Below are positions 1 to 64,000 of a stretch of DNA of 64,000 nt, in pieces. The position numbers and the translations under genes were made by a program. The number at the start of each line of letters is the position of its first letter. Position 1 is the first letter of the stretch. The DNA lies in NCBI GenBank assembly GCA_965644295.1, contig CBFFRP010000152.1, forward strand, positions 62,001 to 126,000, written 5' to 3'. The notes below the pieces were generated by a model. The model did not search any database and was not told where the DNA came from. It was given only the letters and a program-made list of their open reading frames with translations. Source of the DNA: Paraphysomonas bandaiensis. Lineage: Eukaryota > Protista > Chrysophyceae.

Positions 1-63
1 TCAGTTGATTTAGCATGCCACTAACAATGCCTAGTTAAATTGGCATTAGTCACATAAGGCTTC

Positions 64-1314
64 TTACACATAATAAATACCTTGTGTGGATGAGTCATAT
101 TGAGATGTTATGATGGATTGATAGGCTGGGGCCCAAGAGACACTCAATGCTATTGCAGCAATGGCAGGAATCGCAACTACACGTGCCTCTGATTGACTGC
201 AACCCATTCCAGAGATGGCCAGAAGGAGAAGACCAGTCGAAAAGAGCATTCCGGTATAAAATACAACCGGAACAGCGTGAAATCTGCTAAGGAGCAGTGG
301 CGAAGTGATGGTCAGACCAATTCCAATCGATACCAACGTAATAGCCGTAATAAGGCTAGAATATCCATATACAAAGAGACTAAACTGAATAAAGATAATG
401 AAAATAGTAGACGAACAAATTTGGAGCAGAAAGGTGGCAATCCAGTCCAATGGATGGGATGATAGTTTCATCAACTCAATAGAACCAACATTCAACGGAA
501 AATTGTCGATTAAAAAATGTTTAATTTGGGCAGGAAGATATCGCCCACATATTAGGTGTCGGGCAGTTGAAGGATCCTTGCGAACTCCAATGGTATCGTT
601 AACTGGCATTGCAACAACAACAACAATACATATTGCCCCGAGAAACATAGTAATTACAAAAGGTAGACGAATCCCTATCTTCGTTGCTAATACAGCCCCC
701 AAAGGGGCTCCCACTACAAAAGCAGTTCCTCCAACAGCCCCGGTAAACATCCCTACACGTTTACTGCGACATATTTGGTGAGGATGTAAATCGCATATCC
801 AAGCTAGAGACGTAAAATAGAAACAGTCAAAGGCGCCACCGATGACACCACCAGCATAAAATTCATCAGATGTATAGGCAAAATAGTAAGCAATTCGAGA
901 AAGTATTAGAGAAATTGACGATATTATCAGAACGGGTTTACGGCCAATATAGTCGCTAAAACCAGTAGTATATCTTCCCATAACAAAACTTGCTAGGGAC
1001 CGGAGAAAAGTCGTAGTAGTGTCTACAAAGGCACTCTCACTATTTGGGTGTTCCGCGTCTCCCGAAATTCTCTCATTGATCAACAGTTTTAAAGCCACAG
1101 CATTAATCCCCATCCCAGTGAAATATAACACAGCAGCAAAGGTTACAAGAGTCGAGTCTCGTTCATGAATAGAATGTTTATTCTTCTCAGGAGTATTTAA
1201 GGGAAGAGCTGCTGACATATTAACTGAATCACCCTCATCCACTTGTAGAATCGGATGATGAGTTGGAAGCTCAGTATCTATTTTATATACGGAGCTATCA
1301 CTAATTCGAGCCAT
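64..1314 (-). CDS. MFS transporter (TetA/MFSD14-like), 3' end probably continues beyond window start
   Basis: 416-aa ORF with ~11 hydrophobic helices and MFS motif A-like GFSDYIGRKPVL; probable GT donor at ~80 suggests further exon(s). Confidence 0.85.
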   Translation of the reverse strand: MARISDSSVYKIDTELPTHHPILQVDEGDSVNMSAALPLNTPEKNKHSIHERDSTLVTFAAVLYFTGMGINAVALKLLINERISGDAEHPNSESAFVDTTTTFLRSLASFVMGRYTTGFSDYIGRKPVLIISSISLILSRIAYYFAYTSDEFYAGGVIGGAFDCFYFTSLAWICDLHPHQICRSKRVGMFTGAVGGTAFVVGAPLGAVLATKIGIRLPFVITMFLGAICIVVVVAMPVNDTIGVRKDPSTARHLICGRYLPAQIKHFLIDNFPLNVGSIELMKLSSHPLDWIATFLLQICSSTIFIIFIQFSLFVYGYSSLITAITLVSIGIGLTITSPLLLSRFHAVPVVFYTGMLFSTGLLLLAISGMGCSQSEARVVAIPAIAAIALSVSWAPAYQSIITSQYDSSTQGIYYV

Positions 1315-3023
1315 AACACAAGCGTATATTCCTTAAAACTTAACTGATAATAGTCTGTGTGGTCTTACTGGCTTATGTATATATAAGCCAGCATGCAACT
1401 ATATCACTCCCCATATGCTTTACTTGCTTATAAATAATCTCTAGATATCATATGCTATGATGGGATAATAACTAACTAGTAGAGTGCATTTCCCATCTTG
1501 CTATGCGTGATCGTGTATATCATATGGACATATAGGACAACAGGGTATGATTTTACCCAGGGACTTGTCCCATACATACGTACATACATACATACATACA
1601 TACCTACATACTCAATTTTTCAGTTAACGGGAAGATAGAATGACGAACGGGTTGTAGTTCAATTGACGTATTTCATAAATCAGTGGTTTGGATAGTTGGT
1701 AAATTTGTGGAAATTTGGGTGATTATTGTTAGGATTTGAGGTGATTTTTTCTGGATTTTGGGGTGATATTTATTGGATTTGGGTAGGAATTCCTTTGTAC
1801 GAAGTTTGTTCACCGGACCAGAATTTTGCAGTTTAGAAAATCCAAGATTTATTTCTAGATTTCAGAATTTTATTGTTTATTATAGCTAAAAATAGGTTAA
1901 AGTACTGCTATAGCATCGACCAATGGATTGCTTCATATGTTGTGGTGTAGTGTATCTGTGTATCATATGCAGCACTCATATCTTGATGTGGGCTGGATCG
2001 TTGATTTGCATACTATGTGATGAACCGTATGCATGCAAGTCACCACAGATGGATTATAACGACTCATAAGGAGGAGCATACGACTAGAGTAGTATGTTAA
2101 GAGCACTCCAGTTATGTATGTATGCAGAAAGTCACTATAGCATATAGAGCCTTCCATAGGACTGTATTGTTATATGAAGGAAGGTATGACGGTTACTTCA
2201 AGTCACACGTAGTGGATCCCAGCACGATACTTGCATGACACATTGAACTAAACTGATTTCGAAGATTTAGGATGATTACAACTCTCATAAACTTGTGATG
2301 ACGCTAAATAGCTGAGAGATTGCGAAATAATCATTGCTTAACTACGAAGTAGGCAATGCAATGTACATCATACATGTTCCACTCTAGAGCGAATAATCTA
2401 CTTGTGTTTGTACTTCGCTGGTAGCATCTCTTTGCTAGTTTTTGCTGGATTTCAATTCGTTGTAGTTAGAGCGCAGTAGTACCACTTAATTGTATCTATG
2501 AAAGATTAAATTGAAATTCTACTTACTTGCAATATAGCGAATCAATGGCCAGTGTAGAGATTTCTTTATAGCTTCTTATCAAGGGTGAATCAAGAGTTTC
2601 ATATATACCAGGGTCCAGGGTCATTATTAATGAACGACATATACAGCCATGCATTTATGATTAGGTATATTTCAATATAGCGTCTATTTTCTGCGGGAAA
2701 TATCATCTATTTTAAATCACGCTATCATCTTGCATGAAGCTCACTTCGTCAGACTAGAAATATTGAAAGGATATTACTGCTGTTGTAACTAATATAGCGC
2801 CTAATCAGCGACACTATACGCTACTATTGTGATTCACTGCAATTGCCACCTTTGTTTTCAGGCGATTTGACTTCTCAAAACGAGATCATACGCAGAAATA
2901 AGGAATGCAACATCTATTTTTCTAAGATACCCATTGCCTACTAGGGGACATAGGTCCATAAAAATACGAAATCAGCTTAAGTGTCACATAAATAAATTAA
3001 ATACTTCAAAATCTCCATGGCAA

Positions 3024-4155
3024 CTAATTTTCATCGTGCATTCGGCGCTCCTTGATCTGCCTAACTAATATATCAACCATGGCCTCCGTGCGAAAGTCGT
3101 CTAGAGTATTGGCATTTAGTATTGCGTTTCGAATAACGATACTCTCATGTGGACTGGCAGCTTTAATCCATACAGCTCCATTTACACCAACGGCCACCTC
3201 ATAGGGGAGGTGTCTACAGAAGAAATGTTGGTACAGCAAAACAAAGCTTATACATGCAGTGACAGATAGAAAATTATATATGATATATATATAATACTTA
3301 AAACATACGCACAACCTTCCTAAGACATTTAGGACGACGCAGTCTGGCTTGAGTAGTCTCTTTGCATACCCAGTAGATACTCGAACCATAATCCCACCAG
3401 TCAGCTCACCATATATCTACTCGACAAAGGAATACAGTAAGCGAACAATGAACAGAGCAACTCTTACAAAATTATAAAAAGAGTAGTTTAGTGTTACATA
3501 CCGCCTCCCCTGAGCTCCATCCTTTCTTACTTCCAGAGGCTGATATACAAGTCAGTTCGGTGTCTAGATCTTTGTGGGCCAGTGACACGCGACAGTACAC
3601 TACATCCCCCACTTTAAACTCTGGTCTGTTGCGCTTTGTCGCTCCCTCAAAGCTCATACGTCCCAAGATTGCAGCTGAATCACTGAAAATATTAACGCGG
3701 TAAAAGTCTGCTGTCCGATCTTCAATAATCCCGACAACTTGGTCACCAGTGCGTGCAATATACTACCACAACAATAACGACACATCCCAATAAATAAATA
3801 ATTAATTACGAACTTACTCTTCTATTATCATTATCCACCTATAACAGAATAAGATACAGATTTTTAACATCATTTAATATATAACATACCCAATAAGTTG
3901 ATGGTTCTCTATACTTTAATACACCAGCACCTTCACATAATACTTGTACATCCTCTGTACCACATTGAACTAATCCACTACCTATAGAAAAACAATCATT
4001 ATAACACATATATATGCATTGTTTATACCTATATTGACTTGTTTCTTTAGTTTGGTGATGGTGTGTTGTACATTATCTCCAGGTAACACTATGTGTGGTT
4101 GATATGAGATATCCACAGACTTTTCAATGGTATTTAAGAACTTATCAACATCCAT
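3024..4155 (-). CDS. RRP40: Exosome complex component RRP40/EXOSC3 (multi-exon)
   Basis: Exon peptides VLPGD..., SFEGATKRNRPEFKVGDVVYCRV...DTELTC and YEVAVGVNGAVWIKA match the S1/KH cap subunit Rrp40; ATG at 4155, stop at 3024. Confidence 0.9.
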
Positions 4156-4534
4156 TGTGATGATGGGTGATGGAGAGTGTATGAGGAGATGATAGGTGGT
4201 GATAGAGGGTGATTGAAGGATAGTTCTATATATATATGCATCTACTTAGATGGACTGCATATATACACCTACACATATGCATATGTATGTATGTACATGT
4301 ATATGTCTATGTCTGTGTATGCGTACAGCTGTGTGGATATGTATATACAGCAGTCTATATACGACGTAGTATATATGTATACAGCAGAAGTAGAATACGT
4401 TAAATACCGCGGTATTAGATGATAGGCCCACACTCTCCACCAGTTGTAGAATACGTTGAATACTCTGACTACCACTGTATATAGCATTAACTTAATACGT
4501 GCTGAATAATACATTAAATACCGCTGTATTCAGT

Positions 4535-6657
4535 AGATCCATTGCATGAGATATGAGTGCATTGCATGAGATATGAGTGCATTGCATGAGATATGAGTGC
4601 ATTGCTTGAGATATGAGTGCATTGCTTGAGATATGAGTCCACACAGATCCATTGCATGAGATATGAGTGCATTGCATGAGATATGAGTGCATTGCTTGAG
4701 ATATGAGTGCATTGCTTGAGATATGAGTCCACACAGATCCATTGCATGAGATATGAGTGCATTGCATGAGATATGAGTGCATTGCTTGAGATATGAGTGC
4801 ATTGCTTGAGATATGAGTCCACACAGATCCATTGCATGAGATATGAGTGCATTGCTTGAGACATGAGTCCACACAGATCCATTGCATGAGATATGAGTGC
4901 ATTGCTTGAGACATGAGTCCACACAGATCCATTGCATGAGATATGAGTGCATTGCTTGAGACATGAGTCCACACAGATCCATTGCATGAGATATGAGTGC
5001 ATTGCTTGAGACATGAGTCCACACAGATCCATTGCATGAGATATGAGTGCATTGCTTGAGACATGAGTCCACACAGATCCATTGCATGAGATATGAGTGC
5101 ATTGCTTGAGACATGAGTCCACACAGATCCATTGCATGAGATATGAGTGCATTGCTTGAGATATGAGTCCACACAGATCCATTGCATGAGATATGAGTGC
5201 ATTGCTTGAGACATGAGTCCACACAGATCCATTGCATGAGATATGAGTGCATTGCTTGAGACATGAGTCCACACAGATCCATTGCATGAGATATGAGTGC
5301 ATTGCTTGAGACATGAGTCCACACAGATCCATTGCATGAGATATGAGTGCATTGCATGCGACATGAGTCCACACAGATCCATTGCATGAGATATGAGTGC
5401 ATTGCTTGAGATATGAGTCCACACAGATCCATTGCATGAGATATGAGTGCATTGCTTGAGATATGAGTCCACACAGATCCATTGCATGAGATATGAGTGC
5501 ATTGCTTGAGATATGAGTCCACACAGATCCATTGCATGAGATATGAGTGCATTGCTTGAGATATGAGTCCACACAGATCCATTGCATGAGATATGAGTGC
5601 ATTGCTTGAGACATGAGTCCACACAGATCCATTGCATGAGATATGAGTGCATTGCTTGAGACATGAGTCCACACAGATCCATTGCATGAGATATGAGTGC
5701 ATTGCTTGAGACATGAGTCCACACAGATCCATTGCATGAGATATGAGTGCATTGCATGCGACATGAGTCCACACAGATCCATTGCATGAGATATGAGTGC
5801 ATTGCTTGAGATATGAGTCCACACAGATCCATTGCATGAGATATGAGTGCATTGCTTGAGACATGAGTCCACACAGATCCATTGCATGAGATATGAGTGC
5901 ATTGCTTGAGATATGAGTCCACACAGATCCATTGCATGAGATATGAGTGCATTGCTTGAGATATGAGTCCACACAGATCCATTGCATGAGATATGAGTGC
6001 ATTGCTTGAGACATGAGTCCACACAGATCCATTGCATGAGATATGAGTGCATTGCTTGAGACATGAGTCCACACAGATCCATTGCATGAGATATGAGTGC
6101 ATTGCTTGAGATATGAGTCCACACAGATCCATTGCATGAGATATGAGTGCATTGCTTGAGATATGAGTCCACACAGATCCATTGCATGAGATATGAGTGC
6201 ATTGCATGAGATATGAGTGCATTGCTTGAGATATGAGTGCATTGCTTGAGATATGAGTCCACACAGATCCATTGCATGAGATATGAGTGCATTGCTTGAG
6301 ATATGAGTCCACACAGATCCATTGCATGAGATATGAGTGCATTGCTTGAGACATGAGTCCACACAGATCCATTGCATGAGATATGAGTGCATTGCTTGAG
6401 ACATGAGTCCACACAGATCCATTGCATGAGATATGAGTGCATTGCTTGAGATATGAGTCCACACAGATCCATTGCATGAGATATGAGTGCATTGCTTGAG
6501 ATATGAGTCCACACAGATCCATTGCATGAGATATGAGTGCATTGCTTGAGATATGAGTCCACACAGATCCATTGCATGAGATATGAGTGCATTGCTTGAG
6601 ATATGAGTCCACACAGATCCATTGCATGAGATATGACTTCACACAGATCCATCGCAT
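4535..6657. repeat. Minisatellite, ~50-bp unit built of 10-bp modules (ATTGCATGAG ATATGAGTGC ATTGCTTGAG AYATGAGTCC ACACAGATCC), ~2.1 kb
   Basis: Directly visible tandem array, with 90-bp variant units near the left end and at ~6181-6270. Confidence 0.98.
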
Positions 6658-7184
6658 ATGATCTTTACAATCTTCTCTATCTTGAGTTCGTGACTATCAA
6701 ATATTCGGAGCTTTAGACTTATTTAGTAGTGTTAAATCATTATCTATATTAACTATGTCGTAAACTTGACTTTAAGTATGTACTTAATTTTATTAAGTTC
6801 AATAGGCACAACACAGTATATTTGTATAATAGTAGACAACAGTAATGCATATTCGAAGCGTATGCATTCGCATTGATATTTGTATAATAGTCTTTCGGAG
6901 TACAAAAATATGATAAGCATAAGATTTTCTCTAGAATAACACGACACTAGTAGGGCGAGTAAAAATATCGTTGGAATTATAAACACCTACACATATTGCA
7001 ATAGACAAGCATTATTTGTTACTCTAAAACACAATTAAAAAGTTGACTCAATTAAAACAGTACAAGAGCAGTTAAAATTAGTAAAGTTATCTATACTACT
7101 CATTAAAGAAAATCATTTCCTAGCAAGCAATAACGGGTGGTTTATAGAGGCATGATACAAGGTTGAGGTAACAAGCTACTTATA

Positions 7185-8166
7185 TTGAAGGTCTTTTTAT
7201 TTAGCAATAGGCGTTAAAAACTCGTTTCGATATAGTGGCTAGTTGAATGCTAGATCTACCCATAACTAATCAGCACAAATTCTATTATCCTACTATTTAG
7301 CGCTACAGAAGCTGCTTGTGCATCGCCGCAAGCACCAAGGTGCAACCACTTCCGTTCTTAATGTGGTTTGTGAGTTCGCTCTGCTCCCCCGTGTCTGAGG
7401 ACTCACTGGCGCGTGTTGTCCGGGGGTCTCCCCTTGGGATAAGGTTCCGCCTGGCTCTGAGGTACAGGGTTCTGTATTAAGGTCCTGAGTGTACCGAGCA
7501 CTAGATGTGTGTACTGAGAGGTTGATGGTGTGGTGTAATGTGGCGTTGTCGCCATGCACCGTCTGGGCGTTGGGCATAGGTGGAGTTGCCGGAGACGTCG
7601 TCGCCGTTGTCTAGGACCTGATGGTTTCATACGGTCCGGTGCTATGGTCCTTTGTGTATGGTTGGTAGGGTGCATATGTGCGGTGGGCGGTGTTCCAGTC
7701 TCGGTTCGTCTGTGGATTCCTAGTAATCTTAGCACCCTTGGGCGTTTCCGTTTCTGTCTGTGTTTTGGACGCGGCCGCGGTAGTAGCCTTGGGGGTCCAT
7801 TCTGTAGGGTAACGTATCTTCTACTTCGATCTTGGATCATTAGCTTTGCTGCAGCGAAAAACGGTAGAAGTAATTTCATGATCGCTGATTCGATGCTGCG
7901 CAGTCCTTGGGATGTCAGTGACTCATGGATGTGATCTCCAAAAACCATTTCAAGCTGTGTAGTTGTGATGGTACCCGTCCAGAATCTCTCCACCTGTGGC
8001 ACGGAAGGGTTCCAGGCCCTGCTGGAGAGTCGATGGAGTACAGTGGTGGTCCATTGGGGTAGTTCCGGATTTCTCATTTCTTCTAGAAGCGCGTTTTTGT
8101 GGCTGTGAAATGCAGACTCCCTTATCTGCGCTATGTTGTCATTTGTACAGTCTAGACACATATGCC
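7185..8166 (-). mobile_element. 5'-truncated non-LTR retrotransposon (LINE-like) with 16-bp TSD
   Basis: TAACAAGCTACTTATA at 7169-7184 and 8167-8182; ORF 7403-8161 starts in an H-x4-C remnant (HMCLDC, the end of a CCHC finger) and ends PKGRPPD; 3' end shared with copies at 8552, 8826, 25228 and 58043. Confidence 0.8.
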
Positions 8167-8221
8167 TAACAAGCTACTTATACAAGCCTACTTTTCGTAC
8201 AGTCACATATCTTGCACTGGT

Positions 8222-8520
8222 AAATGTCTTACTATTAGCAATATACGTTTAAGAGTCAGAGCTATTTAACTAACTATGTTAGTTCTGACATCCTACTGTA
8301 TTTAATGCTATGAGAACTATATGTGGGTCGCTGCAAGCCCTAAAGGTGCAACCACTTTCACTGTTTCAGTCAACAGAGCAAAAACAGCGAGCAAGCAGAA
8401 CGATGATAATATACCTCATATCTGCTGACTCCAGGATTTTGAGTTCTAAAGGTAAACAGCCCGGATGCTTAACAGCAGCCAGCCCAATACCCCGGTTCCC
8501 CTTCAGATGGGCCCTGATAT
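8222..8520 (-). mobile_element. Diverged 3'-UTR relic of a related LINE-like subfamily
   Basis: Shares the terminus (TGTC...TATTAGCAATA), the CCTAC...GCAAGC...GTGCAACCACT block and GCCCGGATGCTT with 24183-24440. Confidence 0.55.
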
Positions 8521-8551
8521 TATAATATAATATGCGGCTCACGTTAGTTTC

Positions 8552-8612
8552 ATTATTGAATGTCTTTTTATTTAGCAATAGGCGTTAAAAACTCGTTCCG
8601 ATATAGCGGCTA
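8552..8612 (-). mobile_element. 61-bp extreme 5'-truncated LINE-like insertion, 12-bp TSD
   Basis: CACGTTAGTTTC at 8540-8551 and 8613-8624 flanks a near-identical copy of the 3' terminus at 7185-7241. Confidence 0.85.
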
Positions 8613-8825
8613 CACGTTAGTTTCCCGAGGAGATCTCTCTTGTACTTATCTCCCAGAACACCGCAACAAAGTATGAGTCCAGCTTTTACAAAACACGAGG
8701 AGAGTGAAAGAGAGCATCTTTTCAGCCTCCAAACTTTCCTCATACATTTTTCTTATTGATAATTTACTTTGAAAAGATATACTCTGAACTGTGACACTAT
8801 GGCTCAAGGGATTTACTGAATTATA

Positions 8826-8880
8826 CACTATATCGGAACGAGTTTTTAACGCCTATTGCTAAATAAAAAGACATTCAATA
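8826..8880 (+). mobile_element. 55-bp extreme 5'-truncated LINE-like insertion, 12-bp TSD, opposite orientation
   Basis: TACTGAATTATA at 8814-8825 and 8881-8892 flanks CACTATATCGGAACGAG...AAATAAAAAGACATTCAATA. Confidence 0.85.
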
Positions 8881-9600
8881 TACTGAATTATAGATAATTT
8901 ATGCGATATAATATATATTATGTAGAATACATTAGAAATTAAAGTCCAAGTGAAATGTGTTATATAATGTGGTGTGAACATATTGCTGCAAGTATAATTA
9001 TAGAATAGAATTCCTCATTTGGTAAGTGGCCTGATGTTAATACATTGAAATTATGAGGTTGTCATAATGTTTATGAAACTGCAACGCAACTAAAATAGAA
9101 GCATTTTATCTCAATGATGCGTATGTTATGAAGTATATGGCGATGAAAAGAGAGAATTGTATGATTGTACGAATCTTAATGATTATTAAAGTAAATTATG
9201 AAGGAGAAGGATTTTCCCAAGGAGGTTTAGAGGGTGAAAAGCGGCTCACTCTCTCTCACTCGAAATAACTATGCACTATATCTACAGAGCTACATGAATT
9301 AGCGATACGTAATAAACAACCAATTCAAGCGCATAGTTAGCAACAACAGTTATTATTTATTTTTTCAGTCTAGATTTACGAAATATCAAAATTTCGGATA
9401 CATCCGATCTTTAAATTCATCAACGTCGAGCTAATGCTCCTATGAAACTAGCAATGAATACAAATCATAGCTACCATTACTTTTAATATACGGACACATA
9501 ATGTACACGTATGTGCCTGATACACTTTTTCCCTTTAGTATAGAAACACCCTTGTAGTTCACCGAGGCACACTTTTCAGGCAACAAATATCGATACTATC

Positions 9601-12600
9601 CTATTTCTGATTTTCACGCAATCCCCAAGGTTTGAAAGCACTCTCTTGCGGCTTCGTCACATCACAAAATGACTTTGCGGCTGGTATATGAGCTGATCCC
9701 ATTAGATGGCGTGATGGTAACTGCAAATACTCTCTTGGAGACCCCGTACCCTCAGTGATATCTAGCGATCGCCTCACATTCACTGCTGGAAGAGGGGTTG
9801 ATTGTGGGCGGGCCTGCTCTTGATCAGGCGACTCATTCTTACTAGCAGCCGCAGGTTCATCCGATTGCAGCTTATACGATAATCGTTTCGGAGCAAGATT
9901 TCGAGAAGTACACGACCCAGACATGTACTTACGAGTGCTTGCCATTCGGGCACTCTTTGGTCTATGCGCCTCGCGGATCGAATTTTGAACAATTTTGACT
10001 TCCTTCATGTTACGGCAAGTCGAAATGGCGAGCATGGGATCCACATTAGAATCTAAGAGCTGTGGTATATCATCTAGACTCTCGATGACGATGTCCTTTT
10101 TGACCTGTTTAATACGGGGAGGAGGATGCCACTTAGCATCCTGAAGCTCACGCTCAAACTGAATTTTTTTCTTCCATTTGTTTATGTTTTTGCTCTCCGT
10201 CCGCAAATTATCCATACGCTTTATTCGCCATAAATTCTTTTCCCTGAACGCCAGAAGGAGTTTATCCAAAGTACTTTGGTCAATTAAATGGTAGTTCGAT
10301 TCATGCAGACAAAGAAGGGTAACATGCGACCCCGCAACAGCATAGCAGGTCTCCGCAAAACTCTCGGAACGGTCCACAGGTCCAGAGCCTGTTTGTTGCT
10401 GTGCCACGTGAGTGAGTATGCCAGACTCATTAAAGCACTCCTTCTGTTTGATAGTGGTTATCACATGCTGGACCTGCTGCGGGCCGAGTCCAACTACAAC
10501 ATCAATCTTTCCGTCCATCAGAATACATAGTTTCTTAGATATATCACCCTTCTTCATGATAACGGACCCCTTGGCGACATCTTCCCTCACCATGACACTA
10601 GCTATGCGATATAATTCAATACCATCCCAGTGTCGCAATAGAGCACATTTCGAAAGAAACTGAAACCTGTCATCTACCGATTCCTTCTGACTATGTTCTA
10701 TGGTAGCGGTGGTGTAGTCTTGGTACTCAACAACCGCCAAGTCACAATTTGTCACTGCTTGTACTGTTGTTAGTCGAGCACGAATTCCATCGAGTGCAGC
10801 CTCAGCAAATATATCACCCGGAAAAAGATCTTCTTCATATTTCAGGATAGTTTTACCGCTTCCTGGATACAAGAAGTTGAAAGCGGAAAATACATATTCG
10901 TGGTCATTAGGTATATACCATATATATCCAGACACGCGAATATACACTACCATATCGAATAAATACCGACCTTCCGATGTATGAGACGAGAAAACACGAA
11001 CACAACCCCGCAAGATGACATAAGCAGATGTGCCGTTCGTCCCAGCTTCTACAATCTACAAACGTAGTGAAAATGGAATCAGCAGTGTGCAAGAGATGAA
11101 ACACTAGGGAAAACCTTGGACAACGGCTTCACCCGAATAATGCGTATCTGCCTGCAGAGAAGACGATATTGATACAATGGCCAACCCTTGCATATTTTCT
11201 CTCTGCATAATATATAATCATGATGTCAGATGCGATGGACACAGAATACAATAATATACCGGAGACGGTTCTTTTGAACCAGGACACCATACATGAACTG
11301 GTTTTCCGCTGCAGATCGGTCATTCGGGTCAGAGCGGCCAATTGAGTGTACTTGGTTCATAATCGCGGCTACAGCGCTATCTCTACTACTATTCATAACG
11401 AAGATTGCCTTGGCAACATCACCGTATTGTTCAATAGCGTCTGGCTTCAGTGTCACTTCTCGATAAAAACGAGAATAGAGCGAAAGCCACAGAGATTCTG
11501 TCATAGATCTGGCCAGGCGTCGAAATAGTGCGGACACCAACACAAAGCTTTTCTGGTTATTATCATCGAAGCCCGTGATTCGGCGTTTTACAATTTGACT
11601 TCTCCCGCGAGAATCTTTCTTAACTTTGCGCAGAGCAAGTGTTCGCACGGCGGAGTTCTCAATGAGACTATTTCGAACATTGGAAAGAAGCTGTGTAAAG
11701 TCGCGTCGACTAAGGGTCATACAACTAACTGTTGATACAGATATAACGTTTGCAGTTCTCTTGTTGGAGGGCTCTATCAATGCGACTTCACCTGGTATAT
11801 GGTAATAAATATTACATTATGAGTGGGGGCATTGTTACGCATAATCAGTTTAAGCATTTCACACATACCGAAAAAATCACCAGGACCAAGCTTGGTTACA
11901 TCCTTCTCGCCCTCATTACCAGTATTTACAGTAACTTTACAGTGTCCCTCTGCTATAATGTAAAAAGTGTTCCCATTGGACCCTTGGCGACAGATGTATG
12001 TATTAGGCAAAAAGTTCATTGGACGCATCGACTCGACAATACTCTTTTTTTTCGATGACGAAAGACTGGCAAAGAGGGGGACTTTATTCACCACCCCACG
12101 GCCAATTTCTTTCTTGTCGCTAAAGAGGTGCGCACTACACTGTTGCATCACGAAGTCAAACTTTGCTTTTGTCATTACCAGAATCCTCGCAACTGGGCTG
12201 ATCACTGTAACTGTAGCAGTTCTTGGCTCTTGCGTTAACAAAGCAATTTCACCTATGTATGCATTGGCCCCAAGTTGTGCGAGTTCCTTGGGTGCTTCCG
12301 TGGGATCACTCGGGTTTGCTTTACGCTAGTATATAGGATTAGACGGTGTAAGAGAAGAGTTGGTGAAGTGAGCTTACCGATACACTGACGAGACCCTCCT
12401 GAATAACATAAAACTGTACAAAAGGTAACCACACAAAACACGCAAAGCTTTTTTACCATACCGAATCGCCGACATCATCTTGTCTTATAATGACACTACC
12501 ATAAGGCAAAACTAACTCCTCCATATTCTGTGCAGCTGATAGTAAGTACTGCTCTGTCATTTTAGCTACCAAAACAGTTATTTCATTACCATAATATCAT

Positions 12601-12842
12601 ACATACATACATACCAAATGTTGCAACATTACGTAAAACAGATACACGATATTTTTCTGATATTTCAACTTTCTTTTTATATGATCCTTTCAGTATATTC
12701 AGTGGAGATGTATTGAGTGTTTCTTGTCGATATGATTCAGCTAAATGTTTTTGTTTTTTAATAGATTCCCTATGAATAAAATAAGATAAATTTAAGTGTT
12801 TTAATGATATAATTCATACAATTTAGAAGCTATTTTATCCAT
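9601..12842 (-). CDS. Multi-exon protein with several cyclic-nucleotide-binding (cNMP/CAP_ED) domains
   Basis: Motifs GEIALLTQEPRTATV, YICRQGSNGNTFYIIAEG...LGPGDFFGE, KRTANV, LFPGDIFAE, IMKKGDISKKLCILMDG...ECFNE; start codon at 12842 is tentative. Confidence 0.8.
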
Positions 12843-13466
12843 AGTTAGACTTGTATGATGGCTATAGATGGATATACATATAAAGAAAGGGTTTAACACC
12901 GTTTAAATGGTGTATAAATGAGTTGAATAGAGTCTTCTTATCAAATGATGAAAGAAATCAAGTTACAAGACTTTAAAATGATGATGATTAAGGGTTATAT
13001 ATGTATATATCTCTTCTATACACTTAAGAACTTGACTCCCACTGGACTCTACATACACACATACATATGTATGTATATACAGACATATACAGTAATTTTC
13101 TATATATATTCCTCATAGTCGAGAGAGTCCATGGTCTATTTTTCTGTCTAAACTCCAAGGGCAGGGTAGAAATTATAAGGCTTTTTAGAAGAAAACTAGA
13201 GTATTTCGAACGTTTTACCTTAAAAATACTTTCATGAAAACTAAAAATATGGACTTTTAAGATAAAACGGTACAGTAGCTTTTCACTTTGAGTGTATTTT
13301 CAGTGCACATACAGAGAAGTGTACTTTTGTGATATCTTTTCAGTTTTTCTTGTCCTTTTAAGATTTCGTTAGTTGATGGTTTCTCTGTGTGTGTACATAA
13401 CAATGAGATAGAACACACTTAATAGAAGTAAAGTTATTAGCTGAGCCCAAAGGCGAGGAAGTAATA

Positions 13467-13923
13467 ATGTCAAACGATGCTGAACAAGAAGTGATGGAGG
13501 TAGAGGGAGAGATGGATGTCTTGCAGGCCCTTAAGGAGGTCTTCAAGAAGGCTGCTGTGTATGACGGTCTTCGTCGCGGTATTCACGAGTAATACACTGA
13601 TCAAGTATGGTGTATCTTTTTTAATTGAATGGTGTAGGTGTGCCAAAGCGCTTGATCGCCGTGCGGCCCGCCTGTGTTGCCTTGCAAAGGACTGTGATAA
13701 TGAGGAGTATGTGCGTCTGATTCAGGCTCTGTGCGAGGAGAGCGGTGTGCACCTCATCATGGTTGATTCTGGCAAGGACATCGGAGAATGGTGCGGTCTT
13801 GCTAAGCTTAACGAGGACGGCACTCCCCGCAAGGTTGTTCGCACCTCCTGCGCTGTCATCACTGACTTCGGTGAGGAGACCCCCGCTGTCAATGTCGTTC
13901 TGAAGTACGTCAAGTCGCTTTAA
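13467..13923 (+). CDS. RPS12: 40S ribosomal protein S12 (eS12), one intron 13589-13637
   Basis: MDVLQALKEVFKKAAVYDGLRRGIHE|CAKALDRRAARLCCLAKDCD...GEWCGLAK...PRKVVRTSCAVITDFGEE. Confidence 0.95.
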
Positions 13924-14699
13924 TCTTTCTACTGAAGTCAATTCTGTAATAAGCATCTTTTAATACATATACTTTATTCTTTTGAACGTACTTTTCAGTG
14001 GTAAATTCAGGGCACGCTCCATAAACTTAGCAAAGCGGTTCAGGATATATGATTCTCAGCGGCTGCAATGTAAAGTTATCTTTACATGCTCTTCTTTTTC
14101 ATGATACTGTAAATTAAATAATAGAAATTAGGGTATTCGTTTCGTCGAAATTAGTAAGTACCTTTGTACATATTACATATACTGACATATTTCCACACAT
14201 CGAATATAACAGAGTACAATATATAATATATATACTATCTGCATGACCACAAATAAGTATTTAATATTTACGATGCACCATCCTCCACATACCACATACG
14301 TCAGTTGCGAAACTGCCGGGAGTAAAAGCGTGTAATCTTTGTGATTAAACTTGAGAGTGTATCACAAATAAGGGATACTTATAATCCGGTAAAAAATATA
14401 AATTCTTGGAAATGAGCTTTTTTTACTTATATATCGATTGTGCTGACAGTGGGTTGTTTCGCATATTATTGCACCCCTGACGTCTTACTTATGCGCACTT
14501 TCCCTTGTTACATTACAATAAACCATGTACTGATTTATCAGAACTTTTTGATTATTGCGTTACACGCTGACAAGATGTATTATAAGCATGAATAGCCTGT
14601 CGCTTCCGCGTAAACACACTGATTTGAGCTACAAATGCAACCACGTATGGAGAAAGCATTTCAGTAATAGAAAAGCAAATACTAAACTATGAGAAAACA

Positions 14700-15195
14700 T
14701 TACGATTCCACTCGAATATTTTCTTCTTCCTCCGCAACCGCTTCATCGGTAAATGGATTAGCAATTTCTTCCATACCGTCAGCGGGAGCAAGAAAACTTA
14801 CTTGAGTGCCCCTGCACACTACCAGCCCAAGTGTACGGGTCCTATCAGTAACTCGGTACAAATCATTGGGATCTAGAAAAGTAATGTGTCAATTCACCAT
14901 AACTAAATAACATACTTCCCAACACATTACCTCTAATGTACTCTACGCAGTCATCAAGGACAACATTGTCTAACTTATCGAATCCTTTCAAGATACCATC
15001 CACTGCACACATATAATAAAGGAAATAATACATTACAATATTCTTTAATAAAACCTTCACGTCCTCCTTGAAATTTCACACGAACTCTCTGATCAATATA
15101 CTTGCCGAGATCCACAACATTCTCCTTTGATTTTGACTATTAAAATACTCAAATATTATGTAAGTATATTAATGAAATACATAAGATTTTACCAT
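14700..15195 (-). CDS. LSM7: U6 snRNA-associated Sm-like protein LSm7 (multi-exon)
   Basis: Spliced KENVVDLGKYIDQRVRVKFQGGRE|VDGILKGFDKLDNVVLDDCVEYIR|DPND...RTLGLVVCRGTQV...DGMEEIANPF. Confidence 0.93.
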
Positions 15196-15953
15196 AGTAA
15201 TTCAATGTTCAAAGAAGGTAACTTACTATTCACTATTAGAGCTCTAGTAATAATAGTTTGTAATGTATATATATCATAGTGGAGATATGCACACCATACT
15301 GCTGTACATGGGCATGGGGGTACTATATATACATACAGTACAGCATACATACTGCTGTACATAGACTATGTATGTATGTGTAGAGTGAGAGTGGTTGCTA
15401 CGTTATCTCTATTTTGACCATTTGTCGGGTCGAATATAGAAATCTCTATTTTTGTACAATATCGTGATATTATATGGCCTTTTCTACAATTGAGGAAGTT
15501 CCCGATGCAAGAAAAAGTGAAAAATGAGAACACCCTAAAAACCCTACTTTTTCTTTTAATCGATAGTTTTCAGTATTTTATCACCAGAAGTTTATATAAA
15601 AACCGGATTTTCATAGGAAGTTGTCTAAGAAATATACAGCAGTATACGATATCTATAGTACGAAGTATGATATGACGTGTACAAAAAGTATGATAAAAGA
15701 ATGTCAGCTAGACATATACATACACATATACAGCATAGTTGCATAGTAGAGTGCGTATATGTATATATATACCAACATCTCCCTATAAACTAGTTTGATA
15801 ATACACAATTACTAAAATATCATTCATCAACACTTACTTTACATCAAGTTAGTAACTAGCAAGTTTCTTATAACTATCATTTCAATCTCTTTCACACTCT
15901 CTATCACTCCATCTCTCTCACTATCTCTATATATATGAAAACATTGTATCATA

Positions 15954-18900
15954 ATGTTTTATATCAACAAATTCAAGAAAAATATTATTATACATGTATT
16001 AAAAATACGATCATGTGGTAATACTTCATCTAATTATGATCTTAGTGAAGTTGAAACATGTTTTCGTATGATTCGTATGGTTAGAAATTTTCGTAAAAGT
16101 GGACATTTTGCTGCATCTTTAGATCCATTAGCTAAAAGTAACGATATTGGAAATCAAAAAAATAAACCACGTACACCACCATGGTTACATGCTGATTCAA
16201 GACGACATCCTGATGTTGTAAGATTACTACGTCGTCATACACCTGATTTAAGTGTATATGGATTGGAAAATGTTCCATTGAACAAACCTTTTTATTTAGG
16301 TCAAGAAGTGAAGTTTAAAGGTCGCGAATACTGGACCATACGTGATCTGCTGCTCAATCTGCGTCAAGCTTATTGTGGTAGTGTTGGGGTAGAAATTCTG
16401 CATATTGAGAATAATTTCCGTCGGCGTTGGCTGCTAGCCAAGGTGGAAGGCGAGTATGGCCCCAGGAACTGGAATGTGTCCTCACCAGAGGACAAGCGTC
16501 GGTCGTTTACAAAATTGCTGGAGAGTGATCACACAGCACTCTTCCTTGGAAAACGATTTTCTTCTGCTAAAATATTTGAAATTGAAGGGTGTGAAGTGTT
16601 ACTTCCAGCGTTGTGGTCAATTGCGGATACCGCGTCAGCACTAGGAGTCGAAGCTGTGGAAATGGGAATGGCTCACCGAGGACGTATGAACGTTCTCCAC
16701 AACTTTTTTGAGAAATCGTTCGGAAGTATATGTAACAAATTCAACGAAAGTGAAGTGTATTCAGGCGATGTCAAATTTCATCTTGGGGCTAGAGCGACTG
16801 TCACGTTGCCAGGTGAAGATGGTCGTCGACGTGAATTGCACTTGTCGTTATGTGCAAACCCGTCACATCTCGAAGCAGTGTACCCAGTAGTTATCGGGAA
16901 AACTAGAGCCAAACAGTTCTACATACATGATACAGACATGACTCGTGTAATGCCTCTCGTTATCCATGGGTAATTTTGTCGAATAGTTTAATGTTATTGG
17001 TAATTCGTTTTGTGTAGAGATGCTGGGTTTAGCGGGCAAGGTATTGTTCCTGAGACAATGGAGCTGTCGAACCTTCCCGATTATCGTGTCGGAGGGGCTG
17101 TGCATATCATTGTTAACAACCAGATCGGCTTCACTACAGACCCTAAATTGGCGCGGACCTCATATCACTGTACAAATGTAGCTAAGATGATTGAGGCTCC
17201 AGTGTTCCATGTCAACGGGGATGACGTAGATGCTGTGGTGGCCGTGTGTAAGCTGGCAGTGGAATACCGTCAAAAGTTCGGACTGGATGTTGTGATAGAT
17301 ATTGTGTGCTATCGTCGTCATGGTCATACCAACAAAGAAGACCCTAAAATCACGCAACCAATTACGTACAAACTAATTGATGAACACCCATCGACTCTCA
17401 GAGTGTACTCCGAGAAACTTGTACGGGAGGGCATTATGACACAAGAAGAGATTGATGAACAATCTAAGAAACTTCTTGAAGTATATGCCATGGAGTATGA
17501 AAAATCTCGGGAGTATGTTCCGGACTCCTTAGAGTGGTTGGGATCCAATTGGCAAGGGACAGCCATCAGTAGCCTAGGAGAGAGACCGTACAACCAAACA
17601 GGAGTCCGAGTGGAATCTCTTATGGCGGTAAGCTCTTTGCCTTCGACTATATTTTTATATTTTAGGGGTCTTCTAGTATATTTTAATATTTTAGGGGTCT
17701 TGAATTTATATATTTTGAGTATTTATTAAACCACAACTTTGCTTTTGTATGGATATTGGTAGTACTTGTGATGATGTTCCCATGGTTTTAGGTCTTTCGG
17801 GCAATTAGCACTATTCCTGACCACGTGAATGCCCATCCAGATGTGCTTCAGATATTGGAAGCACGTAGAAAAATGATGGAGACCGGAACTGGGATAAATC
17901 TTGCTGCTGCTGAGCTGCTCGCATTTGGAACTCTTATTACAAAGTAACTACTTCGCGTGTTACAAAATGAAGTATTTTGTGTAAATTGCCTGATTCCGAT
18001 ATGTCGCTAGTAGTTCTGTCATAATACGTAATAGTTTAGAAATTCATTGTAAATGTCATACAGGTTCAGTCCTAACAATCCTATCGGTCTCCGAGGAGCG
18101 CAGCGAAGCCTATCTGAGTTAACAGATTTGAACTCTCCGTTATGTGCAGATGAAATGGTCCCCCATCCCACCGTGCATGTGCGCCTGTCTGGTCAGGACT
18201 GCGTGCGAGGAACATTCAACCAGCGCCACGCGGGCATTTTTTGTCAAGACACGGAGAAAAAATACGAGCAGTTAAATAACATCGACGTGGATGATGAACC
18301 CGCGACTTTTTCTGTGTCTAATAGCTCACTATCTGAGGCAGCAGTACTTGCTTTTGAGTATGGCTACTCTCTTGAAAACGAACTTGCTCTGACAGTGTGG
18401 GAGGCTCAGTTTGGAGATTTTGCAAATGTAGCGCAAGCTATCATTGATAATTTCATTGTCAGTGGAGAATCTAAGTGGAATGTTCACTCTGCATTGGTGA
18501 TGTTACTGCCTCATGGATACGACGGACAAGGACCGGAACACAGCTCTGCGAGAATTGAACGATTCCTTCAGCTTGTGGATGATAGAGAAGACTCTATTCC
18601 GGGCAGTGAAGCACACAGTAAGGATGAGATTGCTGCAGGTTTTGATGCGCTTGCAGCCCGTAATCCGGATGCTATCGTAAATGGAGAGCCCGTAGTTAGT
18701 CGGCGCTCCCTGATGGAGTCCATGTTTATGTTTTCACCGACGGAACTCAGCGGCAGTCGCCTGGAGGTGTCGATGACAGAGGTAATGGATGAGTTTAGTG
18801 GAGATGGACACGAGGAGTACATCACAAAAGATATGTGGTGAGTGAATGCTGCGCAGCTTCATGGCTGCTATTTACTATATTTACAGGGTAAAAATGATGT

Positions 18901-19785
18901 GTGCGTGGCTTCAACATAATTCCGAGCGGACGCATAACTTTAGTGTGATTGTTCCATCCACTCCGGCACAATACTTTCATGGCTTGCGACGTCAGATCCA
19001 CAGGTATTTATCGTTATTTGCCTATTCCGATGGTATTATAACTACGGTTTGCTGCTGTTGTTTCAGATCATACGCCAAGCCCGTTGCCGTGATGACCTCA
19101 AAGTGGCTTCTGCATCACAAGCCGTGCTCTTCAGACCTCGAGGACTTCCTACCTGGAACCTTTTTCAGACGTGTCATTATCGAGGGCCACGGTGGAGATA
19201 ATATGAGAATGCGAACCAAACAGAAAACAGACCTCCTACCCCCGCAGGAGATTAGAAAAGTTATTTTCTGCTGCGGGAAGGTAATTGTGCAATGCACTAA
19301 AATTATATTCCACTCTGTGACAAAATAGTTAACTTGCTGTTCTGTGCAGATATTCTACCATATGTACCATGCCCGCTCGGCCTCGGGTGTCAGAGACACA
19401 GCTTTTGTCCGCCTTGAGCAAATTGCCCCCTTCCCGTATGATATTGTGGCCACTGCAATCCAACGATATCCCAATGCTGAACTGGTGTGGGCACAGGAGG
19501 AACCACGAAATATGGGTGCTTGGACTTATGTTAAACCCCGGTTTGATACAACATTAAGAGAAAAATTACTTTCCCACCAGCCCATCAGGTATTTAAAATG
19601 AGTAGTTTATTAGTTGAAAATGTCTTTGTCGTTGTAAAGAATTTATTATTGTTTTATCTCATTTATGTAATTGTTTATGCAGATACGTTGGCCGGGGTCC
19701 TTCTGCTGCTCCAGCCACTGGACAGTATCGTCAACATCATGCAGAGCAAGTTGCGGTGATCAATGCCGCCCTCGACTTGTCATAA
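15954..19785 (+). CDS. OGDH: 2-oxoglutarate dehydrogenase E1 component (OGDH/SucA family), multi-exon
   Basis: [30 protein letters not shown]|[72 protein letters not shown]; start approximate. Confidence 0.93.
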
Positions 19786-20536
19786 AATGCACTGGCAAAC
19801 ACTCCATGATCGGCGTTACAGTGACGCTGTTATTTGTATGATAAATATTCTAGATGGAGAAATATCAAAATTATAGTAGGAGTAGCAATAGAAGTGCGGG
19901 TAAAGTGAAGTATAGACGTAGCGTTACGATACAGTGCACTGCTCTATTTATGGCACGAGGATATACTATTATACATAAATAATATTACTTATATCTGCCG
20001 CATAGCAAAATTGCCGTTTCATCAATGATAGTTTTGTGGAGTTTATATACGATACATTTAATATTTAGTCGGGGCTGTGTAACAGTTGTCCATTATTGGC
20101 ATTGCAATAATTGAAATTGGGGCAGCAATAATAATTGAAATTACACTTGATAAAAAATTCTTAATTTAATATGATTTAATTGTTACTAAACTCTTTACTG
20201 TAGAATTATGTAGAACCAAGTACCAGTATATTCGTATATTCCATTAATAGTAGTCCTGCTCCCGGCAAATATAATGGCGTTACCATTAATGCTATTGTCA
20301 TTAACGGTCCTGATATAGAGACACTCTACTAATGACTAATAAATTTGTATGTGCCAGATACTGTCTACATTTTTTTGCGTCGGTATACTTAATACTCAAG
20401 CAAGTCAATGATATAACTCTCACTGAAGAGTGTTTTATGTTTGAATATCAATACAATACGCCAATAATCAATCGCCGACTAGCATCTCTATACCAATATG
20501 CTTATTAATAAAGCGTCAGTATTGCACATCTATAAG

Positions 20537-23118
20537 CTACTCCTTAGAAATTGTTGCAGATGTTTCACATCTCTCCAATACTAAAAGCATTTCACAGTGA
20601 GGAGTCATAGGAAACAGATCCACAGGAGTTGCTTGTACCGGGCGAAACGCTGCACCACGATACTTCTTACTTGAAGGGCCACATAGCATGGTACAGTCTC
20701 TCACTAGACTCTTTGTGGGGTTACACGACACATACACGAGTCTATCGATGCGAGAGCAGTTCCGAATGGCTTTAAGACAATCCACATGAAGTCCCTGATT
20801 TAAAAAGTCAGTCACACAAAGATAGTATATCATGGCTGCGCACCTCCCTAGGCGGGTCTACTACGGCCAACACTTTCTTTTCTTTGGATAATGCATGAAT
20901 TTGTCTTTGTAATTCTGCAGATAATCCGCCACCAGAAGAAGTGGAATGCCTATCATTGAGGATACTCTCGAGTACTCCTTCTGCCCTAGAGCACACAAAG
21001 GCTGCTGGACACTCACTGTCGCCCCCATTTTCTTCTCCCAGTAGTCTTAGGCCATTCAGCTTTGCATTTTCGTTTGCATCATCGATGGCTGGTCCGCATA
21101 TGTCGACCCCCACAACCCCTCCGACTTTCGCACGGGCACAGCATATGCCAATCGTTCCGGTTCCGCAGCATACATCTAAACATAACAGGTCTCTACCCTC
21201 CTCAGCATCATTGCCTCCGGAGCCTGTCTTAAGAGCATCTACTACGCGTGAATATAAAACTTCTGCAGCGGGAGTATTAACTTGGAAGAATGCCTGAGGA
21301 GACACTCGGAAAGTACAGTCGTTCATCGACTCAGTTACCACGTCCTACAATACATCTCATATAAGACATGCGCAGTATAGTCCATGCAAACGCATATGAT
21401 GCAATAACTGTAGCAGTGTATTTTACCTCTCCGTACAGTAGTTTCACGGGATGATCAGAAGCAGGAACCGATAGGCCATCGTAGACTTGCACACAGAGCC
21501 CAGTCACAAGCTTATTGTCTCCTGTTGTCAGGTTCGCTACCATCTCCTTTAGTCGTAACTCTTCAGTCGCCCACACGTCTTCAGGTACATTTTTTAAAGA
21601 CACACAGAGCATGGCTACCATTTGATTGTTGCGCTCACTGAAACGGCATGTTAACAGCCGCCATACCCCACTATGAGTCTTTTGATCATACACTGTAAGC
21701 TCAGTGTGGTTTCTGAGATGATTAGTAAATGCCCTAACAAGTTGCTTCATGGCGTCGGGGACGGTGGGGCAGTCATCCGGGCTACCAACAAGTACACCTT
21801 CACTGTAAGAAGACACCCTGAAGCCCAGTGCAGGCAAGTAAATGGGCTGATTATCATCAGCTGGTGATGTCTTCACCTCGGCATCTTGAGCTGTTTCTAT
21901 CGCTTCAGACTTCTGCAACTCATGGCCAAAGGTAAACTCACACTTGTTCCTGTGCGACAAGCCGTCAAATTATGCAAGATTACGCATTTCGGTATAGCAA
22001 CCCTTATATGGAATAGAGTTCCTTACCTGTAACCTTCCACCTGGGGGGAAGGGATGATGGGTAATACCTCGACGGACGATAGGACTGCATTCTAAATTTA
22101 ACAGTGCTCTAAAACATTCTCATTACTTACTTCCTTCTTGTTTGCTGGCAGAGAGCCACCCGGGGATCTCACTCACTGCCTGGCCCTGTCGCTTCTTCTG
22201 CTTATTCGATTGCATATAGCTATCTTTCACTTCGCGAACAATCTTCTCTAAACAATCCTTTCTCATAGCAGCGGTTTTGCGTGTGAGTTGCTCCTCGTAA
22301 GGAACATCCCACCATGGGCAGACAGCACTTTTTGCTGTGCGAGGTGGACCATCAATCCGCTGCTTTGTATTTCTGCCAGATTCATTATCACCATCATGTG
22401 GTCGTTTACGTTGCAACTGTGCAGATGTGTCCCGTATACAAGGATGCAACTGTGATAGCTCCTTTAATACATCACACTCCAATATCCATACCACACCATA
22501 CCTTATGCTTTCTAAACTCACAATCATGTAATAATGTTATGGCTTTATCACGTTCTTCTTCCGACTATATCATAAGAGACTATCCCATTAATACATACAT
22601 ACATGAGTTGATAGCATCGTATAAGACTCACATCGAATGTAATGAATGCAAAATTCTTATTTGGAATACTTTTCAGTTTTCTAAATATGATTTCTTTGGA
22701 TTTAATGAGCTTTTCAAGATCTTTTTTATTATAGTTCTGTGAAGAGATGAGATGAATGAGTGGTATGTATGTATGTATGAGTGTGTGTATGTGTATGAGT
22801 GTACATGTATGTATGAGTGTGTGTATGTGTATGAGTGTGTGTATAGGTGATATTATTTAGTATGTATGTAGTGTTTATATACGTGTATGTATACATCAGA
22901 ATATATGAAGTGATATGAAGTGATATGAAGTTATGTACAGGTCACTTCATACATACATACACTACATATACACATACAGATGCATACAAGTGAACATACA
23001 TACATATACATACATACATACACGTACATATGTATATATATAATAACTATAGCATATCTACCTTAGGCATGTTGTTTATGACCATCTGAGGCCATTGGGT
23101 AGTAGTTTCTTCCTCCAT
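20537..23118 (-). CDS. tRNA (uracil-5)-methyltransferase TRMT2A/Trm2-like with N-terminal RRM, multi-exon
   Basis: RNKCEFTFG, FRVSPQAFFQVN, LDVCCGTGTIG, VVDPPR, LVYVSCNP, PVDLFPMTPHCE; N-terminus MEEETTTQWPQMVINNMPK. Confidence 0.9.
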
Positions 23119-23573
23119 ATTATTAGATTTGCATGGATGAATGAGATCGATAATGTGGAGTGTTAATGGCTATAATGATAGTGGAATATACAGCAGTACA
23201 TGTACACACATATGTATATATATGGACGCTATGTACATGATTGTATAGTACATACTGCTATGTGTACAGTGTACTTGTATATGTGTATGGCTGCTACTAG
23301 GGCATACCGGTATATACAGCAGTGTATATGGGGGTGTTCACTGACACTGTGTACGTAACTACTGTACCATAGTACGAAACATAATCTCTTACAGTACAAA
23401 ACATTGATCTTTACAACAGTGTACACTCTGTAATCGTCTCTATGTACTTCTGTATGTACTGCTGTACCTCTACATGTACAACTATGCAACATATCCTCCT
23501 CCCAACACATGCACCTTAAGAAATTCACATTACTAACAACAAGCTGCTAATCTACAACATTCACATCACTTCC

Positions 23574-24026
23574 ATGATCTCATTTCTATACCTTCGGCTA
23601 ATAGTTCTTGCTTTACTATTAAATTCCTATTGTTGCATAGATGTCAGTTGGATTCCTTCGGATCCTGAAGGGCCACTTCCACTTTCCAGGAATTATCGTG
23701 ATGCATTGCGTAAACTATGTGATATGATAGATACTAATGCACCATTACCATTACAAATATCAGAAAAGAAAGATGTTATACAGAGTTTATGTTTTAGGCT
23801 CGGTCAAGAGAATAATGATCCCTTAACAAGTATTGCTAGCAAAAGAAACCTTATGTTAGGGATTGCAGTAGTTGTGGGAGGATTGGCTATTGCGAAATAT
23901 GGTGGAGTTATGTTTCAGTGGTTTAAATCCCCTGTCAGTGGACACAAGGTTGGATCTCAGACTGCAACTCCTCAGGATATTCGGGAAATTCGCATGAAGA
24001 AATTTATGGAGAGTAAACAGTCTTAG
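23574..24026 (+). CDS. Hypothetical protein with signal peptide and one TM helix
   Basis: 150-aa ORF, hydrophobic N-terminus, TM LMLGIAVVVGGLAIA, C-terminal EIRMKKF. Confidence 0.65.
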   Translation: MISFLYLRLIVLALLLNSYCCIDVSWIPSDPEGPLPLSRNYRDALRKLCDMIDTNAPLPLQISEKKDVIQSLCFRLGQENNDPLTSIASKRNLMLGIAVVVGGLAIAKYGGVMFQWFKSPVSGHKVGSQTATPQDIREIRMKKFMESKQS

Positions 24027-24182
24027 TTCATGCCGTTTGTGTGTAACAGAGTGTGGTTGTAAGCTATTGCGAAAGAAGTATATTTAAATTTTAAATGTGC
24101 AATATAAATATCAGTGTAGTTCTTGCGTATATTCCATCTTGTATTTTCGTTTCCGTACCCTCATGAATGGCTTTAGTAGTAA

Positions 24183-24440
24183 GTGTCTGATTATTAGCAA
24201 TAGGCGTGTAAGAATCAGAACTAATGCAGCAAAACAATTTAACTGACTAGTGCTTAAATTTGATACCCTACTATTTGGCACTTCGAAAGCTGCTTGTGCG
24301 TCACCGCAAGCACTAATCTGCAACCACTATCGCTCTCTGTCCTTTGGGTGAACTAGCCCGGATGCTTGACTTCAGTACGCATCCCAAGAACACCTCGAAA
24401 AGGTGCGAGTCCGACTTTGTTGAGGGCGAAAGCTAAGCTA
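24183..24440 (-). mobile_element. Relic 3' UTR of LINE-like family
   Basis: TTAGCAATAGGCGT terminus and CCTACTATTT...GCTGCTTGTGCGTCACCGCAAGCAC...TGCAACCACT block homologous to 7200-7350. Confidence 0.65.
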
Positions 24441-24564
24441 GGTCTCATACTGAATCCCAAACTCATGGTGCTGATTGTTCAAGTATAATAAGAAATGTCT
24501 TGTCATTTTGAGATTATTTAGTTAAAACTTGAGTCCTATATTAAAGTAAAATACGTTAATTATA

Positions 24565-25212
24565 TCACATCGCTGCTATAACCCCTTTCAACGCAAAATA
24601 CACTTCTTTACCTGTTTGTTTAAAGTATTCTGATATTGATGTCGTAAAATTAGCGGATAATCGGTATGTACATCGAGACCATTGGATACGATTATTGTGT
24701 CTATCATAGACATGTGTCGCTCTATAATAGGTTTTGCTATATCGTTTCAAACTTTTAAGATAGGAGTCGTCTTCTTTATCCTTTTTGAATAGAATTTTTA
24801 TACGGTATCTACAGGTCCTTCAACAGAACCTGTTCTAGGGTACGTGATACACGTTATAATGGTGCTTGGACACAATAAACAAATTGTCACGATTGTATAC
24901 CTTGACAAATGACTGTGTCCCATTACCGTGATGAAAATCCCAATCAAAAATGAGAACACCTGATTGTCTATGGCATTGAATATTATTGTACAGCGTAATT
25001 ACATTGTTAAAAATAAAAAAACCTTCATGACTGTCGGCGCAGGAATGATGACCAGGAGGTATAATTATGGCATATGCGTACTCATAACTATTATCCGCGA
25101 TCGCCAGTAATACTTTAGCCGTATGTTTTACTGCATATGCCGTAAATGGTGTTATCAAAGTACGCTGCCGAAATACTGACCCACATATGTATCGTTTCCA
25201 CACATAGTGCAT
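24565..25212 (-). pseudogene. Degenerate intronless histone deacetylase (class II/AcuC-like)
   Basis: PPGHHS...GFFIFNNV, FDWDFHHGNGTQ; after frameshifts PRTG (YPGTG-like), IIVSNGLDVHTDYPL (SAGFDAH-like) and a frameshifted LEGGY-like end. Confidence 0.8.
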
Positions 25213-25227
25213 TTTGAATCGACATTA

Positions 25228-25774
25228 TATATTGAAAGTTTTTTTATTGAAAAACCAGTACCAATATAGTGGCTAGTTGAATGCCAGACATACTAATTAG
25301 ACCTCTACCCATAACTAATCAGCACAAATTCCATTATCCTACTATTTAACGCTACAGAAGTTGCTTGTGCGTTGCCGCAAGCACCAAGGTGCGACCACTT
25401 CCGTTCTAGATGTTGATTGCGAGTTTCGCCATTGTCGTGTGTCCTAGGACTCACCGGCGCTATATGATAGATGTGTATGTAGGGGACACGCTTAAGACTA
25501 CACATACATTGTGTGCAATTTGCATCGGGGACTGCCTTATGTACCTCACGGCAACCAGGGGAAACAGTACTATACCCTGCTGAGATTGGCGATCTGGTGG
25601 CCTTCCTTTAGGCACTGTGCTAAGTGGCTCGGAAGGATGTGGATGAAGGTCTTGCAAAAGGTTATAGCCTACTGTGAAGAAGCGTCGAAATCGACTCTTT
25701 TGCTGTCTTAGCCAGCGGTAGAGAGCACATGCAAGAGAGTGTATAGCTGGACAGGGGTGGGATATGAGGGGTGG
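25228..25774 (-). mobile_element. 5'-truncated LINE-like insertion with 12-bp TSD
   Basis: GAATCGACATTA at 25216-25227 and 25775-25786; 3' UTR homologous to 7232-7412; encodes the same PKGRPPD motif. Confidence 0.8.
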
Positions 25775-26336
25775 GAATCGACATTAGCACGTGCCACACA
25801 ACTTTGAATCAAACACAAAACCCGACGTGTGACTATAGTGTAGGCTCGCTGTTACATGTTTCACCGCCTATAGAACCAAGATTTTGCACTAATTCTACCA
25901 CCCGCCTACCCTTGTACTAATGTAGCTGACCACATAGGTCACGCGCAGATTCTGTTGTCGCCCCGTCCGTGTTCACTTTCTCATAGCTATGCATGACTTA
26001 TACATGTAATTCGTGCAGATTCTAGTAGGACCATGTTTACCTTCCCATTACGTAACAAAGATTACGAGGAGCTTCTCAGTATAGGTCTAGCTTATGTAGT
26101 ACATCTGAAGCTCTATGCGAAGAGTACGATTGTAGAAGTTGGTTGTGAGAATTAAGAGCAATGGGAAATTTTAATACGAAAAAGCGTTAAAAATTATTAG
26201 AAAATGGAGTTGTGTTCGTTCACATTAGCTGTCAACAAATACAAATACGCACGAAAACCGACTTCTTAAGTCAACTTCTTCGTATATATGTTGATGTCAT
26301 GTACATCGTGCAGCATTAAAGTCAATAGTTCAGTAC

Positions 26337-27533
26337 TTATGCGCGAGTTGCCGTGCTGCGGGTGTTTCTTCTCCTCGTTGTGCGTGCCGGTTTCTCCACA
26401 ACGGCGGGAGAAGATTCAACCGGCTCAATCGGGTGGGCTTTCTGTCGGCGAGACTTAGACGAGGATGCTGTAGGTGTTTCATCAAGTGCCTTCCTTTTCC
26501 TGTTGCTAGCCGCTCTCTTCTTTTCTTGTTTCAGTGGAGCAGGTTCTTTTGATATTTTCGATCGGGCACTGCCCGCTTTTGTGGCTCTCCGCGTAGACAC
26601 CACAACTTGATGCTCTTCTATTTCCTCGCTCTCCTCATCACTATCCCCTGCTTCAGAAGAATCATCACTACTAGAGCTGTTTTTCAACTCGTCTAAGTTC
26701 ATTACCACTTTAAGGTCCTCGGGAGAGTGCACGTGATTAAACTGTATCCTTCGCACGAGCTGCTCAACATGCTCCTTTAATTCCTCTTGTGCAGCTTCTA
26801 TCTCAAGACGACGTGTGAAGGGCAAATCCTCTAAGGATGCACAATAGACGCCAGCTTTAGTCACTATGTTATGTAGAGTTTCCTTCACCCGGTTGGGGTC
26901 TTTAAATTCCCCTGCCATCATGGCGAGGCACAAAACGTTATCGATATCATCCAATGCGTTGTCCTTTATCTCAGTAACCACATCGTCCACTCCCTCTGAC
27001 AGTGTGGACTCTGCAAGCTTAAATAATAGGCGATTTAACTCGTCTCGACGTCGATGCTTCACCGGAAGAGATACATTGAGTTCCTCGAGCTCTGCAGTAC
27101 AGGAGAAAATCATGTTCTCTATAACAGCCCGCATTTCCACCATGCAACACTCATCTAAGTAACTGTCATCATTATCACTAGCAGAGCACTCCCCATCCAA
27201 GTGACGCTTAATTACGGCTTCAAATAAAGACTGTGCATTGAACAGTGTGGTTAACAGCCGTTTAATTACATGTTTATGAGTGTTAGCGAATTGCTCTACG
27301 TCTTCAAGTATAGCCGACATACCCAAGAGTCCTAGGTCCGTTACAGACTGCATTGATCGCAGAGGAGATATAAGTTGAGATATTTCTTTGCATAGACCGT
27401 TTAGTTTGACGTCAACGATTGAGTTAGTGTGTTCCACTGATGCCACATAGCAGTCACATTTCCTGGCGATAGATTGCTTTATTTTACTGGATTCTGCCCA
27501 GGCTTGATCCTCAATGCTGTTAATGTTACCCAT
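26337..27533 (-). CDS. Hypothetical protein, helical N-terminus with acidic then basic (NLS-like) disordered tail
   Basis: 398-aa intact ORF with MGN start (possible myristoylation); no recognised domain. Confidence 0.7.
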   Translation of the reverse strand: MGNINSIEDQAWAESSKIKQSIARKCDCYVASVEHTNSIVDVKLNGLCKEISQLISPLRSMQSVTDLGLLGMSAILEDVEQFANTHKHVIKRLLTTLFNAQSLFEAVIKRHLDGECSASDNDDSYLDECCMVEMRAVIENMIFSCTAELEELNVSLPVKHRRRDELNRLLFKLAESTLSEGVDDVVTEIKDNALDDIDNVLCLAMMAGEFKDPNRVKETLHNIVTKAGVYCASLEDLPFTRRLEIEAAQEELKEHVEQLVRRIQFNHVHSPEDLKVVMNLDELKNSSSSDDSSEAGDSDEESEEIEEHQVVVSTRRATKAGSARSKISKEPAPLKQEKKRAASNRKRKALDETPTASSSKSRRQKAHPIEPVESSPAVVEKPARTTRRRNTRSTATRA

Positions 27534-27993
27534 TGAAAGAGTTATGCACGAGGCGGTATGGGAGGGGGTGGTAGTGTGGATGAGGGCGTGATCTGTTTAT
27601 CCACTCAGAGCAACTTAACTGTCAGATGCAATTGTTAGATGTAGTCTATGTAGTATACATACTACAGTGTATATATATATTACTACAATGGTATACTGTA
27701 CCTTCATACATGTACATACATACACACAAGTACGTCGTTGTAGTCTATTTCTACTAATGTATTCCAAGTATTCGTTACTGTAAAAAACGTGTCTGTTTAA
27801 GATACTTTCAGGAAAGGGAAGTATTGACATCTATATTCGCACATGATATACATACATATTGAGGTACCTCATCGTTATTACATACATATATATGCTGTAC
27901 TGTACCAATATATATAACCATATAGAGGCAGTAGTAAGTTCATCTCCTGCTGTAATTGGATATTATTAACAAATGTATGAATAAATCTTAGAA

Positions 27994-30900
27994 ATGGGAT
28001 ATTTCATGTGGTTTCAATTATTGTTTGTATCGATCTCATTTTATATATCTGATGGGGCGAAATCAGACAGTTATTGTATTACCAAAACATCTACAACATC
28101 TGGTGATGTATCTTGTTTAAATGGTGATATATTTTTAAAAGGAAAATACATTGAAGTTGGTATTAATAATGTTGGTTCTTATGGTACTAATTCAACTGCA
28201 CCAAATTCATATGTATATGGTGGAAAACAATTAGGTTTTATTGCAGATTTTGATCAAAATGGGTTTGATAGTGGAAGTCGATATACCCCTGGCTTTGCTG
28301 GTGATTATTTTGTTCCAGGAATACCTATTGAAGGTATGGTTTATTTGAGTATTAAGTTTTAGTGAGGTAAGATATCTGTTTGAAGGGTGGATATTGCAGT
28401 GGACGACCTCTGCCGATGACACTCTTACGAAGGTCAACGAAGGTCTCATGGGTAGGGAGGACATCAAGCCCAGCACTTTCAGCATCACGTCTACAGATTC
28501 TACACAATCTAGTCTGTGGGTGGGCCGATCTGGAGATGTTCAAACCAGCATTACTACGTCTTTCAACAATGACGATATGTTTTTTACAACTCAAATAACT
28601 ATTCAAAATGTTGGATCGGATGTCATCAGTGATTTATATTGTGAGTGGATAAAAATTATACGCTTGACATTTGTTTTGTGTAATGTGTAATATGTTAGAC
28701 ATGCGCACTGTTGACCCAGATCCGGCTCGTGTATTCTACGGTCGTTATGATACTCTAAACTATGTGAACTTTCAGCCGGCAGCTGCCGATGGTAGCGACA
28801 GCGGCCTTCCTGCGGAGTATGTGAATCCTCTTTACCCCGATGCAGCTTTGGTTAGTGCCACTTCGGACAAGAATTTTGCCTTCTATGTAGGCTTAGGTAC
28901 TATCCATCCAAATGCCCGGGTGTCACATTTCGGTTTCGACGAGATGTGTCCTTGCAATGCTTGGTCGGATGGAGAAGGCGATGGAACATGGCGGAGATAC
29001 GGTGGGAATGATGTACTGAACACTGTTGACTATAAATCACGCATGCGCAAGAGGGACGAGGCAATTCACTTGGTATTTAAGTTCGACAAACTGCAATCTG
29101 GTGAGGTAGTGCAGTTTGGATTTGCCTACATTCTAGATGCGGACGATCTGGTAGATGCCATCACACGTATCTCCATCGTAACAATTACGCAACCTACACT
29201 TGAGGTATCTGGGTCGCGCGTTACATATTCCTTTGTATCAACTCAAGATTTCTCTTCTGCTGAATACTACGTGTTCGGAGTAAAACCCTCTGTTTCTATT
29301 TTGCCTGACTGGTACAAGGTTGGAGAGTTAACTGTGACTGATAGTGGAGACGCGGGGGCAAATGTTCCCCATACAATCTTCTTTAATAGTTTTGATTTCA
29401 GTGATGGTGATGTAGTACTGAAGGTTTTAACATACTCTTCTTCTGGATTATTATACAGTGCTTCCAAGGCGGCCCGTATATCTAACACTGGTGTTGCTAT
29501 GGACTTCGCCGAGGATGAAGATGATAGCACATGCACATTCACTTTCCCTCAGGCACCAGCAGTTACCCTTACACTTGAAAAACTTGTCAGTACCGATCCT
29601 GACCCCACATCAGTGCGGTTCTTCCGGGAGACCTTTTCAGGGGGCACAGTGCATTCAGTCGCTATAGGCACAGACAACGTTGCTCCTTTTCAGGTTACGG
29701 TGTCTGTAGCTGACCTGAGCGCCGGGGATGCAGTGGTGATTAAGGCCCTTATTACCCATGGTGATGATATAACACAAGCCACCATATGTGGCGAGGCCGT
29801 GGCTGTAAACTATGCCCCTACTGATATTACTCTCTTTCCTGCTTCAGGCTTGACCGTGGCTGAAGGCACAGCCATTGGAACAATTTTAGGAGCTTTTGAA
29901 ACGGTAGATGCAAACGTTGATGATTCTCATACGTACACGCTCACCAATAATGGTGGGGGGCTATTCAGCATTGTCAATGGTGAGCTAGTTGTGGCAGGAG
30001 TGCTAGACCACGAGACCATGCCCACAATCACTATTCGCGTGCGAACTGACGATGGAAATGGCTTAGACTGTTGTTTTGAGAAGAATATGGTAATCTATGT
30101 GACGAACGTAAATGAGCCTCCTTCTTCTCCTTCACTGACTTTGCAAGTTCGTGAGGATTCCCCTCTTAACACTGCAATCCATACCATTGAGGTTATGGAC
30201 CCCGACTTAAACGATGCTCATTCCTTCTCTTTGGTGAATCCGTCGTCGACCTTTGCATTGAGTGGTACTGGAACTATCTATGTTAAGAGTGCCCTCGACC
30301 ACGAGACAAAGGACACTTATTTCATCACAGTTCGTGTTTTAGACAATGGTGTGCCTAATCTTTTCGTTGATGTTCCCTACACTATAAGAGTTACTAACGT
30401 CAATGAGGCACCGACGTATATAATTATCGATTATGTTGCCACAGTGGGTGGCCCATTTAGTAACGTAATGGAGAATACACCTGTTAACACCGTTGTAGGC
30501 CAACTTTCGGCGCAGGATCCGGATATTGGAGATAGTCACTCTTTCTCTCTTGTGTCGAGCACTGGTGGCGTTTTTGGAGTTAGACCAAATGGTGAGGTGT
30601 ATGTGCTAAGTCCGATCGACTTCGAGTCGCTGGGTTCGTTAGTCGCTCTTGCAGTCAAGGTTACGGATGCTGGTGGTCTTGACTATGTGCAGACCATAAA
30701 GGTGAAGATCGGGGATGACCCAGAGGTACCAGTTATTCCTAATAGTGAAATCGTGTGCTATGTGGACGAAGACCGAGTGCACGGAGAAACTGTGAAATCT
30801 GAGACACCTGGTGTGCCTTCGTACGATTGCGCCATCTATGCTTCTTCTGTTGACGGCACCGACCTAGTGTACTTCATTTCCTCGGACTCATCGGAGACAG

Positions 30901-33900
30901 GTAACTACAACGACGCGTTTTATCTCCATGACTGTGAAGGTTTGCTGTTCGTAAACAATGATCTGGATTATGAGAGTTTTAACAAATATACTCTTGTTGT
31001 TGGCGTGGTTACTGAAGGGGGTGCTATTTCATACGTCGATGTCGTCATTCATGTTGTTGATGTCAATGAGCAGCCGTCACTCACTGGGTCAACTTACTCA
31101 GTAGATGAACACTCTGCCGTTGGCACTGTTGTCATTCCTTCCTTAATGAGCCATCTTTCCGATCCCGATAGTCCAAGCTCTAGCTCTTTCACATTCACGA
31201 TTGTTTCGGGTAATAGTGGCGGCGTGTTCAGTTTTTCTGATCCTTCCACTGGCCAGTTGTCAGTTGTAACAGATGGACTAAACTTCGAGGCTATCTCTTC
31301 TTACATGCTGCAGATCCGTGTAACTGATCAGGGAGGGCTCCATTCAACCGCATCGTATACTATCAATGTTAATGATGTCAACGAGTACCCATGCTGTTTA
31401 CATGCGGTGGGCACATTCGCTACTATCGAGGAGAATATCGACACAGGTACTCGTGTAGGGATAGGAATAACAGCTTTCGACGATGACATCGGTCAAATCC
31501 TAACAGTTAGTCTCGTTGGCGGGAACACCGATGACGCTTTTTCTCTTACAGAAGTCGAGGAATCTGGCTCTACGTACTATTATATAGTGGCAGAGGACGG
31601 GTGTTGCGATGCGTCAAAGATACCAGTTTATCATTTGAGTGTGAAAGTTACAGATAATGGTTATCCACCACTATCGTACACGTGCGTTTACTCTATTGCT
31701 GTTAGTGAAAGCGAAAATTCTAATCCTATATCTATTCAGTCACCACTGAATTTTTCCATTGTCGAAAATTCGGGGCAGTATACGAATGTTGGAGACCCAC
31801 TTGATAACTATGTGACATCAGAATTTGATGTGAAGTGGTCGATTACAGATTACGGTGGAAATGTGGCTCATACATTCGCTATTAATGCAGTCACGGGTCA
31901 GCTGTTCTTGGATCTCTCTTTCTTGAGTTATGAACTCACTCCGGCTTTCAAATATGTTGTGACTGCACGTGACGCAGATGGGAACACTGCGGCCACAACA
32001 GTTAATATTCGCGTGGTAGATGTCGACGAAGCCCCGACCATGAGTTCCTGTCCTCCAGCTTTGAGGTATGAAAATGACCACACATGGGGAAATTTGTCGA
32101 TGAATGGTGACCCTGTGATTTATGAGGCTGATGACGACGACTCTACGTCGTTGACTTGGTCAATTGTTTCTGTGAATGGTGACTCTTCTCTTTCCTCAAT
32201 GTTCACCATAGTCCCATTTGACAGTGGTAGTAAAAGCGTATATATTCAGACATCTTGGGGTTATGATTACGAGTTTATCAACTCTTACGAGTTTGAGCTT
32301 GGTATCATGGATGGCAGCGGAAATTGTCTGTACAAGACTTGTACAGTCAGTGTTGGTAACGTTAACGATAATCCGACGATGTACTCCTCTCAAACGTGCT
32401 ATGTGTCGGGAAATGCTGACACAGGTACAGTTATTTGTGACGCCAATGCCCAGGATGGGGATTCCCCTACCGATCCGAACGGGTGGGGTACACTGACTTA
32501 TACCGCCAGTAGTCCCATTGATGGTGTCACTGTAGTGACTACTGGTACAATTGGCGAGATCAAGCTAACAAACTCAGTCCTGGGAAATGGGTGGTCGGAA
32601 GGCCAGACTATCACAGGGCTCGTTGTTCGTGCAACTGACGGGGGTGGCCTTTTTGTGGAGATGGATGTGACAATTGTGGTGATCGACACAAACGACCCTC
32701 CGACATGTCCATCCAATTCCTACGCCCCATTTCAAGTGGATGAGGGAACTCTAGCGGGTCATTATATTGGTACCCTGACTGGTACGGACCCTGTGCTCAC
32801 CATTACCGATGACATGTACCCTCTGGTCTGCGAAATTGCAGACGGCAATGCGGGTGGTCAGTTTGTCCTGAGTTCTGATTGCGTTCTGTCAACTGGCTCT
32901 GTGGCGTTGGATTACGAAACCAAAGCGCAGCATCAAATTCTGGTCAAGGCTACGGAAGTTACAGAGAGCCCGTTGTCAGTGTGGTGTGCGTTCTTTGTAG
33001 ACGTGATTAACATTCCAGATGAGGTGGATATGAGCCCCCAAACCTTTTATGTGGATGAGAACATTCCCTCTGGCCCTCTCAAAGCCGGTAGTGTCCCTGT
33101 AGGTCCTGTTATCGTTGCGGATCCTGAGGGCGGTGGAACTTTTTCTTTGTCATGCTCCAGTGTATCCGATTGTGGTGATGACCCCATAACTATCGATGCA
33201 AGTTCTGGGCGGCTCACCCTGAAGAGCGGATACAAATTGAACTATGAAGCGTTCAATATGTACAAATACACTGCGACTTATACAAGAGATTCTGAGACTG
33301 TATCCAACACTGTGACGGTGGTTGTTAACAACATCAATGAAGCGCCGTCCGCTGTATGTTCCGACTTCACAGTTGCGGAGTCTATTGGCAGTGTAACTGT
33401 TGGGTATATAGAAGCTTATGACCCTGATTTCGAACATGTCATTGACTTCGCGGCAGAATCATGCGGTAGCGATTGTGGTTTGAAGTATACACTGGTTAGC
33501 TGCAATGGTCCTTTCGAACTTCACGAATCCACTGGAAAGTTGTCAGTAACGAGCGGTGGTATCGATTACAGCAATGGTGACGTATATAATATTGCATATA
33601 TGGTAAAGGACCAGTATGGTTTATCGTCGGTGTGTTCAATTCGCGTGTACGTTACGGATGTAGATGATTGCGAAGTGACATCCATAACGGATATCAATGG
33701 CCACCTAGTAACAGCGGCAGACACTAGTGGTGGCTTACAACTCATTGTCATGGGAAAGAGCTTCGGACCTACTGCAAGCACTAGAGCTGAACTTGGTATC
33801 AGTGACTCCGACATATCTGTGTCTGCTCAATTACGTAGTGAAGCGTCCAGTGAGCTGTCGACGTATACGTATGACATGCATTGCACCATATACAGATCTT

Positions 33901-36900
33901 CTTCCGTGGATAACAGTGAGCTTCGTTGCTCTCTTCCTTCTGGTGTGGGTGCGAATCTGGGACTTGTAGTAACTATAAATACGGCTACTTCAAGTGATGT
34001 GGATACTTGCATTACACCATTCTCAGTATCGAGAGTGTCTTACGGACCGCCTGTACTAAACTCCATCAACCCAAATCCCTCTGATGATTCGGATTTAACA
34101 TTATACTTCTATGGGACCAACCTTGGTCCTGCTGGTTCTGCAATGAATCTTGTGTCAGGCACTTATAGCAATTCGTTTTTCTCGAATGAAATTGCTTGTA
34201 TCGTTGTTTCGTCACACACTCAAGTAAAATGCACTCCTACACATTGTTATGGTAGCTCGCTCTCATGGTATTTGACTGTGGGTGGGCAGCAGTCTAATAT
34301 TCTATCCAATGTTGCCTCTTGTCCTTCCCCTGAAATTACGGAAGTATTTGGTGGACTGTACCGAGAACTGAAGACATCTGGCGGGGAGGACTTCTATATC
34401 CGCGGGACGAACTTTGGTGATGAGATTTCCAACATAGTGGTAACATATGGACCTAGTGGTGAGGAGTATGTAGCGTCCTGTACAATCATCTACCTGGGAA
34501 CCCTGCTGCGATGTCTGTCAGCACCAGGGACAGGCGAAGGCCATACTGTCAAAATTGTCGTTGGGGATCAATCGTCATCATACCCCAATGCAGTGTCGTA
34601 CTTGACGCCCACCATAAGCGATATATACGGGCCCGGCTCACATAGCGGTACTCCGGGCAGAGAAGTCGTGTACATATCTGGGACTCAATATGGACCATTG
34701 TTTACGTCTCCATCAAACATTGTTGTCACATATGGCCCCACTGGAACGGAATACACTGCTGCTGATTGTCGCATAATCGCTGCACATGTGACTGTACAGT
34801 GTGAGACAGTTCCTGGAACTGGTGTGAATCATCTTTGGGTGATTGAAGTTGATGAGCAGAAGTCAAATGCTTACTCTTTCACCAATTATGCTCCACCTGT
34901 GATACATTACTACACAGGAAACGGAACAGAGTCTGGAACTGGTGGTCTACAGGTGGTCTACATTACTGGTGTAAATTTTGGGGCTACGTACGACACTGTA
35001 GATGCGGTGTACTACGAAGGCTACCTTGGTACTGTGTTTGATGCTACGAGTAAATGCACAATGTACACCCCACATGCGGTGTTGCGGTGCCTCACTTTAC
35101 CAGGCGCTGGATCTAAACTGGTGTGGACGATAATTGTGGATGGACAATCTACTACAACTCCATCGACGTCTTATGCCCCACCATTTATTTCTGATTTGAG
35201 TGGTGATGGGGTATATAATGCATCTGTGTATGGCGGCGAGTATGTCAATATATCTGGCGGTAATTTTGGCCCTCCGAACGCAATGGAGCTGTATGGTAAA
35301 GAGTTCTTGGAGTATGTTACATATGGACCCTCTGGTACTGAATACACTGCGCATGGATGTAAAATTTTATCGAGTGAACTTATGCAGTGTTTAACTGCTC
35401 CTGGGGTGGGTGGCGGGCATGTATGGAAAGTAAAAATTGCTGGACAGGAATCCCCTCTTTCTATTGTATCCAGCTCCTATTCTGCACCCCAGATTTTTTC
35501 TATCGTTCCTGATACAGGAAATACAGATGGAACCACTCTTGTATCTCTATTCGGCAGCAACTTGGCGACGCACACGTCCCCTGTTATTAAATTCGGATCA
35601 CAAGTTTTAAATGCATCCTCTGCTGGCTTTGATATGCTGAAATTTTTTGCTCCATCGATTTCGAACGTAACTCGCGTGCAGTATCTTATTTCAGTGATAG
35701 TTGGCAATCAGCAGAGTAACTTCAAAAGCTTCCAGTATAACTCACCACTGATTCGCTCAGTTAATGCATTTGCTGAAAGCGATGGGTCAACAACGTTGAA
35801 CATTCTTGGCTCTTCGTTTTCTCTTAAACCCGTCGTACGTATTCAAGTTGATGACAGGACTATTCTGCCGTCGTGTTCACCCTTGTCTCACAACGAGATT
35901 AATTGTAAAATATCGGTAAAATATGGTAACGTAACCGTCAGTACCCCTGTGGCCACTTCTAATGCACGTTACTTTCAATATGGTGAGCCAGTGGTTCTTC
36001 ACAGCGCACTCACTGGTGGACATGCAATTACGTCCGGGTACTCTCCTACCAATCCGGCAGTCTTATATATCATTGGTCAAAATTTCGGGTTCACCGTAAC
36101 AGACTTTGTGGTGTATATCGAGAACCGTGTCACCTTCAACACTGCCAGTTGTGATGTGATTAGTTTTACCTACACCAGCAAACTATCCCAACCCACCGCA
36201 TGGGAAGATCTAGCACAAAAAGTTAGCGGTGAGGATATAGCATCTGCCTTCCAAGAAGTGACATGCAAACTGCCTGCTGGGGAAGGCAAGGACAACTCTC
36301 TGAAGATTGCCAGGGGTGATTTAGAGTCACTTGGATGTGGATGCGATGTGTGCTCTAGCGAGACATGCCTCAGTTACTTGCCTCCATATATTGTATCCAT
36401 AACATCTCCGTGTGGAACACACGAGTGCGGGTCGAATATATGTGACGACGATGGCGATGATTCTATATTGACTGACGATGACTGGTGGCACGATGATGAT
36501 TATATTATTGAAGGAGACGACATTCTCCATGATGACGATATTGTTGTCACAGGAGACGATGATATATCCGGATTTGATGACGACAAGTCTACTAAGGACG
36601 ACGACAAGTCCAGCAAGGATGATGACAAGTCGACTAAGGATGACGATAAGTCCAGCAAGGATGATGATAAGTCGAGTAAGGATGATGACAAGTCCATGAA
36701 GGATGACGACAAGTTGACTAAGGATGATGACAAGTCGATGAAAGATGATGACAAGTCGATTAAGGATGACGATAAGTCTACTAAGGATGATGACAAGTCC
36801 ACTAAAGATGATGACAAGTCGACTAAGGATGATGATAAGTCGAGTAAGGATGATGACAAGTTAACAAAGGATGACGACAAGTCCACTAAGGATGACGATA

Positions 36901-39900
36901 AGTCGAGTAAGGATGATGACAAGTCGAGTAAGGATGACGATAAGTCTACTAAGGATGATGACAAGTTAACAAAGGATGACGACAAGTCCAGCAAGGATGA
37001 TGATAAGTCGAGTAAGGATGACGATAAGTCTACTAAGGATGATGACAAGTTAACAAAGGATGACGACAAGTCGATGAAGGATGATGACAAGTCTACTAAG
37101 GATGATGATAAGTCGATGAAGGATGATGACAAGTCGATTAAGGATGACGATAAGTCTACTAAGGATGATGACAAGTTAACAAAGGATGACGACAAGTCTA
37201 CTAAGGATGATGATAAGTCTACTAAGGATGATGATAAGTCGATGAAGGATGATGACAAGTCGATTAAGGATGACGATAAGTCTACTAAGGATGATGACAA
37301 GTCGATTAAGGATGACGACAAGTCTACTAAGGATGATGATAAGTCGAGTAAGGATGATGACAAGTCGATTAAGGATGACGATAAGTCTACTAAGGATGAT
37401 GACAAGTTAACAAAGGATGACGACCTGTCACCCACTCCATCTTCTGGAAGCCCCACTCATTCTCCAACTAAATTCCCTTCTGGTATGACCACCCCTAGTC
37501 CAGTGTTTGGTCCTGGTGAAGCGCCGTCGCCATCTCCCATAAATATGTGGACATCGTCTCCTAGCTCTGGGCCTACAATGCATTCTGTTGTCACACCGGC
37601 ACCAACTAAGTCTCCCACTCTGGCTCCCACATCGCATATTGCCCCTACCCCTATCCTGAGCTCAGGACCCACAACTGCACCGACTCGTATGCCGAGCAAG
37701 AAACCTACGACAGCCCCCGTTTCTGACCCGACCCCGCAGCCGTATTCATATCCTACACCAGGTCCTACTCCACGACCTGTCTACTACAGACGGGCACTCT
37801 CATCCACCGAGATATTGAATGTACCTACATCAGAGCGTCGCGTACTATACTACACGCCAACTTTCCACCCTACTCGTCAGCCTTCTGGCTATCCTACCAT
37901 TTCTCCTACCGTGTATTACCCTCCCACACGAGAGCCGACAACTGCACCTACGCGATCGCCATCACCATATCCGACTCGCTATCCCACTGCCCCCCCTACC
38001 GTATTTTGTCCTCCCACACCAGTACCAACAGATGTACCTACGAGATCACCATCACCACATCCGACTCGCTATCCCACGGCCACACCTACCGTGTATTACC
38101 CTCCCACACGAGAGCCGACAGCTGTACCCACGGGGTCACCAACTCCACATCCGACTCGCTATCCCACGGTCGCCCCTACTGTGTATTATATTCCAACATC
38201 TCGACCTTCGGAGCAGCCGGCATGCTCTCCAACAAGAACGCCCACATCGGCACCTTCTATCAAGCCATCGAAGTTACCAACACTGTTTCCGTCTTCTACT
38301 CCAACGGTTTTGCCTACCGTTGCTCCCACTTTGCATCCAACATCCAAACCAACATTGTACTCGTTCCCTACTCGCCCCCCAACAACTCTCCCAACGCCTT
38401 CTCCAAGTGGTGTACCCACTGTGCAACCCACATCTAGACCCAGCAGGCGTCCCACTCTATACCCGACGAGACCACCTACCCAGTTACCAACCTTAAAGCC
38501 GACATCTCCACCCACTCCCACTGCTATGGCACCTACTCCTTATCCCACTAAACGACCCACACACAGTCCGACTCGTCGACCGACTCGACGTCCAACAGCT
38601 TACCCTACTCCCACTCCTCCTGACGATGACAACGTCCCACCCACCGGAGATGACGATTCCTGCGTTGAAATTGCTGCATGCGGTAGTACGGAAGGAGGAT
38701 TCTCTATGGTTTTAAGAGGACAGAATTTTGGATCATCAAGACGAGTGTTTGTTGGGGAAACGGAATGGACAGTTGAAGACGCCAAATCTAATCATACATA
38801 TGTTGTTGTACATGGTCCTCCTGATGAAGGTTCTAATCTATTGGTCACAATGAGTGTAGGTAATCAGAATAATACCGCTCCGTTTAATCCAAATGACCCG
38901 AATGTATGTTATTTTTCGTATTTCATACCGGTTATCAGAAAAGGAATTTCAGATCTGGAAATCGGGACCTGTGATAGTCAAACTGTGCCAATACACGGTA
39001 GCAATTTTGGTATATCTGAACCGATTGTTAGACTCGGATCGAATAAACTAGAAGTAATTTCATTTTCCCAGAATTTACTTCTGGTCACTATACCTCCTGG
39101 CCAGGGCAAGGACTTAGTGTTGTCAGTAACTGTTGGCGACCAAACAGGATACTCTCCTGATACGTTCAGTTTTATTGCCCCATACATATCTTCCATTAGC
39201 ACCAATGGTACTGTGTATAGTGACGGTGGTCGAGCCAGTAATGTCACCGCCGTCCTGAAAGGGAGCAATTTCGGATACTTCAACCTGTCGTGGTCTTTAA
39301 CAGTCGGTCAGTTCGAAGTGCTGCCGTCAGATGTCGTCTCCTGGAGTTGTAATCGCATCGAATTTTTCCCTCCCGCGGGATGTGGGAAAAATCTTCGTGT
39401 AAAGTTGGCAGTGGGCGGTCAATTGGCTAGTAATGACCCGATTCATTTCTCTTATGCCCCGCCACTTATTACTGGCGGAGTATTACCATCTATTGTATCC
39501 ACAGACGGTACCTCTGTCATTGTCGTGTATGGAAAGTCATTTTGTGTTGACAGTATCCGAGTGTTCATATACGATAGACTTTATAAGACCAATGACAAAG
39601 ATCTCAGTCCTACCAAGTATCCCACACGAGCACCGACGTTTGCGCCAACACTTCGACCCACGTTGCAACCAACTCTGTCGCCCACTCGTATGCCTACTGT
39701 TCCTCCTACTGCTATTCCTCGTAGTCCAACTCCTGCGCCTGTGGCTACGAAGAAGCCGACCAATGCCCCGACGCCACGTCCTACTCGCCGCCCCACGACT
39801 CATCCTACACCATCCCCTACAAAGAAGAAGGACAAGTGGCATAAGGATGACTTAAATGACGATTTCTTCCCCACAGATGATAAGAATGTCGAAGACGATG

Positions 39901-42900
39901 ACTGGATGTCCAAGAAAGATGACAAAAGCTCGAAGGATGACGACAAAAGCTCGAAGGGCGATTCATCTTCAAAGGATGATGACAAGAGCTCTAAGGATGA
40001 CTTCTCTTCCAAAGATGACGATAAAACCTCGAAGGACGACGCATCTTCTAAAGATGACGATAAAAGCTCAAAGGATGATGACAAGAGCTCTAAGGATGAC
40101 GACAAAACCTCGAAGGAAGATTCATCTTCAAAGGACGACGATAAAAGCTCGAAGGATGATGACAGTGTATCAAAGGAAGATTCATCTTCCAAGGATGATG
40201 ACAAGAGCTCGAAGGAAGATTCATCTTCAAAGGATGACGATAAAAGCTCGAAGGATGATGACAGTGTATCAAAGGAGGATTCATCTTCCAAGGATGATGA
40301 CAAGAGCTCGAAGGAAGATTCATCTTCAAAGGATGACGATAAGAGCTCTAAGGAAGATTCATCTTCAAAGGATGATGATAAAAGCTCCAAGGAGGATTCA
40401 TCGTTTGACACAATTCGCTATTCCGACTTCCACTCGCTGCCTCTAGAGAATGACCTAGATATGTATGAAAGTCTTGATTACTTCACGGAGTCTGTTGAAG
40501 GTGCTACTTTTTTTGGTGCCCGATTTCCATTGCGTGAGCAAAATGAGCGCCGCCTTGATTCGGGTTTTTACTACATGCCACCTGTTGAGGTGCCTGTCCT
40601 TTCTCATAACAGTACAGCTCTTGAGTTTGTTATGCCGGCTGGAGCTGGCAGCAATCTCATTCTCTTGATTGCTGTTGGGAACCAGAAGACAGCGGTTCCT
40701 TTTGGGTATTCCCCGCCAATTGTTGAACGTTACTACTTATCCCATGGTGGTAGCGCTAGTGGCAGAGAGCTACTCCGAGTGTATGGCAAGAATTTTGGTG
40801 CAATTAACTCACCCTTAAATGTGTACATTGGAGACGAGGCGTGCATCGATCCTCAGCTTAAAACGGATATCGAAGGCGTTCAGTTCATTGAATGCACTAC
40901 CCCTGCCACCACTGTCGGTGACAAGGTGATAAGAGTCGAAGTTGCCTTTCATCAGGTTACTTCTCCAATCCCTTATTATGTTGAGTGTAAGGCTAATACC
41001 TACGGTGCTGAGGGTGAAAAGTGTAGTCTCTGCGGCGTTGGTGCGGTGTGCGATATGGACGGAATGTACGCGCCAAAGTCGGCCAGTGGTTTTTATGTAT
41101 CTGAGGTTCCAGTTCCCAGTGATTTATGTACTCCGGAGAGCCAGGTGAATCGAGATACCTGCCCTGCTGTTATGCGCTGTGTGCCAGCAGATTCTTGTAC
41201 CGGAAACAATGGCTGTGCTGAAGGATATAAAGGGGAACGCTGTGGGAACTGTGCCGACGACTACTATAGGATCAATGGAAAATGTCAACAGTGTCCAGAT
41301 ATTCCTTGGGCGTTGTTTTTCTTTACTGTACTCGCTGTCAGTGTTGGTTTCTATATCGCCTATAAACTAAACCAGAAAAACGTTTCATTGGGTATTCTAG
41401 CGATTGGGATCGACTATATGCAGGTGCTTGGCATATTCGGTACCGCCAATGTCGATTGGCCTGAGGCTATTGTCAATATGTATAACGCATTTTCTATTTT
41501 CAACTTCAATATCGACGTCATTGCCCCTGGGTGCTGGGGTCATATGGAATTCACATTCCGAGATAAGTGGATTACTGTGTCTGTCTTGCCACTCGTTGTG
41601 CTTGTGCTGTGTGGAATACTTTTTGGTGGTTACGCTATATTCATGCATTATGTAAAGCACAGTCGAAAAGGTAGCTCTATATTTTACAAGTTTATTGGTG
41701 TTTATGTCATGCTGTTTTACTACGGCTACATCATGCTTGCCAACAACACACTGGCTGTGTTCAACTGTCAGCCAACCGACCCCTCTGATGGAAGCAAGTA
41801 TATGGTTGAAGTTGGTACAAATGGCGGGAAATGTTATGAACCCGGTACTCTGCAGCAGCAGCTAGAGCCTTGGGCAATTCTTTGTCTGATATTTTACGTT
41901 ATCGGATTCCCGCTTTTCGTTGGATATATATTATTTACCAACAAGGAAAAGGTGATGTATGCTCAAGTAATCCGCGCCTCAGGAAGTGCCGAAGCCGAGT
42001 TAAACGAAAAGCCGGCAATGACTAAGTTTAAAGCTATGTATACACGATTGTACTATCAGTTCAAACCTGAATTTTATTTCTGGGTTTTCATGATATTAAT
42101 GCGAAAGTTTGCCCTCACAGTATCAGCCGTTATATTCAGAGAAAACATTATCTTCTTGCTAGCACTTTATATCCTTATTTTATTTGGTTCCTACACCCTA
42201 CAAGTGGGACATCGCCCCTACATGTCCACGTCGGAGTACCCAGACGTTGTAGTGAACTACTCCTATATGCTGAATGAGGTCTCGCAAGATATTATTGCAA
42301 AGTCCGATCAGAAAGTCAAGTTAAAAAAGCGTGCTGCGCGTGCTCGTTTAGGCACGAATGCTCCTCTATTTCAAGTTCTCACTCCGCAGCTTTCATTTTT
42401 CAATAACTACAATACTGTAGAATCGTATCTTCTGTTTTCTGGCATATTAATATGTATTGGTAAGTAGATGCTGTGTATATACTTTATTTTGTTAATTTGT
42501 GTATATAGCTGGAATTATGTTTGAAAGTGGGCAATTGGACAGTATGCAGACGGACTCTTTGGCAGTAATTGTTATCATGATTGTCACTATATCTCTTCTT
42601 TACTTCGCCTGGGTTCTGTTTGGTGAGTTATGGATCGCGTTCTTCCCCGATTCCCCTCTTCCGCTGCTATGTATCAAAGTGTCTGAAGATAACGAAGTGT
42701 ATAAACCTCACCGTCAGTCCGGGAGTGTATCTCAGATCAAATATCAGGACCAGAACCCGCTTATGCGGACTGTTGAACCCAGGATGCAAGCTGTGCCCAC
42801 CACTGACACATATCACAGTCCACATGATGTATCGATCACAATTGACAGTGAAGATCAAGCACTCAAGTCAGAGGTTGATGAAGATATGTCTACAGACATA

Positions 42901-43092
42901 TTCGAGCAGGATGATCGCATGGCTAGGAAGCAGCAACAGGCGAAGCGCGGCGGTAATATTCTCCGAATGCTCTCTAGCGTTGGGCCATCTGTAACGCCGA
43001 AAATCAAAAGAGGGTTTAGTCAACTTGAAGACGACGAAGAAGTCCACTTTGAAAGAGCATTAAGTCGTAATGAGAGTGTGGAGAAGCTGTAA
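27994..43092 (+). CDS. Giant ~4,979-aa cadherin-repeat / IPT-TIG / Cys-rich / 9-TM surface protein (nonagonal cadherin-like)
   Basis: Exons 27994-28333, 28386-28640, 28699-42459, 42509-43092 join in frame (14,940 nt); signal peptide; ~11-12 cadherin repeats (LDHE/DYE, DxD, NVNEPP); many GxNFG...SYxPP IPT repeats; Cys-rich region; nine hydrophobic helices. Confidence 0.9.
36575..37423 (+). repeat. Coding 21-bp tandem repeat (DDDKS[T/S/M/I]K)n, about 40 units
   Basis: Visible in DNA and translation; synonymous variation between units. Confidence 0.95.
39910..40403 (+). repeat. Second coding acidic/Lys/Ser repeat (KDDDKSS / KEDSSS)
   Basis: Visible in DNA and translation. Confidence 0.93.
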
Positions 43093-43268
43093 GAAGTGAT
43101 TAATTTTGCCATACTTTGCGTTTATGTTATGAATGAGTAGTGTATTTAGTACCGCAATTATTTAAGCCGAAAGTAGTGTGCTTACGCTCTGAATATTATC
43201 TGGGGTTGATGTACTGGGGAAGTATAAGTCGTAATTGATTGGTACGGTAATAACACGGTATGAATGCC

Positions 43269-45578
43269 ATTCTTTATTTTCTCAGTGTATATCCCTCAAT
43301 CTGTCCAGCACTGAAATAACTACCAGCAACTCTTTCGGCCCTATTGTATGTGTAAACTTTTTGATCTTTGCCAGCTTTTTCTCCTAATTCCAATCGAGAC
43401 CTCATTGGGCCGAGTTTTTAGGCTGTGGTACTCCGCTGTAGTCATTTCAAGAATATATTTCCCAACCCACCAACCAGTATTTGCAGCATATGACTGGGCA
43501 AAACTTCCTTATCGGGGCCATCATCAGGTAATAACGCCTTGATCGCTATCACTATGTATTGGTTTGCTATCTGTAATACATCTGCGTCATGTTTATAAGC
43601 CTCTCCTAATATAGAGTATTGTATCTATTCACTTTTCTTCACACGTTTTAACGTAATTTAATTCATTCTTACCTCGCGGTTTGCTTGGCTTAGAAGGCAG
43701 TTTCACCGGGTTGGTGTTCTGGACAGTGTATTCTCGGTTTGGTATATTTTATGGTATAAATGTTAAGAGTACGAAGCTACTTGACGGTCATGTGGTATAC
43801 CCCTAAATATGCAGGTTTATCACGCCTTCTAAGCTTAGAACAATGTAAATTTGGGCATTAAACAGTAGTCATGAAATTATTTACTATAGCCAAGTCCTAG
43901 AAGAAAAAACGTTATAGAGAATTATATGTTGCATGATTCTTACCATCGACTCTGAGCGAGCCCTGTCATTATTAATGCCCCTACTAGCCCCCCAATTAAT
44001 CCTACAGCTACTGATATGGCTGTAGTAGAAGCACGGATAATTTATGCTCATTATATATTTAATAGAACTAGCGCAAAACCATATTAAGTAGTAGTTTATC
44101 AAAGTTTGATTGAAACAGTGTCAGGTGTTAGGAGAATCAACGAAAACCGGAAAGACAATTATTTGTGTGTGCCTAAAAAAGAGAGAGAAGAGAGCAATAG
44201 TTTTTTTCGAGCTTACCACGACCTCATCACCACTACAGATCATGATTCACTTTCCTATTCAGTGTAATTCTATTAGTTTGTTAATATGTGGTTCAAAATG
44301 ATACACAATCACAAACACTTACAGTTGTGTGGGAAATCAATATAATATGACTATATATACTTCATTATCAGATAGATGCCACATACAATAAAACGGACGA
44401 AAAAATGATTTAGATGACGATGTAAGTGATTTTAATATCATATGACCAATGATGCAGAGATTATCTATATCATCGTCCAGAAACTCTTCAATTCTATTAA
44501 CAAACCAACAGTCACAGACAGTTTACTCAAACATGTGAAGATTTTATTAATAAAATACAAGCAAAGGTCGATTCTATTAAAAAATTTCCCCGCCACTAGT
44601 AGTATATAGCAAATCTAGTTATTAGCTCTAGTCTATAGACATAAACTAGTTTCTGTACGCAACCGTACTCATGTAATAATCAGACTTTCATATATTAAAA
44701 ATTTTACTTTTCACCCCAAGATATCAGTGGCAAAAGGATCCTTGAATGGAGGGAGAGTTACAGAAAATGTGGAGTATTTACAGTACTCTCATTGAAGGAA
44801 TAGTTACAGATTGGGAGGTATTTGTAAAGGAGGTTATGTTGCAATACAACGTTTTGAGGGTTTACAAGCATTGAACACTCATTATTGTCGCAATTATTGA
44901 AACGATAAGTTGAACAATTCTTTACAAGGTATTGAATCATTGGATGTGTGAGTTCAAATAAAAGCTAACTACATGAAATTAGTTAATGCAAAAATATACG
45001 GTTCACAAGAATAACTTCATGTATTCCTAATAAATTTATATGATGCTTCCTAATGAAGAGTATCAATTAAATCTCAAGGGTATTTTTTCCCGGAGTGTTA
45101 CTTATACCTGATCAATTCATCGCAAACTGCATTTCTGTCTTTCAAAATCTCAGCAGAATGGCTGTCGGACGAAGGCTGGTTTATTTGTACACAATGTAGA
45201 TATGATGCGGTACTGTTGAAATATCTGATGCTTGCTTTCCATCTCTTGCGATAATGAAAGAGATTTGCATGGAACCACTGCTCTAGTCCTGAATGTTTGA
45301 CATCACACAACGAATGTGATTATCCATCCTTCATCTTCTTCAGTCGTATCGGCATCCTGTGTATATTTTTGTTCATATATGCCTCTAATATTGAGACAAC
45401 AATTATGTGTATTCCAGCTGTAGTTGTATGTAAGTAATATAGAGGATATTTACTTCAATTAATTACCGCTGCTGCCTGCCGATACGATATTCTTCCAGAT
45501 TTTTACATGCTATTTTGGGGTGGGTGTGTACCATATTCTACAGGATGTTCCATATGAACTACATCTACAACCCACCGC
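43269..45578. repeat. Long direct repeat, copy 1 (paralogous to 51260-54112)
   Basis: Near-identical from ATTCTTTATTTTC-CAGTGTATATCCC to CTACAACCCACCGC with reciprocal indels; duplicated short ORFs (MCKLFDL, MIQYLVK, MCDVKHS). Confidence 0.95.
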
Positions 45579-45590
45579 ATCAGGCAGACA

Positions 45591-45723
45591 CGTCGAAGAG
45601 AAAAATACGGTACACTGTCAACTCATTAGCGGATGCTAAAGATCAATACGGACAGAATACCCCCGTTATATTTCGTATAGTCTCCACACTGTATCAACAC
45701 GAGGTCAAACAAGAAACATGATA
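45591..45723 (-). mobile_element. Diverged LTR fragment related to the adjacent copia LTR (may continue at 48767-48808)
   Basis: CGAAGAGAAAAATACGGTAC...GGATGCTAAAGATCAATACGGACAGAATACCCCCGTT aligns with CGCAGAGAAAAAACACGGTAC...GGATGCTACAGATCAATAAACGGACGGAATACCCCCGTT. Confidence 0.75.
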
Positions 45724-46035
45724 CTTCGCGCAGAGAAAAAACACGGTACTCGGTCGGAAGTCACGGATGCTACAGATCAATAAACGGACGGAATACCCCC
45801 GTTGCCTTTTCACACAGTCTACACTACAGGTAGTCAAAAGCAAGGTTCTCTTCGCAGTTACTACAGAACTCGTTAGTAAGAGAAAATTATGCTTCTAGTC
45901 TACAGCCGTACACAACACACTGCATAACATAACACCATACACCTCTATGTGCCCTATGCATATCTTATACAGTCACTTCAAGTACTAAACTGAAAAGAAC
46001 ATCCTCTCATTTCTCTACGCACCCCTGTGATGTGT

Positions 46036-46713
46036 CTATGCTTCTCCGACGATACGACACATCAAATGACGAAACAATTTCCCTTGTAGGGGTTTAGTCA
46101 GCACGTCAGCCAACATCTCTCCTGTAGGTAAGTACTGAAGCTTCACGTCTCCCCTATCATGGTGTTCTTTGACTAAAGCCTGCCTTACTCGTAGATATTT
46201 CGATCGGTATTTGCCTCCTCCTTTCGTTACGAGGCTGAGAGTAGATGCATTGTCCTGGAATATTGTAGGTGAGTCCATTATACACCCCTGACCACACAGG
46301 AACTCATGCAATTTCATCACACACGGCAGCATGTCAGAGAGTGCGACCAATTCCGACTCAGTGGAGTCCTTAGTGACCAGTTTCTGCTTTGTCGACCGAC
46401 AAAGCACCGCTGCATCACCCACGCTGACCACCACTCCGGTATGGCCCTTTCCATCCTGATGTGTCGCAAATGATGCGTCAATGTATGATTTCACCTGAAT
46501 CTTATCTCCTATTCGCAGGTGTAAATCTTGGTTCTTGGTGGCCGCCAGGTACTTCAACACTCTCCCCAGCTTCTGCTTGTCATCTTGAGTCGGGTCCTTC
46601 ACCCTAGTAGCCAGGTACGCAATAGACAACAAAATATCCGGCCTCACCCTTGTTGCCAGGTATAGCAGCTTTGCCACCACTGTGTGGAATTCTGCGGCGT
46701 CTCTCTTGCCCAA
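46036..46713 (-). pseudogene. Copia RT C-terminus + RNase H fragment
   Basis: LLYLATRVRPDI, YIDASFA, DSTESELVA, FQDN, MLADVLTKPLQG. Confidence 0.92.
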
Positions 46714-48457
46714 TTTCTGCTCGGACGCTGAAGATGTCTGAGTAGAGCCTCTGCTCTTGCTGCATCTCCGATTTCAGTGCGGTGTCTACGTACTGGCGCC
46801 CCGTTTTTTTGTGAGTGTGCTTCCCGCGCACTGACTCGTATGGGGTTCCATATATCTCGAATGCTCTCCGTACGTCACTTGCGGTGAGTTTCAGTCCTGT
46901 TATGTTGCCATCACTGACTAAGTTGATTGCGTCTTTCTCAGAGTCAAATCCCGAGGTCTTGACTAAATCCCATGCCTCTCGTGCTCGAGCCACTTCGGCC
47001 TTCGAGTGCCTCGCTTCCATGTCGGCTACTGTTGTGACATGTACGTTTCCAGTGGCCCAGTCTCGCATATCAGCGACGTACATTTTGTTCCTTCTTGCGA
47101 ATACCAGGTCTCTACCAGGTAAATGCACAGTATACGATTTGCCTTGCACATATGTTACATCGTACATATCCTCCACATCTGATTGACATAGCACACTCGC
47201 ACGTAAATGATCAGCCGTTGTGCAGGGAAAGAATTGATCCAGATCTCCTACATTTGGTAACTCCATAGCGTGCCCTGAGAGTCCTGCCACGGTACATTTC
47301 CTGGTCGCCGGCCTTATATTGTGCAGTAATGCAGGGTGAACCACTGACACGTCCGCCTGATTATCTAGCAGTACCTCGTACCACCTGAATGGGTGGCCTC
47401 CGGATGTGAATGCGTTCTTTAGGGTCACCGCACAGTTTCTCTCATCTGCATCTTGGTTGTCAGGGCATTCATTGAGTCGGTGCCCTGGCTCGCCGCACCC
47501 CCAACATATCAGGGGTTTCCTCCGTTGTTCTCTGTGCCGTGGATTCTTCTGCCCCCTTTTGGATTCTTTGTCGTCTCTGTCGCCATTTTCGTCACTGTCA
47601 CTTGCGCTGTGTTTCCCTTTGCTGGTAGTTTTGCGTTCAGCTTTGGTGACGAAGGCTGCTCCTCCTGCCGCGCGTGTCTGCTTCCTGGCCGGTAGGTATT
47701 TAGAAACCTTGTTGTATATGTCGTTTATGTGTGTGGGTGCAATCTGTGTTCCCATGGTTAGGTCGTTCAGATAATTAGTCTTGAAGTCGCTGTATCTCGC
47801 GTCGTCTAGTCCGTTAAAGAAGTCCATCGCCACATCGGTGTCGGACATTTTGGCGTTGTCCATTTCTTTGTATGCTTCCAGTAAATAATCAAATTTCTCC
47901 TTATATGTCACGATGCTTTCGAAAGTTCCTTGTCGAACTTCTTGGTACTTTCGCCTAGTTTCCGCTTTCATTACTGCTCCCACATTGGAGCTTGTCGCCA
48001 CCTTGTGTGTCTTTTTTATTGCAAGCCATAGCGATAGTGGATCTTTCGTTGCGTTGAACTCTTGATATTCGTCTAATAGTTTTATAGCGTCGTGGGATTC
48101 GTTGCTCAGGTGCTGTATCATGAATCCGTACAGTGGGGTTCTGTTCTTGGCCATCTCTCCTATGGCCCGAGATCTTCTGATGCATTGATCTTCGATCTCC
48201 TTGTACCCGATGGGGTCTGTCCTCGGATTGACATCCCTGGTGTCGGGTCTCGGTGGCTCGTAGTACTGGTCAGTCTCCAGCATCTTTGCAAGGTCTCCGT
48301 ACCTCACCATGGCTTCGGCCACCAATTTCTGCTTGAAAATAGGCAGATTACATTTTGCGCCATATCTTAGCATTGGCACTGCGTCATAACTGTCAGACTC
48401 TTGTCTTCTTCCAGATCTTGGATATCTGGGATATCTCTCTTTTGTCGTTTTCTTCAT
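46604..48457 (-). CDS. Copia Gag (CCHC knuckle) - aspartic protease - truncated integrase N-terminus
   Basis: CWGCGEPGHRLNEC; protease LLDNQADVSV (CoDi-like DNQ variant); DVRRAFEIYG and LYSDIF, then out of frame at the deletion junction ~46717. Confidence 0.9.
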   Translation of the reverse strand: MKKTTKERYPRYPRSGRRQESDSYDAVPMLRYGAKCNLPIFKQKLVAEAMVRYGDLAKMLETDQYYEPPRPDTRDVNPRTDPIGYKEIEDQCIRRSRAIGEMAKNRTPLYGFMIQHLSNESHDAIKLLDEYQEFNATKDPLSLWLAIKKTHKVATSSNVGAVMKAETRRKYQEVRQGTFESIVTYKEKFDYLLEAYKEMDNAKMSDTDVAMDFFNGLDDARYSDFKTNYLNDLTMGTQIAPTHINDIYNKVSKYLPARKQTRAAGGAAFVTKAERKTTSKGKHSASDSDENGDRDDKESKRGQKNPRHREQRRKPLICWGCGEPGHRLNECPDNQDADERNCAVTLKNAFTSGGHPFRWYEVLLDNQADVSVVHPALLHNIRPATRKCTVAGLSGHAMELPNVGDLDQFFPCTTADHLRASVLCQSDVEDMYDVTYVQGKSYTVHLPGRDLVFARRNKMYVADMRDWATGNVHVTTVADMEARHSKAEVARAREAWDLVKTSGFDSEKDAINLVSDGNITGLKLTASDVRRAFEIYGTPYESVRGKHTHKKTGRQYVDTALKSEMQQEQRLYSDIFSVRAEIGQERRRRIPHSGGKAAIPGNKGEAGYFVVYCVPGY

Positions 48458-48886
48458 AATTTTCTCTTACGCAGAGAAAAAACACGGTACTCGGTCGGAA
48501 GTCACGGATGCTACAGATCAATAAACGGACGGAATACCCCCGTTGCCTTTTCACACAGTCTACACTACAGGTAGTCAAAAGCAAGGTTCTCTTCGCAGTT
48601 ACTACAGAACTCGTTAGTAAGAGAAAATTATGCTTCTAGTCTACAGCCGTACACAACACACTACATAACATAACACCATACACCTCTATGTGCCCTATGC
48701 ATATCTTATACAGTCACTTCAAGTACTAAACTGAAAAAGAACATCCTCTTATTTCTCTACGCTTCGTACGTCCTTCTCCATATAGTATTATCAATCACTC
48801 TTCTTACGAACACAAAGAGCTCTACAGACTATACATACATACAAACATACATACATATTATCGTAGTTGATATCATTGTATTTAAG

Positions 48887-50047
48887 ATGAGTGATATCAA
48901 TGCAGAAATAGAGCATATTGAGACTGAAATAAGCCAAATTAATGCCCAGATTCGAAGCGTGGAATCTTCAATCGAAGATGCGGAAGTGAAAGAAGTTGGG
49001 AGGGCTAAACTGGAACGTTTGATTCAAGAGAAGAAAGATTTGCGCGAAGAGAAAAAGTTATTACTTGAAGAGAGAAAGTCATTACGCGAACGTTTGGGCC
49101 GAAAGGAGGAGCATATGTACCGAATGGAGGAGTTACGTGAAGAGAGGAAGTTGAGAGGTGAACTTGAACTTCGATCGACTTCAGGTAACTGAATTTTCAG
49201 TTTGTGTGTACTGCTGCATTTCAAACCGAGTCGTTCGCTCTTTGGATATATGCATGTATGTATGTATGTATGTATGTATGTATGTGTAGATTGAGGTACA
49301 TGTAAGAGGTGCATCTATCTGCTCATGTATATTTAATTATTCATATCTCTTATATTTGATTTGATATGTATATTCTGACATCTCCAGCCACAGGAACCGC
49401 TCCTCCACAAGGTAAACGACATTGTGATGTGCTATATAAATAATAACTGATCATATCACACGACGATTGCTTGTATATGATTTATATATTACTGCTACAT
49501 GATAATCCCACCCTCCAGTACAGTACTATATAATCTATCTACACTATATATTCTGTTCACAGCTGCTCCTGTAGCCACTGTCTTTGAGAGTGTGCAGCAG
49601 CCTCAGCCTCCACAGAAATTGTATTCTGTTGAAATGATGTTGAGAGATGCGAATGGTCAACTGGCTACACTGGCAGGCTACAGGGGATTTCGTAAGTATG
49701 TTGTTGACAAAGCGATGGAATTAGGTGTAACTGGGACCATCCAGCGGTATCATCATTATGACATTAAGATTTATTTTGAAGGGTATTCGGAACAGCTCGA
49801 TAACTTTTTCGATTTTTTTCAGACATGTATTGAGCAACGAATGATTGCTACTTTTGATAATGTTTTGGAGGGTGAGATACCTCGTCGAAGGCAACGGAAG
49901 TTTTATATTGTTGTGGACCACTCAAGAACCACTGAAAGAAATGGAAAAGTCAAGAAAGGTCCTCACTCAAACCATACCGAGTACGATAAAATCAGTGACT
50001 ATTCAGCCGACTCCGGGGCGGTGTTAGGATTTCATAGACCTCACTAA
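48887..50047 (+). CDS. Coiled-coil N-terminus + acylphosphatase-like domain (3 exons incl. 18-24 nt microexon)
   Basis: Exons 48887-49184, 49388/49394-49411 and 49563-50047 join in frame; GFRKYVVDKAMELGVTGTIQ...IYFEG...LDNFFDF resembles the acylphosphatase fold. Confidence 0.65.
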
Positions 50048-50507
50048 TAGACACACTCGCTTGAGCCGGCACTTGAGACAGTATCGAACATGAATAGCGC
50101 TCTTCGTTGTAGGTAATTATCAGAATTGTTCAATATTGTAATAATAAATGAGTTTTGGTACACGGGTAGCTGGGTGGTAGAATCAGTGCTGTATATATCT
50201 CGGTGTTATAGGTGGTATAACAGCCAGCCTACACTATGGCCACGCCCTCGGAGTGGGGCACCTGCGTATCAGATGTTTATTAGAACTGTTACAGTTCGTT
50301 CACCCATAACTAGCTGCTCAAAAAACGGTCGACAGTTATGATTTTTTCAGTTATTGAGTTTGATAATATTTCAGGAAATCTCTCAATTTCACCACTGCTC
50401 CCACACACCCTTCCAAACCAACTTGACACTGCCAATCAGATCACAGGCTTCCATTTGCATGCTTAAGATATCTCATTCATATTCTATGTCCAATACTAGA
50501 ATAATGC

Positions 50508-51259
50508 TGCCCCATTCTGAGCGCGTACTTAGTAGATTCGGATGGGGGCCGGGTGGGTACCTAACAAATGCTTGATTTAAGCAGGGCTGCGTACCAATTA
50601 ATTGCCAATTAATTGACGCAGGCTGTAGTCAATTTTAATTGCAATTATTACTTGCTGTCTCAATTTCAATTATTGCAATTAATTGCAATTATATAACACT
50701 AAACTACATTAGCTGCCAATATAGCTACCTCAACTGTCTTTTCATTCCAGAGGCGACGGTTCATGCGTAAAAACATCAGTAACTCCAAATGCCGAGGAGT
50801 CATACTCTTGCGCAAATCCGTCATAACAATCTTAGCTCTACTGAACAACCTTTCATAATTCTCTATCTACAGGAAGCTACAGGCGCCATTTAAGAAAACT
50901 TCTTATTACACGCTCTCCCTAGGTCCACATGACCATACACACCTCACGGTGAACATACTACAATAACACACAGTTGCCCCATATTGACAGCGTAACTAAT
51001 TACTGCGTGCGGCCCCCCAGTGGGTGCTGCCGAGTGCTGCGACCGCGCACTTCTATCTATGTACACATTGCTTAGTTCAGCAGTTCCCCACTCTGGGTTC
51101 TCACTGCATATTCAGCGCTGAATACCGTGTGATAATGATGTAGCTAGTTGGGTTAGGTAGGGAGCTATCAAATAACGTATGGGACTTAAATCAAGTATTA
51201 GTTAGGTACCCACCCGACCCCCATCCGAATCTACCTAAGTACGCGCTCAGAATGGGGCA
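50508..51259. mobile_element. Non-autonomous element with ~75-bp terminal inverted repeats (MITE-like)
   Basis: TGCCCCATTCTGAGCGCGTACTTAG...TTGATTTAAG at left is inverted at 51185-51259; related partial copy at 57899-58035; no clear TSD. Confidence 0.8.
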
Positions 51260-54112
51260 ATTCTTTATTTTCGCAGTGTATATCCCTCAATCTGTCCAGC
51301 ACTGAAATAACTACCAGCAACTCTTTCGGCCCTGTTGTATGTGTAAACTTTTTGATCTTTGCCAGCTTGTTCTCCTAATTCCAATCGAGACCTCATTGGG
51401 CCGAGTTTTCAGGCTGTGGTACTCCGCTGTAGTCTTTTCAAGAGTATATTTCCCAACCCACCCACCAGTATTTGCAACATATGACTGGGCAAAACTTCCT
51501 TATCGGGGCCATCATCAGGAAATAACGCCTTGATCACTATGTATTGGTTTGCTATCTGTAATACGTCTGCGTCATGTTTATAAGCCTCTCCTAATATAGA
51601 GTATTGTATCTATTCACTTTACTTTACACGTTTTAACGTAATTTAATTTATTCTTACCTCGCGGTTTGCTTGGCTTAGAAGGCAGTTTCACCGGGTTGGT
51701 GTTCTGGACAGTGTATTCTCGGTTTGGTATATTTTATGGTATAAATGTTAAGATTACGAAGCTACTTGACGGTCATGTGGTATACCCCTAAATATGCAGG
51801 TTTATCACGCCTTCTAAGCTTAGAACAATGTAAATTTGGACATTAAACAGTAGTCATGAAATTATTTACTATAGCCAAGTCCTAGAGGAAAAAACGTTAT
51901 AGAGAATTATATATTGCATGATTCTTACCATCGACTCTGAGCCCTGTCATTATTAATGCCCCTACTAGCCCCCCAATTAATCCTACAGCTACTGATATGG
52001 CTGTAGTAGAAGCACGGATAATTTATGCTCATTATATATTTAATAGAACTAGCGCAAAACCATATTAAGTAGTAGTTTATCAAAGTCTGATTGAAACAGT
52101 GTCAGGTGTTAGGAGAATCAACGAAAACCGGAAAGACAATTATTTGTGTGTGCCTAAAAAGAGAGAGAAGAGAGTAATAGTTTTTTTTCGAGCTTACCAC
52201 GACCTCATCACCACTACAGATCATGATTCACTTTCCTATTCAGTGTAATTCTATTAGTTTGTTAATATGTGGTTCAAAATGATACACAATCACAAACACT
52301 TACAGTTTTTGTATAGTATGACTATATATACTTCATTATCAGATAGATGCCACATACAATAAAACGGACGAAAAAATGATTTAGATGACGATGTAGGTGA
52401 TTTTAATATCATATGACCAATGATGCAGAGATTATCTATATCATCGTCCAGAAACTCTTCAATCTATTAACAAACCGACAGTCACAGACAGTTTACTCAA
52501 ACATGTGAAGATTTTATTAATAAGATACAAGCAAAGGTCGATTCTATTAAAAATTTTCACTTTTCACCCCAAGATATCTGTGGCAAAAGGATCCTTGAAT
52601 GGAGAGAGAGTTACGGAAAATGTGGAGTATTTACAGTACTCTCATTGAAGGAATAGCTACAGATTGGGAGGTATTTGTAAAGGAGGTTATGTTGCAATAC
52701 AACGTTTAGAGGGTTTACAAGCATTGAACACTCATTATTGTCGCAATTATTGAAACGATAAGTTGAACAATTCTTTACAAGGTATTGAATCATTGGATGT
52801 GTTAGTTCAAATAAAAGCTAACTGCATGAAATTAGTTAATGCAAAAATATACGGTTCACAAGAATAACTTCATGTATTCCTAATAAATTTATGTGATGAT
52901 TCCTAATGAAGAGTATCAATTAAATCTCAAGGGTATTTTTTCCCGGAGTGTTACTAAGACCTGATCAATCAATCTGTGGTAGTGAAACACTGTACGGCCA
53001 ACTGTACGGCCAACTGAATTTAATCAATCGACATGGGATGCCGTTCGGAAGACAGGAAAAACTGAGAACAAGCTTGCTCTTTTTTTAAATTTCATTGGAC
53101 TAGGTAAACGTTTTCATGATGTTTTTCCAGATGATGCAAGATACAAGATTGAAGTATGTACACAACAACTAAGGTATGTAAAAATTCATGAAAACAGTAT
53201 ACAGTATACCATGTGACGAAGATCAAATGAAGATGGGTTTATTCACGAGCGACGTGTTTTCAGAAGCTGCCAGAGTATTGAAATTGAAATGGAGTGATAT
53301 ATTTGATGATTCACTAAGGCTAGTTAGTATCTAGTTCTAATAATTAGCTGTGGTGGTGTACCCCTAAAGGGTATACCGGCTTATTATAATTCAACAGTGT
53401 GTTTTAACAACACAATTTGAAAGTATATTACTACATTATGGAGAAACAAACATAAACGCAGCATTATACAATATTTTTGATGACTTATATACACAATGCT
53501 ATCAACAATGTTTGCATAATAATATTGACTCATCGTTGCGACCATACGATTATATATATAAAAAATCCATAACCAAAATATGCGGAAGACGGAGGAATAA
53601 ACCATAATGTTGTGGTGGTACTTGTTGTTGAAACGGAACGCACAACAATCATGCATTTAGTCGGCATTGTGAAACTGTTCCAAGAACGCACATGCATCTA
53701 AATATGCTGATGCAACAAATGGTGTCCCCCACACATCATTATTCTCATAATAATGCCTGGCTTCAATGGGGTCGTCCAGGTCCAATTCATCGCAAACTGC
53801 ATTTCTGTCTTTCAAAGTCTCAGCAGAATGGCTCGCAATACTGTCGGACGAAGGCTGGTTTATTTGTACACAATGTAGATATGATGCGGTACTGTTGAAA
53901 TATCTGATGCTTGCTTTCCATCTCTTGCGATAATGAAAGAGATTTGCATGGAACCACTGCTCTAGTCCTGAATGTTTGACATCACACAACGAATGTGATT
54001 ATCCATCCTTCATCTTCTTCAATATTCTTCCAGATTTTTACATGCTATTTTGGGGTGGGTGTGTACCTTATCTACAGGATGTTCCATATGAACTACATCT
54101 ACAACCCACCGC
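51260..54112. repeat. Long direct repeat, copy 2
   Basis: See 43269-45578; carries ~0.8 kb (~52970-53780) absent from copy 1. Confidence 0.95.
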
Positions 54113-54879
54113 TAACGTATATTCCCTATACAATGGTAAAAACTCCTACTTTTAGAGAAATAAGTGGGTATAATACACCATATCCTCCATCTTTTTATAT
54201 CCTACGAATATACAACTCTACACTACGAGTCGTGGTAATTAGCGTACGGTAAAGTCATGAAAATAGATGATTTTATATCTATTTTTCAGAAATAGATAAC
54301 TTTTTCAATATTCGATGATAAATACTGTGCTTTTAACATAATAAAGCCCACATTATGAGCTACATTTCGCTATAATGGACTTTGTGCTGAAAATGTATGA
54401 GTGACGAGATATGAGCAAATGAGGTCAGATAATCCTATGAAAAAACACGTAAGAAAAAATTTCTGTCAACTTTAAATTCACACATTAATTCACACAATCA
54501 CATTTACACAAATCCGTTCCGACAATTTGAAGATAATTTTGTGCTCTATCCAGGGTTGGTATTAACTCTTCTGGGGATGGTCTATGACTGGTGGTAAAAA
54601 ATGACCCCTCTATGGACACCAGCGACACTCGAAATAAATTTGATACCCCAGAGCCTGTAAGTCAAACCAGGAAGTGCGGTAGATCACCAGGCTTGATAAG
54701 TGATACCAAAAGAATGAAACAAGATCACTATATATGAGCTTGAGAGGCAAATAGTGACCTGGTATTTCTGAAATGCCGACTGAAACTCCCCCTCCCAGAC
54801 CATCAGGTAAACGCGCTCAATAGATTTTACCTGCGTCTCTAACGGTAGATCAATTAGAACTTGCTTGTCCGGCTGCTTG

Positions 54880-55330
54880 AAAACATAATGCACCTCTTTC
54901 CGCTGCATTCATATCGATTAATTTGGCATCTGCGTCATGCGTAGTAACAGACACGGTGATGGTATGATTGTGAGTCGGAAGACGCCAAGAATACGAACAA
55001 GCGCCGTATTCATCTGAAGCGTCGTATGGAATATGATGAGCTAATGAACGAAAGGAAGGCTGAAATACATGTATGGGAGGCTGGTGGGAAGATTGGATCT
55101 AAACCAAGAGAACATTTATATGTTTACCTTGACGAATCTTATGTAAATAGAAATTATTGCATTGGTTTCACATGGCACGTCTTTGTTGATGACTACGGTA
55201 GAACAGTAAATATAAGTAAAGGAAAGGAGAATGACTTGTTCTCCTCACGGCTATAACAAATGAGTACGGTATATGCTTTGTCCAAGCGTTGTAGAAAATG
55301 ATTGGAATGAGACTCTTCTCATAATCAAGG
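54880..55330 (+). pseudogene. IS630/Tc1-mariner-like DDE transposase relic
   Basis: VYLDESYVNRNY...W...SKGK then frameshifted/stop-interrupted LVLLTAITNEYG, typical of the first catalytic Asp region. Confidence 0.7.
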
Positions 55331-55629
55331 CTCGTAAGGCAGCAGGAGATTATCACCAAAACATGAACAGCGCAAGATTTTCATGCTAAAACTTCGAGTT
55401 TTTGGCTCGAACTTCATACACAAAAATGCATTGCAGATGTGTTCCCCATGTGCAATATGTACCAAGTATGTGTACATGTATGTTCCCACATACACCAGAG
55501 GATAGAGCATTGTATATACAGGCAGTGCGTAGCTCATGTACTCCTGCTGTCTGTATATATAGATATGATCTCATCTCATGTTACCACTCTATCAGCCTCA
55601 TATAATCTCATCATATTATCAGTGTTGAC

Positions 55630-56015
55630 ATGTCGAATATATCTGATCTTAATGATGATGTGCTGCGTCTCATCATCTCTATGATCCCACACACAGCTCT
55701 CCTTCCTGTGATCATGACTTGTAAGAACGATATAGTATACACTGATAAGAGAAGAGATGACGTAAGAGATAGCGTGAGAGATGAGATGAGAATGAGACTT
55801 GAGTCACATGCATCTACCTCACTATTGTATGATCCCACTATAATTTGTGGTCATATTCTGTCCACTAGTAAGAGCATTTTCAGATTATTTTTTTCAAAAT
55901 GCATATAAAAAATCCATACTCTGGAGATAACGCGATTATAAGAAACACTGGCCCTTCATATATCTGTAGCTAGATATGGTAAACACCTGATCATATTTCT
56001 CCATGTCTGGCTAAC
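55630..56015 (+). pseudogene. F-box-like N-terminus relic
   Basis: ISDLNDDVLRLIISMIPHTALLPVIMTCK resembles the F-box consensus; ORF degenerates downstream. Confidence 0.45.
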
Positions 56016-57853
56016 TTGAATCTGTCTATTGGGGCTGGAAACAATAATAGATATGTACGTTATCATTATTGCAATACATGTACTAACCACAGCAGCCCAG
56101 AGCTATTTGGGCTCTTAGGTACACCTGATATTGCCGCTCGGGTGTATGTGGTGAATGAGGTGGCGTATCTTGCATGCTTTACTGCAGGATTGCTGATAGT
56201 TAACGTCAGTGATTCGACCAGCCCATCGCTATTGGGTTCTTATGTTACACCTGATATTGCCCGTGCGGTATATGTGGTGAATGAGGTGGCGTATGTTGCC
56301 GATCGTTATTCAGGATTGCAGCTTATTGACGTGAGTGATTCGACCAGTCCGTTGCTATTGGGTTCTTACGATACACCTGATAATGCCCTTGGGGTGTATG
56401 TGGTGAATGAGGTGGCGTATGTTGCCGATTATACTTCAGGATTGCAGATTATTGACGTGAGTGATTCGACCAGCCCATTTCTATTAGGTTCTTACGTTAC
56501 ACCTGATTATGCAATTGGGGGAATATATGTGGTGAATGAGGTGGCGTATGTTGCCTGTTATACTGCAGGATTGCTGATTATTGACGTGAGTGATTCGACC
56601 AGTCCAATTCTATTGGGTTCATACGATACACCAGGTTATGCCTATGGGGTGTATGTGGTGAATGAGGTGGCGTATGTTGGCGATCATTCTTCAGGATTGC
56701 AGCTTATTGACGTGAGTGATTCGACCAGTCCGTTGCTATTGGGTTCTTACGATACACCTGGTATTGCCTATCGGGTGTATGTGGTGAATGAGGTGGCGTA
56801 TGTTGCCGATTTTGATGCAGGATTGCAGCTTATTGACGTGAGTGATTCGACCAGTCCGTTGCTATTGGGTTCTTACAATACACCTGATAGTGCCATTGGG
56901 GTGTATGTGGTGAATTGGGTGGCGTATGTTGCCTGTAAAACTGCAGGATTGCAGATTATTAACGTTTTACCAAATCCTACAACACAGCCGACCACGTTAA
57001 TTCCATCTTCCATTCCCACATCGATTCCCACTTTGCTGCCGACCACGTCAATACCCTCTTCAATTCCCTCATCGAGTTCCACAACTTCAATTCCCTCAGC
57101 CAGTTCCACAACTCAACCAACCACTTGTGTTCCTACTTCGCAGTCTACGCTATTTGGCTACAGGGCGCCATCGTATTCTACCCCTCATCCCAGAGTCATT
57201 TCAGGCTATTGTCCCAATGGGTGCAGTGGTCATGGTTCTTGTGGAACCTTTGGTAAGTGCACATGCTATGCCAGAATAGATGGTGAGCCTGCATGGACCT
57301 TTGCTGACTGTTCTGGTCGCACATGCCCCAAGTCTACAGCTTGGATTGGCACTGTCGAGGGGGCAAATGATGCCCACCCCGTGGCTGAATGCTCTAATAA
57401 GGGTATTTGTGATCGATCCACTGGTGAGTGCGTTTGTTTTGAGAACTACGAGGGTGTTGCCTGCGAGAGAACCGTTTGTCCTAACTCTTGCAGCAATGCT
57501 GGTGTTTGTTTCACTCAGCTTCAACTGGCTGCTGAGGTTGGAAGGCTTTACACCACTCCTTGGGATGCTGAGAAGCACGTCGGATGCATTTGCGATCTCG
57601 GTCGTCGTGGACCGGATTGTTCACTTGGTAAGTACTGTATAATTATATATTATGTGGTTGTGATTTATAGTGTATTTTTAATTTATTGTGCGCAGTGGAG
57701 TGCCCATCTGGAGCAGATATTCTGAAGGGATATGGTAGCGAAGCTGGTCGTGATTGCTCTGGTCGTGGTCTCTGCGACTATATGGATGGCACATGTACTT
57801 GCTTCCACGGTTACTATGGCACCAGATGTGAATATCAAACCATTCTTGGTTAA
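56016..57853 (+). CDS. LVIVD-repeat beta-propeller + P/T/S linker + Sig3/Ocm3-like EGF-rich mastigoneme domain
   Basis: ~7 x 42-aa repeats ([38 protein letters not shown]), then CPNGCSGHG...[16 protein letters not shown]...PWDAEK; intron 57628-57695; last exon ends CEYQTILG*; start uncertain. Confidence 0.8.
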
Positions 57854-57898
57854 TCGATATCATTTACATATTCATTAGATTTATACGACATTTGCATT

Positions 57899-58085
57899 TG
57901 CTCCATTCTGAGCGCGTACTTAGGTAGAGCCGGGTTGGGGCTGGATGCGTACCTAACTAATATTTGATGAAGTCCCATCTGTTATTTGCTAGCTACCTAC
58001 TACTGAACCCAACTAGCTACATCATTATCACACGGCAGCAGGCTTTTAACGCCTATTACTAAATAAAGGACTTTCAATATTCAAT
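57899..58085. mobile_element. Partial MITE end (57899-58035) abutting a LINE-like 3' terminus (58043-58085)
   Basis: Homologous to reverse complement of 51125-51259, then TTTTAACGCCTATTACTAAATAAAGGACTTTCAATA as in 8843-8880. Confidence 0.7.
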
Positions 58086-58531
58086 ATATATGCACTACAC
58101 GAGGCCTCAGATTACTGATGTGTGACTATATAAGATATAGGAGTGACAAATGTTTTACCAGTTGTTACACAAATATGTAGTGAAGTGTTCAGATTAATAA
58201 TCATAATTTCTTTCTTGAGAGTCCATTGTGTTCAACCAAGCAATGTCAAGGTTTACGTGTAGAGAAAAAGTTAACTTCAGTGAAATGTCCAATTCTAACA
58301 GAGTTTAGCACACACACATTCTTGTTAGGCCTATTATTGTGACACAGTACAACCGCTAGTACCATATTATTAATTTATACGATAGCATATTATTTCCTAC
58401 TTTTCGCGAAGTCAAAGGAAAAATCATAACAGCTATATTATTACTGTGCTTTCTTGTGATGTAACGTCGTATTCGTGATAACAACATGTGTACCTCATTG
58501 CACTGACGTTAACTGAACTGTATCGATCACT

Positions 58532-59960
58532 TTAGTAAAAAGGCGAATTGCTTGTAAACGCATTAATCATCGATAAAGCAGCCTCAGGCTGATCCATTGG
58601 CACCATATGGCCGGCCTCCTTCACCTGGAGAAAAGTAAGGGAGCCTCCAGCGCCACTGGTACTGCTAGCGCTGCGCGCCCATCCCCCAAGCTGAGTACGG
58701 GCCTCGTCGTAAAACCACTCGTGATCACCTTCGGCATGGAAAGCCTCACGTCCGTCCCAGGCAATTGCGAGAGTCCACGCCTTGTTTCCCATCCAGTTGC
58801 AGATAAAATCGGTGTCTCCAGCATATATGAGAACACGAACGCCACCTTCAACCATTGGCGCTATAGTACCTTGAAAGTTTTTCATCCAATCGTAGGGAGC
58901 GATGGCAAGATCCACAGCGGTATTACACGAGACCCACTCCTTCACCTTGTCTGACACATGAAGAGCATCACGGGTAGACTCCAGATTAAGAAAGACGTCT
59001 AGGTTAGAGAAATCATAGCAGAGGTCGCTTTCCCCGCATGGTTTGCGGATGTCGTAAGGATTCAGCCCGGTACGGTAATAGGGCGTAGTTTCAACGAGAT
59101 TACAGTAGTCATCCGCAGGTAGACAAAGAGAGGTGTTTCCCTGGCATGCGGCAATCAGCTTCTGGCAGAAAGGCAGTCGGTCAACCATGTTTTCGTAGGT
59201 CTCTTCAGACACACATTTTATATCATAGGTGTTATTCATAGCCATCTGTGGATAGTAGCCATACTGGATCAGTGGATCCGTAAGGCCGTTGCCAACCCCT
59301 ACTCCTTTGAGATTGATCTTGACAGTGCCCTCTAAAGCGGCCTGATTGCCCTCAAAAATTCGAGAGGATATTGCTGGTGCGTAGTGGCCTCCGTAGCTTT
59401 CACCGAATACAAAAAACTCGTTTTCTGCGTACTGGGGATTGGAAATAAAGAATTCCTGAAGAAAATTGTACATATCCTGCGCATAAAACATAACTATTAA
59501 ATAAATAACATAACCACAACAATGAACGAACCTCAGCAATCTCTGTCTCATTGTGGTCGAGATCTTTAATGGGTGCACCATACGAATATCCGACATGAGC
59601 TGGCTGGTCAACCCACATAACATTCGCATTATTATTCCATGAATAGGGATTATTAATGGTAGATAGGCCATCTTCAGAGACTGTACAGGGACCATTCTCA
59701 GTGAGAAGACCGAGCTGTGAAGAGCAGCCTGGACCCCCATTGAGCCACATGATAAGTGGATCAGTTGATGGGGTATCACGCGATTCAAACATCCAGTAGA
59801 AATAGTTTTTATTAATGCCTGAATCAACATGATAATAACCAGACTGACTCTTAACTGTAGAGTCACAGAGACCGCCTTCGACTGGTTCACTCTTGAGGAT
59901 ACCACGTGCAAAGGACGTAGGTAAGAGTAGTAAAGAAGCGGCGGTGAGGATTGATTTCAT
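58532..59960 (-). CDS. Serine carboxypeptidase, family S10 (CPY-like), one intron ~59479-59531
   Basis: Signal peptide MKSILTAASLLLL, WLNGGPGCSS, VDQPAHVGYSY, GESYGGHY, YAGDTDFICNW, AGHMVPMDQP. Confidence 0.95.
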
Positions 59961-60016
59961 ATTGCAGATTGGAGGGTTGAATAAACTGATGGGTGTTAAT
60001 AATCTGACAATATAAC

Positions 60017-60017
<1 letters not shown>

Positions 60018-60047
<30 letters not shown>

Positions 60048-60685
60048 CATACATACATACATACATACATACATACATACATACATACATACATACATAC
60101 ATACATACATACATACATACATACATACATACATACATACATACATACATACATACATACATACATACATACATACATACATACATACATACATACATAC
60201 ATACATACATACATACATACATACATACATACATACATACATACATACATACATACATACATACATACATACATACATACATACATACATACATACATAC
60301 ATACATACATACATACATACATACATACATACATACATACATACATACATACATACATACATACATACATACATACATACATACATACATACATACATAC
60401 ATACATACATACATACATACATACATACATACATACATACATACATACACACATACATACATACATACATACATACATACATACATACATACATACATAC
60501 ATACATACATACATACATACATACATACATACATACATACATACATACATACATACATACATACATACATACATACATACATACATACATACATACATAC
60601 ATACATACATACATACATACATACATACATACATACATACATACAGTACATACATACATACAGTACATACAGTACATACATACAT
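60018..60685. repeat. (CATA)n microsatellite, ~650 bp
   Basis: Almost perfect tetranucleotide array with one CACA variant near 60449. Confidence 0.99.
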
Positions 60686-60972
60686 ATTTAATGTAATACG
60701 GAAGTTACCCACTGAAAAACCCGGATTTTGACACTATAAAAACTATTCTAATAAACCGTTGCTTGATATTCACGCCCCATACTCCTGTTGCTGTATATAC
60801 AGTACAGTAGCTGCATACATAGTGTCATCAACAAGAAATGGATCCATTTTCTTGTATCAGTAAGTCTCTATATATGTCTATATGCCCAGGAGATTTTCCT
60901 TGTGCATTAAGACAATTGATATGAAGGGTATCATAGATCTCATCAAGTAGACTGGCGTATAGTCTCATAGGC

Positions 60973-63900
60973 ATGAAATTGAGCTCAAAATCAGACGATA
61001 AAAAAAGAAAAAAGAAAAGTCGTAAAAAATCACGTGATCGTATAAAAGATATTAAATTGACTGAGCTCTATGGAAAGGGACCAACTACAGATGTATCTAG
61101 TGCGGTAGATACGGATATATGGGGTATAGAAGATTGTCGTAGAGAGCTTAAGGAAGCGTATATATTAGCAGCTAAATGCCATACTGTGAGGAGGAGATCT
61201 CTACAGAATCAATCTGCGATTGGTTCGAAGACTATGGTCGGTCAGGTTCAGAAGTGGCGACAGAGTCGGTTGAAATCTCAGCTTTCTGCGTGTCTTTCTC
61301 GCGTAGTTCCCCGATTGGGGTTCATTGAGGAGAGTATACGTTTATGGCTTGAAGCTGTGGTGATGAGAAAGTGGAGTGTTCGATATGACGCTCTGACACT
61401 GCTAAATGAGCTAGATGCTTCTATTGCCCTGCATGAATATAGGTTGGACTGCATAGATGACCGCATGGATGAGTGTAAAGAGCTTGCCGTCACGCTGAAG
61501 ACGCAGTGTAATCTCCTTGCGTCTATGATGATATTTCATGAGGTACTACACTATATTCTCGCTATATGCCTTATGCAACATCGTACTACGTTGCAGTGTG
61601 TGTTAGAAGAAGCCAGGCGAGAGGCACTAAGAGTTGCAGGCACAGACCCCACCATCGATTCCCATGATGACGATGAAGATGACGAGCCTGTATTCCAGGG
61701 ATACACCGCTCCAGCTGCTGGAATGCCTCTGTCTCCCAAGGCACTCTCCTCGAATCCGCTTGTGCATCTTTACAAGGAAGGGTACCAAGATTACAAACGG
61801 AGTCGGACTCGGTCGGAGTGTCTTGACACCGAGGGAGTGCATGCCGACATTGCTAAGAAGTTCGAAGAGTCTATCGAGCTGATTAACTGCTGCAATAACT
61901 TGCAGGACTCCATTCGCGCTAACAGGAGCAAAGAGATGGTATATTTTGATATAGAGCTTCGACTCGCGTTACTTTTTGTGACTTTTTAGGTGGCGATCGC
62001 TATCGCAACAAAGACGAAGACCACGCTTAAGGTATGCCCCGCTCATTTGTGGTGATATTTGCTAATGCGGCCATGCAGCAACTCTGTGGCTTTTCGTCGG
62101 TGGGATCTGGTGGTGGCGACGATATTGAGGGCCTTTTTCCTAAGGACGGACGAAGGTTCTACTGTACTAGTTCCAACGACTCTGGTGGTGATATCACGCG
62201 CGGGGCAGTCGGCGACGTCATGACGAACAAATCTTCCCAAAAACGCTCTCTTCGTGCTGTGAAAGATTGTATTGATCACTTGCAGGTGACCTTTATATAT
62301 TTAATACGTGTAATTGTGATATATTTTGTATAGATGTTATCATTCCAAGAAGGGAGGGCAAAGGACGCACTGGTGAAAGTCATTGAGTTGAAGAATGAGA
62401 TTGCAGAGATGGACGACGAGGTATATGATGCCGTTGTGTGCAATATTTCTATATGATGTACAACTGTGCCTTAATTAATCGTCGCTTATACAGTTGGATT
62501 TGCATGAAAGTGAAAAGCCGACATCTTCGTCCCCTCATGCTCTCGTGTATGACATTGTGTGGGGAGCCAACAGCGTCCCTGTGCCGTCAACAGACCATAG
62601 TGGGAAGTTTGTTTTTTGCCGCAACGGGTCGTGTTACAAGGAGTTTAACCCGCATCCGAAGGATGATAGTACGACTTTAGATGAAGCCACCACTTCACTG
62701 GAGATGTCAATGCAGCAACAACAGGAGACAGCTGGATTGAAAGATTTGATTTTCACACTTAAGCTGGCAGGAGTATCGTCTGACCCCGCAGACACAACTC
62801 CCCCGGTGGTCTATCTCAAGGAGTTCACGGTTGGGGAGTTGTCACCTTTGCTTGCCCAGCTCCAGGCAGGTACATTACGTGTGCACTCAATTAAAGACAG
62901 ATTTTCCTCAGATTGGTTCGGCTCACATACTGCGGTCCTGGATGCTGTGTCGTCTCTCCCCGAGTCATCGTCACGTGATAGCATTTCCAAACCTGAGCAA
63001 AGAGATTCTATCTTCGACCAAATTTCAGCCGCCCTGAGTCAGCCATTTCTACGATTTGACTCAGATATATCAGGTGTCGATGACACAACAACATCTTCAT
63101 TTCCTGTTGGTTGTGGTCTCTTGTGGGATGAAAGAGCTATGGTGAGTCCATCGTATGCAACAGTGAGTTATATTCGTGTAACTCCAACGTAGATGTCATA
63201 TGGCCTCTGTGACCCATCGGGATGCCTTATTCCTGTAGGTATTAGCGGCTGCGTCGGCGTCTTCGCTAGTAGCTCGTCCTATCAGAACATTCTCTGTGCG
63301 CTGTCGTTGCGAGACTACATAAGCACCGAGATAGGAACTCATCTCCCCGTTGTAGTACGTATCTGTGCTTGTTTCCAGCTAAGAATATGACTATTATTCT
63401 TGTAGGTATACCTGTCATCGAGTAAATCTTTCATAGGCATGAACGTACTGCAACAGCACTGTGTGGTGAGAGACTTCCTCCGTGATTGTACTCCACATCG
63501 ATGCACATGCAGTGCACCGTGCAATTACCCTGCCATTCCGCCAGATTGTCCGCCGGGTATGCGACTCACGATTGAGAACTACTACAATTTGAAAGCATCA
63601 GAGAAAGCGCGCATACATGGGGCATGGTCAACCAATTATTCCTTTCTCAAAGAATTATACCCCACATCTTTACCTTTTGAAGTGAAAGAGGTTGCCAAGC
63701 ATCTACTCTACGGCCTTTCGGAGGCCGTTGCGTCAGCTAATGTCAGGGCGGTATGTTTCACAAAATTCTAAGTATGATGAATTGATTTGTCCGCAATCAG
63801 GCGAAAGAAATTGTAGGTTCTGCTACGTTTTGTTTAATAAAGGTTTGCGCTATATATCACTGACGTAATACTTATTCTGTGGTGTGTGAACAGGCCCCTG

Positions 63901-64000
63901 AGTTGCGATCACTGGGTAAGTTTGACATAGAGAGCGAAGTACAACCCGATTGCGGCACTTCAACGAAAGAGGGACCTGTCGCCCCCCTGGAAGATTTTGT
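60973..64000 (+). CDS. Large multi-exon hypothetical protein, runs past window end
   Basis: Consecutive + strand ORFs (338, 99, 232, 110 aa) separated by short GT-AG introns; no recognised domain. Confidence 0.7.

Follow-up and report, generated by a model that had tools for sequence, protein, structure and literature searches.

Results

A deleted copia element and its leader

The window is the whole 64-kb stretch of DNA that was analysed. On its minus strand it carries an LTR retrotransposon of the Ty1/copia type with a length of 3.03 kb (Table 1). The two LTRs differ by two substitutions and one single-base indel, and the element is flanked by a target duplication of 5 bp, the length typical of copia elements. 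Its LTRs have the ends CG...CG and not the usual TG...CA.

Table 1. Features of the element in the window; positions are given in the direction of the element.
Feature	Position	Strand	Remarks
Target-site duplication CGAAG, 5 bp	48766-48762 (upstream); 45728-45724 (downstream)	-	read from the sequence
5' LTR	48761..48470	-	292 nt, CGTAGAG...CTCTGCG; direct repeat with the 3' LTR; ends set by the target duplication
LTR arm of the inverted repeat, CATAATTTTCTCTTAC	48632-48617	-	proposed self-primer; identical copy in the 3' LTR at 45891-45876
TAACGAG box	48616-48610	-	directly 3' of the LTR arm
CCTGTAG box	48571-48565	-	inside the loop (R-U5)
Primer-binding arm, GTAAGAGAAAATTATG	48470-48455	-	last LTR base G 48470, 12 nt and the gag ATG
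ORF of 617 aa, gag (CCHC zinc knuckle) and protease region	48457..46604	-	out of frame past the deletion junction
Internal deletion junction	46735-46715 (approximate)	-	reading frame shifts here; from tblastn of relatives
ORF of 225 aa, C-terminal (RNase H region)	46713..46036	-	52-58% identical to the C-termini of full-length relatives
Polypurine-tract-like ACAGGGGTG	46028-46020	-	adjoins the 3' LTR upstream; kept in relatives
3' LTR	46019..45729	-	291 nt; 99% identical to the 5' LTR

The two ORFs align to the two ends of the polyproteins of related elements, which are 1419-1559 aa long. In tblastn searches with four of these polyproteins (P0003, P0005, P0007 and P0010), the window element shows no match to the residues between about 565-660 and about 1220-1320. 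The deletion thus removes about 650 residues that are present in full-length relatives, comprising the presumed integrase and most of the reverse transcriptase. Because these parts are deleted, the copy in the window is non-autonomous and unable to replicate by itself.

No tRNA genes were found in the 64-kb window or in 21 of the relative loci that were fetched, and in an Rfam scan of 45000-49500 no family matches the element. The scan gave two weak miRNA-like matches at 49237-49314, a TATG-rich stretch of low complexity outside the element. A carboxypeptidase gene nearby (58532-59911) shows 92% identity to an MMETSP transcript, 68% to a protein of the chrysophyte Epipyxis and 63% to a protein of Ochromonadaceae sp. 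CCMP2298. By these matches, the host is a stramenopile of chrysophyte-like type and not human.

The inverted repeat at the LTR border

The last base of the 5' LTR is followed by TAAGAGAAAATT and then, 13 nt past the LTR end, by the ATG at 48457-48455. Since the N-termini of the relatives align to this ATG, it represents the true, homologous gag start. The sequence bears out the claim of an earlier note on this DNA that no TGG-type primer site follows the LTR. A single perfect 16-nt inverted repeat is found here instead, with its arms 146 nt apart and the last LTR base as part of the pairing. The LTR arm has its 3' end on the border between U5 and the primer site, from where it would be extended into U5. 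The earlier note had described this repeat, and its coordinates, its sequences, the loop of about 146 nt and the geometry are all correct, as is the second copy of the 16-mer that it had placed in the other LTR.

At up to two mismatches, the 16-mer occurs three times in the 64-kb window (48455-48470 on the plus strand, 48617-48632 and 45876-45891 on the minus strand). The expected count is 0.05, and three occurrences were reached in 0 of 100 shuffles. Among 1000 shuffles of the leader, none contained an inverted repeat as long as that of the window. A chance origin of the repeat was considered and is ruled out by these shuffles.

The duplex alone has a calculated energy of -18.5 kcal/mol. It closes the minimum-free-energy fold of the window leader, and the terminal duplex is kept in every fold computed. 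A local palindrome was looked for at 48455-48475 and none was found. Under a published criterion, an element counts as self-priming if the region that begins 0-5 bp downstream of its 5' LTR is complementary to 10 bp or more within that LTR (PMC6317226). In the window element, the complementarity extends over 16 bp and starts from the last LTR base.

Relatives of the window element

A search with the 617-aa ORF against 1.8 billion representative proteins gave 1886 matches. The best of these are about 40% identical, and many are full polyproteins. Related polyproteins occur by the hundreds in marine and freshwater metagenomes, and no plant sequences are among the 150 and 120 best matches listed in two protein searches. 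We fetched the relative DNA for several protein matches, from metagenomes and one NCBI assembly, and a metagenome scan with a gag alignment of four sequences added 18 further loci. The gag proteins of the relatives compared share about 25-56% identity with that of the window element.

The full-length relatives contain the copia-type reverse transcriptase (Pfam RVT_2; E 1.6e-34 for P0007 and 1.6e-23 for P0003). The domain lies in the C-terminal third, at residues 1052-1289 of 1419, and the roughly 450 residues before it leave room for an integrase. Pfam detected neither integrase nor protease in the full-length relatives, even at E 5, and no chromodomain was seen. Target duplications of 5 bp are present in the relatives as well (TTGAA in L003, CACAT in L030 and CCTTG in L032). 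The CG...CG ends of the window LTRs are shared by L003 and L030; L032 has TG...CA.

The pairing is kept in 17 families

In 17 families, the window family and 16 others, the bases after the LTR form the reverse complement of a segment in the family's own LTR, at the homologous LTR position (Table 2). The repeats are 9-17 nt long and of Watson-Crick type; they are found at the same place and differ in sequence from family to family. In all 17 families the repeat adjoins the U5 border. Where the LTR end is verified by a target duplication (window, L003, L030 and L032), pairing begins at the last LTR base. The test covered loci with enough upstream sequence, several loci being too short, and in L020, a more distant locus, no repeat was found.

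Table 2. Primer-site arms of the 17 families, counted as window, L001/L013, L002, L003, L004, L008/L009, L011, L012, L016/L017, L018, L019, L021, L023 and L029-L032.
Element	Primer-site arm	Length
Window	GTAAGAGAAAATTATG	16 nt
L002	ATTAAAGGAAAAAG	14 nt
L003	GTATTAACAAAGAA	14 nt
L004	GTTGACAGTAAATAA	15 nt
L008/L009	GTGACAAGAAATTA	14 nt
L012	GTAAAACTATATTA	14 nt
L016	GTATATTTAAATTAT	15 nt
L017 (L016 family)	as L016, one mismatch	15 nt
L018	ACAAAAGAATAAAGAA	16 nt
L019	ACAATTGAATTGAATAA	17 nt
L021	ATAATTAAAATAT	13 nt
L023	TAATTAAGTAT	11 nt
L029	GTTAAAATTAAAAG	14 nt
L030	GTAAAAGCAAAATAG	15 nt
L031	GTTATAGCAAATAAG	15 nt
L032	ACAAAACAAGT	11 nt
L001	GTTTAAAAGT	10 nt
L011	GTAACAAAAG	10 nt
L013 (sequence group of L001)	GTTTAAAAG	9 nt

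With the U5 border as anchor, the two arms of one family agree at 8.7 of 9 positions and arms swapped between families at 4.1 of 9; the families are related, so that counts across them are non-independent events. For repeats of at least 15 nt, the observed length was reached in 0 of 1000 shuffles, and for those of 13-14 nt in 0-2 of 1000. The repeats of 9-10 nt in L001, L011 and L013 are not significant alone (49-64 of 1000 shuffles reach the length of the 10-mers) and count only because they are located at the homologous place.

The LTRs of the window element and of L008 can be aligned base by base and show matching changes on both arms. The alignment of relatives for compensatory changes, which the earlier note had proposed, thus reveals changes on either side with the pairing kept, and autonomous relatives retain the complementarity. 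In nearly every family the pairs are perfect Watson-Crick pairs without G-U. TGG at the start of the primer site occurs in none of the families. As the repeat lies at the same place in 17 families with sequences that are all different, both chance and a shared tRNA primer are excluded as its explanation.

Further conserved features of the leader

From the LTR arm to the LTR end there are 56-186 nt, and the part of the LTR upstream of the arm (U3) measures about 125-385 nt. This combination of a bounded distance downstream and a variable part upstream fits a U3/R-U5 anatomy. At 13 of 15 loci there is a CA with its A at position -1, 0 or +1 relative to the first paired base of the arm, in contexts such as TCA|T and TCA|C; in the window the context is aagCA and both bases are paired. 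Many eukaryotes, stramenopiles among them, have a similar initiator, YCA(+1), and the CA at the 5' edge of the arm may mark transcription initiation. No conserved TATA box was found about 30 nt 5' of the arm. Contig ends were also considered as evidence for the start site and were rejected, since it is the assembly that makes the short contigs end or wrap around at LTR borders.

The TAACGAG box is identical in the window element, L002 and L003, and variants are found in L008 (TAACAAT) and L012 (TAAAGAG). A second box, CCTGTA[C/G], recurs in the loop of most relatives. The LTR arms are U-rich, with 54% T and 5% G.

The earlier note had the duplex cover the gag start codon. This is the case in the window family; in the relatives, the duplex ends 0-92 nt before the ATG, with 0-3 nt in L001, L008, L011, L012, L030, L031 and L032. 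In about 8 of the 17 families the ATG is thus inside the duplex or at most 3 nt from its end. The idea that the duplex acts as a translation/replication switch is speculation that the comparison leaves unsupported, the overlap with the ATG being particular to the window family.

Discussion

Probable self-priming on the element's own RNA

The base after U5 is the only possible site for a minus-strand primer. In every family, a complement of the family's own LTR occupies this place, and the 3' end of the LTR arm points into U5. We consider self-priming on the element's own RNA, as in Tf1, to be the best explanation for this clade, with a probability of about three in four as judged from sequence comparison. 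The proposal of the earlier note that a copia lineage primes on its own RNA and not on a tRNA gains support from the comparison of the 17 families.

In the mechanism that we propose, transcription would start at the LTR arm or one nucleotide before it, at the A of the conserved CA, which in the window corresponds to about 48631-48632. The earlier note had placed the start near 48632, a position that the initiator-like CA backs only indirectly. The 5' end of the RNA would then fold back over the R-U5 loop of 56-186 nt and pair with the bases directly after U5. The RNase H of the element would cut the LTR arm near the U5 border, and the freed 3' OH could be extended into U5 to yield minus-strand strong-stop DNA. 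If plus-strand synthesis copies the primer, the primer site would be rewritten in each cycle to match the LTR arm, as also happens with tRNA primers. Such rewriting in each cycle would account for the faultless pairing, with no G-U, in nearly all families.

Alternatively, the pairing could be a structural element of the genomic RNA that serves 5'-end cyclisation, packaging, dimerisation or translational control, with another RNA acting as primer. Long-range pairings do occur in the leaders of other retroelements, among them Ty1 and retroviruses, and all folds show a structured multibranch loop closed by the duplex. The closeness of the gag ATG to the duplex in about half of the families can be read in both directions. 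It would suit a role in translational control, but a gag start within 0-3 nt of the duplex leaves no room for another primer site. Moreover, the pairing starts in every family exactly at the U5 border, the required place of a primer 3' end, and Watson-Crick pairs without G-U are expected of a site copied from its primer but unneeded for an RNA helix. We therefore regard a purely structural role as unlikely.

A slightly less probable variant keeps the same pairing but places it in trans, so that the primer would come from cleavage of another genomic RNA molecule in the particle or of a different transcript derived from an LTR. Pairing in cis and in trans are inseparable by sequence alone, and the 3' LTR contains the same 16-mer. 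The bounded length of the loop and its conserved boxes, on the other hand, suggest an intramolecular fold.

That the site binds a host tRNA, a tRNA half or another host RNA and matches the LTR only incidentally is very improbable: although some copia elements use tRNA halves (PMC6317226) and the window arm begins with CAT, which could recall the Met anticodon, there are 17 different sites for 17 families, every one of them complementary to the LTR of its own family, none of these sites opens with TGG, the base composition of the arms is unlike that of nuclear tRNA stems, and chance matches of 14-17 nt to the own LTR are nil in shuffles. One shared tRNA or tRNA half is excluded because the sites are diverse and without TGG, and 17 different host RNAs, each matched by chance in the respective LTR, are not credible. 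By this argument, tRNA fragments would be excluded as the primer of these elements.

Comparison with known systems

For Tf1, self-priming is established; for the Tf1/sushi group of gypsy elements it has been inferred. To our knowledge, experimental proof exists for Tf1 only. Like Tf1/Tf2 of Schizosaccharomyces pombe and the Tf1/sushi group, the clade described here has a primer site that directly adjoins the 5' LTR and is the complement of a segment within that LTR. The Tf1 transcript pairs with the primer site through its first 11 nt, and the primer is released by RNase H, which cuts between nucleotides 11 and 12 (PMC7175516). In the clade, the arm is 9-17 nt long against these 11 nt; it lies upstream of the LTR end, at a distance of 56-186 nt, and has the initiator-like CA on its 5' side. 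The pairing in the clade also differs from that of Tf1 in regularly including the last base of U5, and one subgroup has LTR ends of CG...CG instead of TG...CA. In contrast to the Tf1/sushi elements, which belong to the Ty3/gypsy chromoviruses, the reverse transcriptase of the clade is of the copia type (RVT_2) and not of the gypsy type, and no chromodomain was seen.

Within copia, we know of self-priming so far only from computational predictions for plant elements. The rice families Houba and Osr-1 were proposed as self-primers, and the prediction covers the plant TAR lineage, which includes them (PMC6317226); the earlier note had in this respect overstated the novelty of copia self-priming. 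The TAR elements share with the clade the copia type, the lack of a tRNA site and the complement in the own LTR, and the criterion of the TAR study (PMC6317226) applies to the window element. In contrast to TAR, which we compare by description only, the window element has a stramenopile protist as its host, and its relatives were recovered from aquatic metagenomes.

The fungal GalEa copia elements are also without a tRNA-type primer site. They carry a short local palindrome of 9 bp, a hairpin at the LTR border that spans the LTR end, and have no complement within the LTR (PMC5445492). In the window element the situation is reversed, with a clear LTR complement and no local palindrome. The diatom CoDi elements, likewise compared by description only, are copia-type elements of stramenopile algae and are also seen in ocean metagenomes; the main paper on them describes no primer site (PMC2806351). 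Our literature search found no report of self-priming in stramenopile elements.

Significance

Neither the mechanism nor its occurrence in copia is new. What is new is a large, undescribed clade of protist copia elements, its breadth and its record of covariation, with CoDi and TAR compared by description only. The priming of the first strand is a defining trait of LTR retroelements. Priming by tRNA links an element to the tRNAs of its host and thereby exposes it to host defences that are based on tRNA fragments. Since the pairing persists in 17 protist copia families although both arms have changed, the trait appears widespread outside fungi, vertebrates and plants.

The covarying pairs of primer and site constitute a natural set for testing the mechanism. 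In algal genomes, the pairing also offers a simple route to annotating these elements, which would escape tools that look for TG...CA ends and tRNA sites. We can suggest only tentatively that self-priming is ancestral and universal in a very large copia clade of stramenopiles and aquatic protists, independent of Tf1/sushi and of plant TAR, with the CA initiator, primer formation and often the gag ATG packed into one 5'-terminal duplex; as a general statement this is doubtful. The idea that priming by the own RNA, rather than by a tRNA, is the older state of LTR retrotransposons has been raised before (PMC3601003). Ancestral self-priming in this clade, if true, would strengthen it.

Surroundings of the element

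In the window, close to the downstream end of the copia-type element, we observe an LTR-like fragment with 80% identity to the final part of the element's own LTR. The fragment terminates in ...CTCTTCG, the same end as in the related family L008. It is the leftover of a related LTR, and the element therefore adjoins or lies inside an older insertion. A segment of ~2.3 kb is present in two copies, one on either side of the element. The copies share 96-98% identity with several indels and contain no ORF longer than ~70 aa; they may have arisen by segmental duplication or belong to a further family of repeats. The window also holds one ORF of 4598 aa, within which 39-nt tandem units occur at a spacing of 21/39 nt. 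Its product is probably a giant repetitive protein.

Coordinates of features in the window and in related loci
Feature	Sequence	Positions	Remark
ORF, 4598 aa	window	28671-42467	+ strand
39-nt tandem units	window	40029-40436	inside the ORF
LTR-like fragment	window	45594-45667	~75 nt; ~60 nt downstream of the element
~2.3 kb segment	window	43266-45578; 51257-54112	two copies
CG...CG LTRs	window	48470-48761; 45729-46019	
CG...CG LTR	L003	2485-2956	
CG...CG LTR	L030	2037-2483	
CCTGTA[C/G] box	window	48565-48571	R-U5 loop
3' LTR with Tc1/mariner-type DNA transposon	L030	7235-8807	LTR split by the transposon
Identical 361-nt flanks	L031	1622-1982; 7541-7901	

Related elements

The gene of the transposon in the 3' LTR of L030 encodes DDE_3 and HTH_Tnp_Tc3_2 domains. 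The transposon entered at a TA that lies 3 nt downstream of the proposed self-primer, the LTR arm complementary to the bases that follow the LTR. At locus L031, the element is bounded on both sides by the same sequence and its 3' LTR is without its final 5 nt, which suggests a rearrangement or insertion into a repeat. Locus L029 (NCBI assembly GCA_040384245.1, contig JAWVHA010005924.1) carries one element in three head-to-tail copies that repeat every 4662 nt, with single LTRs common to neighbours. The copies may form a true tandem array or may result from the assembly.

For the protease and integrase core, no Pfam match is obtained even at E 5 in residues 380-1050 of P0007 and 600-1080 of P0003, two full-length polyproteins of relatives. 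Both regions are long enough to hold the two domains; any protease and integrase of this clade would be very divergent. At the nucleotide level, the CCTGTA[C/G] box is kept at the equivalent R-U5 position in most relatives, and CTGTAG is found four times in the window LTR. Possible roles of the box are in processing, polyadenylation or packaging.

LTR termini

In three families, 5-bp target duplications fix where the LTRs begin and end. LTRs of the subgroup that includes the window element, L003 and L030 have CG...CG ends instead of the near-universal TG...CA, which is found in the more distant relative L032. Elements with CG...CG ends would escape LTR finders that demand TG/CA.
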